Shown piece by piece: positions 1 through 56,778 of a stretch of DNA of 56,778 nt. The DNA is taken from contig CACFIX010000006.1 in assembly GCA_902566515.1 (NCBI GenBank), positions 1-56,778 of the forward strand. The letters are read 5' to 3'. The position numbers and the translations under genes were made by a program. This DNA is from an uncultured Candidatus Actinomarina sp. (GTDB lineage Bacteria; Actinomycetota; Acidimicrobiia; Actinomarinales; Actinomarinaceae). Positions within the stretch are counted from its first letter, which is position 1; each line of letters starts with the position of its first letter. Below the pieces are notes generated by a model, which did not search any database, was not told where the DNA came from, and worked only from the letters and a program-made list of their open reading frames with translations.

Positions 1-1
1 C

Positions 2-517
2 AAAACCTAAATCCACTGAGAAGTCATATAACTCTTTACATGCAACTGGTTCATCACCATTTGCAACACTATAAACTATATTATTTTTATTTGCTTTATT
101 TGCTAAATACATCCCTATTGTGACATCTGTCTCTACATTCAACATGAGTATATGTTTTTGTGCTTCAATACAGGCATCAGCAACCTCCGCACCAACCCAA
201 GGCACTCCAGTTGCTTCGAATACAATATCTATTGGTAGTTCTGCAAGAGCAGATGCATTATCTACTACACCACCTTGACCACTTTCAATAGACTTTGACG
301 CCTCCTTGTTGTGTTTCACATACTCAACTCCAGCAAGATGTAATGCATTCTCAGCTCTTCCAATATCTATATCAGCGCAAGCAACAAGATTCATTCCTGG
401 TATTTTCCCAATCTGTGCAGCAAGACCAGAGCCCATTTGGCCAGCACCAGCTAACCCAACTCTTACTGGTCTGCCTAAATCTTTTTCACGAGCAATTAAT
501 AGTTCTGTATAATTCAA
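2..517 (-). CDS. NAD-dependent oxidoreductase, homoserine dehydrogenase-like/SAF-domain family (COG4091-like); 3' end runs off the window
   Basis: Not in the ORF track. Manual translation from TTG at 517 gives MNYTELLIAREKDLGRPVRVGLAGAGQMG...FEATG...LNVETDVTIG...GDEP, with a Rossmann GxGxxG. Start overlaps the srlB stop (TTGA). Confidence 0.75.
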   Translation of the reverse strand, partial: MNYTELLIAREKDLGRPVRVGLAGAGQMGSGLAAQIGKIPGMNLVACADIDIGRAENALHLAGVEYVKHNKEASKSIESGQGGVVDNASALAELPIDIVFEATGVPWVGAEVADACIEAQKHILMLNVETDVTIGMYLANKANKNNIVYSVANGDEPVACKELYDFSVDLGF

Positions 518-873
518 CTGTCTATCCTTAAATTATCCCCAATACTTATATTTGGTTTATTATCAAATGTGCACCTTACATCTCCAAGCTGTGCATCTTC
601 AGTCGAGGAGTCGAGTTTTAAAACTAGGTGACCCAAGTTTTTAAAGTTTTCATTGGCTACAGGCCCCACAGAGACAACTTCTAAATTAGAGTCTGAAAGA
701 CTTATTTTTGTTCCAACTACAATCTCACCAGAAATTTGCTCTAGTTTATGTATTACCGCAAAATCTTGGAGTTCTTCTGGAGCATTGTCACCAAAAAAAA
801 CTACAATTCCTTCATCTAAAAATAAATTAGCTTGTTCGCCTATTCTTACTATTTCTGAAGAATAAATTTGCAT
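514..873 (-). CDS. srlB: PTS glucitol/sorbitol-family IIA component
   Basis: FGDNAPEELQDF and ANENFKNLGHLVL motifs of EIIA-Gut; operon context. Confidence 0.9.
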   Translation of the reverse strand: MQIYSSEIVRIGEQANLFLDEGIVVFFGDNAPEELQDFAVIHKLEQISGEIVVGTKISLSDSNLEVVSVGPVANENFKNLGHLVLKLDSSTEDAQLGDVRCTFDNKPNISIGDNLRIDS

Positions 874-1250
874 TAAGCTTCAGTAACTTGATCCTCAGAA
901 ACTCCAGAAACAAAGTTCTCTTCTTTAATAAATTGGGCGAGTGGGCCTGCTGGTGTAGTGTCATGAATATCAATGGTTGGTACGCCCTTCATAGGATATA
1001 CACCGATTCTTGCAGTACCTCCACAATCAATTACTGCACAAGCCATCGCTTTAAAGCTTCCCTCTGGTGATGATTTAAAACCATCAAAGGCTTCTGCCCC
1101 AGTTAAATCAGCAATTTTTTGAGCAACTGGATGAATTCCTCCACCAGTAACACAAACAATGTATTTTTTTTCATCAGTTGGTTGTATTTCTAAAGGGCCT
1201 CCCCAACCACTTGGCCCTGCTTCTACTTTTACTTTTTTATAATCTGCCAT
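873..1250 (-). CDS. PTS glucitol/sorbitol IIB domain as a stand-alone gene (N-terminal half of SrlE)
   Basis: GWGGPL, VTGGGIHPVA and IDCGGTARIGVYP motifs; own RBS (AGGAG). Confidence 0.9.
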   Translation of the reverse strand: MADYKKVKVEAGPSGWGGPLEIQPTDEKKYIVCVTGGGIHPVAQKIADLTGAEAFDGFKSSPEGSFKAMACAVIDCGGTARIGVYPMKGVPTIDIHDTTPAGPLAQFIKEENFVSGVSEDQVTEA

Positions 1251-1269
1251 AGTTTCTCCTTTAAAAATA

Positions 1270-1301
1270 TGTAACGCTCTGATTTTAGTCAGAGCGTTAC
1301 A
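1270..1301 (-). terminator. 13-bp perfect hairpin inside the PTS operon (attenuating terminator or mRNA stabiliser)
   Basis: TGTAACGCTCTGA-6 nt-TCAGAGCGTTACA, followed on the minus strand by TATTTTT. Confidence 0.6.
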
Positions 1302-1327
1302 AATTTAAAAATTGTTATGTTATGTCT

Positions 1328-1852
1328 TTACAAACCTAGTGCAAATAAATAACCAACAACGACTGAGATTGGTCCAGTAATCATTCTGCTTGTTAGAACT
1401 GCTGGAACACCAACCGTAACTGTCTCAGGTTCTGCTTCACCAAGAGCCAGACCAACTGGTACGAAATCACAACCAACCTGTGGGTTAATTGCAAATAAAG
1501 CTGGAAGCGCCATTGAAACATCAATGTTTCCACGTCCAATTTCAGTACCAATCAATACACCAACGATCTGAGCAATTACTGCACCAGGTCCTAGTAGTGG
1601 TGATAAAACAGGTATTGCGCATATGATACAAACTATCATTAATCCGCCTAAACTGCTTGCAAAACCTTTAATACCATTTGCAATAGCGTCACCAACACCG
1701 GTTTCTAAAATTAAACCAATGACAAAAGTAACGAATGCCATAAATGGAATTATTGTTTTTAAACATAGGTCAACAGCATCTCGACCTGCTTGGAACAATG
1801 TTCCAACCACGCCACCAACTGATCGACCAATTCTCTCTATTAAAGCTTGCAT
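1328..1852 (-). CDS. PTS glucitol/sorbitol membrane domain (C-terminal half of SrlE) as a stand-alone gene
   Basis: LSPLLGPGAVIAQ, ALPALFAINPQVGCDFVPVGL and EAEPETV motifs of the EIIBC-Gut C-terminus. Confidence 0.9.
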   Translation of the reverse strand: MQALIERIGRSVGGVVGTLFQAGRDAVDLCLKTIIPFMAFVTFVIGLILETGVGDAIANGIKGFASSLGGLMIVCIICAIPVLSPLLGPGAVIAQIVGVLIGTEIGRGNIDVSMALPALFAINPQVGCDFVPVGLALGEAEPETVTVGVPAVLTSRMITGPISVVVGYLFALGL

Positions 1853-2394
1853 TATTCAACACCTGCCCTTCTTGACGTCATAATGTTATAGATAATATCA
1901 GTTACGATACCTCTAATTAATATGACTACAAGGCCAGCAAGAAGATATCTAACTGCCAGAGCAGTTACCATATCTGGTGCAACTATTTCTACACCTGCTG
2001 CAATCCCTAACCATACAAATAACTCTCCACCATTCGCATGTGGAAAAATTCCTGTAATGGGATGAACAAAGCTTACTGCTGAATCATAAAATGCCGGTTT
2101 ATGTTTTTCAGGCAAAAAGGTACCGAATGTATAGCAAACTGGATTAGTAAGCATAAATACAGCTACAAACGGTAAAAGAGTATAACGAACAGGCATGTAA
2201 AGTGCCCCTTCTTGAGAAGCCCATTTTGCAAAGCCCTCAACTCTTTCCTCACCAATGAACTTGACTAAAGCATTAACCGCAGTCAAGAACACAACCACAA
2301 TTGGAATAATTCCAGTTGTGAAACCAACAAATACATCAGCAGCGGTTCTAAATACTTGGATAAAGGCTTCTGCGCCTGCTACCAAAGCATCCAT
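1852..2394 (-). CDS. srlA: PTS glucitol/sorbitol IIC component
   Basis: FLPEKHKPAFYDSA, HPITGIFPHAN and ELFVWLGIA motifs. Confidence 0.92.
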   Translation of the reverse strand: MDALVAGAEAFIQVFRTAADVFVGFTTGIIPIVVVFLTAVNALVKFIGEERVEGFAKWASQEGALYMPVRYTLLPFVAVFMLTNPVCYTFGTFLPEKHKPAFYDSAVSFVHPITGIFPHANGGELFVWLGIAAGVEIVAPDMVTALAVRYLLAGLVVILIRGIVTDIIYNIMTSRRAGVE

Positions 2395-2412
2395 ATCTCC
2401 CCCTCCTTATAA

Positions 2413-2826
2413 TTAATTTGTCGAATTACTATCCGCTTTACTTTGAACTTTTTTTATCAAAGTGTCAGCTGCCATTTTGGCTGCTTCCCAGATAGGTTCT
2501 TTATTTTCTGAATTAGCAATTTCATTTAATGTTTTACCATTAAATAACGAAACTTGTTTACTTTTTGCAAAAGTAGTTACCCCCTCTAGAGTAAGACCGT
2601 TAACAATGGTTGAATTTACATCAACAGAAATTGCTAGATAGATTTTTTTTCTCCCCCATTTAGGTTGATTTACACCTATTGCAACTTCCAAACCAGGTCC
2701 TTTTATGCTGTTTACAGCATTTAAGAAACCAGTAGCTTGTTTTTTAGCAAGATGCATCTGTAAAACCCACATTAATGCAAGCGTCACAAATATAACACCA
2801 AGAGTATAAGGTGAACTAGATAACAA
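2413..2826 (-). CDS. srlM: GutM/SrlM-family glucitol operon activator
   Basis: N-terminal TM helix followed by Q..Q, then V.IG and a G.T.FA motif; lies directly upstream of srlA. Confidence 0.7.
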   Translation of the reverse strand: MLSSSPYTLGVIFVTLALMWVLQMHLAKKQATGFLNAVNSIKGPGLEVAIGVNQPKWGRKKIYLAISVDVNSTIVNGLTLEGVTTFAKSKQVSLFNGKTLNEIANSENKEPIWEAAKMAADTLIKKVQSKADSNSTN

Positions 2827-2955
2827 ATTCCATCCTTCAACTTAAATAGTTACCCTAATTCTACATAAATGATTCTTCGAATTTTGGTAAAAACCTGAAA
2901 TCTTAAAAAAAATGTAACCATTTTTGATTAAGAAAGGCCTATTTTTGTGGTTTTT

Positions 2956-3636
2956 TTAAATCATTTCCTCAAGTTTAAAGATATCTTCTATAAAAGTTAC
3001 CTTCATGTTTCTTGGATCACCAGGAATTACTACCGCTTCAAGCTCAGAATATTTTGATACACATTCTGTTGTGTCTACTGCTTGCCATTTATCTAATTTT
3101 GCTAATTCATAGGATTTCCAAAGTTCTGAAGCTGGAAATATCTGAGGAGTTTGTATCTCTACAATTGTTTCTTGAATTTCTTCTTTGTTGAATTCCTGTT
3201 TTTTCATAAGATTATCTGAGTTGTATCCAGGAGCCGAGGCTCCATATTTTTTTGCAACATCAATAAGCTCGTCTAACAAATAACTAGGTAACAAAGGTCT
3301 TGCACCATCGTGAATTAATATTAGGTCTTCTTCATTTATGTCTGGTCTCTCTTTTAGATAAAGAAGTCCTTGATATTCACTTTCATGTCTGGTGTTACCG
3401 CCAATTGTTACACCAGATAATTTTTTGGGGTTAACTAGCTGAATTACATTATTTGTTTTTTCCCAGTCTTCATCCCTTACAACTAATATTATTGAGTCAA
3501 CTTTATCAGATTTATCTAAGGTCTCTAGTGGCCAAGAAAGTGCTGGCTTTCCACCAATTGGAAAGTACACTTTGTTTTCTTCATTATTAAATCTGTCGCT
3601 AGAGCCACCAGCTAATAGAATAGAATGTACTTTCAA
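2956..3636 (-). CDS. ispD: IspD/TarI-family polyol-phosphate cytidylyltransferase
   Basis: LAGG..R...K, GGNTRHES, IHDGARP, IQTPQ and NMKVT motifs. Confidence 0.8.
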   Translation of the reverse strand: MKVHSILLAGGSSDRFNNEENKVYFPIGGKPALSWPLETLDKSDKVDSIILVVRDEDWEKTNNVIQLVNPKKLSGVTIGGNTRHESEYQGLLYLKERPDINEEDLILIHDGARPLLPSYLLDELIDVAKKYGASAPGYNSDNLMKKQEFNKEEIQETIVEIQTPQIFPASELWKSYELAKLDKWQAVDTTECVSKYSELEAVVIPGDPRNMKVTFIEDIFKLEEMI

Positions 3637-5264
3637 TTTAAAATTTCTTGAATAATCGTTCTAACTTCTTCAGCATTATCTTGTTGTAAAATCTGTTCTT
3701 TTATCTTTTGTTTGTTAATTTTTGAGTGTGTATCTAAAACATCAAATATAAAAGGAGATGCTGAAGGTGCCATGCTAAATATCTTTAAACCTAAAATGTA
3801 TAAAACGAATGCTGAGACGGGATCTGATGACATTTCACCACATACTGAAACCTCTGTATTATTTGTATTACAGCAGTCAATTACATTAGAAATTGCCCTA
3901 AGTACCGCTGGATGAAGTGGGTCTTGGTACGGGCTTAGATTATTGTTACCACGGTCTGCAGCCATGATGTACTGCGTCAAATCATTAGTGCCGATAGATA
4001 TGAAATCCACAATTTCTGAAAACTTATCAGCAATTAAAGCTGACGAGGGTGTCTCTACCATGATGCCCAATGGCGGAACTTCAACACTTAAGTTATTCGC
4101 TATTTTAACAACAAATTCTTTGGCTTTTATAAAATCTTCTAGAGTAGAAATCATTGGAAACATGATTTTTACTCTTCCTAATGATTCAGCATTTAAAATT
4201 GATTTTATTTGTGAATCAAATAGTTCAGTATCATCCAACAATAATCTAATTCCTCTAATACCAAGAAATGGATTTTCTTCTGATGGTAAATTCAGATAAT
4301 CTACTTGTTTGTCACCTCCAATATCAAGAGTTCTATAAACAATTGTTCCTTTGAATTTTTGAGTTATTTGTTCTAGAACCCTTGTTTGTTCCTCAAGTGT
4401 TGGAATGGTTGTATTATCTAAATATATAAACTCGGACCTAAATAAGCCAATAGAGTCTAAAAAGGGATGATTAAATGTAGTAATCTCCTCTAATGAGCCA
4501 ATATTAACTCTGAATTCTACTCCTAATGCTTCGTACTTTTTTTTAGTAAAATTTTCAATCAACTTTGAAATATTTCCTTGTTTTTCTTTTAATTCAGATA
4601 TCTGTTTCTCGCTTGGAGAAATAACAATATTTCCTGTATCGCCATCAACTGTCATTAACTCACCATCAACAATATCATCGAGCAAACTTTTGACGCCAAT
4701 TACGCAAGGGATGCCCAAATTTTTTGCAACAATAACAGCATGTGAAGTAAACCCTCCTTCTTTTAATATAATTCCATTCACTTTACTTAAATCCATTGAT
4801 GATGTATCTGCTGGTGTTAAGTCCTTAGCAATTAAAATAGTATTTTCGTTTAAGGTAATTTCTCTTTCAATGTTTTGCATATTAAAAACAAGATGTTTTC
4901 CTACAGAAAGAATATCTTCAGCTCGTTGCTTAAAATAAACATCTTCTGTTGACTCAAATAAGCTTGCAGTGGATGTAAAAATACTATAAACCTCTTTAAC
5001 TGAGAAATCTAAATCTTGATTTAGTTGGTCCACTATTCCAGGATCTTGAAGTATCAATATATATGCATCTAAAATATCAGCTTCATCATTTCTTTCTTCT
5101 GATCGGAAATCAACGATTTGAGAACTGAATTTATCAATCAGTTGCTTGCTAGCCTCAACATGAGTAAGGATTGCTTTTTTATCAAAATCTATCTCATTTT
5201 CATAAACAAATGATGAACCTATTGCAACGCCCAATGAAGCACCTAATCCCTTAACACTTGTCAT
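3633..5264 (-). CDS. ptsI: Phosphoenolpyruvate-protein phosphotransferase (PTS enzyme I)
   Basis: GGFTSHAVI phospho-His site, GLFRSEF, RTLDIGGDK, ENPFLGIRGIR, SIGTNDLTQY, VCGEM. Confidence 0.95.
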   Translation of the reverse strand: MTSVKGLGASLGVAIGSSFVYENEIDFDKKAILTHVEASKQLIDKFSSQIVDFRSEERNDEADILDAYILILQDPGIVDQLNQDLDFSVKEVYSIFTSTASLFESTEDVYFKQRAEDILSVGKHLVFNMQNIEREITLNENTILIAKDLTPADTSSMDLSKVNGIILKEGGFTSHAVIVAKNLGIPCVIGVKSLLDDIVDGELMTVDGDTGNIVISPSEKQISELKEKQGNISKLIENFTKKKYEALGVEFRVNIGSLEEITTFNHPFLDSIGLFRSEFIYLDNTTIPTLEEQTRVLEQITQKFKGTIVYRTLDIGGDKQVDYLNLPSEENPFLGIRGIRLLLDDTELFDSQIKSILNAESLGRVKIMFPMISTLEDFIKAKEFVVKIANNLSVEVPPLGIMVETPSSALIADKFSEIVDFISIGTNDLTQYIMAADRGNNNLSPYQDPLHPAVLRAISNVIDCCNTNNTEVSVCGEMSSDPVSAFVLYILGLKIFSMAPSASPFIFDVLDTHSKINKQKIKEQILQQDNAEEVRTIIQEILN

Positions 5265-5339
5265 ATTTACATCAAACCTTATTTAAAAATTTACTTTTAT
5301 AATTTCTTATTACTCAAAAATATTATTACTTTAACTTAT

Positions 5340-5798
5340 ATGCAAATTTTAGTGCTTGACATCAATACTTCTATTACTTTGTTTAATTTAAGTGATAAAG
5401 GTGGATTACTTAATTTTGAAAATTTAGGAGAAATACAAGATTTAAATCAATTAAACTATAATGACAACACAAATTGCTTGATTATAGATTCAACAGCACC
5501 TGAAGAGCCAAAGCTTTCTATGTTACTTACAAATTTTATTGATTCAGAATACAAAATAACTACCAATAATGTAACTAATGCTATTAAGAAAATAAACACG
5601 GATGGTCAAATAATTGAGCACCTTGATCGTGAAGAATATACAAGGTTGTCAACTCCATCAAAGGCAACCATCGGAATGGTTAAGTCATACTTTAATAAGT
5701 ACGCATCTTGGAGCTTTAACAAATTTATAGCTTTACATAGTTCTTACTATGACCAGTACCAAACTCTAGAGCCTGAAGTCTATTTAGAATCTAAATAA
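5340..5798 (+). CDS. Hypothetical protein
   Basis: 152-aa ORF filling the gap; no recognised motif. Confidence 0.6.
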   Translation: MQILVLDINTSITLFNLSDKGGLLNFENLGEIQDLNQLNYNDNTNCLIIDSTAPEEPKLSMLLTNFIDSEYKITTNNVTNAIKKINTDGQIIEHLDREEYTRLSTPSKATIGMVKSYFNKYASWSFNKFIALHSSYYDQYQTLEPEVYLESK

Positions 5799-6610
5799 AC
5801 TTGAGTTACTCCAGCAATAATAACTAATCCGAAACCAAAATATTGAAAACCCTTTATTGTTTCATTTAAAATCAAAGCTCCTATAACTACTCCGGTTACA
5901 GGCTCTAAATAAGTTATTGTTCCAATTGCTAATGGTGTAACAATTTTTACAACATACCAATAAGTGGCTAAACCTACTCCTGTCAGAAAGAAACCTAAGA
6001 ATAAACTTACTAATAAATTATCAAGCATCCAATCGAATCCCGAAGCTGTAAATGGAGATAAACAAATAGCAGCAAAAATTACCTGTATAAATGCAACATT
6101 CAAGCCACCGTATTCTTTTGACTTTTCAGACCCGTAGGTTATTAAAAGCGCAAGTGTTATTGCACTTATGATTCCATAAACAACACCAATTGGTGAGGCA
6201 ATAGTTGTTATATCTAGAAGAAAAAACAAACCCAAAAATCCAGATAAAATAATTAAGACTTGATATTTTGCAACCTTTTGACCTCTTAACATTTCGATGA
6301 ATATTACAAAAATTGGATAAGAAAATACTAGCCCAATACCGACTGCAACACTATTCAGCTCAATAGACTTGAACATAGTTGACCAGTGAATTGCTAATAA
6401 GGGCCCCAATACAAATCCAGAATTAACTAATTTTTTTGTTATACCTCTTTTCTTAAGAACAAATATTAGTAAAAAAATTGATCCTAAAAATGTTCTTATA
6501 CCTACAAGCGATAATGGGCTTATATTTGATGTTCTAATAATTAATGGAATTGTGCCCCAAGAAATAGCTAAAAAACTTATTAAAAAATAGGCTCTAAGTT
6601 TGAGGTTCAA
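5780..6610 (-). CDS. DMT/EamA-family transporter
   Basis: About 10 TM helices in two EamA repeats; WG near the N-terminus; YLEPV motif. Confidence 0.88.
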   Translation of the reverse strand: MNLKLRAYFLISFLAISWGTIPLIIRTSNISPLSLVGIRTFLGSIFLLIFVLKKRGITKKLVNSGFVLGPLLAIHWSTMFKSIELNSVAVGIGLVFSYPIFVIFIEMLRGQKVAKYQVLIILSGFLGLFFLLDITTIASPIGVVYGIISAITLALLITYGSEKSKEYGGLNVAFIQVIFAAICLSPFTASGFDWMLDNLLVSLFLGFFLTGVGLATYWYVVKIVTPLAIGTITYLEPVTGVVIGALILNETIKGFQYFGFGLVIIAGVTQVYLDSK

Positions 6611-6612
6611 AC

Positions 6613-7974
6613 TTACTGCTGTTCTTGTTTTGAGTAATTGCTAAATTGTGTAAATTCTTTACTGAAGAAAAGCTCTACTTTGCCAGTCTGTCCAGACCTA
6701 TTCTTAACAATATTGACTTCAGCGACACCTGGTATTTCAGTACCAGGATTGTAATAATCATCTCTATAGAGCATCATAACAATATCTGCATCTTGCTCTA
6801 TTGCGCCTGATTCACGTAAGTCTCCCAACCTTGGTCTTTTGTCTTCTCTTGCTTCCGCTGCTCTATTTAACTGTGAAAGAGCTAGTATTGGAACTCGTAA
6901 TTCACGCGCTAAGTTTTTCAAATTTCTGCTGATTTCAGCAATTTCTTGTTGCCTATTATCTCCAGAAGAACTTTGCATGAGCTGAAGATAGTCAACAACA
7001 ATTAAATCTAAGCCTTTTGATGATTTGAGTCTTCTTGACTTAGCCCTAATATCAGTAACTGTGATTACTGGAGCATCGTCAAAATACAGGGGAAGACTGT
7101 TGACTTTTGATGCAGCTTCTACAACTCTTGACCATTTTTCTGGTCCCAGCTGTCCTTTTCTTGCATCTCCTGAAGTAACTTTTGCTTCAGAAAATAAAAC
7201 CCTTTGTACCAGTTCTTCTTTTGTCATTTCAAGAGAAAAAAATGCGACAACCTTACCTTCTTTTGAGACATTTGTACCAATATTTAATCCGAGTGAAGAT
7301 TTACCCATGCTGGGTCTAGATGCAAGAACTATTAGATTACCTTCTTGAAGCCCAGATAGGTAATAATCAAGATCGGAGAAATAAGTAGGAAGACCCGACA
7401 AGCCAGTACCACGATTTTCGATCTCTTCAATTCTTTCAATTGCACCCTCAAGAACATCATTAACTCCTACTAATCCATCTCCAATAGCATCATCAGACGC
7501 AGTAAAAATAGTTTGCTCAGCTTCATCAAGAACGCTGTGAATTTCCTTGTCCATAGCCATTGCAAGAAGCTCAATTCTTCCACTGGCTTTTAATAATTTC
7601 CTTCTATGAGAGTGTTCTAGAACTATTTCAATATATCTCTCAAAATTTGCTGAACTTGGAACATTATCTACTAAACGGACAATGTATGAGGCATTTATTG
7701 ATTTAGAGTTTTTTGAATCTTTAAATATTAACTCTGAAACCGTAACTGTATCAATAGGTTTTCCTGTATCAAACAAACCTTTCATAGCTTCATAAACTGT
7801 TTGGTTTGAAGGACTATAAAAGTCAGCTGGTCTTACTTCTTCCATTAATCTGGAGACAGCATCTCTAGATAGCAAAGCACTTCCTAAAAGTGCCTCTTCA
7901 GCTTCAAGGCTATGTGGTGGAACTTTGCCTAAAGACTGACTGTCTCTTGATGAAAGTGCTTCAGGTCCAGCCAT
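6613..7974 (-). CDS. dnaB: Replicative DNA helicase
   Basis: PPHSLEAE, Walker A ASRPSMGKS, FSLEM, VDYLQL, LSQLNR, DLRESGAIEQDAD; no intein. Confidence 0.98.
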   Translation of the reverse strand: MAGPEALSSRDSQSLGKVPPHSLEAEEALLGSALLSRDAVSRLMEEVRPADFYSPSNQTVYEAMKGLFDTGKPIDTVTVSELIFKDSKNSKSINASYIVRLVDNVPSSANFERYIEIVLEHSHRRKLLKASGRIELLAMAMDKEIHSVLDEAEQTIFTASDDAIGDGLVGVNDVLEGAIERIEEIENRGTGLSGLPTYFSDLDYYLSGLQEGNLIVLASRPSMGKSSLGLNIGTNVSKEGKVVAFFSLEMTKEELVQRVLFSEAKVTSGDARKGQLGPEKWSRVVEAASKVNSLPLYFDDAPVITVTDIRAKSRRLKSSKGLDLIVVDYLQLMQSSSGDNRQQEIAEISRNLKNLARELRVPILALSQLNRAAEAREDKRPRLGDLRESGAIEQDADIVMMLYRDDYYNPGTEIPGVAEVNIVKNRSGQTGKVELFFSKEFTQFSNYSKQEQQ

Positions 7975-8426
7975 TATTTTGTTTCAGGTATTACTTCTAA
8001 AGTTGTTTCAAATTTTGTATCTGGACCTAATACAACTGAAATTGTATGTAGCCCTATTTCTTTAACTTGATTTACCATATAAATTTGCTCAGCTTCTAAT
8101 CTAAATCCAGAAAAAGTTTCTATAGCATCAACAATTTGTTCATTGCTAACTGCTGCATAAAGAGTTCCTTCATCTGTTGTAGTTTGAGATATTACAATGT
8201 TTGCATCGGCAAGCGCGGTTTTAATTGATTCAGCTAATTGATCATTAGCTTGTGTTTGCATTTCCCTTTTTTCTTGTAGTTTCTCTGCAAATTTTAGATT
8301 GCTTGTAGTAGCAACAATAGCAAGTTTTTTGGGTAGAAGATAGTTTCTAGCGTATCCTTTAGCTACATCAACCACATCCCCTTTCCTTCCGAGGGACTTC
8401 ACATCAGAGTTAAGAATGAGTTTCAT
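7974..8426 (-). CDS. rplI: 50S ribosomal protein L9
   Basis: [21 protein letters not shown]. Confidence 0.97.
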
Positions 8427-8704
8427 CTTCTGTTGTAACTTTGCTTATATGAACTTGTAGTTACATAAGGTAGTAAGGCTAGTTCTCTGGCAACTTTGAT
8501 TAGACGTGCTACTTTTGCTTGTTCTTGCTTTGTAATTCCTGTAATTAAACTAGATCTAATCTTCCCTCTATCAGAAACAAATTTCTCTAACAACTTAACG
8601 TCTTTGTAAGTAGCATTTTCTATTTGTTGTTTTGTAATTCTTCTTTGTTTAGGAGCTTCATATTTTGAAGACCTTCTTCCACTAGTTTTTTTTCCATTTG
8701 CCAT
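8423..8704 (-). CDS. rpsR: 30S ribosomal protein S18 (Cys-free form)
   Basis: [17 protein letters not shown]...ARELALLPY; operon position. Confidence 0.95.
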
Positions 8705-8715
8705 AATAAATCTCC

Positions 8716-9141
8716 TTAAAACGGTGGTGCGTCTTCTTCAAAATTTTCTCTGGCTACTGGTTCTGAATTAAACTCTTGTCGGTTAACTGAAGCTGAAGCA
8801 AACCTTAAGCTAGGAGATATTTCATCTATAACTATTTGAACTTTTGAACGATTATTTCCTTCTTGATCTTGCCAAGAGGAATAATTAAGCTTTCCAACAA
8901 TTACAACTCTCATACCCTTTGTTATCGTTACATTTGCATTATCAGCTAAGTCTCCAAAGGCAACACCACTAAAATATTGTGGATCATCCTCAACATTTTC
9001 CCATTGATTTGTATCACGATTAAATTTTCGTTTTTTTGGACCTGCGAAGTTAACTTCTAAAACAGACATTCCTGTTCCTGTTTTTCTTAATTCTGGATCC
9101 ATTGTTACGGTTCCAACAATTGTTATTGCGTTATCTGCCAT
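8716..9141 (-). CDS. ssb: Single-stranded DNA-binding protein
   Basis: [20 protein letters not shown] and acidic PPF C-terminus. Confidence 0.95.
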
Positions 9142-9153
9142 TTTTATCTACCT

Positions 9154-9441
9154 TTAGCTTTCCATCTTTAAGACTTTGTGTCTAATCACATCATCAGATA
9201 TTTTTAGCACTCTATCAAGTTCTGAGGGAACATTTGAAGGGCTTTCAAAACTTGTTATTGTATATATTCCCTCTTTGAATGTGTCTATTTCGTAAGCGAG
9301 CTTTCTTCTCTGCCAAACGCCTTGTTCTGACACATTTCCACCACCATTAGAAACAACTTCTGAAATGGATTTGTGAATTGAATCAACGGTTGATTCGTCT
9401 GCTGTAGGTCTCACTATCGAGACTAAGTCGTATTTATTCAT
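9154..9441 (-). CDS. rpsF: 30S ribosomal protein S6
   Basis: RRKLAYEI...EGIY and VIRH motifs; first gene of rpsF-ssb-rpsR-rplI. Confidence 0.95.
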   Translation of the reverse strand: MNKYDLVSIVRPTADESTVDSIHKSISEVVSNGGGNVSEQGVWQRRKLAYEIDTFKEGIYTITSFESPSNVPSELDRVLKISDDVIRHKVLKMES

Positions 9442-9445
9442 TTTT

Positions 9446-9486
9446 CTCCTATGGACACTTGTACGTGGCTTCTTTTGAAGCAGGTA
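9446..9486 (-). promoter_or_regulatory. Probable S6:S18 ribosomal protein leader RNA
   Basis: Minus strand ACCT-GCTTC(AAAA)GAAGC-CAC...GTG-TCC-AT-AGGAG. CCT can pair with the SD, with an inner hairpin and unpaired CC next to the SD, directly upstream of rpsF. Confidence 0.55.
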
Positions 9487-9512
9487 CTAATTAATTTAAT
9501 ACTAAATATGTA

Positions 9513-10376
9513 CTATGACAGAATTTTTTTAATTTCTTTTTTCCACTCTTTAAGTGAATCTTGAATATCAGTACCCATATCATAGGAATGTTCTTCACTT
9601 GGAAAGTCAGAATTTTCTATATCTTTTTTATATTCAACCAGTGCTTTAACTGTTGAATCATATTGCTCACCATATCTCTTAACAAATTTAGCATCAATGT
9701 ATTCTTTAGATTTCATGCCGATGAGATCATGGATTACAAGAACTTGTCCATCTGTATGCTTTCCAGCACCTATGCCAATTGTTGGTATTGTTAAATTCTC
9801 TGATATAGATTGAGCAACAATAGTAGGAACTCCTTCTAACACAATTGCAAAACATCCTGTTTCTTGTAAAAGAAGAGCATCTTCAAAAAGTTTTTTAGCT
9901 AGATCTAGGGTTTTACCTTGAATTTTGTAACCCCCCATTAAGTTTTTTGATTGTGGCGTTAAACCCAAATGACCCATCACTGGAATTTCAGCATCTATTA
10001 ATGCATTTATAACTTCTTTTCTTTTTTCTCCGCCCTCTACTTTTACAGCATCTGCTTTACCTTCTTGTATGAATCTTCCAGCGTTTTTCAATGAATCAGA
10101 AATATTTATGTGATATGACAAATAAGGCATATCTGCAACAACTAATGAAGACGGGCTGGCATTCGTGACCGCTTTTACATGGTGTAGCATTTCATCAACA
10201 GTCACAGATAGTGTATCGTCATGACCTAAAACAACCTGTGCTAAAGAATCACCAACTAAAATAATGTCAATTTCGGCTTCTGAAACTGCTTTTGCAGTTG
10301 GATAATCATAAGCAGTCATCATGGAGATAACTCGATTGCCTTTTAAGTTATTAATATAAGGTACTGTTTTTTTCAT
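9513..10376 (-). CDS. panB: 3-methyl-2-oxobutanoate hydroxymethyltransferase
   Basis: TAYDY, LVGDSL, ADMPY, VKVEGG, GHLGLTPQ, IGIGAG, DGQVLV. Confidence 0.97.
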   Translation of the reverse strand: MKKTVPYINNLKGNRVISMMTAYDYPTAKAVSEAEIDIILVGDSLAQVVLGHDDTLSVTVDEMLHHVKAVTNASPSSLVVADMPYLSYHINISDSLKNAGRFIQEGKADAVKVEGGEKRKEVINALIDAEIPVMGHLGLTPQSKNLMGGYKIQGKTLDLAKKLFEDALLLQETGCFAIVLEGVPTIVAQSISENLTIPTIGIGAGKHTDGQVLVIHDLIGMKSKEYIDAKFVKRYGEQYDSTVKALVEYKKDIENSDFPSEEHSYDMGTDIQDSLKEWKKEIKKILS

Positions 10377-10497
10377 TTTCCTCTCTCCGCTTTAATAAGT
10401 CGAAGGATTCATATCTATTCTATTAAATTTTTATTATTAAACAAGATACTTATTGATATGATTTATTATTTCTAAACATTGCCAATAACATCAAGAT

Positions 10498-11103
10498 GTG
10501 AGTTATTTAAAATATTTATTCTTATTAATATTTATATCATGTTCAGTAACTAGCCCAGGAATTGTAATGAATGACAATGGATACGAAAAAGCTTATTTTG
10601 CCGGTGGTTGCTTTTGGTGTATGGAGCCTCCATTCGAAGCAATGGAAGGTGTGATTGAAGCCACATCGGGATATATGGGAGGTACTACAGAAAATCCTAC
10701 ATATGAGGAGGTCACTACAGGCGAGACTGGACATGCAGAAGTAGTAGAAATCTTATTTGATCCTAAAATTGTTACATATGAAGAGTTGTTAGAAGTGTTC
10801 TGGAGAAATATTGATCCAACAGCATTGAATTATCAATTTGCAGATGTTGGGTCACAATATAGAACTGAGATCTTTACAGTTGGCAGTGAACAGAAAGATT
10901 TAGCCGAACAATCTAAAGTCGAATTAGAAAATTCAGGTAAATTTAATAAACCAATTGTGACTGCAATTTCAGAAGCACCTGCATTTTATATCGCTGAAGA
11001 ATATCATCAGGATTTTTATAAAAAGCAAAGTATGCGTTATCAAATGTATGCAAAAGCCAGCGGAAGAAAAGGGTTTCTCGAAGACACATGGGGAGAAGAC
11101 TAA
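10498..11103 (+). CDS. msrA: Peptide-methionine (S)-S-oxide reductase with lipoprotein-like signal
   Basis: FAGGCFWC, GYMGG, TGHAE, AEEYHQDFY; N-terminal hydrophobic stretch ending ISC. Confidence 0.95.
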   Translation: MSYLKYLFLLIFISCSVTSPGIVMNDNGYEKAYFAGGCFWCMEPPFEAMEGVIEATSGYMGGTTENPTYEEVTTGETGHAEVVEILFDPKIVTYEELLEVFWRNIDPTALNYQFADVGSQYRTEIFTVGSEQKDLAEQSKVELENSGKFNKPIVTAISEAPAFYIAEEYHQDFYKKQSMRYQMYAKASGRKGFLEDTWGED

Positions 11104-12065
11104 TACATAATTGTTTTAGTTAAATGATGAGGCCTCTCGTCAGCATGAAAATCAGTCCAAAGTTTGAAATCTAATTGTGGAATTAAAATTTTTTCTTCCT
11201 CTTTTTTATAATTATTTATAAGCTCTGTTAATTTTGCTGTTACATATATTGAAGTAGATCTGATTTCAATTTCCTCAATAGAATCTCTATCAACAAGAAT
11301 TCCTGAATCTATTTTTTCCTTTAATTCAGATGAGTATTTAACAATTCCAAAACTCTCTAATGCAACTGGAATAATATAATCAGCAAATGCTGTCATGTTC
11401 TCCATGTCCTCTATGTAAAAAAATATTTTTGAAAGCTCTCTGTGGATTCCCCAAAATGCTAGCTGAGCCAATTTAAGAAAATATACCTTTTCATTTTCAA
11501 AAATTGAATGGTCATCAAATCTTTTAAAATCTCTAACTAGTCTTTCAACTAAGCCTTCTCCATTGTTGTACAGTTTTTTGGGCCCATCGTCTATGAAATT
11601 TATCCAATCACCATCGTATTTTGTGACTAAAGTATCTCCAACATTATTAAGTATTTCGACTTTTTCATCTGCCATAGGCATTTCAATATTCCCAGTAAAA
11701 ATTCTCTTGAATTCTTCTAAGTTCATATCTCTCATAAAGCTACCTTGAGTAAGAGGGACTCCTTCAAGTAAAGCTTTATCGACTTGATAAACCATTGCAT
11801 CAGTATCCGATAGGTTCTCAATTTTATATTTCACAGAAGTTGAAAAATCAGTAAATACAAAATTTAAAGTATTTATTAACATTGTTTTTCTTATATATTC
11901 AACTGGAACAATGTTTGGATTTCCCACATAATTGATTCCAAAATCTTCTTTGCTTAAGTTAATCGCTGATTCATGTAATTTTTCTATATCTATTTCCAAA
12001 CAAGAAAGTTGTGGAATGACCTTTGAAACCGATGATAAAACTTTTGATTCCCAATTAATTTCCAT
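11100..12065 (-). CDS. Queuosine salvage N-glycosylase/hydrolase (DUF2419/Qng1 family)
   Basis: FLKLAQL, TAFADYIIP..L, YS.EL, EIEIR and C-terminal PHHLTKTIMY motifs. Confidence 0.85.
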   Translation of the reverse strand: MEINWESKVLSSVSKVIPQLSCLEIDIEKLHESAINLSKEDFGINYVGNPNIVPVEYIRKTMLINTLNFVFTDFSTSVKYKIENLSDTDAMVYQVDKALLEGVPLTQGSFMRDMNLEEFKRIFTGNIEMPMADEKVEILNNVGDTLVTKYDGDWINFIDDGPKKLYNNGEGLVERLVRDFKRFDDHSIFENEKVYFLKLAQLAFWGIHRELSKIFFYIEDMENMTAFADYIIPVALESFGIVKYSSELKEKIDSGILVDRDSIEEIEIRSTSIYVTAKLTELINNYKKEEEKILIPQLDFKLWTDFHADERPHHLTKTIMY

Positions 12066-12115
12066 GTAAAAATCCTAATAGATTTTAAACAAATAATTTT
12101 TTATACTTTTAGATT

Positions 12116-12985
12116 ATGAAACCGAAAATATGCGTTGTTGGAAGTGCAAATATTGATCAAGTATCTTATGTAAAAAGAGCACCGAATGATGGGGAGACAC
12201 TCTTTGGGAAAGATTATCAAATGGGCTTTGGTGGAAAAGGGGCAAACCAAGCAGTAATGGCAGGGCTTTTAGGCGCTGAGGTTTATGTAATTACCTGTCT
12301 TGGTAGTGATGTCTATAGAGAGATGACAATTGAAAATTTTAAAAACAACAATGTGATTACTGACTATATTCAGACAGTCGAAGGATCAAGCGGTGTTGCA
12401 CCTATTTGGGTTGATGAGTCTGGACAAAACAGGATTGTTGTAATACCTGGTGCAAATAATTTATTAGATAGTTCATTAGCGATAGAGTCTTTAGGAAAAA
12501 TTGGTAAACCCGATGTGCTTGTCGGTCAGTTTGAAATACCTATGAGTGTAAACGAGGAGGTTTTTTCTTATGCCTACAAAAATGGTGTTAAGACAATACT
12601 CAATCCCGCTCCAGCAAATAAACCGACCGACATACTTCTCGAACATACAACTTGGTTTATTCCTAATGAAGTGGAATTTGAAGAAATTTATGGTGAAGTA
12701 TTTAATGAAGATAATTTACTTTTATTTGCAAATGATCTCAAAACGAATGTTGTAGTAACTCTAGGTGAAAAGGGTTGTGCCTATATAAAAAATAATTCCG
12801 TAAAGATAATGAACACTGATTCAGTTAAAGCAATAGATACAACTGGTGCAGGTGATGCTTTTGTAGGTGCTTTCTCATTCGGATTAGCAAGTAAATTAGA
12901 AATTGAAGAGTGTTTAAAACTAGCACTTCAAAAAGCAACAGACTCTGTAACGAAAAAAGGTACTCAGAGCTCTTACAAGAATTAG
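12116..12985 (+). CDS. rbsK: Ribokinase
   Basis: GGKGANQAV, NPAPA, PNEVE, DTTGAGDAF. Confidence 0.93.
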   Translation: MKPKICVVGSANIDQVSYVKRAPNDGETLFGKDYQMGFGGKGANQAVMAGLLGAEVYVITCLGSDVYREMTIENFKNNNVITDYIQTVEGSSGVAPIWVDESGQNRIVVIPGANNLLDSSLAIESLGKIGKPDVLVGQFEIPMSVNEEVFSYAYKNGVKTILNPAPANKPTDILLEHTTWFIPNEVEFEEIYGEVFNEDNLLLFANDLKTNVVVTLGEKGCAYIKNNSVKIMNTDSVKAIDTTGAGDAFVGAFSFGLASKLEIEECLKLALQKATDSVTKKGTQSSYKN

Positions 12986-13752
12986 GTAGGAATTTTTAAG
13001 CTTGCTTCCAAAATTATGTTCGTAGCATTATTTACAGATTCAAGATACTCTTCTTTACTAAGAGCTTCTTGTCTGTTTTGATCCCCATAAACTACAAGCA
13101 GAGCACCTGTTCTAACTTTTCTATAACTACCAACAACAAAAAGAGTTGATGCTTCCATCTCTGAACATAAAACACCGCCCTTTACCCAGGCATCCCATTT
13201 TTGATTAAGCTGATAAGAAACTGGCATGGAATCTGGATCATGTTGACCATAAAAAGAATCCTTAGATTGAACTACTCCAATGTGGTATTTAACATCTTTT
13301 TCTTTTGCTGCTTCTTCTAGAGCATAAACCATGTCTGCAGATGGTACAGCAGGAAACTCTATTGGCATGTACTGAGGAGAAGTTCCTTCTTGTCTTACGG
13401 CACCATTTGCAATAATAAAATCACCGACCCTTGTGTGCTCCTGCATCGCACCTGAAGTACCAATCCTGACTAAGGTTTTTGCGCCAATATTGGCTAATTC
13501 TTCAATTGCAATCGCTGCAGAAGGGCAACCAATGCCTGTGGAAGTAACACTTACTGGTCGTCCTTTATATGTACCAGTTACAGTTTTGTATTCCCTGTTA
13601 AATGCAATTTCTTTAGGGTTGTCAAAATGCTGTGCAATAAAATCAACTCTTCCTGGATCTCCAGGGAGAATAACAAAATCAGCAATATCCCCCTCTTTTA
13701 ATTGTATGTGATACTGCTTTTCACCATCTAACATAGACTTTTTTTCTGACAT
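12982..13752 (-). CDS. udp: Uridine phosphorylase
   Basis: QYHI, LPGDPGRV, STGIGCPS, RIGTSGA, DSFYGQ, EMEAST. Confidence 0.93.
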   Translation of the reverse strand: MSEKKSMLDGEKQYHIQLKEGDIADFVILPGDPGRVDFIAQHFDNPKEIAFNREYKTVTGTYKGRPVSVTSTGIGCPSAAIAIEELANIGAKTLVRIGTSGAMQEHTRVGDFIIANGAVRQEGTSPQYMPIEFPAVPSADMVYALEEAAKEKDVKYHIGVVQSKDSFYGQHDPDSMPVSYQLNQKWDAWVKGGVLCSEMEASTLFVVGSYRKVRTGALLVVYGDQNRQEALSKEEYLESVNNATNIILEASLKIPT

Positions 13753-13839
13753 AAAAAAATGTTATCAACAAGTAACAGATTGTCACTAATTTTTTATAAA
13801 ATCTATAGAAATTTCTTTGTAAACTGATACTTTAGAACT

Positions 13840-15039
13840 ATGACGATTCCAGAAATAGATTTTCCAAGCAGTGATTTAGATTTCATTAAAGACCCTTATC
13901 CCTTTATGAAAGACTTAAGAGAAATGTCACCGGTAGTACTAGATAAAACAACTGATTTACAACTTGTAACAAGATTTGATGGTGTTAAAAATATTCAAAC
14001 AAGTAAGAACTTTTCATCTAGTCCACCTAATGATTTAGAAGGTTCGAAGTCTTCAATTATCGATCCTAAGGAATATGAATACTTTTGGAAAACTGAAGAA
14101 TTCTCTCTACTTAACCTAGAAGGTCAGTTGCATGGTGATTTAAGAAATCTTGTTGCAAAAGCTTTTTCAAATAGACAGGTACAGGAACTAAGGCCTTTTA
14201 TGGAAAATAAATCCTCAAGTTTATTGGAAAGTTTAAGAGGTGAAGAATTTGATCTTCTTAAAGATTATGCACAGCCGTATTCAATTTCTGTAATTGGTAA
14301 ATTGCTAGGTGTTCCAGAAGATATGTATGAAAAATTTTTAGATTGGTCTAACAAAATTGTAAAAATGTATGACTTAAAAGTAAGTGAAGAGGACTCTGCT
14401 GCTGCAGAAAATGCAGCTAAAGAATTCTATGAATATACATTGTCACTTATAGGCCAGAAAGTGAGCACTCCTGGAGATGATATGATTACAAGACTTGCTC
14501 ATGTAACTGAAAATAATCAGAAATTAACTAAGAATCAGATAATCTGCACAGTTATTTTGTTGCTCAATGCTGGTCATGAGGCAACAGTAAATACTATTGG
14601 AAACTCTATTGTGACGCTTGCAAATAATAACATTGATACCTTAAATCTTGATAAAACATACAATATTAAAAACATTATCGAAGAACTTATAAGGTTTGAT
14701 AGTCCCCTTCAGTTCTTCCAGAGGTGGGTTTTAGATGATGATTATGTTGGAGGTGTAGAAGTAAAAAAACACTCTAAGGTGGCCATATTATTAGGGTCTG
14801 CAAATAGAGATGCAGATAGTTTTATGGAGCCAGACCAAATAAACTTTGAAAGATCAAATCTTAGTCATACTAGTTTTGGAGGTGGAGTACATTTTTGTTT
14901 AGGTGCACATTTAGCAAGATTGGAACTAGAAGTTTCTTTTCACAATCTATTTTCAAATTCTATTTTGTTAGAAAACCAACCTGAGAGAACTGGTGCATTT
15001 GGAATACGTGGCTACAAGGAAATAGAAGTAAAAATCTAA
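13840..15039 (+). CDS. Cytochrome P450
   Basis: AGHEAT I-helix, EELIR, SANRD, FGGGVHFCLG heme ligand. Confidence 0.96.
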   Translation: MTIPEIDFPSSDLDFIKDPYPFMKDLREMSPVVLDKTTDLQLVTRFDGVKNIQTSKNFSSSPPNDLEGSKSSIIDPKEYEYFWKTEEFSLLNLEGQLHGDLRNLVAKAFSNRQVQELRPFMENKSSSLLESLRGEEFDLLKDYAQPYSISVIGKLLGVPEDMYEKFLDWSNKIVKMYDLKVSEEDSAAAENAAKEFYEYTLSLIGQKVSTPGDDMITRLAHVTENNQKLTKNQIICTVILLLNAGHEATVNTIGNSIVTLANNNIDTLNLDKTYNIKNIIEELIRFDSPLQFFQRWVLDDDYVGGVEVKKHSKVAILLGSANRDADSFMEPDQINFERSNLSHTSFGGGVHFCLGAHLARLELEVSFHNLFSNSILLENQPERTGAFGIRGYKEIEVKI

Positions 15040-15083
15040 ACTTTTTTAGTGTTTAATACGTATGTTCACCCTAATATTCATAT

Positions 15084-16250
15084 ATGGGGAAATCTAAAAA
15101 ATACGGCATGAATACTAAAGCACTTCATGCAAATAAAAGATTCGAACCTATCTCAGGCGACGTCATGCCTCCTCTTCATTTATCCACTACATATATAAAT
15201 GACGTGCCGGGTGAGTCAGAATATTTTTACGGGAGAGTAAATAATCCAACTAGAGAGTTGTTTGAACGAACTCTCGCTTCCCTAGAAGGTATTGAAAATT
15301 ACGAAGAACAGCATGCATTTGCTATGGCTTCAGGCATGTCTGCCATTAGCTTGATAGCGGAACTAGCAAAACCAGGTGACAATGTGATAATAACAAAAGA
15401 TGTCTATGGAGGAACAACCAATTATTTTTCAAAAATTATTAGAGAACGCGATGTAGAGGTTAATTTTTGTGATTTTTCAGATACAGAAAAGCTAGACAGT
15501 CTACTTAATGAGAAAACAAAACTGGCATGGATTGAATCTCCTTCAAACCCGTCTATGAACTTATATGATTTACAAAAAATATCTGAAGTTGTTCATAACT
15601 ACCCAACACTTCTAGTTGCTGACGGCACATTCTCAACACCATTTATAACAAGACCTTTTGAACACGGTGTAGATATCATAATGCACTCTACAACAAAGTA
15701 TATTGGTGGGCACAGCGACACACTAGGTGGTGCTGTGGTTTGCAAAGATCCTGAACTTCATGAGACTTTAATGCTATATCAAAGACAAGGCGGAGCGATA
15801 ATGTCTCCTTTTGATTCTTATCTTGTCCAGAGGGGACTTTACTCACTTGGTCCTAGAATTAAATTACATTCCGAAAATGCTCATAAATTAGCAGAATATT
15901 TAGAAAACTCAGAACACATCAGAGAAGTAAGATACCCAGGCCTTAAAGAATTCGAAAATCATGAAATTGCTGTAAAACAAATGGATTATTTTGGGGGTAT
16001 GCTTAGTTTTTATCTCGAGGAGAATATTAATCAAGAGAAATTTTGGAAATCTCTTGAGCTTTATAAGTTAGCAGTGAGCCTTGGAGGAGTTGAAACATTG
16101 ATTGAGCTTCCATATCTGATGACTCACGATAACGCTCAAGAAACAGAAGCTAGTGCTCCAATAGATCTGATCAGAATTTCCACAGGGCTTGAAAACATTG
16201 AAGACTTAATTGAAGATATGGACACAGCCTTAAATGCTGCAAAAAAATAA
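15084..16250 (+). CDS. Cystathionine gamma-synthase/gamma-lyase family PLP enzyme
   Basis: YGRVNNPT, SGMSAI, ESPSNP, HSTTKYIGGHSD, SLGGVE, IRISTGLE. Confidence 0.93.
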   Translation: MGKSKKYGMNTKALHANKRFEPISGDVMPPLHLSTTYINDVPGESEYFYGRVNNPTRELFERTLASLEGIENYEEQHAFAMASGMSAISLIAELAKPGDNVIITKDVYGGTTNYFSKIIRERDVEVNFCDFSDTEKLDSLLNEKTKLAWIESPSNPSMNLYDLQKISEVVHNYPTLLVADGTFSTPFITRPFEHGVDIIMHSTTKYIGGHSDTLGGAVVCKDPELHETLMLYQRQGGAIMSPFDSYLVQRGLYSLGPRIKLHSENAHKLAEYLENSEHIREVRYPGLKEFENHEIAVKQMDYFGGMLSFYLEENINQEKFWKSLELYKLAVSLGGVETLIELPYLMTHDNAQETEASAPIDLIRISTGLENIEDLIEDMDTALNAAKK

Positions 16251-17193
16251 TTTAAACTCCAATTATTTTTCTTATGCAATATATTCAGTATTTTTAACTG
16301 CTTTACTCTTTATTATCTTTGGTGCAAATGGTTGGGGAACTGCAGCAAAAAATGAACAAGCTATTGGAGAAATTTCTAGATGGTGTGAAAGAGTAAGCGG
16401 AGGTTTTTTTAGAGAACCATCTAACACACTTGGTAATCTTGGTTTTGTAGTAGTCGGCCTTTATATGTTTTACAAGTTGTCAGATGATGCGACCAACAAC
16501 AAGTCACCTATGTTTGGTTCTTACAAAATTGCTTTGCTATATGCTGCAGCATCTACATTTTTAGGTCCAGGCTCTATGGCAATGCATGGAACTCACACAG
16601 AATTTGGTGCGTGGTTAGATAATGTTTCTATGATTGCTTACATTTTGCTTCTCTGGATATACAATTTAAAAAAATTAACTCATTTCTCAAATAGGGTTTA
16701 TTTTTCATCATATACAATATTGCTTACTTACTATGCATACAGCTATTGGTATTTAGATTCTGGACTTGGAATAGGAGTAAATTTATTTGAATTAAGCATA
16801 GGGCTTTGGATAGCAACTGAAGTATTAGTTAAGTTTCCAAATCTATTTGGAAGAATAATGTCAGGCTTAACTGTCTTGTTAATTCAGCAGCTTTTTGGTA
16901 GCCCTGTTGTGGAGTCTTTGCTTGATTTTCAAAACAATTGGGAGATGCTCCTGTATTTTGTACCAGCATTATTGCCTAATATAAAACCCAACATTAAAAG
17001 AATATATACTCCGTGGTTATTTATTGGATTTGCCTCGTTTTTTGGTGCTGTATTAATATGGGGAACTGGCGTTCCTGATCATCCATGGTGTAACCCTGAT
17101 TCATGGCTTCAAGCTCATATGGTATGGCATCTTTTGTGTGCACTTGCGACATTAAGCTTTTTCAACTTTTATAGACAAGAGACTAAAAAGTAA
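16234..17193 (+). CDS. Ceramidase-domain (CREST superfamily) membrane hydrolase
   Basis: WCE...EPSNTLGN, GS.AMH, D..SM and H..WH zinc motifs in a multi-TM protein. Confidence 0.85.
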   Translation: MLQKNNLNSNYFSYAIYSVFLTALLFIIFGANGWGTAAKNEQAIGEISRWCERVSGGFFREPSNTLGNLGFVVVGLYMFYKLSDDATNNKSPMFGSYKIALLYAAASTFLGPGSMAMHGTHTEFGAWLDNVSMIAYILLLWIYNLKKLTHFSNRVYFSSYTILLTYYAYSYWYLDSGLGIGVNLFELSIGLWIATEVLVKFPNLFGRIMSGLTVLLIQQLFGSPVVESLLDFQNNWEMLLYFVPALLPNIKPNIKRIYTPWLFIGFASFFGAVLIWGTGVPDHPWCNPDSWLQAHMVWHLLCALATLSFFNFYRQETKK

Positions 17194-17587
17194 TAGTCGC
17201 TATCCAGTCTGATATTTCTTGAACTGTTTGCGTATAAATTTTTAGGGCATGTTCTTCTGAGTCATAATGATCTCTTTTTGGGTCAACAAAAGATTTATGT
17301 ATTCTATTTTTTGCATTAGGAAAAACTGGACATAGTTCGTTTGCTGAATCACAAACAGTTAAAGCATAATCAAATTCAGAATCAAGGAAGTCATCTACTA
17401 ATTTCGGATAATGACTACTTATATCGATTCCTTTTTCTTGCATAACTCTTACAGCGTAAGGATTAACATTTGATTCGGGATGTGTTCCTGCCGAAAAAAC
17501 TTCGAAATCTGGAAATTTATTCTTTATTAAACCTTCTGCTATTTGAGAACGACATGAATTGCCAGTACATACAACAAGTATCTTCAT
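17183..17587 (-). CDS. arsC: Arsenate reductase, LMW-PTP fold
   Basis: CTGNSCRSQ P-loop, TVCD...CP, DP. Confidence 0.9.
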   Translation of the reverse strand: MKILVVCTGNSCRSQIAEGLIKNKFPDFEVFSAGTHPESNVNPYAVRVMQEKGIDISSHYPKLVDDFLDSEFDYALTVCDSANELCPVFPNAKNRIHKSFVDPKRDHYDSEEHALKIYTQTVQEISDWIATITF

Positions 17588-17621
17588 AGAACTATTTTAA
17601 ATCATACTGTATTGTTTAAGT

Positions 17622-17918
17622 ATGAGTTCAACAGAAAGTACCGAAAGAAAAACCACAAGAACCATAGAAAAAGTTGTTATGTCTTTTATGTACCTTTTAT
17701 TTGGTGTCATGTTATTAGCTGTGGCTTTTAGTGGTGAACCTGCTGGATTATTTGTAGTAATGCCTATTGCTGTTTTTAGTATTGGTTTAACTAAATGGGG
17801 ATTGAAGTGGCAAAACGATAGGTATATCCGCTCTGCAAAAAATGTAGATGCTATTGAAGTACTTTTTGTAGAAATAAGGGAATTAAAGAAAAGAGTAGAA
17901 GAATTGGAGAAAGAATGA
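17622..17918 (+). CDS. Hypothetical 2-TM protein with C-terminal coiled coil
   Basis: 98-aa ORF coupled to the next gene by ATGA overlap. Confidence 0.65.
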   Translation: MSSTESTERKTTRTIEKVVMSFMYLLFGVMLLAVAFSGEPAGLFVVMPIAVFSIGLTKWGLKWQNDRYIRSAKNVDAIEVLFVEIRELKKRVEELEKE

Positions 17919-18397
17919 TATCTGTTGAACTTTTAGCAAAGCATATGGCTTGGGCAAACCAAGAGATTTTTAAAGAAGTGAAAAAACTTGGTCCAGAGGT
18001 ACTTGATTACTATGTTGTTGATGAAGAATGGACAGTTAAAACAATAATGGTACATATTGTTGGCGCTTCATACTTATATAGTCAAAGATTACAAGAAAAA
18101 CCCTTTTCTAAGATTGAATTTGATATGGACAGCCCTGATTTAATTGATGACTTACTTGCGGCTCTTGAGAATATTGATAAAGATTTAATAGAACAAGCTT
18201 ATAAAGATGATAAAGAGATTGAATATGAGACATCAAAAGGTATGAGATCGAACAAAATCTCATTTATATTGTCTATGATGATTTTTCACGCCACAGAACA
18301 TAGAGCCCAAATTGTTGCAGCTTTAGACAAAAATAATGAGAGAAGTATAAATTTAGACGAATATAGTATTTTTGGTTATGTTCAACAACAAGGTTAA
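17915..18397 (+). CDS. DinB/YfiT-family protein
   Basis: H.AWAN, HI, and H..EHRAQI motifs. Confidence 0.85.
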   Translation: MISVELLAKHMAWANQEIFKEVKKLGPEVLDYYVVDEEWTVKTIMVHIVGASYLYSQRLQEKPFSKIEFDMDSPDLIDDLLAALENIDKDLIEQAYKDDKEIEYETSKGMRSNKISFILSMMIFHATEHRAQIVAALDKNNERSINLDEYSIFGYVQQQG

Positions 18398-18699
18398 GAG
18401 GTTTGTTTTTTTACCCAATCATCATATTCAGGAAGTGTATAGACGGGTTCTAAAACTGTAATTTTTGGAAGTTCGTATGGATGTCTTTGCGCTATGTTAT
18501 CTACAACTTCTCGCATAAGAGATTCTTTTGTGTACATAGATATTTCAAATTCCTGCTCTTCTACTAGTTTTTCTTTCCATTTATAAGAAGATTGGATTTC
18601 ATGAAAAGTGCCACATGCAATTTTGTTTGTTTCAACAAACAATTTAATTAATTCTTTGGCTTTTTTATCATCATCTACTGTGGTTTGAATTATTATCAT
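18394..18699 (-). CDS. cutA: Divalent-cation tolerance protein CutA
   Basis: IAC, S.Y.W and HPYELP motifs. Confidence 0.9.
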   Translation of the reverse strand: MIIIQTTVDDDKKAKELIKLFVETNKIACGTFHEIQSSYKWKEKLVEEQEFEISMYTKESLMREVVDNIAQRHPYELPKITVLEPVYTLPEYDDWVKKQTS

Positions 18700-19535
18700 A
18701 AATCTAAATTAAGTTCATTCGCCGTAAAAGTCCAGAGTTTATTTCTAATCTCCTCGTTATAAACAAATTTATTATGTTGCATGGTTGCTGGTTGACCATA
18801 GAAGCCAAAGAGTTTTGGGGCATAAACGCCTTCCGCGGAAACATTGTCTTCTTCAATTGCCTGAATAATAGGGGCTATACCTGTTTGAATATTTGTAGAA
18901 AAATAAGTGTAAAAAGATTTCTTGATTTTTTTGACTTCATAAGGTCTTGATTGTCTTGATTTTGTAACCCCTGGATGAGCAACAGCAACCGAGATTGAAG
19001 TTTTTTTAAGTTTATTCTCTAACTCAAGTGCAAATATAGATCTAAATAAATTTGTAAGGTTGTATCTACTGCTTGGAGAGAATCCAGTTTTTGAATGAAG
19101 AAGGTCCAGATGAAATTCTCTTGCAAGATACATTGAAAGGCTAGTTACTTGAACAATTCGTCCTGAGCTTCTGTGCAGGTTTTCTAAAAGCATCAAAGCT
19201 AATCTATAAGCACCAAAATAATTAACTGCAATCATTGACTCATAACCTTCTTCAGTAAGTTCAAAATCTCTATAAATTAAACCCGCATTATTGTATAAAA
19301 CGTCAATCTCTGAGAAGTTATTATTAATTTGTTTTACAAATTGTAAGATACTTGCTGGTTTTGATAAATCTAATTCTAAAAAGTGCGCATTGTTGCCGAG
19401 ATACTCCTCAGCCATCTTTCCTTTTACAGTATCTCTACAGCCAATTATGACTTTGTAGTTTTTAGAAATTAAGTCTTTTGCAACTGCTAGACCTATGCCT
19501 TTGTTGCCACCTGTGATTATTGCTGTTTTTGACAT
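18696..19535 (-). CDS. Short-chain dehydrogenase/reductase (retinol dehydrogenase-like)
   Basis: TGGNKGIG, LDLS, NNAG, AHPG; catalytic YxxxK reads YNLTN. Confidence 0.88.
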   Translation of the reverse strand: MSKTAIITGGNKGIGLAVAKDLISKNYKVIIGCRDTVKGKMAEEYLGNNAHFLELDLSKPASILQFVKQINNNFSEIDVLYNNAGLIYRDFELTEEGYESMIAVNYFGAYRLALMLLENLHRSSGRIVQVTSLSMYLAREFHLDLLHSKTGFSPSSRYNLTNLFRSIFALELENKLKKTSISVAVAHPGVTKSRQSRPYEVKKIKKSFYTYFSTNIQTGIAPIIQAIEEDNVSAEGVYAPKLFGFYGQPATMQHNKFVYNEEIRNKLWTFTANELNLDL

Positions 19536-19571
19536 TTTTTATTTAGTTTATTAATACCTACAATTAAATAA

Positions 19572-19793
19572 ATGTATTATTTATTAACTGGAATTGTTAT
19601 AGTTTCAATACTTAGGTACTTTAATTTAATTCCAAAAATGACAAGCAAGTTTTGGACATATGTTGATTATGCTTTAGTTCTTATAGCTTTTGTATTACTT
19701 TTATCGAGAATACCTCCTTTTTTCTCAGGAATTTTATTAACTGTTGTAGCTGGATATGCGTGGCGAAAAGGTTTTTTTGATAAATTTCGTTAA
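19572..19793 (+). CDS. Small hypothetical membrane protein
   Basis: 73 aa with three hydrophobic segments. Confidence 0.55.
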   Translation: MYYLLTGIVIVSILRYFNLIPKMTSKFWTYVDYALVLIAFVLLLSRIPPFFSGILLTVVAGYAWRKGFFDKFR

Positions 19794-19821
19794 CTGATTG
19801 CATCGTTGTTATGCTTGGATA

Positions 19822-20373
19822 ATGATAAGAATATTCGACTTTTTATTTTCTTTTTTTGGATTGTTGGTACTATCTCCTGTTCTTTTAATTTTATTTGTGA
19901 TTACTTATATTGACACTGGCTCACCATTGTTTCGCCAAGAAAGAATTGGTAGGTTTGAAGAGCCTTTTACTCTAATAAAATTTCGTACGATGCAGTTTGA
20001 TACGGCATCAGTTGCAAGCCACTTGGTCGATAAATCAGCGATAACACCTATTGGTTCATTCTTGCGTAAATCACACCTAGATGAACTTCCACAACTTTGG
20101 AATGTATTAAAAGGTAACATGAGTTTAGTTGGTCCTCGTCCAGCTTTGTTTAGCCAAGAAAAATTACGGGACGCAAGAAAAAAACACGACGTTTATAGAG
20201 TACGCCCAGGTATCACTGGGCTTTCACAGGTTAGTGGTCTTGACACTTCTACCCCCGAGCTTCTTGCTGAGACTGATGCAAAGATGATACAAAATTTATC
20301 TTTAATTGATTACTTTAAATTTATTATCGCAACTGCTAGTGGAAAAGGTGGGGGTGATGCAGCTCAGCGATAA
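19822..20373 (+). CDS. Priming sugar-phosphate transferase (bacterial sugar transferase family)
   Basis: KFRTM, LDELPQLWNVLKGNMSLVGPRP, RPGITGL; start taken at MIRIFD (19822) rather than 19798. Confidence 0.9.
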   Translation: MIRIFDFLFSFFGLLVLSPVLLILFVITYIDTGSPLFRQERIGRFEEPFTLIKFRTMQFDTASVASHLVDKSAITPIGSFLRKSHLDELPQLWNVLKGNMSLVGPRPALFSQEKLRDARKKHDVYRVRPGITGLSQVSGLDTSTPELLAETDAKMIQNLSLIDYFKFIIATASGKGGGDAAQR

Positions 20374-20377
20374 TTTT

Positions 20378-21841
20378 TTATTCATTAGGAAGTATTGACA
20401 TAAGCTCATCTTCAGAACTATTCATAATAAAATTTCTAAATTCTTTTTCATATGAAATATAGTCCTTTCCAAATGTATTTTGGAAATTTTCAGGAAATAA
20501 AATACCTGACTGTGAATTGATCCAAAAGTCATACATTGTTTGTTCTCCATGAATATTTGTTAAGTAAGCTATAAACCATGCACCAACTTGATAACCTACA
20601 GCCCAATCACTTTCCCATGTAACGTTATATAATTCAGGTCCATCTAAATATCGTTTTTTTATTGTTGGTTGATTATCTCCACAATAACAACTGAACAATC
20701 CACCATACATTTCATTTTCCAAATGAGAGAAATCATTTATGTCACGTGAGTAATAAAGATGTGAAAAATATGTGGCATATCCCTCCATCCAGAACGGTTT
20801 GTCCCTGTTGTCATCTCCTATTCTCTTTCCAGTAATTTTTTGTTGCAACTCATAGTCAAAATCTACAACGTTCGAAATCTGGAAGATATGATACATTTCA
20901 TGAATAGTTACATAGGCTTGTGATCTACTGTCCCAAGATAGATCAAATGATCCGCTAATAAAAAGGTAACAACATTCTCTGTTGCTTGGTGTACCGCTTA
21001 TAGATGAACCTGAGACTCTTCCACCATCTGTAAACAATCCGATACTTCCATCGGCTTTCTTATCTTGATACTCAGGGTTGCAACGGGTGTTATTAAATGT
21101 TGCTGGATATTTTTGATCTAAATACTGGCAATATTCTTCTTCTAAAGCAATTGCTGATGCATAATTTTCAGAATCAAGTTGTACAACCAGTATTGGATAT
21201 AAGTTTTCTCTTTTTACACGTATATCTATAAACAAAAGCTGTTCTGTATATTCAATATATTTTGTGAGAATATCAATGTGTTGATCTGAGATAGTTGATG
21301 CTTTAAAAACTTTTACATCTCTATAATCAAGATAGTTCACAGAAGATGGGATTGTTGTTCTTGATGTAGAACTAGATTGGCCAGTATCGCCAAATCTCTC
21401 TTGGTATTTCATTCCAACGGTTCCATACATCTGTGGTACATTTGCATACTCATTGTTTATGAATGTGAATAGATCTCTGTAATCTTCTGTGAAAGCTTCT
21501 GGATGATTCTGAAAGTAACTGTTTAAATCATTCATATATTGTTCAAGTTCATTGGCATAGCTAAAAACGAATTCTAAATTATCTCTATATTGACGAAGAC
21601 ATTCTTCTGATGTTGAGTCTATATCTTGAGCATCACTACATAATTCATAAACAAGTTTTGAATTATAGATATCAATAATATCAAAATTAATCGATGGTAT
21701 AGGTGGTATAGATTCCTCTTGATTAACTTCAGGTGTCGTATTTTGATTTTCATTTATGGTTGGTCGTAAAGATTCTTCTGGTGTCGATGATGTTCCGCCA
21801 CACATAAAAAATATCAATAACAAACACAGGTGTCTTTTCAT
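20378..21841 (-). CDS. Putative lipoprotein with gluzincin-like metallopeptidase motif
   Basis: Signal ending FMCGG; HEMYH (HExxH) with downstream WMEGYATY; C-terminal F..TFG. Confidence 0.7.
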   Translation of the reverse strand: MKRHLCLLLIFFMCGGTSSTPEESLRPTINENQNTTPEVNQEESIPPIPSINFDIIDIYNSKLVYELCSDAQDIDSTSEECLRQYRDNLEFVFSYANELEQYMNDLNSYFQNHPEAFTEDYRDLFTFINNEYANVPQMYGTVGMKYQERFGDTGQSSSTSRTTIPSSVNYLDYRDVKVFKASTISDQHIDILTKYIEYTEQLLFIDIRVKRENLYPILVVQLDSENYASAIALEEEYCQYLDQKYPATFNNTRCNPEYQDKKADGSIGLFTDGGRVSGSSISGTPSNRECCYLFISGSFDLSWDSRSQAYVTIHEMYHIFQISNVVDFDYELQQKITGKRIGDDNRDKPFWMEGYATYFSHLYYSRDINDFSHLENEMYGGLFSCYCGDNQPTIKKRYLDGPELYNVTWESDWAVGYQVGAWFIAYLTNIHGEQTMYDFWINSQSGILFPENFQNTFGKDYISYEKEFRNFIMNSSEDELMSILPNE

Positions 21842-21976
21842 TCATAATACCTATTGTTGTACAACAGCCACCTCACACAAAATATTACAATGACAATCGA
21901 AAATAGCATTGTAATGTTAGGAAATAAGTACAGAAGTGTTATAGATCCAATAATCGTTAAAAAAATTACCAACATT

Positions 21977-22642
21977 TTATGTTGTTCCTGGTTTATAAAA
22001 TACTTTATTCTTACCTTTAACCAAATGATACCTTTCCATCAAAGCTTTTTTATCTTGCTCTACAGAATTAGTTAAAGGCATTGCTTCCATCAATTCAAAT
22101 CTTCTATTCTCATAATCAATCTTTGTAGGTACCACGGTAGCATTCAAGGCTTTTCCAATATAGTGAAAACCACTTTTAATTGTCTGATTGGTTTTCATCT
22201 CTCCCTCAACTGTGAGATAGAGGATAAACTTCTCTTTTGACTCAAGCTGTTCAATTACTTGTTTAGTGACTCCGATTGATTTAGCCCGCCAAACCGGAAT
22301 TCCGCCAAATTCATGAAGGACTCTATTTTGAAATTTTCCAAAAGGATGTGGGATACCTAACTTATCTGGATTTTTTTTAAATGGTAGTGGTACGACAATT
22401 CGAGTGAACATTGAGACGGAACCAAGAAAATGAAATTTTAAATCTGTTGCCAAACAAACAAAATAGGCATATATAGCATCGAAGGTAGATGAGTGAGGAG
22501 CCGAAGCAATTATGATTCTTTTTTTATCAGGAAGATATCCGATTACATCCCAATTAATAACTTTTAAAACGAATCTTCCAAATGGCCCAAGAAATTTTCT
22601 TACTCTAATTGGATGATTTTCTGTCTTAATAATGTGTTCCAT
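21977..22642 (-). CDS. PlsC-like acyltransferase
   Basis: APHSSTFD (HX4D), GGIPV, EG, SGF. Confidence 0.8.
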   Translation of the reverse strand: MEHIIKTENHPIRVRKFLGPFGRFVLKVINWDVIGYLPDKKRIIIASAPHSSTFDAIYAYFVCLATDLKFHFLGSVSMFTRIVVPLPFKKNPDKLGIPHPFGKFQNRVLHEFGGIPVWRAKSIGVTKQVIEQLESKEKFILYLTVEGEMKTNQTIKSGFHYIGKALNATVVPTKIDYENRRFELMEAMPLTNSVEQDKKALMERYHLVKGKNKVFYKPGTT

Positions 22643-22651
22643 GTACTTATG

Positions 22652-23941
22652 CTAATTATTTGTTATCTCTTTTACCTGCCTTGAGAGATTTCTTAAATTT
22701 TTGTTATTGAAATTTAAAATCCATATTCCTACATACAATATTCCTACAATAAAAAATAGAAAAGCATAGCCTCTTCCGTGACCTAAACCAACAAACGGAG
22801 AGAGTAATTCAATATTTTTTGGATAAAAATCAAACTCTAAATAATCTCCCAGAGGACCTGCAATAATAACACCTAGTGGTCTTAGCATCTGGGCAATGGT
22901 ACCTCTTAATGCTAAAGCTCTTCCTCTGATATCTTCAGTAGTTATAGCTAGCCACGCGCCTGAAGAAACCGTATATTGGACTGTCCCACTAACACCGTTA
23001 ATAATCCCATGTATGCATAGAAGAATTATGCTTGGTCTAAGAGAACCTAAGATTAAGCTTATTCCACCTAAAAGACCCATATAAATCGCTACCTTTAAAT
23101 TTCCTTGAAGCTTGTCTGCGAATCGTAGGGAAATTATCGAACCTAGTAGAAAAGCTAGACCAATGCTTGATTCAACAATGCCTAGGCCTCTTGCGTCTGT
23201 GAAACTAAGTATCATAGGAGGGAGTAAAACCTGAGTAAATCCCCAGAGAAAGTTACAAATACCCAGAATAAGTACTAAAGAAAGTAGGCCTTTCTGTTTC
23301 TTCAGCCAGTTGTATGCTTCAATTAAATCAAAATAAACATTTTTAATACTTAAATCACTTTTTACATCAGTTTTGCTGCTTTTAAAAAAGGTAATGGTTG
23401 CAATTCCAAAAAAACAGGTAACTATATCTACAAGTATTACACCTGTTAATCCAAAAAATGAATAAATAAAAGCTCCGCCAATAGGGCCAATAAGAACTGA
23501 TATCGCTTCGGCACTTTCAAATAATGCTGAGACTTTTGTTACTTCATTTTTTTTGACGACGTCACCCAAAAAAGCACTCCAAGTAGTCCAGTGAGCAATT
23601 TCAAAAATACCAAACGCTAGGGCAAAGGGTATTAAAAGAGTTAGTGTCAACATATCATTTAATGCAAAATAACCAATTAAACACATCAATACTGCGATTG
23701 TTAAATCAAAAATAATTATTAATTTTTTTCTTGGAAATCTGTCAGCCAGTACCCCTCCAAATGGTCCAGTTACTACCCCGACTATTGCAACAATAAATAG
23801 AATTGTTGAAAGAGCGCTTGCTTTACCTGTTGTCTCGTAGATCCAAACTCCTATTGCAAAAAAAGACATAGCAGAGCCAGTCCAAGAAACTGTTTGTCCA
23901 AACCATAGAAGATATACTTTTTTGCTCATATTGACTTTCAA
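22652..23941 (-). CDS. MFS transporter (MefA/H+ antiporter-like)
   Basis: GQTVS..GS, GVLADRFPRK, RGRA; about 12 TM helices. Confidence 0.9.
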   Translation of the reverse strand: MKVNMSKKVYLLWFGQTVSWTGSAMSFFAIGVWIYETTGKASALSTILFIVAIVGVVTGPFGGVLADRFPRKKLIIIFDLTIAVLMCLIGYFALNDMLTLTLLIPFALAFGIFEIAHWTTWSAFLGDVVKKNEVTKVSALFESAEAISVLIGPIGGAFIYSFFGLTGVILVDIVTCFFGIATITFFKSSKTDVKSDLSIKNVYFDLIEAYNWLKKQKGLLSLVLILGICNFLWGFTQVLLPPMILSFTDARGLGIVESSIGLAFLLGSIISLRFADKLQGNLKVAIYMGLLGGISLILGSLRPSIILLCIHGIINGVSGTVQYTVSSGAWLAITTEDIRGRALALRGTIAQMLRPLGVIIAGPLGDYLEFDFYPKNIELLSPFVGLGHGRGYAFLFFIVGILYVGIWILNFNNKNLRNLSRQVKEITNN

Positions 23942-24005
23942 ATAGAGATGATAGTTCTATTTAATTACTAGGTAAGTTATCTTATTTTTTAAAGAACTAA
24001 TCTTG

Positions 24006-24368
24006 TTAGTAAATTAATACTCTGTCCGCTTCAAAAGTTAGTTCAACAAGTTTATTTGGGGTAGCAGGAATAAAGCCTAAAGATTCTAATTGTTCTATAG
24101 TTATTCCCCTTGCCTGTGCGGACTTACCAGAAGCATAAAGGCTTGCACCTTTTTGTTTCAATTCTTCTAAATGGTCAGATAACGTTCCAAGTCCAACGCC
24201 CTGCATTTCTTTTGTAGTTATGTCATGTAGTGAAGTTACTCCATCCCCAGCACAAAATATCGTCACTTCATTTCCATCTTCTATTGCAGATTTGGCTACT
24301 AAAAATCCTAATACTGAACGACTGGGGTTTTCTACTCCTGTAATAATATGTACTAGTAATTTCCCCAT
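24006..24368 (-). CDS. DsrE-family protein
   Basis: V.IF.AGDGV and SA.ARG motifs; the usual Cys position reads Ser. Confidence 0.8.
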   Translation of the reverse strand: MGKLLVHIITGVENPSRSVLGFLVAKSAIEDGNEVTIFCAGDGVTSLHDITTKEMQGVGLGTLSDHLEELKQKGASLYASGKSAQARGITIEQLESLGFIPATPNKLVELTFEADRVLIY

Positions 24369-24451
24369 GTAATAAATAATAAAAGATTATATTTTTGAAT
24401 ATGTTATTTTTAAAAATTAAGCTTAAGGATAGAGCAATAAAATTTTAAAAA

Positions 24452-25411
24452 ATGATTAGTAAAGAAGCACAAAAAAGTATTAAGACATACAAAAGAATTG
24501 CTTCTTTTTTTAGTTTTCTTTATAGAACCCCAAATGAAATGACAAGGGGCAGATTAGGTTTTGCAAGATGGTTTAATAATCTTGCTGGAACAATTAACCC
24601 TAAAATTAAAGATACAGTAAAAGAAGAGATTTTTTTTGGTGACATAAGAACATTTAAAGTCTCAACTCCTAACTCAAATCCTGAGAGAATACTTCTCTAC
24701 TTCCATGGTGGAGGCTATGCATTGGGAAGTCCAGAGTCTCATTATTCACTAGTTAGTTATCTTGCAGACATAACAAAAACAACAGTTTATGTACCCGACT
24801 ATAGGTTAGGTCCTGAGAATAAGTTTCCAGCACAATTAGAGGATGGTGTTAGTTGTTATGACTTTTTAATTAATAATTTAGGTTATTCGCCTGAACAAAT
24901 TGCTATTGCTGGTGATTCTGCTGGAGGTCATTTAGCACTCATTACACTATTGAAGCTTAAAGAAACAAACAAGCCTTTACCCTCTTGTTTAGCCCTCTTG
25001 TCACCTTGGACCGATCCAAATGGATCCGGTGATACTTATACATATGAAATGGCTGAAAGAGACGTACTGCTTGGCCCAATGTTTAAAAAAATCTGGGACA
25101 GTGGTGATAAGCTTTATAATTTTTATCTTAATGATGAAGATATGGACGAAAATAACCCCTATGTTGTTCCATATGTTGGTAACTATGAAGATTGTCCACC
25201 AATTATGATTCAAGTTGGCACTGAAGAATGTTTGCTTTCAGACTCTACAAGGTTAAGGGATAAATTAGAAATTGATGGGTGTGAACATGAATACTACGAA
25301 TGGGAAGGTATGTACCATGTATTTCACATTGATGTAAGAATGCCTGAAACAATTCAGGCTTTTAATCAAATTGGCGAATTTTTAAAAAAATATATTGGTA
25401 TAAAAATTTAA
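24452..25411 (+). CDS. Alpha/beta hydrolase (HSL-family esterase)
   Basis: HGGG, DYRL.PE, GDSAGG, SPW, H.F. Confidence 0.92.
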   Translation: MISKEAQKSIKTYKRIASFFSFLYRTPNEMTRGRLGFARWFNNLAGTINPKIKDTVKEEIFFGDIRTFKVSTPNSNPERILLYFHGGGYALGSPESHYSLVSYLADITKTTVYVPDYRLGPENKFPAQLEDGVSCYDFLINNLGYSPEQIAIAGDSAGGHLALITLLKLKETNKPLPSCLALLSPWTDPNGSGDTYTYEMAERDVLLGPMFKKIWDSGDKLYNFYLNDEDMDENNPYVVPYVGNYEDCPPIMIQVGTEECLLSDSTRLRDKLEIDGCEHEYYEWEGMYHVFHIDVRMPETIQAFNQIGEFLKKYIGIKI

Positions 25412-25419
25412 TTAACTCT

Positions 25420-26409
25420 ATGAACATTGCATTAATAACCGGGGGTTCGGGTCATGTCGGGGCAAATTTAGTAAGAGAGCTAACGAAACAAGATTTTAAA
25501 GTTAGATGTATAGATTTTGATGGGGACCATAGAGCATTTGAAGGGTACGATGTAGAACTAATCAAAGGAAACATTACAGATATTGAATCAATTGATAAAG
25601 CATTTGAGGATGTAGATGTTGTATTTCATACAGCTGCACTAATTAGCTTGGTGCGTAAGGATAAAGACATAATTCGATCTGTGAATGTAGCAGGAACAAA
25701 AAATGTCTGTGAATTATCTTTAAAGCATGGTGTTAAAAAATTAATACATTTTTCGTCTGTTGATGCATTTGTGAGAGAGCCGTTGGATGAAGCGCTTTTA
25801 GAAGACAGGCCCCTTGTTACAGATCCCAATGCTGTTCCATACGATTTATCAAAAGCTGATGCACAAAGAATTGTCTATGATTATTGTGAAAAAGGTCTCA
25901 ATGCCTCAATTATTCATCCTTCTGGAATATTTGGACCAAATGATTTTAAACCAAGTTTGTTTGGCCAAGAGTTCATAAATATTGCTAATGGAAAAAGATC
26001 TTATACGGTAAACATTGGTTATGACTATGTTGATGTTCGTGACCTTTGTGCAACTGCAATAAAGTGTATTGAGAAGGGCGAGCCTAAACAAAATTATATT
26101 GTCGGAGGAAATTATATTGATTTTGTTGGAATCGGCAAAGTAATGTCTGAAAAATTAAATAAACAATTGATAAAAGGTACGCTCCCTTTTTTCTTTGTTT
26201 ATTTATCCCTTCCTTCATCTTATCTACAGGCAGTTTTTTTCAACAAGCCTAGAAGTGCTACTCTTGATTCAATTCACACAGTAAAAGTCCAAAATAAACT
26301 TATTCCATGCAACCTTGCAAAAGAAACACTTGGGCACATACCAAGGCCTGTGGATGAAACAATAAACGATACTATAGAATTTTTTCAAGAAAGAGGTCTC
26401 ATAAACTAA
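25420..26409 (+). CDS. NAD-dependent epimerase/dehydratase (dihydroflavonol reductase-like)
   Basis: TGGSGHVG, HTAA, YDLSK, VDVRD. Confidence 0.88.
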   Translation: MNIALITGGSGHVGANLVRELTKQDFKVRCIDFDGDHRAFEGYDVELIKGNITDIESIDKAFEDVDVVFHTAALISLVRKDKDIIRSVNVAGTKNVCELSLKHGVKKLIHFSSVDAFVREPLDEALLEDRPLVTDPNAVPYDLSKADAQRIVYDYCEKGLNASIIHPSGIFGPNDFKPSLFGQEFINIANGKRSYTVNIGYDYVDVRDLCATAIKCIEKGEPKQNYIVGGNYIDFVGIGKVMSEKLNKQLIKGTLPFFFVYLSLPSSYLQAVFFNKPRSATLDSIHTVKVQNKLIPCNLAKETLGHIPRPVDETINDTIEFFQERGLIN

Positions 26410-26426
26410 GAATTGGGATTTACAAT

Positions 26427-27263
26427 ATGTCTGTGAATGATTTAGATGTGCTTAATATTGCAGGATATAAATTTGAACCATTAAACGATATTGAAGTTTT
26501 GGTTCCTGAGTTTCAATCAATTTGCGATGATTTGGATCTAAAAGGCTCAGTATATCTAAGTCCAAATGGCATAAACTTCTCTTTAGCTGGTAGTAAAGAA
26601 GCTGTTCAACAATATCTGTATTTCATGGAACAAGATAAAAGATTTTTAGATATTCCTCTAAAGAAAACTTATAGTGAGACTCAACCTTTTAGAAGAATGA
26701 AGGTTCGTCAAAAAAAAGAAATCATCTCATTAGGAAGAGATGATATTAATCCAAGAGAGTTAACTGGAGATTATGTCACTCCACAAGAACTTTATGCAAT
26801 GTATGAAAACAACGAAGATGTTATTGTCTTGGATACTCGTAATGAATATGAAACTCGTGTGGGTCTTTTTGAAAATGCTGTTGACCTTCAACTTGATACA
26901 TTTAGAGATTTTCCAGATGCAATAGAACAACTACCAGAAGAGTATAAAGATAAACAAATTGTTATGTACTGTACTGGTGGAATTAGATGTGAGAAAGCAT
27001 CTGCAATTATGCTCAAAGCTGGATTTTCTGATGTAAAACAACTTGAGGGTGGAGTACTTGACTACTTCAATAAGACAGATGGAAAATACTGGAACGGCGA
27101 CTGTTTTGTTTTTGATGAACGTGTTGCATTAGACACAGACCTCAACGAAACAGAATATATTTACTGTTATATATGTAGAGAGCCACTTTCAGCAGAAGAG
27201 AAAGCTTCTCCAGATTTTAGGATTAACGAGTACTGTCCGTATTGCGTCGATAAAATTGTCTGA
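26427..27263 (+). CDS. trhO: tRNA uridine(34) hydroxylase TrhO/YceA (rhodanese-related)
   Basis: GIN, KKEI, DTRNEYE, YCTGGIRCEK, G.CFVFDER. Confidence 0.9.
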   Translation: MSVNDLDVLNIAGYKFEPLNDIEVLVPEFQSICDDLDLKGSVYLSPNGINFSLAGSKEAVQQYLYFMEQDKRFLDIPLKKTYSETQPFRRMKVRQKKEIISLGRDDINPRELTGDYVTPQELYAMYENNEDVIVLDTRNEYETRVGLFENAVDLQLDTFRDFPDAIEQLPEEYKDKQIVMYCTGGIRCEKASAIMLKAGFSDVKQLEGGVLDYFNKTDGKYWNGDCFVFDERVALDTDLNETEYIYCYICREPLSAEEKASPDFRINEYCPYCVDKIV

Positions 27264-27320
27264 ATTGTCCTTTTTTCAAATTTGATTGAATTATTAAAAA
27301 ATTTTCATTAGGTTGTAATT

Positions 27321-28433
27321 ATGAAGGGTAAAACGCTAATTTTTGCCTTAACCTTCATTATTTGTGGAGGTACTAGTAGTTCGCCAACTACGACTCAACA
27401 AGATACTACAACTACGACTCAACAAGAAACTACAACTACGACTCAACAAGATACTACAACTACGACTCAACAAGATACTACAACTACGACTCAACAAGAA
27501 ACTACGACTACGACTAATACAGTAAATGTTGACCCAGTAAAATTTTGTGAAGAAAATCCTGATAATCCACAATGTCAAGGTTTTGACGCTGCAAAATTTT
27601 GTGAAGAAAATCCTGATCATCCACAATGTCAAGGTTTTGACCAAGCAAACCAAGGAAGTGGCGGAATGGGAAGTGGTGGATCACCGGCTAGTGATGACCC
27701 TCCTTTTTTGTATAATCTCTTAATTACAAATTGGGGACCATACGAACCTTCTACAGGTGTCTCTGGTGATTTTGAGTTTAAGTCAGAACTACAACTAGTA
27801 TTCTTTGATGAATTTGGAAGAGTCCACTCAGCAGGAACACCTGGCGAATATGATAATCCAACTTTTGAATACAAAGTTCCTAGAGATACACTTGTTCATA
27901 TTCCTATTAATGGAGTAATTGACTTTTTCCAATTCCAACCTACATCAAGCTATGTTCAGGACGATTGGGAGTTGATGATAAAACCAGCAAGAAACAGTGA
28001 CTGGGCGGTCGTCATAGACCATGTAGTGAGCCTAAGTTGTGATAGGACGAGTAGAGCGGTTTGCCAAAATCCTCTTACTGTAAATGGAGAGGAGATTTAC
28101 AGTGGAATGCAGGTTCAAGCTGGTGATGTTATAGGGTATGTAGGTAACTATGAAGATGGAGAAGGTGGAAGTGTATTTGGTCGAACTGAAATTTCAATTG
28201 GAAAATATGTAAGAGTAGGAAACCAACAGCAGGATTTTAATAATTTTTGCCCTACTAATTATCTCCACCCAAGTGTCAAAGATTCAATTCAAAATTCCGT
28301 GAATCAAATTATGGCTTCTTATGAGTCCTGGAGTGGAAATAGTAATTTTTATGATGAGTCGAATATGGTAGCTCCAGGTTGTTGGTATTCAGAAATTTAT
28401 GAGTCAAACGGAAAAACTACACCTAAAAAATAG
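27321..28433 (+). CDS. Putative lipoprotein: Thr/Gln repeats, Cys-paired repeats, degenerate M23-like domain
   Basis: Signal ending IICGG; (TTTTTQQD/E) repeats; 2x FCEENPDxPQCQGFD; PINGVI...DHV...VQAGDVIGYVG. Confidence 0.75.
   Translation: MKGKTLIFALTFIICGGTSSSPTTTQQDTTTTTQQETTTTTQQDTTTTTQQDTTTTTQQETTTTTNTVNVDPVKFCEENPDNPQCQGFDAAKFCEENPDHPQCQGFDQANQGSGGMGSGGSPASDDPPFLYNLLITNWGPYEPSTGVSGDFEFKSELQLVFFDEFGRVHSAGTPGEYDNPTFEYKVPRDTLVHIPINGVIDFFQFQPTSSYVQDDWELMIKPARNSDWAVVIDHVVSLSCDRTSRAVCQNPLTVNGEEIYSGMQVQAGDVIGYVGNYEDGEGGSVFGRTEISIGKYVRVGNQQQDFNNFCPTNYLHPSVKDSIQNSVNQIMASYESWSGNSNFYDESNMVAPGCWYSEIYESNGKTTPKK
27385..27516 (+). repeat. 24-bp coding tandem repeat, about 5.5 copies
   Basis: CAACTACGACTCAACAAGA(T/A)ACTA units. 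Confidence 0.95.
27539..27641 (+). repeat. 54-bp-period coding duplication, 2 copies
   Basis: AAAATTTTGTGAAGAAAATCCTGAT(A/C)ATCCACAATGTCAAGGTTTTGAC at 27539 and 27593. Confidence 0.95.
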
Positions 28434-28445
28434 TTATAAAATTAA

Positions 28446-28631
28446 TTAGTCGTCACCAAAGAACATTTGATTTCCACCATATGGGATTTCTTCATCCTTG
28501 GCATAAATTTCAACAAATCTTGTTCTGATTTCTTTTACCTTATCAATAATCCCTTTTTCCTTTAGATAGTTATAAGGTGCTCGAAATACTCGGTCTTCGA
28601 CTTCCAAAAATTTATTTATTTTGTCTTTCAT
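28446..28631 (-). CDS. Microprotein, paralog of 30497..30673
   Basis: Shares KFL..E.R.F.APY..L..KGI with the ORF at 30497. Confidence 0.7.
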   Translation of the reverse strand: MKDKINKFLEVEDRVFRAPYNYLKEKGIIDKVKEIRTRFVEIYAKDEEIPYGGNQMFFGDD

Positions 28632-28678
28632 AGTGTTATAAATTACAGTGTTTTCATATTTATCAGTAATTATGAGTG

Positions 28679-28742
28679 TTAAATTTTCGTTAACAAAGGT
28701 TTAACAACTAAATATGCAAGGTTTTAAGGGTTTTGATATTCT
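28679..28742 (+). promoter_or_regulatory. Promoter with 11-bp-period TTAACA direct repeats and an extended -10
   Basis: TTAACA at 28690 and 28701, weaker TTAAAT at 28679; TGaTATTCT with -10 at 28737, 30 nt after the last strong box. Confidence 0.55.
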
Positions 28743-28760
28743 AAAAAAAGGAGGTAAATT

Positions 28761-29111
28761 ATGGAATCAATAAGCGTTGTTGTTAGGAAATTTCCAGAAC
28801 ACAATGAAGAATTTATGCAGGCATGGAAAGATTCTTGGACAGAAGCAGATACGTCAGCTTTTACTGAATCTGGAGCTGTGAATTACTGGGCATATGATGA
28901 GACAGATGATGGAGTTACTTACATTATTGTCAATAAATGGCCATCACAGGAAGCAAGAGAAGGATTTGTTAATTCAGATGATGCAAAAACGATGGAGTCA
29001 GAAATAAACTCTCTTTTTGAAGAAAAAACTGGAGTTAGCACAGATGAAGCAGACAAAGATGTCATCTCAGAATCTATGTTTCTTGGTCTAGACGTGCAAT
29101 TTAGTTTGTAA
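28761..29111 (+). CDS. ABM-like (dimeric alpha-beta barrel) protein
   Basis: P..NEEF..AW and YIIVNKWPSQEAR..F pattern; strong RBS AGGAGG. Confidence 0.6.
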   Translation: MESISVVVRKFPEHNEEFMQAWKDSWTEADTSAFTESGAVNYWAYDETDDGVTYIIVNKWPSQEAREGFVNSDDAKTMESEINSLFEEKTGVSTDEADKDVISESMFLGLDVQFSL

Positions 29112-29113
29112 AA

Positions 29114-29656
29114 ATGAAAAAAATAATTTCGATTTTTACAGTATTTGTTTTATTTTCATTCTGCTCAAGTGGTCCGGAGGCAAGTATTGATATTTTTGAG
29201 GCGGCTAAAACGGGTAATGTTGATGAAATAAACTTACACATTGAAGGCGGTAGTAATCTCAATGAGAGAGCTGAGCTTAACAGTGACACACCTTTAATTT
29301 TTGCAACAATTTATGGGCAAAACGAGATAGTTGAACTTTTATCTCAACAGGAAAGTGTCAATCTTGATTCTCAAAACATTCAGGGTTTTACAGCTCTTTG
29401 TGTTGCTACTGTATGGGGGCAGATCGAGATTATTGAAACACTTCTTGCTGCGGGTGCAGATAAAAACATTAAATGTTTTGGAGATGAAAATAATAATGGT
29501 CCAAAAGTTGGTACCGCATTGATGGCAGCTCAAGCGTCTGTCAATCCTAGTATCGAAAAACAATACATCGATATTGCGGAGCAGTATGGACTTGAGTTTG
29601 ATTTAGATAAAATTATTGAAGGTAGAGCTAAAGCAGCAGAAGCCCTTCAAAAATAA
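29114..29656 (+). CDS. Exported ankyrin-repeat protein
   Basis: Signal peptide ending SFCSSG; TPLIFA..G..EIVELL, TALCVA..G and TALMAA repeats. Confidence 0.88.
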   Translation: MKKIISIFTVFVLFSFCSSGPEASIDIFEAAKTGNVDEINLHIEGGSNLNERAELNSDTPLIFATIYGQNEIVELLSQQESVNLDSQNIQGFTALCVATVWGQIEIIETLLAAGADKNIKCFGDENNNGPKVGTALMAAQASVNPSIEKQYIDIAEQYGLEFDLDKIIEGRAKAAEALQK

Positions 29657-29687
29657 CTTATACTGGAACTAATAGAAAGGATAAAGT

Positions 29688-29972
29688 ATGCCATTATTTC
29701 ATATAGAGCGAATTGCTCCTGGTTTGGGAAGTACTCCACCAGAGGAGCTTGAAAAGGGAGTTCAAAACTCAGAGTCTGTTTTGGTAGAGATGCGAAGTGA
29801 AGGAAAAAATATCAGACAGGTGCGCAGTTTTGCCAACATGGATGGTATTTTCTGTATTTATGAAGCTGACTCAGAAGATCTCATTAGAGAACATGCGGAG
29901 AGATCTGGTGGTACAGCAGATAAAATTACCGAAATAACTGGCGAAATTCAGCACGATACATCTGAGCAGTAA
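29688..29972 (+). CDS. DUF4242-family protein
   Basis: MP.F.IER..PG and FCIYEADSEDLIREHAERSG..AD.ITE. Confidence 0.85.
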   Translation: MPLFHIERIAPGLGSTPPEELEKGVQNSESVLVEMRSEGKNIRQVRSFANMDGIFCIYEADSEDLIREHAERSGGTADKITEITGEIQHDTSEQ

Positions 29973-29975
29973 AAT

Positions 29976-30365
29976 ATGAAGGTATTTATACGCCTTGGTG
30001 TAATTAATATTTCAGTATTAGGATTTACTGTTGCAGTTGCATTGCTCGTATTTAATAATCAGTTCTTTGACTTTGTTGGCATCACTGTCTCTGAAAACTA
30101 TGCATTAAATCAAATAAAAGCAGATATTGGAGGTCTTTGGATTCTATTAGGTGTCGCCCCACTTCTTTGGTTTAGAACAAAAGATAATTTCTGGATAAGA
30201 ATTATTTTTGTGACTATAGGATTTGTAATGATTGCTAGGGTTATTAGTTTTGTGCAAGAAGGAATTCATCCAATTTCAATTGTTCTATTAGTTGGTGAGA
30301 TAAATCTCTTTTTATTTACGCGATATATCTTAAAAAAATTCCCTGATGGATCATTTTTTTATTAA
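29976..30365 (+). CDS. 4-TM membrane protein (DUF4345-like)
   Basis: A..GG, R..S...EG and E in the last TM helix. Confidence 0.65.
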   Translation: MKVFIRLGVINISVLGFTVAVALLVFNNQFFDFVGITVSENYALNQIKADIGGLWILLGVAPLLWFRTKDNFWIRIIFVTIGFVMIARVISFVQEGIHPISIVLLVGEINLFLFTRYILKKFPDGSFFY

Positions 30366-30396
30366 ATAAAATAATTTGGACTAAAATTAAGTAGTT

Positions 30397-30477
30397 ATGA
30401 ACGCTACAAGAATATTGATAGGTGCATTTATACTTCTAATACCTTTGTTTTGTGGTTTCCTCTTACTCACCCAATAA
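30397..30477 (+). CDS. Possible 26-aa hydrophobic peptide
   Basis: MNATRILIGAFILLIPLFCGFLLLTQ; fills the gap, but no clear RBS. Confidence 0.3.
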   Translation: MNATRILIGAFILLIPLFCGFLLLTQ

Positions 30478-30496
30478 ATCTGTAAGAATCAGTAAG

Positions 30497-30673
30497 CTAG
30501 GAAACGTTGGGACTCTCATCAAAAGGTTCGTCGTATCTGCTTTCATAAAAATCTTCAGCTGTCCTGTATATTTTTTTTGAAGTAACAAGTATCGTGACAA
30601 TACCTTTTTTTACGAGCCATCTGTATGGTGCAGAAAATAGTCTTTTTTCTAGTGCTAAAAATTTCTTAAACAT
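30497..30673 (-). CDS. 58-aa microprotein, paralog of 28446..28631 (not in ORF track)
   Basis: MFKKFLALEKRLFSAPYRWLVKKGIV...; ATG overlaps the upstream stop (TAATG). Confidence 0.7.
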   Translation of the reverse strand: MFKKFLALEKRLFSAPYRWLVKKGIVTILVTSKKIYRTAEDFYESRYDEPFDESPNVS

Positions 30674-31080
30674 TAGCTCAAGCTTAGCAGGTACAGTGTT
30701 CTGCTGTTAACTTCAGAGATCTCTTCTAAGATATTTTCAATATCATCAAATGAGTTTGATTCATTTAGTTCTGATACAAATCCGGATAACTGTGTTACTT
30801 GATTTTTGAATTCATTGATTCTATTTTTGGTCTCTTCTTTAGAGAAATAATTTTCTAAAGAATAAGGGCCTTCGCTAAATTTGAGTCTGGTGTTTTGATT
30901 GCCCTGCCATGACTCAACTAATTTATCATTTAATTCTGTGAGGCTTTCGTAATATTCGCCTAATGCCTCATGTTCTGCATAGGATTGTGTCTGCCAATGA
31001 AAGACTTGAATATTGTTCAAGAAACTCATTGTGTATGAAACAAATTCATCTATCTTTACATTTAGTGTTTTTACGTTCAT
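30673..31080 (-). CDS. Ferritin/Dps-like protein of the phage-associated DUF5856 type
   Basis: FHWQT.SYAEHEALG.YY..L...D..VE.WQG and terminal YLLSLS. Confidence 0.8.
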   Translation of the reverse strand: MNVKTLNVKIDEFVSYTMSFLNNIQVFHWQTQSYAEHEALGEYYESLTELNDKLVESWQGNQNTRLKFSEGPYSLENYFSKEETKNRINEFKNQVTQLSGFVSELNESNSFDDIENILEEISEVNSRTLYLLSLS

Positions 31081-31156
31081 ATTTTTATTAAAACAATTAT
31101 ATGGTTTTATGAGAAATTTATTTTTTAACTTTTACTATTTTCTTCCTGATTTATTT

Positions 31157-31184
31157 GAAGAGCTGACTTGTTAGTCAGCCCTCC
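31157..31184 (-). terminator. Hairpin downstream of the small Cys/His ORF
   Basis: Minus strand GAGGGCTGACT-AACA-AGTCAGCTCTT; poor U-tract. Confidence 0.5.
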
Positions 31185-31191
31185 AAATGTA

Positions 31192-31335
31192 TTAGTCAAT
31201 GTAGGTCCAGTATTGATACAACGCTGCATCTGCACATCGAGCGCAGTTTATATCTTTACAGTGAAGAATGTGCTTGACTAGCATTACTATCCAAGTATCT
31301 TCTTCCTCTTCAGACCTTACAAAACCAATAGGCAT
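31192..31335 (-). CDS. 47-aa microprotein with H-x3-C-x4-C-x2-C zinc motif
   Basis: AGGAGG 7 nt before ATG 31335 (MPIGFV...); HILHCKDINCARC; upstream TTGCTT-17-TATTGT promoter. Confidence 0.65.
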   Translation of the reverse strand: MPIGFVRSEEEEDTWIVMLVKHILHCKDINCARCADAALYQYWTYID

Positions 31336-31619
31336 AGAAATACCTCCTGGGTGGTTGGTTGTTTGGGACTGGACTAAAAACAATAATACAAAGTCGTTTA
31401 TAAAGCAAGCATTCTACTAAATTTTATATTTTCCAAAAATAATCAAATTTGATAAAACAATATTTATAAATGTTAATTTTTGATCCTCAGAAATTTCTTC
31501 TTCAGTTTCAACACATTTAATAATATTGTTGATTAGCGCAACAACTTTTGGGTTATCTAACTCCCACATTTGAGATTGTTTACAAATTGCTTTAATAAAC
31601 TCTAGATGATGTGAAACCT

Positions 31620-32108
31620 CTATACATTATCTACACCCCAATCTTTACAGATAATAGTTTCTGTATTGTGTTCATATTCTATTTCAATAAAGTTAGGTTT
31701 TATAACTTTAAAATTATCAAATCTTTTATCAACTAAATTTTTCATAGGGAAAAAGAAAGTTATTTTTTTATATAGTTCTTGCTGCGGTGAATCTTTAAGT
31801 TGGTTTAAATTTTTAAATAAATTTTTAAATTTAAGCGTGCGTTCATTATGTTTCACAAATACAGCTTCAGCTCTATTTACCTCAGACGTCCAAGCGTTAA
31901 TAACTCTAGCATTAATTTGTACAACTCCTTTTTGATTGTAGCTATCTAGTTCCGTAAGAAATACTCCATTCATCCAAATACTTACACCGCCACCTCCATT
32001 TCCACCTCCTGAAGCAGTTGTGAAATTTATTGGATTCTTATCTAAATTTATATCTAGGTAATGATGGACACCATTGAAAAATGTATCGTTTACTGATATT
32101 TCTGACAT
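31620..32108 (-). CDS. Hypothetical protein downstream of a structured RNA leader
   Basis: 162-aa ORF with AAGGAG RBS and a Gly-rich loop. Confidence 0.7.
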   Translation of the reverse strand: MSEISVNDTFFNGVHHYLDINLDKNPINFTTASGGGNGGGGVSIWMNGVFLTELDSYNQKGVVQINARVINAWTSEVNRAEAVFVKHNERTLKFKNLFKNLNQLKDSPQQELYKKITFFFPMKNLVDKRFDNFKVIKPNFIEIEYEHNTETIICKDWGVDNV

Positions 32109-32139
32109 ATTTTTACTCCTTTACATTATTCAGAAGTAA

Positions 32140-32272
32140 ATAAAAAAACGAGCCACATCAGCTCGTTTTGATGAGGAACTTAATTGTCATTAAGACCACA
32201 TCCTACTCCACCTTACTTTCCTCAAAGCAGGTTGGCAGAATAATTTCTTATTCACTCCTGATGCTTAATTTA
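32140..32272 (-). ncRNA. Candidate structured leader/riboswitch or sRNA with intrinsic terminator
   Basis: GCAUCAG/CUGAUGU closing stem; GAAUAA-GAAA-UUAUUC and CUUAAU-GACA-AUUAAG GNRA hairpins; UGCUUU-GAGG-AAAGUA hairpin; terminator AAAACGAGC-7-GCUCGUUUUUUU. Confidence 0.65.
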
Positions 32273-32277
32273 ACTTT

Positions 32278-32299
32278 ATTATATTTTTGATATAAGACA
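32278..32299 (-). promoter_or_regulatory. PafBC/RecA-NDp-type promoter candidate
   Basis: TGTCTT-N10-TATAAT. Confidence 0.5.
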
Positions 32300-32304
32300 A
32301 AAAT

Positions 32305-32643
32305 TTATAATAAAAAACTAAGAATATAGGGAATAAATACAAAGAAAAAATAATAAATTCCAGAAATTGTCCAGCCTACAATCATTAAACCTACTAAACC
32401 ACCTTCAGTCAAAAATTTGAAAATAGCAATAACTCCAAACATGAGACTACCTAACAAATAAAGAGGGGAAAGAAATACTAATGCAACTATTTGTAATTTA
32501 CTTTTCTTTTTTGAACTTGGTTGTATTTCAAGGCAGATTTCACATGTATATATATCATCAGAGTGTTCGCAAGTATCAACAACGCAACGATAAGCATATC
32601 CGCAAAGAGGCTCGTCCACATCCCAGTCATTAGAAATCTGCAC
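32305..32643 (-). CDS. Hypothetical Cys-rich protein with two C-terminal TM helices
   Basis: C..C..C.H..CxxC N-terminus; abuts the upstream gene. Confidence 0.6.
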   Translation of the reverse strand: MQISNDWDVDEPLCGYAYRCVVDTCEHSDDIYTCEICLEIQPSSKKKSKLQIVALVFLSPLYLLGSLMFGVIAIFKFLTEGGLVGLMIVGWTISGIYYFFFVFIPYILSFLL

Positions 32644-32853
32644 TTACTCCTCCTCCAACATAGCTAAATCTTCCATCTCATCAGCGCAACTAACACAAAA
32701 AGCAAAAGTAGGATTATCTGAGAATATATGATTATTACAAGTCAAACATCTCGTATTTTGAGTAGCTTCAATTTGTTCCCTAAATGCTGTTGTCAAGATA
32801 TGAATAGTCATATAGTGATTTACCATATGCTCTTCGAAACTGCGCTCTTCCAT
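32644..32853 (-). CDS. Small zinc-ribbon protein
   Basis: CLTC...CVSC. Confidence 0.6.
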   Translation of the reverse strand: MEERSFEEHMVNHYMTIHILTTAFREQIEATQNTRCLTCNNHIFSDNPTFAFCVSCADEMEDLAMLEEE

Positions 32854-32856
32854 AGC

Positions 32857-33516
32857 TTATTTGTTTAGATCTCTACCATAAAAGATTACTTCTTGTATGG
32901 CGCATCTGGACTTTTGATTGTCGATATTTTGTGGATAATTTCTTACAATTTTTAAGGTTAAATCGTAAAGTATTTCTGAATTTATATCTATCCACTGTGA
33001 TGTGTTGTCGTACTCTAGTTCTTTACTTACAAAATATTTTGACTCGTTGTCGCTAGTTATACCTAAAGTTGCGACAATAATACCTTGTTCAAACACCTCT
33101 GTTGATTCTGGATTCTGAAAAACAATAAATTCAAGAAAGATTGGCTCTTTGAATGTAAAGGTAATTGTTTCATCTTGGCATATATTACTACTGCTTTGCC
33201 AAACTGTATCAAGGCTATCAAATAAATTTGAACAAAAATATTCTTCAGATAGACTTGAGGTCGAATCGCAACCTGATGGATACTTCTTTTCTAATACGAA
33301 GAAATCTTCAAAGACTTGGTCCTCGTTTTCATTTTTTTCATCTTTGATATCTCTCATAAATTTCGTGCCATTGACATCAACCACTTCTTTGCCATAGGGT
33401 GGATACTGGTTTTCTCTAGTTTCATAAGCTTCAACCATTGACTCACTTACATACCCCATGAAAAAAATGAATACAGCTAATACGGTTGTAAAAATATATT
33501 TAATCACTCTCTTCAA
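32857..33516 (-). CDS. Membrane-anchored protein with discoidin/galactose-binding-like domain
   Basis: SSSL...NLFD...T.W, ITF.F and terminal IQEV.FYG patterns. Confidence 0.6.
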   Translation of the reverse strand: MKRVIKYIFTTVLAVFIFFMGYVSESMVEAYETRENQYPPYGKEVVDVNGTKFMRDIKDEKNENEDQVFEDFFVLEKKYPSGCDSTSSLSEEYFCSNLFDSLDTVWQSSSNICQDETITFTFKEPIFLEFIVFQNPESTEVFEQGIIVATLGITSDNESKYFVSKELEYDNTSQWIDINSEILYDLTLKIVRNYPQNIDNQKSRCAIQEVIFYGRDLNK

Positions 33517-34997
33517 TTTCCTTCTTTTAGTATTTCTTCGACTGTTTTTAATCCTTTTTGGAAGTCAACTAAACCCTTCCATCCACTTTGTTGTGGACTG
33601 CACATGGGTTTTTTGTTGGAATCATATTCTGAGTAAAGTTCTTTATTTAGTTCAAGCTCCTCGATTACCTGATAACTGTACATATTGTCTCTAAGTTTTT
33701 GATCATATAAAAGTCTCAATTGCATTAAATCTATTTCTGTAAAATAGGGCGTTGTATGTGCGTAATCTGCATAAGACATCACTGAATATCTACATAAATT
33801 ATGACCTAATCCTAGAGCATGACCTAATTCATGTATAAGTATATGTTCCCTAGTAGAACTACCATACTGTGAGTCAACCCAAATCCATCCAAACTTTGCT
33901 TCATCAAAGCGATTATGTGAATGGTAAAATAACCCAGCATATTTACCTTTACAGTCATTAACTAGTTCTGAAAATCTTTTTGTACAGTTTGCAAAATGTA
34001 TTGGTAAATTCACATCATCAGCATTGTCAGAATACGAAATCTGTAATTGTGGGGCAACAATATTTAGTATATGTAATATATTATTCACAGCAGTGAGGTC
34101 AGTTTGTTTTACATTACCAAAAAGACCTAATACGACCTCTCCGTGTAGTCTGTGTTTTTGAGAAATATATTCATCAACATATTTATCTTCTTTTTCAAAA
34201 TTTACAAAATCATATTTTACATCTTTATTAAGCAAAGCGAGGGCAGCTTCATGAGGTTCAGGTAAGGTTTTGTGTAATTCTTTTAGTTGTAATTTTTGGA
34301 AATATTGATTTAAATACTCATCTTCTCCAATGTCTCGAACATCATAATTTTTTTCAAAAAAAGGACTTATTGTGTTTTTTTCGTAAAATACTGATAAATT
34401 TTCAATGTTTTCATAATTTAATTTGTTAATTTTTAAAAAAGTAGACTTATAGCAATCATCTAACTTTTTTGAGCTCGCAATTAAGTCTAATTTCCAGTCA
34501 GTTACTAAATATGTATATTTAGTATCCAATCCGTTAAAAAGGTTTAGCTGTATTTCATGTTCTTTTTTACTTATGTTTAAACGTTTTTGAAAAATTGAGT
34601 GCATATGAAAAGCATTTTTTGACGTCCTATAACTTAGAGTTGTTGGTTTAGCTACAATCTCAACTGATTTAATACCAGTTTCCCTTGGAGAGGAGGGAAA
34701 GGTAAGAATAATATTTTTTCTATCTGGAGCTATTTCTGCTTTTACTTCAGACCAAAACGTTTCGTCAGAACATATATTGTTATCGAATTGTTCAATGTCT
34801 GTCCAGCTAGTTAAAGGGTTATTAACTTGATTGTTAAGTTTTTCATCTAAAACTAGTGGTTTTTCTTGACTTTGAACACCAAGCACATATTCACCATACC
34901 AATTCATATGTTGAATAGTTGTAGATAGCTGACCAACGGCGAATATTGACCAGTAAAATATCCAAGCCATTGCGAAACCTAACAGTTTATCTGACAC
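33513..34997 (-). CDS. Exported metzincin-type (M10/matrixin-like) metallopeptidase
   Basis: HELGHALGLGH plus Met-turn SVMSY; N-terminal hydrophobic segment. Confidence 0.8.
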   Translation of the reverse strand: MSDKLLGFAMAWIFYWSIFAVGQLSTTIQHMNWYGEYVLGVQSQEKPLVLDEKLNNQVNNPLTSWTDIEQFDNNICSDETFWSEVKAEIAPDRKNIILTFPSSPRETGIKSVEIVAKPTTLSYRTSKNAFHMHSIFQKRLNISKKEHEIQLNLFNGLDTKYTYLVTDWKLDLIASSKKLDDCYKSTFLKINKLNYENIENLSVFYEKNTISPFFEKNYDVRDIGEDEYLNQYFQKLQLKELHKTLPEPHEAALALLNKDVKYDFVNFEKEDKYVDEYISQKHRLHGEVVLGLFGNVKQTDLTAVNNILHILNIVAPQLQISYSDNADDVNLPIHFANCTKRFSELVNDCKGKYAGLFYHSHNRFDEAKFGWIWVDSQYGSSTREHILIHELGHALGLGHNLCRYSVMSYADYAHTTPYFTEIDLMQLRLLYDQKLRDNMYSYQVIEELELNKELYSEYDSNKKPMCSPQQSGWKGLVDFQKGLKTVEEILKEGN

Positions 34998-35611
34998 TAT
35001 TTATTCACCCACTCCAAAATTTCTTTTGATAGTTTTTTGCCTCCAATATGAGAAGGTTCTATTGGATTTGCATAATCCTCAGGAGAAGTAAAAATATTTC
35101 TCAACTCTAAAACATCTGTGTTAAAAGTAGAAGCAGTGCTAAATACAATGTCATTAAACATCGAAACCATTGCCTTTGAGGCAAATGCAACATCTGAGTA
35201 GAACGAATCTCCTACTAAATTGCCTTCGTATACTGTGCACAACAAAAGATTAGGGTTTTGCTGAGACAGATTTTGGACAATGGTTCGATATCTATTTTTA
35301 ATTGGTGCCAGCAATACAACTGCTTGTTCTAATATCTCAATAGCAGTGAGTTCAATGTTGTTTTTTAGAAATCCTAAATGTCCTAACAGATCATTTCCGC
35401 CAATGGAAAGTACATTGTGTGTAGTAAGTTTGCTGTTAACTTCATCAAGCTGATGCTCTATAACGTCACTTGTTGTATGTCCATCAACTGCTAATTGATT
35501 AAAAACATACCCAGACTGATCTTCAAGATGTTCTTTGACGCTGAACTCTCCTGGTTGAACATAGACTTTATTATCAATAATGCTGTCTCCTAACAAACTT
35601 ATATAGGACAT
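34997..35611 (-). CDS. SGNH/GDSL hydrolase
   Basis: LLGDS, DG, SIGGND; the DxxH block reads NPIEPS. Confidence 0.85.
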   Translation of the reverse strand: MSYISLLGDSIIDNKVYVQPGEFSVKEHLEDQSGYVFNQLAVDGHTTSDVIEHQLDEVNSKLTTHNVLSIGGNDLLGHLGFLKNNIELTAIEILEQAVVLLAPIKNRYRTIVQNLSQQNPNLLLCTVYEGNLVGDSFYSDVAFASKAMVSMFNDIVFSTASTFNTDVLELRNIFTSPEDYANPIEPSHIGGKKLSKEILEWVNK

Positions 35612-35613
35612 AT

Positions 35614-35709
35614 TTATACTTTTTCCTTCTCTTTATCTGGGATTGGAGCAGTTTCAGGTTCTGGTACTGGAACGGCCTCAATTATTCTTACTGGTTTTCC
35701 TATTTCCAT
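35614..35709 (-). CDS. 31-aa Pro/Glu-rich micropeptide (not in ORF track)
   Basis: MEIGKPVRIIEAVPVPEPETAPIPDKEKEKV; AAGGA RBS; stop 2 nt before the next ATG. Confidence 0.65.
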   Translation of the reverse strand: MEIGKPVRIIEAVPVPEPETAPIPDKEKEKV

Positions 35710-35736
35710 TTTTTATCCTTTCTTTTGAGTATTTAT

Positions 35737-37074
35737 TTAAATTTCAAATACTTCATTTAAGTTTTTATTTATATCAATAAAATTTTCTAAGTATGAGAAC
35801 AATTCTGGAAACCATCTCTTTGGTTCTAATCCTTGTATTCTTTTATAGTTTCTTAGAAACAATCTGAGGTTAAGATCAAATAAGTCTGGATTGTCACTAG
35901 TAGCTGTTAATCCATTATTACATTTAGTTATACATTCATATAGGCTAAGAAAAGCAAATATTTTTTCTTGATATGCACGACAGTTGTCTTCTACATTATT
36001 ATAAAAAAAATCGTCTTCCAAGTTTTTTCTTAATAAATTTCCAAAAGTTACATCTTGGTTCTTTACCCGCCTGATACGACCTGAATCTGATAGTGGAATG
36101 ATTTTTCTTATTTCATCCAAATCTGGATTTGGTTGCTTTTTTAAAAGTTTGTTTGATATCAGTACAGTGTCTGCAATACCCCTAAGCCTCTCACTTATAT
36201 ATAAATCTTTTTCAAAAGACAAATAGCCATTATCCCAATCTGGTGGATTAAATAAATTAATATCAATTGGATTATTTTTATCAACATTAACTAGCATTTC
36301 AAAACTACATCCATATAGTTTTGAAATGCTTTTTATATAACTATTCAAAAAATCAAGCCAAACTATTGTTGAATGTATAACTTCTGAATTATCTTTATCT
36401 AAAAATTTGCCTAGCTCTTGTGAGATTGTATTAAGTTCAAAAAAGTTAATTAATAAAAATAATTTTTTTGCTTCTACTTTTTGTGACCTATATCCTTTTT
36501 CACATTCAATGATTTTTCCACTTAATGCCACTTCGCTTAAAAGTGGAAATTCTTTTAATTCAAGAGTCTTCATTGCGGGACTGTAAAAAAATAGTTCTGC
36601 ATAAGCTTTTTGTGAATCAGTACTCAAAGCCAATAATGAATTATATATATTTCTATAAAAATTATTAATTAAATTTTGAGTACTGTCGTGAGAAAAGGAG
36701 GTGTAACGACGTCCCTTAGCACCAAATTCTTTAACTGAGTAATAACCACAACTACAGTATGGATCTGGCGCAGGATGGTTATTGTAATAACAGGTTGCTT
36801 GTTGGCTCCATGGCTTCATGTGATCATAAAGATTATTTATTGAATTTGTAGGAGGTGGTGATAAATTAAATTTATTCCAACTTTGAGAGCTTCCAGCACC
36901 TCTTGTTTTTAAACCAGTTTCAACATCAAATAACCACGTTCTATAGGACGTAATTTCGTTAGGTACAAGAAGTGTTTCAATAACAGAGGGGTTGCATAAC
37001 GTACAAACAACACCATGATGATTTCTTTTTTGCGAATTGAAGTCATTACATTTACAGTTATTTACATTATTCAT
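35737..37074 (-). CDS. Hypothetical protein with H-x-AP-x3-C-x-CG-x-Y metal motif (actinobacterial/actinophage-type family)
   Basis: YRTW, CYYNNHPAPDPYCSCGYYS, EVALSGKIIE..GYRS; start moved to ATG 37074 because of TAATG coupling. Confidence 0.75.
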   Translation of the reverse strand: MNNVNNCKCNDFNSQKRNHHGVVCTLCNPSVIETLLVPNEITSYRTWLFDVETGLKTRGAGSSQSWNKFNLSPPPTNSINNLYDHMKPWSQQATCYYNNHPAPDPYCSCGYYSVKEFGAKGRRYTSFSHDSTQNLINNFYRNIYNSLLALSTDSQKAYAELFFYSPAMKTLELKEFPLLSEVALSGKIIECEKGYRSQKVEAKKLFLLINFFELNTISQELGKFLDKDNSEVIHSTIVWLDFLNSYIKSISKLYGCSFEMLVNVDKNNPIDINLFNPPDWDNGYLSFEKDLYISERLRGIADTVLISNKLLKKQPNPDLDEIRKIIPLSDSGRIRRVKNQDVTFGNLLRKNLEDDFFYNNVEDNCRAYQEKIFAFLSLYECITKCNNGLTATSDNPDLFDLNLRLFLRNYKRIQGLEPKRWFPELFSYLENFIDINKNLNEVFEI

Positions 37075-37307
37075 TAATACTTTCTCCCTACATGACCTAT
37101 ATGGAATAATCCGCAAAATCTGCATTGATACTCGCTAATTAATGTATTAGTACGCTTTCTTGCACGATATGCTTTTGTTTTAGCCATTTCTATTGTGTGA
37201 TACTTCATTTTTCTTCTACAACTCCAACACTCATAACAAAGACAGGTTGATCCATTTACCATAGACCAACACAACGCTGGTCTATTGGAAGTACGCGTTT
37301 TCATCAC
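37074..37307 (-). CDS. Small phage-type zinc-finger protein
   Basis: C..K..Y....A and Y.CxxCG.FHIGH pattern. Confidence 0.7.
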   Translation of the reverse strand: MMKTRTSNRPALCWSMVNGSTCLCYECWSCRRKMKYHTIEMAKTKAYRARKRTNTLISEYQCRFCGLFHIGHVGRKY

Positions 37308-37319
37308 TGCAGCCCTTCT

Positions 37320-37403
37320 TTTTAGTGATTTTGACCAATATTATATATGTTTTTGGTGATTATGACAAATAAAAATATCTTTTTTTTGTATTTTTCACTA
37401 ATA
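37320..37403. promoter_or_regulatory. Three NrtR-type operators overlapping divergent promoters
   Basis: GT-N7-AC cores in AT-rich imperfect palindromes at 37325, 37356 and 37388; minus-strand TTGTCA-17-TATAAT promoter overlaps the middle site. Confidence 0.7.
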
Positions 37404-37426
37404 ATAAGATTCTTTATAATTATGTT

Positions 37427-38251
37427 ATGGGTGTGAGTGAGAGATTTCCAGTATCTCTAAATGCAGTGAATATTGTTTGCTTTAGGGTTGACTGGGAAGA
37501 GAGAATGTTAAATGTTCTTCTATTAAAGAGGAGTATTTCTCCACAAAAGAATAAATGGTCGCTTCCTGGTGGTTTTGTACAAGGAGATGAAACCCTAGAA
37601 GAGGCCGCAAGAAGAATCTTCGTTAATGAGACTGGTATCTCCCCTGCATATTTAAACCAGTTTAGGTCTTATAGCGACATTAAAAGAGATAAGCGTGTTG
37701 TCAATCAACGATCTGGCCAAAAAGCACGTGTAGTAACAACTGCGTTTACTGCTATTTACACAAGTGATGAAGAGCTACAGCTAGATGAAGAGAGCGAAGA
37801 TATTAGATGGTTTAAGATTCCAAGACGTTATTTCAGTAGGTATATACCTGAAGATATGGCTTTTGATCATCATGACATGTTGCTGGAAGCTTCTAATAGA
37901 CTTCGAATATCCTTAGAATATAGTGGTTTAGCTACTCGTTTCTTGCCGAAATACTTTACATTGGGCCAAATCCAGGATATTTATGAGATTATTTGGGAGG
38001 TAGAGTTAGATCCTGCAAACTTTAGAGAGAAGCTCACCAATGTTGAGGGTTGGATTAAAGAGTCTAAATCTGGACCAAAAGATGCTGAGCCTAGAAGAGG
38101 AAAGCCTCCAACTTGGTACAAAGAGCACGATATTCCACAGTTTGATAGGATGATTACCAATCCAAATGGTGCTGTTATTAGAGAGAAAGAGTCAGAGTAT
38201 CAAAAAAACTTAGATAATCTAACTGGTGATATTCCAACAGTTAAAAATTAA
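37427..38251 (+). CDS. nrtR: NrtR-family Nudix/winged-HTH transcriptional regulator
   Basis: WSLPGGFV, degenerate Nudix box (AARRIFVNETG), MAFDH, FTL..Q..YE, NFR, RGKP. Confidence 0.88.
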   Translation: MGVSERFPVSLNAVNIVCFRVDWEERMLNVLLLKRSISPQKNKWSLPGGFVQGDETLEEAARRIFVNETGISPAYLNQFRSYSDIKRDKRVVNQRSGQKARVVTTAFTAIYTSDEELQLDEESEDIRWFKIPRRYFSRYIPEDMAFDHHDMLLEASNRLRISLEYSGLATRFLPKYFTLGQIQDIYEIIWEVELDPANFREKLTNVEGWIKESKSGPKDAEPRRGKPPTWYKEHDIPQFDRMITNPNGAVIREKESEYQKNLDNLTGDIPTVKN

Positions 38252-38260
38252 GTTAATTAA

Positions 38261-39100
38261 ATGAGTTGCATAACAAACGAAACAATAGACAGATTAGAAG
38301 CAAAACTTAGTGTTGTTTTTACTGGAAATCCAAAACACTTACATGAAGCAGCAGCCGGAATAGTTTATGCATGCTTGAAATACGAAATCAATATAAACAA
38401 ACTTTTAGAAGAAGTCGAAAGCGGTGCTGCGTTTAATTTAGAGGAGTTTTGGGAATCTACTGAAGGTAACCTTTTAACATATCTAAAAAATGATTATAGA
38501 TTAATAGCACAAGATATAATCAATATTACTGCTGGTGGAACTGGTGGTATGGCATCGGTTGGTAAAGGAGAATTCTTTATTTCATTTTTTAGTGACTTTA
38601 AAATAAAAATTATTACTAGTAACGGTGACGTTTCGTATAAAGGAAAGAACGAAGAGGTGAAGTATAACGGCGGCAAGATTGCTGTTAGTCATATTGATGG
38701 GAGTGAAGTTTATAGTACATTTACAGAATTGATTGAAAATTCCGAAATTCAAATTATAAAAGAAGATTTTGTTCCAACTAGAAAAGCAGATATTGATGAG
38801 TATTCTACTGAAGATTACAATAAACTGCTTGGATACTACTGGCAAGCAATTTCAGGAAGTAGTCAAAGCATTACTTCAAGGAATGAATTTTTTCTACTTT
38901 GTCTTGAAAAAGCATTGGACCATGAATTTCAAACAATTGACTCATTATTAGTAATATCAGAGAAAAACAATTTTGTAAGATTTAACAATAAAACTGAGGC
39001 ATATAACTACTACTCCGAAAAACCCAAATTACTTAGAAAGTGGGAGATAAGAACAAAGCAAAAAAACCCGGTTGCAATGTATGTAAAGTTAGAGGAATAA
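38261..39100 (+). CDS. Putative PD-(D/E)XK nuclease (restriction endonuclease-like)
   Basis: GKGEFF...GDV...EVK..GG pattern; convergent with the methyltransferase. Confidence 0.55.
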   Translation: MSCITNETIDRLEAKLSVVFTGNPKHLHEAAAGIVYACLKYEININKLLEEVESGAAFNLEEFWESTEGNLLTYLKNDYRLIAQDIINITAGGTGGMASVGKGEFFISFFSDFKIKIITSNGDVSYKGKNEEVKYNGGKIAVSHIDGSEVYSTFTELIENSEIQIIKEDFVPTRKADIDEYSTEDYNKLLGYYWQAISGSSQSITSRNEFFLLCLEKALDHEFQTIDSLLVISEKNNFVRFNNKTEAYNYYSEKPKLLRKWEIRTKQKNPVAMYVKLEE

Positions 39101-39119
39101 GGTTAAAGGATTTTTGAAA

Positions 39120-39908
39120 CTACTCAAGCTCAAGTGTCAATTGGCTTGATACTATTTCTGAAACAGTTTCTTTGATTCTCTCTTCAGCAATTTTAAAATA
39201 CTCTTTATCATTTTCCATTCCAATAAATTTACGTCCGAGTTTTACAGCGGCCATACCAGTTGAACCTGAACCCATACAATTATCTAATACTGTCTCTCCT
39301 TCATTACTGTAAGTTTTTATTAACCATTCCATGAGTGGCACGGGTTTTTGTGTCGGATGTACTTGTTGTTGCGCACTAAAGTTTCTTGAAATATTTAGGA
39401 TAGATTTAGGGTACCTTGTACCTTCATTTTTGAAAGATTTACGAGGCTTCAAGCCATAGCCGTGATCATTTTTACGACCAACATATCCTTCTGGGTTTTT
39501 ACTTTTTCTTGCATATGGTTCTCCTTTTTCCATTTGTGGATTGTAAGTACCTCCAGAATTTTTATAAAAAATAAGAATATTTTCATGAGTTTTCATGGGC
39601 ATGTATTTTGCAAGACCAGGAGAGCCACTTTTATTTTTATTCCAAACTAACTCATAACGAAACCATTTTAATTTTGAGCATATAAGTTGTGCTGAAAACG
39701 GTTGGTTACCAAACAAGCAAATAACTGCTTTTGGTTTCATAATTCTCTCATATTGTTCCCACAATTTTTCAAAATCTAAAACTTCATCCCACTTTATGTT
39801 GGTTGTTCCATATGGTGGGTCACAACAAATGAAATCAATGGAGCCATCTGGAATCTCTTGCATTAGTTCTAAACAGTCACCAAGCTGTAAATCATAATTA
39901 GACGTCAT
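39120..39908 (-). CDS. Beta-class amino (N6A/N4C) DNA methyltransferase
   Basis: DPPY near the N-terminus, HPTQKP, VLDNCMGSGST. Confidence 0.93.
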   Translation of the reverse strand: MTSNYDLQLGDCLELMQEIPDGSIDFICCDPPYGTTNIKWDEVLDFEKLWEQYERIMKPKAVICLFGNQPFSAQLICSKLKWFRYELVWNKNKSGSPGLAKYMPMKTHENILIFYKNSGGTYNPQMEKGEPYARKSKNPEGYVGRKNDHGYGLKPRKSFKNEGTRYPKSILNISRNFSAQQQVHPTQKPVPLMEWLIKTYSNEGETVLDNCMGSGSTGMAAVKLGRKFIGMENDKEYFKIAEERIKETVSEIVSSQLTLELE

Positions 39909-39948
39909 ATTATCTTCACTTTGCTTAAATTTTACTCACTAATAATTT

Positions 39949-39970
39949 ATTGTATGCAGATAGTGAGACA
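39949..39970 (-). promoter_or_regulatory. PafBC/RecA-NDp-type promoter candidate for the methyltransferase
   Basis: TGTCTC-N10-TACAAT. Confidence 0.5.
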
Positions 39971-39978
39971 AAATGTAA

Positions 39979-40584
39979 TTAGAGATCTTCATAACCATCA
40001 TGTACCTCAATCTTTTTCATGACTGATTGTTTGAAACACCCAACCAAAAATTCGTATGCCTCTTCATAGCTGCGTTCGACTATTTCAGTATTTCTTGCCC
40101 AGTTAATTTGAAATGGTAAGTTGTTACCATTTGGAGTGAGTACCTGAAGAGATTTTAAAGTTTGTAAATATACTTTACCTGTACTTTTATCTATAACAAT
40201 TATGTAATAGTCTCTATTATTTTCTGTTCCGCTGTTGTTTTTTAAAGCTGATTGCCATTTCTGCCATCCATTAATTTCAACTTCACTTTCAGGGAGATCT
40301 GTCAAAGCAAACAGCATTGCAGCCTTAGAAGAAAAATTATCAGATGCACTGTTGGTAAAGTCAGAAGATTTAATGTTTGTATGGTATCCAAATAGCTTTA
40401 AATCCCACCATGAACGTGGAGGGGGTTTTACAACATTTTCTTCTCCATATTTCTCAGTAAGTAGTTCTAATACCATGTCTTCATCATCAATGCTGTTAAT
40501 TCGTCCATCTTCATGCTTTGAACTTATGGTTACAGCACCGGATAGGTATTTAACAGACTCAAGAAGCTCTACTGGAAGGTTCAT
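39979..40584 (-). CDS. Putative type II restriction endonuclease
   Basis: DGR.NS..DE, R.WWD...NIKS, RDYY and NGNNLPFQI.W; adjacent and co-oriented with the methyltransferase. Confidence 0.65.
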   Translation of the reverse strand: MNLPVELLESVKYLSGAVTISSKHEDGRINSIDDEDMVLELLTEKYGEENVVKPPPRSWWDLKLFGYHTNIKSSDFTNSASDNFSSKAAMLFALTDLPESEVEINGWQKWQSALKNNSGTENNRDYYIIVIDKSTGKVYLQTLKSLQVLTPNGNNLPFQINWARNTEIVERSYEEAYEFLVGCFKQSVMKKIEVHDGYEDL

Positions 40585-40681
40585 GAAAATCCTTTCGTGT
40601 ATTTATGTTGTTAATAATTAAGATAATAACTGTATTTTTTATATTTTTCTAAAAACATTACGCGAATGAAAAATTCCATTC

Positions 40682-40703
40682 TGTCGTAGTAGATAATTAA
40701 AAT
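40682..40703 (+). promoter_or_regulatory. PafBC/RecA-NDp-type promoter candidate
   Basis: TGTCGT-N10-TAAAAT immediately before ORF 40713. Confidence 0.5.
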
Positions 40704-40712
40704 TAAAATGTA

Positions 40713-41276
40713 ATGATTAAGATAGCGACAAAGATTCAAATGGCAATTAAAGAGATTCTTGAAGAAGAAACTTGGAAACATTTAAAAACAAATAATAACT
40801 TCGATAAAGTTTTATCTATTGCTTCGTTGATTGAACCTTTCGATGAGGGACCAGACCCATGTAATCCATACAAAGAAACCTGTGACAGAGTTGGAATGTG
40901 TTTTGGTTGTTATGACGGGTATGTTTACTCAATTGACTGGAGAGCAAGTTATAACTTGAGGTCAAAAAAGCCTTTTAGTGAACTTACTGAGCATGAACTT
41001 CAAATATTACTTCAAGCTATTGATAATGAGGTTCATAAATGTAGTGAGTATTGTTCTGAATTTATATGTTTTAAATATGAAGGCCAAACATGTGCAATAG
41101 ATGAATGTTACAACTTATTTTTAAAAACTAGATCAAACATGAAGTACTGTTCGATTTGTAGAAATGCAGAAAATATAGTTATCCATCAACATGGTGTTAG
41201 AGATATTAAAGACTGGGATTGCTATTGTGTTAGATTTTTACCAGATTTATTTTATGGAAAATATTCTAAAATTTAG
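40713..41276 (+). CDS. Cys-rich hypothetical protein
   Basis: Multiple Cys pairs, including CAIDEC.N.F...KYCS.C (CGNR/zinc-finger-like). Confidence 0.6.
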   Translation: MIKIATKIQMAIKEILEEETWKHLKTNNNFDKVLSIASLIEPFDEGPDPCNPYKETCDRVGMCFGCYDGYVYSIDWRASYNLRSKKPFSELTEHELQILLQAIDNEVHKCSEYCSEFICFKYEGQTCAIDECYNLFLKTRSNMKYCSICRNAENIVIHQHGVRDIKDWDCYCVRFLPDLFYGKYSKI

Positions 41277-41434
41277 AAAATTATTAACTCCTTTTGTTTC
41301 TTTAAACCGAGTTCAATGATTCATGCAAAGTATTTTCAAATTACGATGATGAGATAAAAAAAACAGAACTATCTTATTTGGATATATTATTTAAATTACA
41401 AAATAACCCAACGATTGGCAGGTTTTTTTGTAAT

Positions 41435-42703
41435 TTAAAGGTCGTTTATATACGTATCTTGAAAGCTTTGCCTATTAACTAGCTCGACCACACCACTACT
41501 AGTAACTGCAACAACTCCTGATTTAGGTACTCGGTTATAGTTACTTGCCATAGCAAAAGTATAAGCTCCAGTAGATGTAGACATTAAAATATCTCCGGAG
41601 ACAGTATCACTTGGCAACATCGCATCTTTTACTAATAAATCCCCACTTTCACAGTGCCTACCTGAGACTGCGTGCACGACATTTTCTCCAGCTTTTCCAC
41701 CAGAGATATTAAAAAGCTTATGTTCACTTCCATAAAGAGCGGGCCTTGGATTATCAGACATGCCACCATCAACCAAGATATACGACTTCTCACCTCGATC
41801 ATCTTTAATAGCACCAGCAGTATATAAAATAACTCCAGGATTATTCACCAATGCTCTTCCTGGCTCAATCATTACTTTATAGGAACCACTCCAGTGTTCT
41901 TTAATCCCTTCATGAATTGCATCTGAATAGACTTTTAATTCATGGTCAACTTCATCGCCAGCATAAGGTGAAAAGAATCCTCCACCAGCATCGAAGACTA
42001 TCTCTCTCTCCACACTTGCTGGATGAGCATTAAGAAAATCTGCACACTCGCTCATTGCTTTTTTATAGCGATCTGGGTCTTTAATTTGGCTTCCAATATG
42101 TACATGGACTCCAGAAAATAGTAAATAATTAGAGTTATAGATTTGTTGTAATGCCTCTTCAGCAAAACCAATAGAGATACCAAACTGTTGGTCATATCCA
42201 GAAGTCAACACCATTGGATGGGTCTCTGCTCCAACATCTAAATTTATACGCATAATCACTGGTTGTTTTCTGTTTAATTTTCCTGCAACCTCTTCTAGCA
42301 TTGGAATCTCAAAACGGTTATCGACAGAGATATGGCCACCATTATGTTGCATAAAGAACTCAATCTCATCTTTATGTTTAAAAGTTCCATTAAACAATGA
42401 GTTTTCTAATGTCCCGGTAACAGCTTGAACAGTTGCCATCTCTCCACCTGAGACAACATCTGTTCCCCAGCCTTTCTCATCAAGTTCTTTGACTAAGGCT
42501 TTACAGATAAAAGCTTTTGCTGCATATCTAAAATAGGTCTCTTCTCCAAAAGCATTTGTAAAATAATCTATATTATCTCGTAGGTGTTCCCAGTCATAGA
42601 CGTAGAGAGGAGTGCCGTACTCTTTGACAACATCAAGCAGTGAAGTCTCTCCGATAAAAGCGACTCCGTCTTTGAATTCAAGGTTGGATGGTAAATAGTT
42701 CAT
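41435..42703 (-). CDS. lysA: Diaminopimelate decarboxylase
   Basis: YGTPLYVYD, YAAKAF, HVHIGSQI, EPGR, HCESGD, GAY..MASNYN. Confidence 0.95.
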   Translation of the reverse strand: MNYLPSNLEFKDGVAFIGETSLLDVVKEYGTPLYVYDWEHLRDNIDYFTNAFGEETYFRYAAKAFICKALVKELDEKGWGTDVVSGGEMATVQAVTGTLENSLFNGTFKHKDEIEFFMQHNGGHISVDNRFEIPMLEEVAGKLNRKQPVIMRINLDVGAETHPMVLTSGYDQQFGISIGFAEEALQQIYNSNYLLFSGVHVHIGSQIKDPDRYKKAMSECADFLNAHPASVEREIVFDAGGGFFSPYAGDEVDHELKVYSDAIHEGIKEHWSGSYKVMIEPGRALVNNPGVILYTAGAIKDDRGEKSYILVDGGMSDNPRPALYGSEHKLFNISGGKAGENVVHAVSGRHCESGDLLVKDAMLPSDTVSGDILMSTSTGAYTFAMASNYNRVPKSGVVAVTSSGVVELVNRQSFQDTYINDL

Positions 42704-43467
42704 TTCTTTAAGCGACGTTTAATCCACGCAATGTCTTTCTTTTGCGCTTCAAGTCCTCCGGGAGTTTCTACAACAATATCTGTTTTGCAGTTTTTAATGA
42801 CATATTCAAGTTCAGCTTTTGGAATCTGTCCTTTGCCTAAGTTTTCGTGACGATCCCTTGAGCTTTCAAAACCATCTTTTGAGTCATTGAAATGAATAAG
42901 GTCTATCTTTTTTACAAGTTTTTTAAATCCCTTTACTGCTTTTTCTGTAGGAATTCCCCCAGCCCATGTATGGCATGTATCGAGACAGAGTCCAACGTTT
43001 AAGTGGCCAATGACTTCCCAGAGTCTCTCAATGGAGTCCATGTATCTCGCAACGGAGTTTTTTCCACCAGCTGTGTTTTCTACTAGTACTCGCATTCCAG
43101 TATCTTCAACATGTTCTATAGCTTTTCTCCAGTTGTCATAACCAACACCAATGTCTCCACCTTCTCCAACAGACCCTCCATGAACTATGACTCCTTTGGC
43201 GCCAAAACTTGCGGCGACTTTACATGTGTCTTTTAATAATTTTCTGCTGGGATGACGTACTTTATTGTTTGGAGTAGCAACATTGATTAAATATGGTGCA
43301 TGGACATATATTGGTCCGTCATAATCTTGTAAAATATCGACATCTTCTCGAGGTTTTGGGCTTTTCCACATCTGTGGACTGGATATAAATATCTGAAAAG
43401 TATCACCTTTTCGGAGTTTTATTTCTTCAATTGCATTTTTTGAGGGTATATGAGCACCGATATTCAT
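42700..43467 (-). CDS. nfo: Endonuclease IV (AP endonuclease)
   Basis: IGAH, HAPYLIN, ENTAG, DTCH, HFNDSK, DRHENLG.G, ETP. Confidence 0.93.
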   Translation of the reverse strand: MNIGAHIPSKNAIEEIKLRKGDTFQIFISSPQMWKSPKPREDVDILQDYDGPIYVHAPYLINVATPNNKVRHPSRKLLKDTCKVAASFGAKGVIVHGGSVGEGGDIGVGYDNWRKAIEHVEDTGMRVLVENTAGGKNSVARYMDSIERLWEVIGHLNVGLCLDTCHTWAGGIPTEKAVKGFKKLVKKIDLIHFNDSKDGFESSRDRHENLGKGQIPKAELEYVIKNCKTDIVVETPGGLEAQKKDIAWIKRRLKK

Positions 43468-43539
43468 GAATTTAAGTATAAATCATCCTAATTTTTGCCC
43501 AAATGATAAAAATAAACGATAAAACACTAAAATAAGAGT

Positions 43540-43625
43540 AAGACTTCCTTTCGTGCTTTGAGCCACTTCAAAAGGACGATAAAACAAAAAATTACAGCCA
43601 CAGGGAGTCTTTTTGCGTTTTTTTT
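43540..43625 (+). ncRNA. Possible structured RNA
   Basis: AAGACUUCCU/AGGGAGUCUU closing stem (G-U on the + strand), inner UCGU/ACGA and UUUGAG/UUCAAA hairpin, U-rich tail. Confidence 0.35.
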
Positions 43626-43644
43626 GAGAAAAAGGTCATATAAA

Positions 43645-43728
43645 GTGAAAATCCCGATTGATCTTGCGACCCTTCGGGATTTTCGAACTATCTTTTATTA
43701 GGTCTTGCGACTTCATTTCTGATAGTTA
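43645..43728 (-). ncRNA. Candidate small RNA, copy 1 of tandem pair
   Basis: CUAUC-9 nt-GUC(GCAA)GAC-9 nt-GAUAG, then hairpin GAAAAUCCCGA-AG-GGUC(GCAA)GAUC-AA-UCGGGAUUUUC; promoter TTGCCA-17-TATTTT at 43761-43733. Confidence 0.65.
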
Positions 43729-43867
43729 TATAAAAATAGTGTATATTTGCTATTTTGGCAAGAAATTTGGGTTTGTTTTTTTCGCGAACTTTTATACATA
43801 AATTTTATAAAAATTTCACTGTGGAAAGCAAAAATCCCGATTGATCTTGCGACCCTTCGGGATTTTC
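43648..43867. repeat. Two identical 37-bp palindromic direct repeats (43648-43684 and 43831-43867)
   Basis: AAAATCCCGATTGATCTTGCGACCCTTCGGGATTTTC twice, offset 183 bp. Confidence 0.95.
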
Positions 43868-43913
43868 TGTTCTATCTTCTTTTCTATCTTTCGATTTCTT
43901 TTCCGATAGTGTT
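43826..43913 (-). ncRNA. Candidate small RNA, copy 2 of tandem pair
   Basis: CUAUC-9 nt-AUC(GAAA)GAU-9 nt-GAUAG, then the same 37-nt hairpin; promoter TTGCAT-17-TATATT at 43947-43919. Confidence 0.65.
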
Positions 43914-43976
43914 CTATAAATATACGTTAGTTTTTATTCTTATGCAAGATATTTACTAATGTATTTTTCGCGAGGT

Positions 43977-44204
43977 TTATTCCTCTTCTAAAGTGTTATC
44001 AGGCCTAAAGACTTCTTTAATTGAAACGATAATTTGAAAAAGTCCAAGAAAAAGAAGTAGATAATACAAATACTCTTCTCTAGTGTTTGTACCAAACTCT
44101 TTTAGGTCGAAGTAAGTTTTGAGAAATTCTCTGAACGGTCCATCAAGAATATTATCTAAGGCTAGATAGGTTAATGTCACTCCAAAAAGAAAAGGTCTTA
44201 TCAA
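43977..44204 (-). CDS. Small hypothetical 2-TM protein
   Basis: 75-aa ORF with TTG start and a purine-rich upstream stretch. Confidence 0.5.
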   Translation of the reverse strand: MIRPFLFGVTLTYLALDNILDGPFREFLKTYFDLKEFGTNTREEYLYYLLLFLGLFQIIVSIKEVFRPDNTLEEE

Positions 44205-44270
44205 TTTTTTCTCTCTTTATATTTTTTATCTTTAGGTATCAGAATAACCTAATTTAGCTATTGTTTTGGT

Positions 44271-44966
44271 ATGGAAATTGTACTTATACGTCATGGACAG
44301 CCTGCATGGATGCTAAACAATGAATATACAAGAAACCCTGGCCTCACTGAACTTGGAGTTATTCAGGCTAAAAAATCTGCTGAGCAGTTTCCAAAAGGTA
44401 GTATTGATCAGCTCTGGGTTTCTCCTTTAAATAGAACTACGCAGACACTTATACCCTTTGAAGAAAATAAAGTTGCAAAAGAGATAAAGACTTTCGAGTG
44501 GCTGAAAGAAATGGAAGATAAAGACGAGGTTGCATTGTATGGAAAAAGCACCGATGAGATAATGAGTTTTTTTGAAAAAAGGAATAGTCAAACGTTTGAA
44601 GAGTGGTCTGCTAGTAACCATGGAGTATATATGCAGGATTTTGCTAAGAACATAATCACCAATCTTGAAAAGGAATTAAAAAGCCTAGGGATTGTATGCA
44701 CAGATGATACCTTTGATAAGAAATTTGAAATAAAAAATGATTCTATAAAAAATTTAATGATAATTTCGCATGCAGGAACAATGTCTGTTTTGCTTTCATA
44801 TTTTTTAAATATGCCACTTTATGCATGGACATGGAAAAAATTCCTACCAAGACACACCGGTCATACAAGGTTGAAATCTACCGCAATATCAGACGGTCAC
44901 TTTTTTAGGCTTAAAGAGTTTAATAATGTGTCTTTTATAGAAAATCCAGAGGAGCAAACCTACTAA
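44271..44966 (+). CDS. Histidine phosphatase superfamily protein
   Basis: LIRHG, SPL.R..QT, L.E, SHAG. Confidence 0.88.
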   Translation: MEIVLIRHGQPAWMLNNEYTRNPGLTELGVIQAKKSAEQFPKGSIDQLWVSPLNRTTQTLIPFEENKVAKEIKTFEWLKEMEDKDEVALYGKSTDEIMSFFEKRNSQTFEEWSASNHGVYMQDFAKNIITNLEKELKSLGIVCTDDTFDKKFEIKNDSIKNLMIISHAGTMSVLLSYFLNMPLYAWTWKKFLPRHTGHTRLKSTAISDGHFFRLKEFNNVSFIENPEEQTY

Positions 44967-44985
44967 AATATTAACTTAGAGGAAA

Positions 44986-45654
44986 ATGACATATACTAAA
45001 ATTCTTCCAGATATAACTGTTAGCTCTCTTACCCCTCGAAAAAAAAGATTTTTCTTGAAATATCTTGCTAGATTTCTCCTACTCTTTGAAAATATACGAC
45101 CTGTTGGTAGTTTTTTAGACAATAAAAGAGTTGTTCTTGTCGCAGCACCCCATCAATCAGGTAAAGATGAGTACTTAATGATTTTAATAATTCTCGCCTT
45201 AGATGTTGATGTTTGTTATCTGTCTGCCAAATGGACTATGAGAAGAATACCTAATCCATTTGAGAAATCGAAAGATATTGATAATCAAGGGATTAGATGG
45301 CCACTTGGATGGCTACAGGAAATAATCTTTAGAAAGTTTGGAGCAATTCCAGTTGATAGAAAAGGAAATAGTGGACAGTACAATTCTGTAATTGAGGAAT
45401 TGAAAAAGAGAGATTCTTTTTTACTAATCGTTACACCAGAAGGAAGATTTGACGCGACAAGATTTAGAACAAGTTTTTTATTTATCGCAAAACAACTCAA
45501 TGCAGAAGTAATGCCAGTCCAGATAGATTATGAGAATGAAATATTTAATATCTTAGAATCTTTCAATATTGAAGGAGATACAGAAAGTGTTGTTAAAAAT
45601 CTAAGACTTAAATTTGATGGAGTTAAAGGAAAGAAAAGTAGATTTAAAGCGTAA
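44986..45654 (+). CDS. PlsC-like acyltransferase, paralog of 21977..22642
   Basis: APHQSGKD, GAIPVDR, TPEG, IDYEN. Confidence 0.8.
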   Translation: MTYTKILPDITVSSLTPRKKRFFLKYLARFLLLFENIRPVGSFLDNKRVVLVAAPHQSGKDEYLMILIILALDVDVCYLSAKWTMRRIPNPFEKSKDIDNQGIRWPLGWLQEIIFRKFGAIPVDRKGNSGQYNSVIEELKKRDSFLLIVTPEGRFDATRFRTSFLFIAKQLNAEVMPVQIDYENEIFNILESFNIEGDTESVVKNLRLKFDGVKGKKSRFKA

Positions 45655-46514
45655 TGGAAGAAAAGATTAATCTTCTTATTAAAGAGCGAGCTCCATGGTT
45701 GGCTAAGAAAAATTTTATATCTTTATTGATTCTTAACTTCCTAAAAAAAATTTTGAGGTTTGATGAAACAATTTACGCAGGAGATTACATACAAGACTTA
45801 TCTGGTGCTGAAGCATTTAATTGGTTAGGGGATCAATACACTAATAACTGCTCTGTTGAGGGTTTGGAAAATATACCTAGTGATGGAAGTTGTCTTCTGG
45901 TGGCTAACCATCCTATGGGTGCGGCAGACGCAATAGCTTTATATAGGCAGCTATATAAAGTGAGGAAAGATGCCTTTTTCTTTGCAAATGAACTCTTTGT
46001 TTACTTGCTTGGTTCATTCCATAACGTAATGGCACCAGTTGTGTGGAATAAAGAAAAAGAGACACACTCTGCAACCAAGGTTACTCTCGAAAGACTTCAT
46101 ACTTTTTTTAATGATAAGAGACCTGGAATAATTTTCCCTTCTGGAAGACTCTCTAAACTTACATTATTTGGATTATGGGATAGAGAATGGGAGAAAACTC
46201 CAATACTACTTGCTAAAAAGAATAATTTTCCACTAATTCCTGTACATGTAGAAGGTAAAAATTCCTGGTTCTTTTATTTTGCTTCTTATACAAACAAACA
46301 ATTAAGAGATGTTTCACAACTCAATGAATTATTTAATAAGAGAGACAAACACATCTCAATCAAAATAGGAAAGCCAGTAAAAGTTTCTGAGCTTAGTAGT
46401 AATAATGATATTGCTATTCAACAGTTGAGATATAAGGTTGAGAGCTTAGGAAAAAAAGGCTTGTTTAAAATAAATAGGTTTATTCATTTAAGAAAGTTTA
46501 AAAAAATTACCTAA
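45654..46514 (+). CDS. Lysophospholipid/lyso-aminolipid acyltransferase family protein
   Basis: GLENIP, ANHPMGAAD, IFPSG, G.NS.FFY, EL.NK. Confidence 0.82.
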   Translation: MEEKINLLIKERAPWLAKKNFISLLILNFLKKILRFDETIYAGDYIQDLSGAEAFNWLGDQYTNNCSVEGLENIPSDGSCLLVANHPMGAADAIALYRQLYKVRKDAFFFANELFVYLLGSFHNVMAPVVWNKEKETHSATKVTLERLHTFFNDKRPGIIFPSGRLSKLTLFGLWDREWEKTPILLAKKNNFPLIPVHVEGKNSWFFYFASYTNKQLRDVSQLNELFNKRDKHISIKIGKPVKVSELSSNNDIAIQQLRYKVESLGKKGLFKINRFIHLRKFKKIT

Positions 46515-47484
46515 CTACTTCACCAGACGTAGGGCTCACACCTAAGTTTCCTAACATGTACCCAAATAGAAGTGGTGTTGTAACCAAGCCGCCAAGGCCA
46601 TAAAAACGCCATGAGAGATCGACTCCATTAAGTACAGAAAAAGCCAATAAATGTATAACAAATATTAGACCGTAAGAGCCAGCAACTAAGGCCGTACTTA
46701 TTTGAATTTTTCTATCATGATTTGTTGTTTGATACCATTTAGTGATTTGATATATAAGTGCAGACATTAATAAACCAGATACACAAATTAGAATTGTTCG
46801 ATTAAATTCACCAAGGCTTGGATTTATTGAGATATACAAAAAAGAAATTAAATAAACAAGTGACATCTGTTTTGGTGAAACTTTAAAACGCACTACATAA
46901 ACAAATATAAAACTGGCAAGCATTGCCTGCAGTATTACACCGCCAGCAGCAAGTTCATCTTCTCTTTCGACAAAAGACCAAATATTTAAAAATGGATTTA
47001 TAAATAGTGTTATAAACATAACTAACCCATAACTTGTCGCTGCAGAAAATATTGATGCATTATCCAAACTCTCTTTTGATGGCCTTGTAGTAAAAACATA
47101 ATCTAACATGAGAAATGAACCAAGAAATAACATGAGATGAGATGGAGTAATAAGAGGCTCTACTCCAGTTTCTATTCCAAGTAGTGTGTGCCATATAGCA
47201 TCTGATGCTCCACCTATTCCAAAAATAACTGCTCCTAAAACACCTATATCAAATTTATAATCCTTCATTTTATTTTTTATATACATGACTACCAAAACTG
47301 AAAAAGCATACCCTGAATAAAGTACACCATGCCAAGGTGTAAAGAATGTCTCAATATCATCTATGAGATAGGTATGTGCGCTTGAATCAATCCATGCTCC
47401 TGAAAAGAACCAGATCATAGAAAATATTAATAGTCTCCTATGTGTTTGATTTGTAATAGATGTTGGTGACAATTTATTAAACAT
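46507..47484 (-). CDS. Polytopic membrane protein with two PmoC/AmoC-like D-x3-H...TP-x-H motifs
   Basis: DSSAH...FTPWH and DAIWH...ITPSH. Confidence 0.65.
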   Translation of the reverse strand: MFNKLSPTSITNQTHRRLLIFSMIWFFSGAWIDSSAHTYLIDDIETFFTPWHGVLYSGYAFSVLVVMYIKNKMKDYKFDIGVLGAVIFGIGGASDAIWHTLLGIETGVEPLITPSHLMLFLGSFLMLDYVFTTRPSKESLDNASIFSAATSYGLVMFITLFINPFLNIWSFVEREDELAAGGVILQAMLASFIFVYVVRFKVSPKQMSLVYLISFLYISINPSLGEFNRTILICVSGLLMSALIYQITKWYQTTNHDRKIQISTALVAGSYGLIFVIHLLAFSVLNGVDLSWRFYGLGGLVTTPLLFGYMLGNLGVSPTSGEVVR

Positions 47485-47562
47485 TTTTTATCTATAACTT
47501 ATTTTAAACAATTGTTTTATTTCTTATTCTTGAAATTACTAAAACTAAATTAAAATTCACCC

Positions 47563-48729
47563 ATGAAAGAAAATAATTTTTCAAGAACATTAACTAAGAG
47601 AAATTCTTTATATCTAGGTTTGAGTTCAATGATTGGTGCGGGATTATTTTATAATTTAGCTCCTACTTCAAAAATTAGTTCTTACTCATCCATTTTAGGA
47701 TTATTGCTTGCAAGCACTCTTGCATTTGCAAATGCCTCATCATCTGCTCAGCTCGCATCGTTATATCCACAAACTGGCGGAACCTACTTATATGCAAACA
47801 AAGTGTTGGGGAAGCTGCCTGGAAATATTGCTGGAATTGTATTTATACTAGGAAAGACAGTTAGTTGTGTTGCTATTGCTATAACTCTTGGAAATTACAT
47901 ATCTCCAATTTATGGCAAAGAACTTGGTGTGGGTTTATCTTTAGTTGTCTTTTTAGTTGGATACAAAGGAATTACAAAAACTGCAGCTTTAGCAAGGTGG
48001 TTTGTTCTTATAGTGATATCAATTTTAGCTTTTTTCTGTATTGCAATACTTATGACACCTTCAACAAATACTGCTATTCCTTTGCTTGAAGGATTTAGTA
48101 CTAGTAATTTGTTTTTATCAGCAGCTTTATGGTTTTTTGCTTTTACAGGTTATTCAAGACTTGCAACATACGGAGAAGAAGTAAAAAATCCTGAAAAAAT
48201 AATCCCTAGTTCAATACTTACTGGCTTGGGTGTTACAGTTATAATTTATCTTTTGGTAAATTGGCTAGCACTATCAATCATAGGGCCCGAAGTTGTTGCA
48301 AACTCATACACTCCCTTGCTTATTGCAATGGATGTATCAGTAATGTCTGATTTTTCATTTCTAATAGTTTTTGCATCTACAATTGCTACTGCTTCGGTGT
48401 TTCTTGCTTTACTTCCAGCGATAAGCAGAATATATGTTGCAATGTCAAGAGATGGTATTCTTCCAAATGTGTTTTCAAAAATACATAATAAAAATAACTC
48501 GGCATATGTTTCAGAATTGTTTGTTTTACTAACAGTGGTTGTAGGAATTTATACCATAAATATTACAAACGCAATAAAGCTCAGTGCATTCTTTATTCTC
48601 ATTTATTATTCACTCACTAATTTAAGTGTGATCAACTTACACAAAAACCAAAGACTCTACTCAGTCTCCATAGCGTATTACGGTCTTTTGATGTGCATGG
48701 TTCTCGGGTTTTCCCTAGTTCTCATATAA
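47563..48729 (+). CDS. APC-family amino acid permease
   Basis: SMIGAG, P.TGG.Y, FAFTGY, EEVKNP, SR...AMSRDG. Confidence 0.92.
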   Translation: MKENNFSRTLTKRNSLYLGLSSMIGAGLFYNLAPTSKISSYSSILGLLLASTLAFANASSSAQLASLYPQTGGTYLYANKVLGKLPGNIAGIVFILGKTVSCVAIAITLGNYISPIYGKELGVGLSLVVFLVGYKGITKTAALARWFVLIVISILAFFCIAILMTPSTNTAIPLLEGFSTSNLFLSAALWFFAFTGYSRLATYGEEVKNPEKIIPSSILTGLGVTVIIYLLVNWLALSIIGPEVVANSYTPLLIAMDVSVMSDFSFLIVFASTIATASVFLALLPAISRIYVAMSRDGILPNVFSKIHNKNNSAYVSELFVLLTVVVGIYTINITNAIKLSAFFILIYYSLTNLSVINLHKNQRLYSVSIAYYGLLMCMVLGFSLVLI

Positions 48730-48732
48730 AAA

Positions 48733-48758
48733 ACAAACCGGATTTAAATCCGGTTTGT
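48733..48758. terminator. Perfect hairpin, U-tract on the minus strand
   Basis: ACAAACCGGAT-TTAA-ATCCGGTTTGT preceded by an A-run on the + strand. Confidence 0.7.
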
Positions 48759-49085
48759 CAAAATAACCTGTGAAGTCTTCCCCCAAAGTTCTCACTAATT
48801 ATTTGAAGATATAATCTCCTCGTAATCATTGTACAAATCAGTATTTTGGAATGCATTAAAAAAACTATATTTTCACAAACTGAGATCTTTTGTGAAAATA
48901 AAATCACAATCTTGCAAGGTTGTGAAGAAGAAATTATAATGTATTTAAGGGTCAATCACGTGTATGCGTTGAAAATCACTCAAACACACTTCCATAGGTG
49001 GTTGACCTATGCCCAAAGTAGTAGCTTCTAAATTTTATTTGTGACATATTTTTTTATTTTTATAAAGATGATTTATATTTATAAA

Positions 49086-49577
49086 ATGAAAGGTTTTAAC
49101 TCATCTAGTAGTCAGGTATTTTCTCAAAAACCTGACGAGTTATGGAATGCTATTTCAAAAGAAAATAATCTAAACGATACACATCCATTTTGTAAAGAAA
49201 ATGAAATATTAGTTTGGAACGAAGAAAACCATATAGATAAACTCGTATACTTAAATGGCCTCACATTTATCAGAGAGTTTTCAGAATGGTTTGAGGGTAT
49301 TGGTTATAATTTGTGGATTGGAACAAAACGTGGTCCAAAGTCTTATGTTGAATGGAGAATTACAGAGCATTGTCTAGGATCCGAGTTAAAAATAACTGTA
49401 TACCCTTTCTTCTTTAGAAAATGGCCTAAGTTTATTGCTTTTCTACCATATTATTTATACATAAACCCTAAATTAACATCTTATTTAAATTCTGTTGTAG
49501 GAGGTTTTAAATGGTACCTAGATGAAGGAACAGCAGTACCTAGAAACCATTTTGGAAAACATCGCTGGTTTTCATAA
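49086..49577 (+). CDS. SRPBCC/START-like protein
   Basis: LWNAIS...L...HPFC and a C-terminal helix (L..V..G.KWY); start likely MKGFN at 49086. Confidence 0.6.
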   Translation: MKGFNSSSSQVFSQKPDELWNAISKENNLNDTHPFCKENEILVWNEENHIDKLVYLNGLTFIREFSEWFEGIGYNLWIGTKRGPKSYVEWRITEHCLGSELKITVYPFFFRKWPKFIAFLPYYLYINPKLTSYLNSVVGGFKWYLDEGTAVPRNHFGKHRWFS

Positions 49578-49616
49578 ATTAATTTTCATCTTCACATCCG
49601 CATTCTGGACAAAACA

Positions 49617-49988
49617 TTACCCTCTCCTTTCTTCTAGTTTTATAATCGCCCGATTCTTATCAGGTCCTTTCATAATCATTTTTGCCATCATGCCATATTT
49701 TTTCCTGATTATATCTGCAGCATGCTTTTTCATATCCGCATCCTCTATAAGAGATGCTTTTAGATCGAGGCTTTCTGATAACTTTTTTGAGCCGTTTTGG
49801 TTAGTAATATAAATTGTTGCTTTACCGTTGTTTCTAACCCTCTTTACTTTTCCAGCGTTAAGGCTTGTTGTTACAACTAATGAGTTTGAAAAATCTGCAA
49901 CCCATACCGGTGTTGTGATAGGCGTTTTGTCTTTTTTGTATGTGATTAGATTTATGTATTCGACATCTGAAAAATCTTTTAAATTCAT
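49617..49988 (-). CDS. PPOX-class F420-dependent oxidoreductase (Rv2061-like)
   Basis: Y..L.TYKK...TPVW, GKVKRVRNN, KKYG. Confidence 0.85.
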   Translation of the reverse strand: MNLKDFSDVEYINLITYKKDKTPITTPVWVADFSNSLVVTTSLNAGKVKRVRNNGKATIYITNQNGSKKLSESLDLKASLIEDADMKKHAADIIRKKYGMMAKMIMKGPDKNRAIIKLEERRG

Positions 49989-49997
49989 AAATTCAGT

Positions 49998-50123
49998 TTA
50001 AAGATAATTTAATAAAAGTTCAGGAAGTTGTTTTAATCTTCTTGCTGTGTCATCTTCAGAAAAAAGTATATAGAGAAGCAACAAAATAAGTATTACTCTT
50101 GTAAGTGTTATTTTTCTGAACAT
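49998..50123 (-). CDS. 41-aa single-TM peptide (not in ORF track)
   Basis: MFRKITLTRVILILLLLYILFSEDDTARRLKQLPELLLNYL; ends 9 nt before the PPOX gene start. Confidence 0.45.
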   Translation of the reverse strand: MFRKITLTRVILILLLLYILFSEDDTARRLKQLPELLLNYL

Positions 50124-50149
50124 AGAAATATGCTAAATATTTTCAATAT

Positions 50150-50184
50150 AAAAAAAAGGGATTTTATAAAAAATCCCTTTTTTT
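50150..50184. terminator. Intrinsic terminator closing the paralog operon
   Basis: AAAAAAAAGGGATTTT-ATAA-AAAATCCCTTTTTTT. Confidence 0.75.
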
Positions 50185-50209
50185 CTATTCGTTATCTGTC
50201 CACTTAGAT

Positions 50210-50845
50210 TTATGTTGGAGTATCTCCCTCATTAAAATCAATAAACAACTTACCTGCATACACAGGTCCCATATAAGCTACAGTGCTTCCATCAAACATT
50301 TCAGACTCTGATTCACTATCTAGTGCTGCTTGTAATTTTTCAACAGCTACATTCATTTCTTCCTCAGAATCCCAGAAGTTCCAACTAATAGCACTACTTC
50401 CGTCAAAAACTGCCCCTGTTACTTGAAGGCCTTCAGACTCTTCATAAATTGGTTCTACTTTTTCTTTGAGAAAGCTCAATACTGCGTCTGTGTCTTTTGC
50501 AACACCAACAACCAACCTCAAATAGCTTGGTCTTGTACTGTCCTTAGCCATAGTTTGATAGACCTTACCATAAACTGCATCCCCTTGATAAATTACAGGA
50601 GGTGCTGACATCATTCCAGCTGCTTCTGATAATACTCCTTGTATTTTTTCTTCCACGGCTTCTACAGCTTCCTTACTTTCATAAGCAGCCAAATTAACGC
50701 CAGAAGTCTCCCCTGTAATAGCAGCCATCATCGTCAGAAGTCCGGGTGTGCCATCAAACTCAGGCATAACTTTTTCTTTAACAAAAGATATGGCTTCGTC
50801 TTTTTTTCCATCCTGAAGAGATGGAATCGTTATTCTAAAGTACAT
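50210..50845 (-). CDS. Double ABM-like barrel protein, paralog 3
   Basis: Two internal repeats (R...G..D...F....V.P.....G...W.S.E); C-terminal FIDFNEG. Confidence 0.75.
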   Translation of the reverse strand: MYFRITIPSLQDGKKDEAISFVKEKVMPEFDGTPGLLTMMAAITGETSGVNLAAYESKEAVEAVEEKIQGVLSEAAGMMSAPPVIYQGDAVYGKVYQTMAKDSTRPSYLRLVVGVAKDTDAVLSFLKEKVEPIYEESEGLQVTGAVFDGSSAISWNFWDSEEEMNVAVEKLQAALDSESESEMFDGSTVAYMGPVYAGKLFIDFNEGDTPT

Positions 50846-50859
50846 AATTTCCTTTCTTT

Positions 50860-51504
50860 TTAGTTAATTGATTTCCCTGCTTTAAAGTCGGTAAATTGCC
50901 TCCTAGCAAACGGTTCACCATAGTAATCTGTAAATCCATCCATTAGTGGCATGAATTTTTCGTATACATTTTCATCAGTATTCAGTTTTTCATCAAAACT
51001 GTGCTTTGCATCATGTGAAGTCCAAAACTCAAACAAAACAAGTGTTTTATCATCAATTTTAATTGATCCGTAAGAAATAATTCCCTCATCCTTTTCCAGT
51101 TTTGGTAGATAAATTTCTTTTTGAAGATTTATATATTCGTCAGCATTTTTTACATCCAACTTTGCGAATGCCAAAAACAAAGAATCTCTTGGTTCTTCAA
51201 CTAGGGAGTCCTTTAGGGTCTTGCCAGTAAATAGTTCACCTTCATAAACCCTTGGAAAACTAGCAAGCAGATCTTGAATTTGCATCAAGTTCTCATTTCT
51301 AATTTGTGCAAACTTATCTGCGGTCTCTTTGTCCTTCATAAATGCAATACCTAGATTTACATTATCTTTTGGATTAAAAAAGGCTATTGAATGCAAATCT
51401 CCTTTGAGGACCTCTAAAGCTGGGAAGCCTGTGTTTTCAAAAAACTCTTTGAGTTCATCAAGCTTCCCATCTTGAAATAAAATACTAACTGCTACTGCAT
51501 ACAT
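50860..51504 (-). CDS. Double ABM-like barrel protein, paralog 2
   Basis: Same two-repeat layout (QDGKLDE, FWTSHDA); C-terminal FTDFKAG. Confidence 0.75.
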   Translation of the reverse strand: MYAVAVSILFQDGKLDELKEFFENTGFPALEVLKGDLHSIAFFNPKDNVNLGIAFMKDKETADKFAQIRNENLMQIQDLLASFPRVYEGELFTGKTLKDSLVEEPRDSLFLAFAKLDVKNADEYINLQKEIYLPKLEKDEGIISYGSIKIDDKTLVLFEFWTSHDAKHSFDEKLNTDENVYEKFMPLMDGFTDYYGEPFARRQFTDFKAGKSIN

Positions 51505-51516
51505 TTGTTTTATTTT

Positions 51517-52149
51517 TTACTCTACGGAGTAATTTCCTATTGCATCCCCAACACCGAGAATAAATAGTGGATATAGGATTACCCCTCCAAGAACAAATAA
51601 ACCAGCAAATGCTGCTGCTGGAATAATTCCAAAAAGTGTTAATGCTTGAGCTGGAATTATTATTACCGCAAAAATAATTCCTACAGTTTGTGTTCTGTTA
51701 CTTAATTGGTTTCCTCTTCTTTTATCAGTTCTGACTAGCAAATACACATACATTCCATAAAAGAAAAAGACAGTATTTGTAAATGAACCTGAAATTGCAC
51801 CAACGGTATCAGGATCTAACACGGTATCAAACACACTGTAATAATTAAATACTGCACCAAGAGCAAATAACATTTGTACTGTCACGCTAACAAATAAAAC
51901 ATTATGCATATGTGACAGATCAAATGTTTGCTTAACATCAAATACTACATAAATGCCCATAAGAACACCTGTTGTCAAAAACGCAATAACAAAGTTTAAA
52001 ATTGCAGTTATTGGTCCATAGGTTGGGTCAAATCCAACAGAGTCTGGTCCAACAACAACAGCAATAATTACAAAATTAGCTAGAACTAAAGCTGCAATTA
52101 CTCTTGTGATTGCTTTTAAGTTTTTAATTTCATCTTTAAATGTTTCCAT
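51517..52149 (-). CDS. Six-TM membrane protein, family A copy 2
   Basis: S.GFD...G.I.A.LN and LGGVILYP shared with 52862. Confidence 0.75.
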   Translation of the reverse strand: METFKDEIKNLKAITRVIAALVLANFVIIAVVVGPDSVGFDPTYGPITAILNFVIAFLTTGVLMGIYVVFDVKQTFDLSHMHNVLFVSVTVQMLFALGAVFNYYSVFDTVLDPDTVGAISGSFTNTVFFFYGMYVYLLVRTDKRRGNQLSNRTQTVGIIFAVIIIPAQALTLFGIIPAAAFAGLFVLGGVILYPLFILGVGDAIGNYSVE

Positions 52150-52161
52150 TTATATTCCTTT

Positions 52162-52803
52162 CTAAAGTTTTCCAACAGGAAAATCAACGTAGTTTCTCCA
52201 TAAATCACACTGACCAGTTATTTCTTGCGGTGGTTCTGAAATAAGGTTTGCAACCGCATCTGAAACAACAGATGCAATAACATCAGATGCCGCATGTGCA
52301 GCATCATGATCTGTCCAAAAATTGAAACTAAACCCTTTATCTTCAGCTACTTTACAAGCACCTGTTCCATAAATTCCTTCGACATTTTCATAGGCTGGAT
52401 AAACAGTGTTTGTCATAAACTCTGCAACATCATCATAGGTTTTACCCTCTTGAGTTCCTCCGCCTAAAACAAATCTGGCAAAAAATCCATCTTCACCATC
52501 TTTGGAAACTGCAATGTACTGCTGTCCAGCAACCATGGTGCCTTCCATGACTTCTGGCTGGCCATCAAGCATCTCTGCCGCACCTGCTAAAGCCTGGTTA
52601 AATTTATCGATTGAAGCTTCTTTAGCCTCTTCATTAGCCCAAGTAGACCATGCCATAAATCTTCCGTCATTTGTCGCACATGCTGCTATTCCTAATAGCC
52701 CTGAAATTCCATCATAAGATGGCATTACAGTATTTTTGACATATTCAAGGGTATTATCCATTTCACCCTCTTTTACGTCTGCAAGAGTTAGTCTTACAAA
52801 CAT
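52162..52803 (-). CDS. Double ABM-like barrel protein, paralog 1
   Basis: MFVR...EG.MD, VMP.YDG..G, NFWTDHDA; C-terminal YVDFPVG; GGAGG RBS. Confidence 0.75.
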   Translation of the reverse strand: MFVRLTLADVKEGEMDNTLEYVKNTVMPSYDGISGLLGIAACATNDGRFMAWSTWANEEAKEASIDKFNQALAGAAEMLDGQPEVMEGTMVAGQQYIAVSKDGEDGFFARFVLGGGTQEGKTYDDVAEFMTNTVYPAYENVEGIYGTGACKVAEDKGFSFNFWTDHDAAHAASDVIASVVSDAVANLISEPPQEITGQCDLWRNYVDFPVGKL

Positions 52804-52861
52804 TTTTTACCTCCTAACATTACTATGTCAGTTAAGTATGTTTACAAAGCCCCATTTCTGC

Positions 52862-53476
52862 TCACGCTTTAGAAAACGCCGAGGAGAATGAAAATATAAA
52901 TGCTGGAAACAAAACAACTCCTCCTAAGACTGCTATCAAGATAAAAGCACCATCAGGCAAAAGTCCAAATATGCTCCCAATAGAAAACACTAATATTAAA
53001 ACGGCTCCGCCCCAACCAGCATAAACTCCATAAGATGGCAGCTGACCTTCATTTACTGAAAGTACACAAAGTACTACAATTCCAGCTAGTAAGTTCCAAC
53101 CCCATGCATTTACATTCTGAAGTATCTGTATTTGATCAGGTGTAAAGATTGTTCCTTCGTTGTTAAAGTACCCAGTTGCATTAAAGCTGTTTACCATGTT
53201 TATTGCTATTACTACAAAAAATGCTTGCGTAACAACTCTAAAGTATGCATTCTCTTCAGCGTTGAAAAGCTTAAGCGAGAATGCAAGTACAAACAAAAAA
53301 GAAAATGCTTGTGCATAATTTAAAGTTGCGACTATTCCTCCCGTTGCTGAATCATAACCAGCACTTCCTGGGTCTCCCAGAGCAACTTGTACTCCAAAAG
53401 ATAGAAATATACATGCCGCAGATATGCGAGCCATGAGGCTTCCTATTCTTTTTTCACTATCAGATAATGTATTCAT
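52862..53476 (-). CDS. Six-TM membrane protein, family A copy 1
   Basis: SAGYD...G.I.ATLN and LGGVVLFP. Confidence 0.75.
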   Translation of the reverse strand: MNTLSDSEKRIGSLMARISAACIFLSFGVQVALGDPGSAGYDSATGGIVATLNYAQAFSFLFVLAFSLKLFNAEENAYFRVVTQAFFVVIAINMVNSFNATGYFNNEGTIFTPDQIQILQNVNAWGWNLLAGIVVLCVLSVNEGQLPSYGVYAGWGGAVLILVFSIGSIFGLLPDGAFILIAVLGGVVLFPAFIFSFSSAFSKA

Positions 53477-53502
53477 CTTTTCCTTTCTAGTTTCTTTATT
53501 TT

Positions 53503-54075
53503 CTATTCCATTTCACTGCTTGAAGTCGATTTATCTCCCCAAGCAAAATAATTTCCTAAACTAAACCCAATTACAAGAAGAGACCATCCAGCGAACCCTA
53601 CTAGTTCAAAAGATTCTGGAATTTCAAAACTGAAAAATAAAGTTAGGGAAGCCCCTATAGTGAGAAAAAGTGCTCCAGCTATTGTTAGGTTTTCTAAAAT
53701 TGGCCTAAAGACACCATTTCCTCTAAGTGTAATACTATAGATTAATGAATTAAATGCCCAGAAAAAGTACATTGGCAAAAAGCCACCATCAAGATAGTCT
53801 GTGATTTCAAGAAATGTTCCAAGTATTATGACTGTAGCTAAAATTGTGTGAGCTGATCTCCAGTATTCTGGAACGTGGCCCTCAGCAAGATAGTAAGCCC
53901 CTATTATTATTGAAGCAAGAGAAAAACCCCAAACAAAGTTCAGTAAATCTTCTATTCCATCTAATGCAGTTATGCCAGAAAATTCTACAGCTATAAAAAC
54001 AACATTTATAGCTAGAAAAAGAATAGCATTTTGCCTTGATAAATTACCTATTGGTTGTGTAAAGAATGTTTTCAT
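53503..54075 (-). CDS. Six-TM membrane protein, family B copy 2
   Basis: QPI, N..WGFSL...IIG.Y.L....VPE.W, GNY.AW shared with 54094. Confidence 0.75.
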   Translation of the reverse strand: MKTFFTQPIGNLSRQNAILFLAINVVFIAVEFSGITALDGIEDLLNFVWGFSLASIIIGAYYLAEGHVPEYWRSAHTILATVIILGTFLEITDYLDGGFLPMYFFWAFNSLIYSITLRGNGVFRPILENLTIAGALFLTIGASLTLFFSFEIPESFELVGFAGWSLLVIGFSLGNYFAWGDKSTSSSEME

Positions 54076-54093
54076 TTTATTTCCTTCCTATTT

Positions 54094-54630
54094 TTAATTT
54101 TTGTTCCATGCGTCATAGTTTCCATAACCAACACCCACAGTGAATCCGACACCGATTAATAAAAATAACGGTTGTAGTGATTCTGGGAAGGTGTAGTCAA
54201 AGAAAATATCTGCACCTGTAAAAAGTAATCCGCATAAAGCTGCGGCTGCGGTCAAATACAAATATATTGGTTTATATATGCCTTCAGTAGCAAATGACCC
54301 AAATAATAAGTTAAAAAAGAAAAAGAAATAGAACGCAGTTGTGTCTATTTCTGGATTAGTAACCTCTAAACATTTAGCTAGAAGTACGACAGTTGCTAAT
54401 ATTGCACTTCCTGTCTTCCAAAATTCTGGTACTTGTTCTTTTGTTAGTTCATATTGACCAATAATCACTGCGGATAAACTGAATCCCCACATTAAATTTA
54501 CAAATATTGAGAATCCACCACCATCAAATCCAGTTCCTACTTCAGCTATCTGATATAGATTGCAGAAAATAAATACGAGTGACTGACTTTTAGCTTGAAC
54601 GCTGATCGGCTGTAAAGCAAAATTTTTCAA
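54094..54630 (-). CDS. Six-TM membrane protein, family B copy 1
   Basis: QPI, NLMWGFSL, VPEFW, GNYDAW; TTG start. Confidence 0.75.
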   Translation of the reverse strand: MKNFALQPISVQAKSQSLVFIFCNLYQIAEVGTGFDGGGFSIFVNLMWGFSLSAVIIGQYELTKEQVPEFWKTGSAILATVVLLAKCLEVTNPEIDTTAFYFFFFFNLLFGSFATEGIYKPIYLYLTAAAALCGLLFTGADIFFDYTFPESLQPLFLLIGVGFTVGVGYGNYDAWNKN

Positions 54631-54703
54631 AGATTAACCTACCTTCCATAAGTTCCGTTTATTAATTTATTTGCGTAATTTAACTTCCCTAAATTACATG
54701 GCC

Positions 54704-54767
54704 ATTCTACAAAATTTTTACTGGGCTTGTGTTGGATTTTGTTAAATTTGTGTAAAGTTTGTGTAAA
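54704..54767 (-). promoter_or_regulatory. Promoter with phased TTWACA direct repeats (OmpR/PhoB-type boxes)
   Basis: TTTACA (54767), TTTACA (54756), TTAACA (54745) at 11-bp period, CCAACA (54735); -10 TAGAAT at 54709. Confidence 0.6.
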
Positions 54768-54768
54768 T

Positions 54769-55800
54769 CTAGGACTTTTCGAAAACTAACGGTTTTACTT
54801 CTTGCCCGATGAGGGTAAATGTCTTAAGAAGGTCATCATGAGACAGACCAGCATTGTCTATTTGAAAAGTAAAGCGTGAAATGCCTCCCAAAGCCTTACT
54901 ATGTCGTACTAATTTCTCAGCAACTTCTTCTGGACCTCCAATAACATAAGCTCCTAAGTCACCAATTTGTTGTTCAAATCTCTCCATAGTAACTGGTGGC
55001 CAGCCACGCTCTTTGCCAATTTGGTTAAACCATACTCTATAACCCGGATAATATTTTTCCACTGCTTCTTCTTTTGTGTTTGCCACAAAACCAAGTGAGT
55101 GAAGTCCTATTTTCAAGGAAGATTTTTCATGACCTGCCTCTTCAGCTGCTTTATAGTAAAGATCAACTAACGGCTTAAACCTATGTGTCTCACCTCCAAT
55201 TACAGCAATCATAAGAGGTAGGCCTAAGGAACCTGCTCGCACAAATGATGCGGGAGTTCCTCCAACACCTACCCATATTGGTAATTTTTTTTGAACAGGC
55301 CTCGGATAAACAATCTGATTTTCTAAAGATGGTCTAAATCTTCCAGACCAAGTAACTTGTTGTTCATCTCTAATTTTCAAAAGAAGATCAAGTTTCTCAG
55401 CATAGAGGTCATCATAATCATTAAAGTCAAGTCCAAATAAAGGAAAAGCCTCAGTAAAGGAGCCTCTACCTGCGACTATTTCTGCTCTGCCGTTAGAAAT
55501 CAAATCTAATGTTGAGTAATTTTGAAATAATCTTACTGGATCCATTGCACTAATTACTGCGACTGCACTAGTTAATCGAATACTATCTGTTTTTGATGCC
55601 GCAGCTGAGAGTATATTATGTGCTGCAGAGTCTAGAAACTCTTCTCTATGGTGTTCCCCAAGACCAAAAACATCAATCCCAACTTTATCGGCATGTACAA
55701 TTCGTTCAATGAGCTCCGACATGGCCTTTGCATCATCGTCAACAGTGCCACCTTCATTTGTTAAAGTCTTCTTAGCAAAGGAGTCTATTCCTATTTCCAT
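54769..55800 (-). CDS. LLM-class flavin-dependent oxidoreductase
   Basis: GEHHR, LTSAV, DPVR.FQ, SNGRAE..GRG, RAG.LG.P. Confidence 0.92.
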   Translation of the reverse strand: MEIGIDSFAKKTLTNEGGTVDDDAKAMSELIERIVHADKVGIDVFGLGEHHREEFLDSAAHNILSAAASKTDSIRLTSAVAVISAMDPVRLFQNYSTLDLISNGRAEIVAGRGSFTEAFPLFGLDFNDYDDLYAEKLDLLLKIRDEQQVTWSGRFRPSLENQIVYPRPVQKKLPIWVGVGGTPASFVRAGSLGLPLMIAVIGGETHRFKPLVDLYYKAAEEAGHEKSSLKIGLHSLGFVANTKEEAVEKYYPGYRVWFNQIGKERGWPPVTMERFEQQIGDLGAYVIGGPEEVAEKLVRHSKALGGISRFTFQIDNAGLSHDDLLKTFTLIGQEVKPLVFEKS

Positions 55801-55817
55801 TTGTGTAGTTGTAGGGT

Positions 55818-56778
55818 CTAAATATTCTTCAAAGTCTTAACAAGACTTTCGATAAGCATCTCAATATGGTCGATTTGTACGCTCTCATTTGGAGCATGAG
55901 CGTTTCCTAGTTCTTCATCAGCAGCCCCAATTAAGACAAGCTCTGCATTTGGAAACTCTCTGACGAAATCATTAGCAAAAGGAATTGATCCGCCTACTCC
56001 TATATATGCAGTTTCATTTTCCCAAGTAGAGTTAAAACTATTTACTAATTCTGTAGTGAAGGGTTTGTTTGGATCTGCCACAACTCCCGAACCTTTAGAG
56101 TTTGGAATAAACTTAACGGATGAATTCCATGGAATATTTTTCATTATGTGCTCCTCGAGCATCTTCATAGCATGATCTGGGTCTTCTGTTGGCGGAAGTC
56201 TTAAACTGACTTTTGCCCTAGCTTTTGGAATAACTAAGTTAACAGCTTCTTTTACTGGCGGGGCGTCGATTGCAAGTACATCCAACGCTGGCTCTAACCA
56301 GAGTCTCTTTGAAATACTTTCAGTGTCAAAAAGGGTAATATCATCTGAGCCAAGCATTTTTTTAAGAAAGGACTCCTCAAGTTCGGTAACTTTCATATCT
56401 GTAGAAGTTAAACCTTCTATCATAAGATTTCCTTTGTCATCATGAAACGAGGAAATGATTCTACTGAGTACCATAAAAGCATCTGGTACAACACCTCCTC
56501 CAACGCCTGAGTGAATTGGCCTCATTGGTTGATCAACTTCAATAATTCCATCAACTAAACCTCTAAGGGTTGTTGTAATAGTTGGTACTCCAATTTTTAC
56601 ATTTCCAGAATCAGCAATAATTATTACATCTGCCTCAAGCGCCTCTCTGTTTTGCTCTATGAATAAAGCCATTGTTGGAGACCCAATTTCTTCTTCACCT
56701 TCAATAAACACTTTTATGTTTACGGGTAGTTCATCAATTAATTGTTTTATGACGTTGTAATGTACCACTACTCCAGAT
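55818..56778 (-). CDS. M20 family dipeptidase, 5' end outside the window
   Basis: EGEEEIGS, RG, HSG, GGSIP, HAPNE. Confidence 0.92.
   Translation of the reverse strand, partial: SGVVVHYNVIKQLIDELPVNIKVFIEGEEEIGSPTMALFIEQNREALEADVIIIADSGNVKIGVPTITTTLRGLVDGIIEVDQPMRPIHSGVGGGVVPDAFMVLSRIISSFHDDKGNLMIEGLTSTDMKVTELEESFLKKMLGSDDITLFDTESISKRLWLEPALDVLAIDAPPVKEAVNLVIPKARAKVSLRLPPTEDPDHAMKMLEEHIMKNIPWNSSVKFIPNSKGSGVVADPNKPFTTELVNSFNSTWENETAYIGVGGSIPFANDFVREFPNAELVLIGAADEELGNAHAPNESVQIDHIEMLIESLVKTLKNI

Follow-up and report, generated by a model that had tools for sequence, protein, structure and literature searches.

Bacterial small RNAs are in several cases encoded by sets of sibling genes, which are multi-copy and sometimes tandem, as for PrrF1/PrrF2, Qrr1-5, OmrA/OmrB, and LhrC1-5. 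Within the Actinobacteria, the 6C RNA (RF01066) has been reported to be chaperone-independent and to be linked to DNA replication and cell division. Cell-cycle and replication regulons that couple dnaA with ribonucleotide reductase are known from E. coli, where DnaA boxes control dnaA and nrd, as well as from Caulobacter, with CtrA/GcrA. To our knowledge, Candidatus Actinomarina, one of the most abundant bacteria of the surface ocean, has never been grown in culture. Its genome measures about 1.1 Mb, of which about 97% is coding; the median intergenic spacer is 2-3 bp long, and there are two sigma factors, as stated in passages of PMC7771536 and of the preprint 10.64898/2026.04.03.716425.

With respect to the sibling small RNAs, the two units described here, which lie on the minus strand of the window (the whole 56,778-nucleotide stretch of Candidatus Actinomarina DNA that was analyzed), show a similar organization, with several paralogous genes of about 80-100 nt per genome, a promoter and an intrinsic terminator for each (here predicted), one common upstream regulator site at the promoters, and some copies that are adjacent. 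They differ from these sibling genes in that no sequence or model similarity is seen, that Hfq was found in none of five genomes, and that the Actinomarina RNA is most conserved in GNRA hairpin tips and not in a single-stranded seed. The 6C RNA comes from the same phylum, has a similar size, and likewise combines hairpins with a terminator, but its model matches neither the region nor any of five genomes, and its loops are C-rich, whereas purine-rich loops and GNRA tips are found here. The 6S RNA (RF00013) resembles the units in its unpaired central bubble between helices; however, they have less than half its size (about 83 nt versus a rod of about 180 nt), show no match to its model, and do not have the bubble in all copies. 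As in the DnaA-box regulon of E. coli and the CtrA/GcrA regulons of Caulobacter, one short motif is common to dnaA and ribonucleotide reductase promoters. Unlike in the DnaA-box regulon, this motif, TCGCGAAAA, differs from the DnaA box, and small-RNA genes are the most numerous members of the putative regulon here.

As judged from sequence comparison, the units are two paralogous stand-alone small-RNA genes of an uncatalogued family that is confined to Candidatus Actinomarinales, and we consider it very probable that they are real small-RNA genes. What is new here is a putative promoter box that ties this RNA family to dnaA, nrdJ, and a whiB-family gene. Sequence inspection of the minus strand between 43645 and 43973 reveals two units of about 150 nt each with the same layout, for which a repeat finder gives start-to-start distances of 183 and 184 nt. 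Each unit has a TCGCGAAAAA box, 16 nt further on a TTGC-type -35, and, beyond a 17-nt spacer, a TAnnTT -10, after which come a two-hairpin RNA of about 83 nt and a U-tract. The individual features are as follows.

43964-43973, minus strand: upstream box of unit A, TCGCGAAAAA, its end 16 nt before the -35 (sequence).
43919-43947, minus strand: predicted promoter of unit A, -35 TTGCAT at 43942-43947, 17-nt spacer, -10 TATATT at 43919-43924 (sequence; conservation across copies).
43830-43912, minus strand: small RNA A, about 83 nt (covariance model match of 106.4 bits; MFE fold with z -5.6; covariation).
43872-43909, minus strand: hairpin 1 of RNA A, with a 5-bp stem, a 9x9 purine loop, and an AUC-GAAA-GAU cap (fold and covariation).
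43905-43909 and 43872-43876, minus strand: stem arms CUAUC/GAUAG of RNA A (sequence).
43886-43895, minus strand: cap AUC-GAAA-GAU of RNA A (sequence).
43831-43866, minus strand: terminator hairpin of RNA A, followed by the U-tract (sequence and fold).
43826-43831, minus strand: TTGCTT overlapping the U-tract of unit A, elsewhere the -35 of the next gene and here possibly vestigial (comparison with other loci).
43778-43787, minus strand: upstream box of unit B, TCGCGAAAAA (sequence).
43733-43761, minus strand: predicted promoter of unit B, -35 TTGCCA at 43756-43761, 17-nt spacer, -10 TATTTT at 43733-43738 (promoter scan with 9 of 12 matches; conservation across copies).
43647-43728, minus strand: small RNA B, about 82 nt (covariance model match of 98.6 bits; MFE fold with z -8.2).
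43687-43726, minus strand: hairpin 1 of RNA B, with an ACUAUC/GAUAGU stem and a GUC-GCAA-GAC cap (fold).
43702-43711, minus strand: cap GUC-GCAA-GAC of RNA B (sequence).
43648-43683, minus strand: terminator hairpin of RNA B (sequence and fold).

The RNA begins about 7 nt past the predicted -10, its first bases being ACACUAUC for unit A and ACUAUC for unit B, and the purine-rich loop strands of hairpin 1 are GGAAAAGAA / AGAAAAGAA in RNA A and AGAAAUGAA / CUAAUAAAA in RNA B. The terminator hairpin measures 36 nt and is the same in both units, with a 10-bp stem, then a 2x2 loop and GGUC-GCAA-GAUC, and a U run behind it. Its tip repeats the UCGCAAGA tetraloop motif of hairpin 1. Chance is excluded as an explanation for this repetition, since the 36-mer hairpin occurs exactly twice versus no match in 100 shuffles of the sequence, and TCGCGAAAAA is counted twice versus 0.06 expected. 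The promoter scanner reports the unit B promoter only, the TTGCAT of unit A being under its threshold. Beside the units, an ORF of 75 aa with no Pfam match (window 43977-44204, minus strand) ends 3 nt before the unit A box.

Folded as single sequences, RNA A has an MFE of -25.3 kcal/mol (z -5.6) and RNA B one of -30.7 kcal/mol (z -8.2), with none of 200 shuffles being as good, and RNAalifold independently yields the same structure when no structure is given beforehand. In alignments fitted to the covariance model, which brings some bias towards the structure, 94.1% of the cells are paired in a set of genome loci (129 hits, 70 distinct) versus 28-47% when the partners are slid, and 94.5% in a set of metagenome contigs (107 hits, 60 distinct) versus 27.5-47%. 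Compensatory changes are seen at 11 pairs in the genome-loci set, where the observed values are reached by 0-1 of 500 shuffles, and at 13 pairs in the metagenome-contig set, where none of 500 shuffles reaches them. The cap pair is seen as A-U, G-C, and U-A, and the terminator stem shows covariation in both sequence sets. In copies from the second genus of the order, the CUAUC/GAUAG stem is swapped for ACUUA/UAAGU or for a 10-bp ACUAGAUAAC/GUUAUCUAGU stem, and one of these copies is without the large internal loop, which means that the 9x9 loop is not universal. All distinct sequences, 70 of 70 in the genome-loci set and 60 of 60 in the metagenome-contig set, have the same terminator tip, its G·U pair and 2x2 loop included.

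Folding of the minus strand is more stable than that of the plus strand, and it is with the minus strand alone that the invariant G·U pairs and the GNRA loops agree. The RNA fold is under selection, on the minus strand. The original prediction had placed two minus-strand units of common layout here and had seen in them the mark of selection on RNA structure; all elements of that layout were found in their places, and covariation in two sequence sets backs the fold. A coding reading of the plus-strand ORFs of 47-70 aa that span the units was also considered, and it is excluded because the copies differ from one another by 1-2-nt indels.

A covariance model of the 83-nt RNA, built after alignment of 52 distinct units from 30 loci (BLAST of same-genus genomes), matches 59 of 65 Actinomarinales genomes, including all 12 of high quality, with 1-7 copies each; completeness is 71-87% in the six genomes that gave no match. 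The sole second-genus genome in the order carries two divergent copies, and the same search found the family in none of 115 genomes from other Acidimicrobiia families. In public collections, 86 stretches were found in genome contigs and at least 115 in metagenome contigs. A full RNA copy (91.5 bits) is also held by a contig of a MAG labelled as a Methanosarcinales archaeon (locus L086), which is probably a mis-binned Actinomarina contig.

Unit A shows 94-98% identity across species, and the RNA unit overall 80-98% DNA identity (BLAST), whereas for the first 200 residues of DnaA (loci L230-L259) most species of the genus have only 51-67% protein identity with the query, and the seven nearest have 77-93%. 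The RNA unit is thus more conserved between species than this N-terminal part of DnaA (51-93%). The internal-loop sequences differ between paralog types and are kept within a type across species. In the own genome of the window (an 837-kb assembly, 69% complete, 32% G+C), the 36-mer hairpin occurs twice even when up to 3 mismatches are allowed, which rules out a repeat of the REP/MITE type. Such a dispersed repeat with many copies, which the original prediction had itself raised, also does not agree with the relatives, where 1-7 copies are found and the hairpin always lies within a full unit.

A scan of the whole window against Rfam 15 at gathering score gave no match at either unit. Over 43300-44300 at E up to 10, it gave eight hits, all far under their thresholds and none on the minus-strand RNAs. 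The comparison, which included the 6S, 6C, and marine IMES models, thus found no family match at the RNAs, and this result, together with covariation and confinement to one order, agrees with the earlier claim of an undescribed small-RNA family. The sole Rfam match in the window is a SAM-I/IV riboswitch aptamer at 32170-32269 (minus strand, 54.9 bits, above the gathering score). As to the literature on small RNAs of Actinomarina, the RNA is not described in the available portion of PMC5069720, and the words sRNA, promoter, and riboswitch have no occurrence in the main texts, supplements aside, of PMC7771536 and the preprint 10.64898/2026.04.03.716425; a figure legend in PMC7771536 refers to a panel showing ncRNA locations. 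For TTCGCGAA as a promoter motif, nothing relevant was among the top matches listed.

The same-strand genes downstream of the RNA differ among 142 copy contexts, the counts of which are not independent because the contexts are drawn from overlapping collections, and they belong to at least four gene families: an unnamed lipoprotein-like gene (38 copies), a cytochrome P450 (28 copies), a 5'-3' exonuclease (18 copies), and nfo (Pfam AP_endonuc_2; 17 copies), which is the gene in this window. In relatives, two units are found 0.2-3 kb apart, with differing genes between and after them. The starts of the P450 and exonuclease genes lie only 26-43 nt past the terminator, and these genes have a TTGCTT-N17-TAAAGT promoter of their own, the -35 of which overlaps the U-tract of the RNA; this overlap explains the conservation of 'UUUUUGCUU' in A-type units. 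Such downstream promoters, together with the tandem arrangement here, favor stand-alone genes that are tightly packed in a streamlined genome, and some read-through into downstream genes may occur. With no constant downstream gene family and with tandem units in the window, the RNAs do not have the context of a riboswitch or of a leader of one gene family. They do have the intrinsic terminator (a 10+4-bp hairpin and U-tract) and the paralogs across species (1-7 copies, 59 of 65 genomes) of sibling small RNAs.

The 176-nt spacer between unit B and nfo (window 43468-43642) is strongly conserved across species and may hold an nfo promoter, TTGGGC-N16-TATACT, just before the ATG. A third RNA in this spacer was considered and rejected, since the folds of its two strands are no more stable than those of shuffles (z -0.63 and +0.80).

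Contigs assembled from four RNA-library runs of four studies, from which no start, end, strand, or level can be read, cover unit A in all four runs. Summed contig depth is highest over unit A, at 153-718 versus 20-109 in neighboring bins in one run and 32-102 versus 0-7.7 in another, where the nfo coding bins reach 39-75; since the unit is multi-copy and conserved across species, these depths sum over copies and species and are no evidence of transcription. The contigs also span promoter and box, as does a 151-nt contig at 43825-43974, and they break at the unit borders with differing loose ends (43809-43814 and 43977-43979). Unit B is without contig cover in two runs, which is uninformative.

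With respect to the promoters, 235 of 239 distinct full-length units have the box, and box, -35, and -10 are conserved across copies while the spacers vary freely, the pattern that a promoter with an adjoining factor site would leave. TCGCGA occurs eight times in the 837-kb own genome, and the four TCGCGAAAA sites found there are those of the two RNA units and a pair 20 bp apart in the rnpA-dnaA spacer. Across five relatives, 34 of 39 TCGCGAAAA sites fall at four promoter classes, with 18 at RNA genes, 9 upstream of dnaA, 5 upstream of nrdJ, and 2 upstream of a whiB-family gene, and the other 5 lie inside ORFs. The raw count of the 9-mer in these five genomes is not far above that of a reversed control (39 versus 20), so that the argument for a shared box stands on position and conservation and not on count.

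Upstream of nrdJ, the gene for a class II ribonucleotide reductase, the box is found in 30 of 30 loci (L163-L192) in the same layout as in the RNA genes, with box, 16-17 nt, TTGAAA, 17 nt, TATAGT, and then ACACTA; in the own genome, 69% complete, the nrdJ promoter is lost at a contig edge. The whiB-family gene, identified from its Pfam match, has the box upstream in 30 of 30 loci (L197-L226), about 10 bp nearer to the -35 than in the RNA and nrdJ promoters, and at E 1e-25 this gene was found neither in the own genome nor in 15 of 64 other genomes. Its promoter has a TAnnGT -10 at 6 nt before the ATG and the box 7 nt upstream of the -35, and the gene appears to be leaderless. For dnaA, two TCGCGA boxes exactly 20 bp apart are seen upstream in 30 of 30 loci (L230-L259; G000:C2:29262-29290 in the own genome, L132:1763-1792). 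Separate from these paired boxes and downstream of them, an invariant DnaA-box-like motif (TTTTTCACA / TTTTTCACACTC) precedes dnaA, and the region is probably the dnaA promoter and origin region.

In the upstream alignments the box columns are invariant and many of the surrounding columns are variable, other conserved blocks being the -35, the -10, NrdR-box-like palindromes at nrdJ, and the DnaA-box-like motif at dnaA. The box is displaced by whole helical turns, namely 20 bp between the paired dnaA sites and about 10 bp at whiB versus the RNA genes and nrdJ, as expected of a factor that has to bind from a single side of the helix. Of the known motifs considered as the identity of the TCGCGAAAA box (DnaA box, NrdR box, LexA, ClgR, and MtrA), none fits. 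The original prediction of a shared upstream regulator site has in this way been extended beyond the two units to the dnaA, nrdJ, and whiB-family promoters. Its presence at all of these suggests that the RNAs probably belong to a replication or cell-cycle promoter class, and we regard co-regulation through the shared box as likely.

Taken together, we favor, as probable on balance, a family of stand-alone small RNAs that would be coupled by the box to replication genes and would act in trans. Each RNA gene would have a sigma-70-type promoter behind the invariant TCGCGAAAA box and would yield an RNA of about 83 nt, with a first hairpin (short stem, symmetric purine-rich loop, and 3-bp GNRA cap) and a near-invariant intrinsic-terminator hairpin. 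The box is most likely the site of one putative DNA-binding factor, which would also act at the dnaA promoter with its two boxes 20 bp apart, as well as at the nrdJ and whiB-family promoters, so that the RNAs would be made together with replication and cell-cycle genes. They would probably act in trans, perhaps not by means of a long antisense seed but through a protein or RNA partner that reads both invariant UCGCAAGA hairpins, a step that we propose with low confidence. That 1-7 copies of a non-coding RNA gene are kept in such a compact genome argues for an important function. The shared box is a first testable handle, defining a four-member promoter class of dnaA, nrdJ, whiB, and the RNAs, the co-variation of which can be checked in ocean metatranscriptomes. 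As transcription factors are very few in this organism, the box can also serve as bait for its regulator.

CsrA, like Hfq, was found in none of five genomes. The parts of the RNA that are most invariant are the two UCGCAAGA-type tetraloop hairpins and not the loops, and together with the lack of an antisense signal this makes us lean towards recognition of the hairpins by a protein or RNA partner, which we hold as a tentative reading of the mode of action; the protein sponge that the original prediction had suggested would go in this direction and may apply. The close rival of partner recognition would be a classical base-pairing small RNA, in which the purine-rich loop strands serve as seeds for pyrimidine-rich mRNA segments and the paralog types have different targets. 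Base pairing is the usual mode of sibling small RNAs, the actinobacterial 6C RNA works without a chaperone, and the loop sequences, type-specific yet kept within a type across species, are in line with it. We nevertheless consider it rather unlikely, as an RNAduplex screen in which the two 5' domains were paired with 811 crudely defined start regions of the own genome gave best energies of -22.3 and -24.1, which do not surpass those of five shuffled controls (-23.6 to -29.0), a negative of weak weight because the screen is crude; as 24 RNA-leader pairs with the nrdJ, whiB, and dnaA leaders of four genomes give no signal (z -0.66 to +2.05); and as hairpin tips, not loops, are most invariant, with one second-genus copy being without the large loop. 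Partner recognition could take a more specific form. In the own genome, TCGCAAGA is found at 10 sites, 3 of them in the RNAs themselves, which by a rough estimate does not exceed the expectation from base composition. One of these sites lies in the helix-27 (900-loop) hairpin of the 16S rRNA, GGUCGCAAGAC (G000:C7, minus strand, about 5372), and 10-mers of this hairpin recur in the terminator tips of RNA A and RNA B and in the RNA B cap, a likeness that is not significant (E 0.36) and may be due to chance. That the two GGUCGCAAGA-type tetraloop hairpins act, helix-27-like, as decoys for a ribosome-assembly or RNA-binding factor, within a compact replication-coupled regulon of one factor with its CGCG-core box at dnaA, nrdJ, whiB, and 1-7 small-RNA genes, tying ribosome function to the replication cycle, seems improbable to us; if true, the smallest free-living bacteria would link ribosome function to the replication cycle through a compact regulon.

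The remaining explanations concern the nature of the units themselves. The short distance of 26-43 nt from terminator to P450 and exonuclease starts, and the fact that nfo and the exonuclease are DNA-metabolism genes in line with the other targets of the box, would suit a cis-acting role, with the unit as leader or attenuator of whichever gene lies downstream (nfo in this window, P450 or 5'-3' exonuclease at other loci) and its terminator as the point of regulated read-through. Against this stand the variety of downstream genes (38 lipoprotein-like, 28 P450, 18 exonuclease, and 17 nfo among the 142 copies), the tandem units here, the own TTGCTT-N17-TAAAGT promoter over the U-tract at the short-gap genes, the distance of 176 nt to nfo, and folds that show no evident alternative antiterminator pairing, and we judge a leader to be improbable. 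It is more improbable still that the units act as DNA, either by titrating the box-binding factor as decoys or by forming the recombination borders of gene cassettes that can be swapped, with the RNA being incidental: several box copies per genome, and the units 0.2-3 kb apart in relatives with different genes between and after them, would agree with such a role, but compensatory changes preserve RNA helices, the invariant G·U pairs and the GNRA loops are RNA features that are specific to one strand, and a terminator lies behind each unit. Lastly, the original prediction had thought of a miniature 6S-like promoter mimic that binds RNA polymerase via the open 9x9 loop. The loop is indeed symmetric and unpaired, and canonical 6S RNA was found in none of five genomes; however, hairpin 1 is far too small, with about 38 nt and a helix of 5-7 plus 3 bp versus the 187 positions of the 6S model, that model has no match in the region at E up to 10, and one family member is without the loop, which leaves this idea with very little credibility.

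A minor observation concerns the nrdJ leader, which opens, directly behind the predicted start, with two conserved NrdR-box-like palindromes (ACACTAnATTTAGTGT). All four relatives searched have an NrdR-like ATP-cone ORF (about 150-165 aa), and none was found in the incomplete own genome. The 5' end of the RNA, ACACUAU, together with the arms of its first stem, resembles such a NrdR-box-like palindrome split by an insert, a likeness which hints that the RNA genes may have arisen from a copy of the nrdJ promoter region.

Follow-up and report, generated by a model that had tools for sequence, protein, structure and literature searches.

Single-chain proteins of ~210 residues, in which two ferredoxin-like halves form one pseudo-dimeric alpha+beta barrel, are represented in the PDB by 3mcs (FN1347), 3f44, 5f9p and PenE (9kdp). 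5f9p is an anthrone-oxidase-like protein, 3mcs and 3f44 are 'putative monooxygenases' whose PDB titles name no tested function, and a membrane partner is named in none of the four titles. Several adjacent tandem-ABM copies occur in another actinobacterium (G526, locus L046). Amongst solved membrane and helical proteins, six long helices and ~200 residues make up a compact bundle in the succinate-acetate permease 5ys3 and in GPCR-like and designed six-helix proteins. In the Actinomarinales themselves, the available text of two reports (PMC7771536; bioRxiv 10.64898/2026.04.03.716425) describes an island (fGI1, hypervariable region) that is tRNA-bounded, lies at the same position with variable content, exchanges cassettes between lineages, is 43-79 kb long at 28% GC and is linked to envelope sugars; the word 'monooxygenase' is absent from the available text of both.

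The array analysed here, from the marine bacterium Candidatus Actinomarina with its very small genome, shares features with these systems. Like the G526 locus it holds adjacent tandem-ABM barrels; unlike it, where the 3.5 kb read holds no membrane-protein genes, it also encodes membrane proteins. Like the fGI1-type island it has a fixed position in related genomes, differing gene content and exchange between lineages. However, it is only 3-5.5 kb long with an ordinary GC of 0.35-0.38, has three or four protein families only, and is bordered by an M20 peptidase gene and a PPOX gene, as against the tRNA boundaries given in the available descriptions of the island.

Layout and expression of the array

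The window is a 56,778-nt stretch of one contig. Its ORF table holds seven tightly spaced minus-strand ORFs at 50210-54630 (Table 1), in the order that an earlier sequence-only reading had given, with gaps of 18, 26, 58, 12, 12 and 14 bp from memB1 to bar3. The description of an operon-like array made only of paralogs also stands: there are two memB, two memA and three tandem-ABM barrel genes. BLASTP gave 34% identity for memB1/memB2 (E 1e-28), 26% for memA1/memA2 (E 1e-14), 31% for bar1/bar3 (E 4e-26), 23% for bar1/bar2 (E 2e-13) and 25% for bar2/bar3 (E 1e-12); judged by these alignments, the paralogy is far above chance level. The TTG start of memB1 gives an N-terminus (MKxF) that fits memB alignment A3, with its invariant M1 and near-invariant F4. 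Good ribosome-binding sites had been claimed throughout; a Shine-Dalgarno-like purine-rich stretch was found for six of the seven genes, but bar2 has none.

Table 1. Features of the window
Feature	Position	Strand	Description
panB	9513-10376		Pfam Pantoate_transf
Empty second site	10377-10497	.	121-bp spacer between panB and msrA
msrA	10498-11103		Pfam PMSR
PPOX-type gene	49617-49988		F420-like oxidoreductase; TIGR03666 77.5 bits, below cut-off 84.9
Terminator-like hairpin	50151-50184	. (both strands)	Symmetric, A/T-flanked; 15 pairs, loop 4, T-run (terminator scan)
bar3	50210-50845	-	211 aa; tandem ABM barrel paralog
bar2	50860-51504	-	214 aa; tandem ABM barrel paralog
memA2	51517-52149	-	210 aa; memA family
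bar1	52162-52803	-	213 aa; single-chain tandem ABM (double ferredoxin-like) barrel
memA1	52862-53476	-	204 aa; orphan six-helix membrane protein, memA family
memB2	53503-54075	-	190 aa; memB family
memB1	54094-54630	-	178 aa; TTG start; orphan polytopic membrane protein, memB family
Small hairpin	54675-54697	-	Putative 5' leader; 9-bp stem, 5-nt loop
TAGAAT hexamer	54704-54709	-	-10-like, upstream of memB1; putative promoter element
TTTACACAAA	54747-54767	-	Two exact adjacent copies, directly after the LLM stop codon
LLM gene	54769-55800		TIGR03858 478.9 bits, above cut-off 462

A terminator-like hairpin was recovered at the array end, where a terminator had been proposed. For the proposed promoter upstream of memB1 the result is divided: the TAGAAT hexamer is kept in six of seven aligned upstream regions (the seventh has TAGACT), but a consensus promoter scan of 54631-54768 called nothing, TAGAAT included. 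The sequence of the leader hairpin is kept in loci with an LLM gene upstream; an Rfam search with it returned no family match, and an RNA fold of 54625-54700 gave -10.6 kcal/mol with a weak z of -1.74. LLM and F420-type oxidoreductase genes do flank the array, the latter by a sub-cut-off match. Co-regulation with a 28.7-kb operon was not borne out: the ORF table has no same-strand run that long, and TTTACACAAA is not enriched in the window (15 matches observed, 15.5 expected).

Contigs from four metatranscriptome studies (marine RNA libraries) cover 22-27 of 30 bins and, amongst the matches listed, bridge four of the six gene junctions. The array is a real, expressed operon. dN/dS was 0.03-0.17 in 18 of 21 comparisons, a range that counts only those with unsaturated dS: 0.11-0.17 for memB2, 0.03-0.13 for memA1, 0.06-0.09 for memA2, about 0.05 for bar1, 0.06-0.14 for bar2 and 0.03-0.10 for bar3. 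These ratios indicate purifying selection on every array gene.

Barrel proteins

An AlphaFold-type model of bar1 (pLDDT 91.9) has the beta-alpha-beta pattern twice. A Foldseek comparison with the PDB, as the sequence-only reading had proposed, found tandem-ABM structures, the best being 3mcs (E 4e-12, TM 0.77), with further matches to 3f44, 5f9p and PenE 9kdp (over the four, E 4e-12 to 8e-11 and TM 0.61-0.78); sequence identity to these structures is only 8-14%. An internal repeat is detectable by BLASTP, bar2 residues 109-175 matching bar1 residues 1-69 (E 7e-4). All three window barrels score under the Pfam ABM cut-off (bar1, 19.8 bits against 23.1); across the family, an ABM match at E <= 0.01 was obtained for 21 of 49 members. 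Aligned by hhalign to the G526 tandem protein, which itself scores 34.8 bits for ABM and so lies above the Pfam threshold, the barrel family gave a probability of 97.7% (E 2e-12, 169 columns). Model, Foldseek, Pfam matches and hhalign agree with the two ABM-like repeats proposed for each soluble protein: as modelled, these are double ABM-like barrels, and by profile comparison they are homologous to the ABM family PF03992, which we take to include ActVA-Orf6, YgiN and IsdG/MhuD.

No signal peptide was found in bar1. The C-terminal [FY]xDFxxG motif falls on conserved columns of the family alignment, and the DFxxG tail is specific to the Actinomarina barrels. The plausibly functional conserved residues in that alignment are only E139, W163 and K121. 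His and Asn columns all stay below 90% conservation, so a family-wide heme-degrading site with the IsdG-type triad is not supported.

Membrane proteins

The AlphaFold2 model of memA1 has six long helices (pLDDT 88.8), whilst the six-helix nature of memB is deduced from hydropathy and profile alignment; the proposal of six-TM proteins in two pairs holds on this footing, and the two membrane families appear to be distant relatives. Against the PDB, Foldseek of the memA1 model gave no match at E <= 0.001, solved six-helix proteins included, and the memA and memB sequence profiles gave nothing at E <= 10. No transporter fold stood out for memA in structure comparison: VIA Z was 7.4 to 5ys3 and at best 11.2 (designed helical proteins, GPCRs), within the range that the tool itself calls generic for helical bundles. 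Neither Pfam nor NCBIfam has a family for memB1, any Pfam family recurs in at most 5 of 30 memA and 6 of 47 memB members, and a memB2 profile search found 164 proteins at E <= 0.01, with no Pfam domain amongst the 120 listed.

All motifs named in the sequence-only reading were found in the translations, on conserved columns of the family alignments (WGFSL, VPExW and GNYxAW in memB; SxGxD and LGGVxLxP in memA). In the termini and loops of memA1, all five K/R residues lie on segments assigned inside (N-terminus, loop 2, C-terminus) and none on the loops assigned outside. memA is thus predicted to be N-in/C-in, with acidic outer loops holding its best-conserved motifs, GPDxVGYD and FGLIPD (loops 1 and 5). 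The conserved residues of both families are Gly, Pro, aromatics and one Glu only, a pattern more suggestive of structure than of catalysis or transport.

Distribution and exchange

The memA profile had only 93 matches amongst 1.84 billion representatives; memA1 is present in 53 of 61 genus genomes and memB2 in 45 (G000 included). By profile search both membrane families are restricted to the Actinomarina family. The proposed co-occurrence was seen across genomes, the three families being clustered together in 21/21 loci with the same PPOX gene at one end in all 21 and the M20 peptidase gene at the other in 20. Copy numbers vary (1-3 memB, 1-2 memA and 1-4 barrels), from four family genes in L024 to eight in L028 and L029; compositions include 3 memB + 1 memA + 4 barrels and 3 + 1 + 1. 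A full-length LLM gene adjoins the array in 10/21 loci, a Pyridox_ox_2 gene neighbours some arrays, and a membrane Acyl_transf_3 gene is inserted within some. One single-contig genus genome (G009) lacks all three families, and the array is therefore dispensable. The system appears undescribed, as had been suggested: none of the searched libraries covers it as a system, and a literature search found no description of a memA/memB/barrel array.

Each family tree has at least four or five old clades, present or missing genome by genome. The genes flanking the array in the window are 98-100% identical to those of L028. The inner genes, unlike the flanks, are closest to four other genomes: memA1 (97%) and bar1 (95%) to L015, a locus with flanks of only 49-70% identity; memA2 to L030 (91%); memB2 to L027 (87%); and memB1 to L024, at only 65% the closest of the 20 other loci (BLASTP). 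bar2 is 95% identical to the L028 and L029 copies and bar3 99% to the L028 copy. The gene content thus changes from species to species, and by these identities it is a mosaic assembled from segments swapped among divergent lineages.

In ten genomes (gene maps L051-L060) a barrel + memA pair lies between panB and msrA, a site that is empty in the window. In a tree with the second-site copies, this barrel belongs to the bar3-type clade, which is located either in the main array or at the panB-msrA site: the main array lacked the bar3 type in 5/5 second-site genomes with a main array examined, and the 12 genomes with bar3 in the main array had no memA match outside it.

Discussion

It is well supported that the window carries one form of an accessory cassette array that has a fixed site and is limited to the Actinomarina family. 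What the array does is more tentative. The reading we favour, at roughly one chance in three, is that it encodes modular membrane-protein/barrel units for small hydrophobic molecules; the figure applies to this mechanism and not to the description. Probably a small module, pairing one membrane protein with one barrel, does the work rather than a seven-part machine, the pairing being supported by the barrel and memA kept together at two sites. The membrane protein would capture or hold a small molecule, hydrophobic or aromatic, at the membrane; the cytoplasmic barrel would bind this molecule and, like ABM proteins, oxygenate or isomerise it with no cofactor. Against this mechanism stand the structural-looking membrane conservation, the barrels without a His/Asn column, the memA comparison in which no transporter fold stood out, the dispensability of the array and flanking oxidoreductases that give no consistent pathway. 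Nor is a functional tie between the array and the LLM gene supported, with the gene adjoining fewer than half of the loci and the second site lying among housekeeping genes.

The barrels might instead work on endogenous membrane molecules (menaquinol, carotenoid or lipid), much as YgiN-type quinol monooxygenases do, with the six-helix proteins anchoring them or presenting substrate, in redox or stress homeostasis rather than as a nutrient system. The ABM fold, the PPOX-type F420-like gene at every array, often with an LLM or Pyridox_ox_2 gene alongside, the Acyl_transf_3 insertions and a bar1 homolog labelled 'quinol monooxygenase YgiN' in one metagenome source fit such a role. We nevertheless consider it unlikely: that label was assigned automatically and tests nothing, redox genes are absent around the second site, one single-contig genome does without the array, and a housekeeping role leaves unexplained the nearly species-by-species repertoire and the exchange between lineages. 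By analogy with the docking of PII on AmtB, non-enzymatic barrels could be ligand-binding regulatory or chaperone subunits on the cytoplasmic face of memA/memB channels or carriers, which would suit the missing catalytic-looking His or Asn, the conserved cytoplasmic motifs (E8 and LPSWG in memA, VPExWR in memB), the GxxxGxxxA of the last memB helix (typical of helix packing) and the pair retained at two sites. This we find decidedly unlikely, given that the nearest structures belong to enzymes or presumed enzymes, that the comparisons picked out no channel or carrier fold, and that barrel and membrane-protein counts do not track one another.

Divergent small paralogs set in arrays are a typical feature of immunity islands, and a fixed site with variable content, near-identical cassettes in lineages with divergent flanks and memA motifs best conserved in predicted outer loops could suggest an arms race, in which the surface loops are phage receptors, or the genes immunity or defence cassettes, and shuffling reflects frequency-dependent selection by phages or antagonists rather than substrate diversity. 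We give this little credence. PADLOC models gave no match to the seven proteins or to the small accessory protein; the 21 + 10 mapped loci showed no toxin, nuclease, recombinase or phage genes; GC is not atypical; phage receptors should vary in their outer loops, which here are the conserved parts; and the cytoplasmic barrels are left unexplained. Least credible of all is the sequence-only reading of the seven proteins as one fixed heteromeric membrane complex. Its attractions are that intact paralogs with gaps of 12-58 bp are enclosed by a single promoter-like region and a single terminator-like hairpin, but every family varies in number across the 21 loci, L028, nearest by flanks, holds a different inner gene set, and a two-gene version stands alone at the second site.

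If the array does encode modular membrane-protein/barrel units, its old paralogs may differ in specificity, and each strain would then carry its own repertoire.

The array and its signals

The seven ORFs all lie on the minus strand in the order that the sequence-only reading had given, with intergenic gaps of 18, 26, 58, 12, 12 and 14 bp from memB1 to bar3. The array was said to be made only of paralogs, and BLASTP recovered the three sets: memB1/memB2 (E 1e-28), memA1/memA2 (E 1e-14) and the barrels (bar1/bar3, E 4e-26; bar1/bar2, E 2e-13; bar2/bar3, E 1e-12), with the repeat inside the barrels at E 7e-4. The motifs described earlier were all found in the translations, on conserved columns of the family alignments. 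Good ribosome-binding sites had been claimed throughout; a Shine-Dalgarno-like stretch was found for six of the seven genes, but not for bar2. We found no further barrel copies in the window's own genome (0.84 Mb, 35 contigs, 69% complete).

Features of the array, and the closest fetched locus (L handles) for each gene
Feature	Coordinates	Strand	Description	Closest locus	Identity
memB1	54094-54630	minus	178 aa, TTG start	L024	65%
memB2	53503-54075	minus	190 aa	L027	87%
memA1	52862-53476	minus	204 aa	L015 (flanks only 49-70% identical)	97%
bar1	52162-52803	minus	213 aa	L015 (flanks only 49-70% identical)	95%
memA2	51517-52149	minus	210 aa	L030	91%
bar2	50860-51504	minus	214 aa	L028	95%
bar3	50210-50845	minus	211 aa	L028	99%
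Five flanking genes				L028	98-100%
Conserved TAGAAT hexamer	54704-54709		upstream of memB1; upstream-region alignment		
Small leader hairpin	54675-54697		upstream of memB1; -10.6 kcal/mol, z -1.74		

The proposed terminator is borne out by a hairpin at 50151-50184 that is terminator-like on both strands. The array's own promoter stands in part: a consensus scan calls none in the 54631-54768 spacer, but the spacer does hold the conserved hexamer listed in the table, with transcription predicted to start shortly downstream of 54704. In the same alignment of upstream regions (the window and six loci with an LLM gene upstream), the ribosome-binding stretch GGAAGGTAGG upstream of memB1 is also conserved. 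No Rfam family was found for the upstream or terminator signals, the one hit, on the terminator hairpin, being sub-threshold. Co-regulation with a '28.7-kb operon' has no basis in the ORF table, and the TTTACACAAA repeat was rejected as a shared regulatory motif because it is not enriched within the window.

Fold and family of the barrels

Six of the seven array proteins have no Pfam or NCBIfam family. The Pfam ABM profile (PF03992) scores bar1 at 19.8 bits against a cut-off of 23.1 and does not match bar2 or bar3; across the family it matches 21 of 49 members at E ≤ 0.01 (best 4.6e-7). An AlphaFold2 model of bar1, made from the 49 family members (pLDDT 91.9, pTM 0.87), shows the ferredoxin-like beta-alpha-beta unit twice. 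When this model was compared with the PDB using Foldseek there were 189 matches at E ≤ 0.001, the first being tandem-ABM entries with TM values of 0.75-0.78. The top matches are single-chain tandem-ABM proteins: 3mcs (E 4e-12, TM 0.77), 3f44, the anthrone-oxidase-like 5f9p and PenE 9kdp; the tandem architecture of 3mcs and 3f44 is that of the Actinomarina barrels. Sulfur oxygenase reductase, chlorite-dismutase-like proteins and HmoB rank lower. By hhalign, the barrel family aligns at 97.7% probability with a tandem protein (211 aa) from another actinobacterium, itself above the ABM threshold. Foldseek, the Pfam ABM matches, hhalign and the bar1 model thus agree with the earlier view of two ABM-like repeats in each soluble protein, and the barrels are diverged members of the ABM/dimeric alpha+beta barrel superfamily. 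A search of PDB sequences with the profile of the 49-barrel alignment returned spurious designed-TPR matches, on an EGK..EA..Y stretch, and weak ABM-like matches (E 0.26). Since the chains start at strand 1, without a signal peptide, the barrels are predicted to be cytoplasmic.

The heme-degrading ABM enzymes IsdG, MhuD and HmoB carry a catalytic Asn-Trp-His and an axial His. Among the 49 barrels the columns that are invariant or at least 90% conserved are M1, G13, G35, L72, P83, G88, G93, K121, E139, G143, W163, G197, F208 and G211; no family-wide His or Asn column is conserved at that level. Assignment of the family as a whole to the IsdG/MhuD/HmoB type is therefore not supported, the Asn-Trp-His set not being conserved across the alignment. 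Foldseek matches the HmoB structures to the bar1 model at E about 1e-5 and TM 0.50-0.52.

The membrane proteins

Searches of Pfam, NCBIfam, PADLOC and the PDB turned up no model or solved structure for either membrane family. Across their 30 memA and 47 memB members the Pfam hits are weak and scattered, and neither family profile matches a PDB sequence at E ≤ 10. The memA1 model (pLDDT 88.8) has six long helices; Foldseek found nothing in the PDB at E ≤ 0.001, with no transporter chain among its rows. The VIA exhaustive search gave a best Z of 11.2, to a designed protein, and matches that were all typical of generic helical bundles; of the 50 listed, 5ys3 alone (Z 7.4) is a small permease. Neither the memA1 fold nor the Pfam matches of both families led us to recognise an ECF S-component or a known small-molecule transporter. 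In a protein atlas the nearest named clusters of memA1 and memB2 are DUF4386 (PF14329) and DUF6796 (PF20599), at 0.76-0.88 where a lead requires 0.9. Pfam scans confirmed neither: for memA they are absent from the Pfam matches of the 30 members at E ≤ 5, and for memB from the best 25 of the 33 families matched by the 47 members.

The K/R residues of the memA1 termini and loops (five of five) fall on the N-terminus, loop 2 and the C-terminus, so an N-in/C-in topology is predicted, which would place the best-conserved memA motifs, GPDxVGYD and FGLIPD, on outer loops. Invariant positions in memA and memB are Gly, Pro and aromatic residues and one Glu; no conserved polar residues occur within helices in either alignment. 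Because the two profiles align over 170 columns (81.8% probability, E 1e-5), memA and memB may, on this profile comparison, belong to one superfamily.

Variation and exchange at the main site

We compared the site between the M20 peptidase and PPOX genes in the window and 20 other genomes, labelling genes with HMMs of the three families. A PPOX-type gene ends the array in all 21 loci and an M20 peptidase gene stands at the opposite end in 20 of them; a full-length LLM gene occurs in 10. In total the loci hold 47 memB, 30 memA and 49 barrel genes, with 1-3 memB, 1-2 memA and 1-4 barrels per locus. Additional ORFs, in some loci only, encode a small soluble protein (104-117 aa), a membrane protein of the Acyl_transf_3 type or a Pyridox_ox_2 protein, or are unlabelled. 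Each family tree has at least four or five deep clades, and every clade is present in some genomes and missing from others.

The window's array is a mosaic, its genes having their closest relatives in different loci (see table). The locus closest in its flanks, L028, has only 25-36% identity to the window in memA1, memA2 and memB1 and only 69% in bar1. A fixed site with differing content over the 21 loci, and exchange of that content between lineages as seen in the identity comparison of the window's genes, liken the array to the flexible islands described for Actinomarinales in PMC7771536 and bioRxiv 10.64898/2026.04.03.716425; it is however far smaller than these, of ordinary GC, and bounded by protein-coding genes rather than tRNAs. 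The lower GC and tRNA boundaries of an fGI1-like island were not found: GC is 0.345-0.376 over 50-56 kb versus 0.305-0.385 in the rest of the window, and the boundaries were read from the gene maps.

Further types of ORF were seen at the site. Small soluble proteins of 104-117 aa occur in some arrays and before the second-site pair described below (L018:4530-4850, L051:5807-6121, L027:5267-5617 and L030:5799-6152). Two of them score 20.4 and 17.8 bits against NIPSNAP (cut-off 22.3); an hhalign comparison gave no relationship to the tandem barrels (probability 0.2%). They may be a fourth component. In 6 of the 21 loci an Acyl_transf_3 membrane gene separates the last barrel from the PPOX gene (L016:2442-3554, and 362-371 aa ORFs in L015, L024, L025, L026 and L034); the call was made at E 3e-18 for the L016 copy and by a similar ORF for the other five. 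The bar3 type is missing from all six loci, and four of their genomes are among those with a fetched second-site pair. Beside the PPOX gene, a 178-aa ORF at 49041-49577 (plus strand) is shared by 12 of the 20 other loci, where it is 43-98% identical, and has no Pfam or NCBIfam family. For an extra 180-aa membrane ORF in L024, hhalign gave no tie to memB (probability 5%).

A second site and loss of the array

In ten genomes a bar3-type barrel gene and a memA gene lie together between panB and msrA, preceded in some by a 104-aa small protein. The second-site barrels fall in the bar3 clade of the tree. The bar3 type is missing from the main array in the five second-site genomes whose main array was fetched, and in the 12 genomes whose main array includes bar3, no memA match lies elsewhere. 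Over the main and second sites, bar3-type barrel and memA genes stand side by side in 19 pairs. The window's panB-msrA spacer (10377-10497) is empty. Upstream of panB, a gene order of 452-148-94-141-95-287 aa is kept in nine of the ten second-site loci, the tenth (L059) ending before it. A few genes from the empty site, and despite the very small size of the genome, the window carries a cytochrome P450 gene (13840-15039, plus strand; PF00067, E 6.6e-21). At 6613-9141 (minus strand) Pfam identifies dnaB, L9 and ssb, with two small neighbouring ORFs which we take to resemble ribosomal proteins S18 and S6.

Two genomes of the genus differ at the main site. The single-contig 1.01-Mb genome G009 (locus L062, G009:C1:39000-50500) has no barrel, memA or memB match; its interval from M20 peptidase to PPOX is filled by an LLM gene, a 1097-aa ORF and further ORFs. 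In G010 (L061:3106-7011; G010:C4, about 34600-38500) about 3.9 kb from the LLM gene to the next recognisable gene are without an ORF of at least 70 aa, and hold a memA-like remnant with seven stops (three TGA, four TAG). This looks like a decayed array, with an assembly error as a possible alternative. Such an ORF-free stretch stands out in genomes of a type for which about 97% coding sequence is described. As G009 lacks all three families and the G010 site holds a memA remnant, the array is accessory.

Distribution

Single-protein searches found bar1 in 20 of 24 other genomes of the genus and in none of 16 from other families of the class; memB2 and memA1 were found in 45 and 53, respectively, of 61 genomes of the genus, the window's own included. 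Searched class-wide, the memA profile matched 56 of 64 other genomes of the family and 1 of 236 outside it (E 8.5e-4, with an internal stop). Against 1.84 billion representatives it gave 93 matches at E ≤ 0.001, only 13 of them of 197-212 aa. In a 5.8-billion collection the memA and memB profiles gave 262 and 164 matches at E ≤ 0.01; among the 120 listed for each, none has a Pfam domain and the names given are all 'hypothetical'. One source labels a memA homolog 'Candidatus Actinomarina sp.', and the relatives' genomes are about 1 Mb in size. A memB homolog (P0319), seen on 99 contigs, is labelled 'Hellea sp.' (an alphaproteobacterium) at NCBI; in view of how the memB family is distributed, this is probably a binning error in that MAG.

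The barrel profile, searched phylum-wide, matched 40 of 400 other genomes, five of the 40 being flagged as unpublished and used for no other claim. The matches nearly always span one ABM half; only in three genomes, of one genus, did they extend over more than 100 of the 211 positions. The best of them, from a high-GC actinobacterium whose genome measures 5 Mb (L046, G526:C1:1238740-1242249), carries a row of several tandem-ABM genes. Their products, of about 211 aa, are relatives of the Actinomarina barrels (E 2.8e-16, hhalign 97.7%), and no membrane genes stand beside them within the 3.5 kb read. Tandem-ABM paralog arrays therefore exist outside Actinomarina.

Selection and RNA cover

Of 21 comparisons with the closest orthologs, 18 have unsaturated dS and give dN/dS of 0.03-0.17; the other three, all of memB1, are saturated. 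Four marine metatranscriptome runs, from four studies, gave contigs at 90% identity or above over 22-27 of 30 bins, although contigs carry no information on strand or on single transcripts, and DNA can be present in RNA libraries. The contig pieces listed bridge four of the six junctions (memB1/memB2, memA1/bar1, memA2/bar2 and bar2/bar3). Those of memB2/memA1 and bar1/memA2 are unbridged in these pieces, with loose contig ends at 53488/53507 and 52144-52168 that would fit cassette boundaries without proving them. No contig of runs X1, X2 or X4 reaches the bins at 54688-54858 and 49900-50070; we do not count such a hole as a finding.

Discussion

Beyond the families, folds, distribution, variability, exchange, selection and RNA-library contig cover established here, we propose, at about one chance in three, that a barrel and a membrane protein form a small working module for a small hydrophobic or aromatic molecule. 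Each barrel would work with a membrane protein, which would take up or hold the molecule; its binding and cofactor-free conversion, of the kind seen in ABM proteins, would fall to the barrel on the cytoplasmic side. Specificity would vary among the old paralogs, and the repertoire from strain to strain. Our main argument for the pair as the working unit is that a barrel relocates together with a membrane gene. The sequence-only reading had instead taken the array for a heteromeric membrane-associated system; the variation in copy number between loci argues against a fixed complex of seven parts. A complex prediction for memA1 and bar1 with alignments (score 0.00, mark 0.32) is no evidence either way.

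Several points nevertheless speak against uptake and conversion: the membrane proteins lack conserved catalytic or transport-like residues and a recognised transporter fold, the barrels lack a His or Asn column conserved to 90%, and the neighbouring genes define no consistent pathway. The barrels might act on the cell's own quinones or lipids, or might be non-enzymatic and regulate small channels. The array might also be driven by phages or antagonists; PADLOC defence models gave no family at E ≤ 0.1 for eight proteins, and no toxin-like genes were noticed in the gene maps of main and second-site loci, some ORFs of which are unlabelled.

Building on the proposed barrel/membrane-protein module, a bolder and somewhat less probable suggestion is that the modules are of a new, two-part kind, joining an orphan six-helix membrane protein that bears conserved motifs on its outer face to a cytoplasmic, pseudo-dimeric ABM barrel. 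In one of the most abundant bacteria of the ocean they would make up a population-level library of old paralog cassettes, exchanged between species, through which strains would take up and trap, or sense, different small organic molecules. If true, this would be a previously unseen route by which dissolved organic matter is partitioned, via families without relatives outside the Actinomarina family. We found no literature on Actinomarina and antibiotic biosynthesis monooxygenase, or on tandem ABM and membrane proteins; the word 'monooxygenase' is absent from the available text of both Actinomarina papers (PMC7771536; bioRxiv 10.64898/2026.04.03.716425), whose supplementary tables may list the locus.

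According to bioRxiv 10.64898/2026.04.03.716425, a study with 84 complete genomes, Actinomarina counts among the most abundant photoheterotrophs of the surface ocean, and its free-living cells are among the smallest. As their genomes are reported to hold only about 29-44 paralogs (PMC7771536), an operon of seven paralogs is a large investment. Its genes are under purifying selection, covered by RNA-library contigs and reshuffled between species. Four of the seven proteins come from families for which neither relatives beyond this bacterial family nor a matching solved fold could be detected. The ligands or conversions of the modules could reveal a new membrane-protein family and a new use of the ABM fold, and their function could help to explain how strains of a streamlined bacterium divide resources or pressures among themselves.
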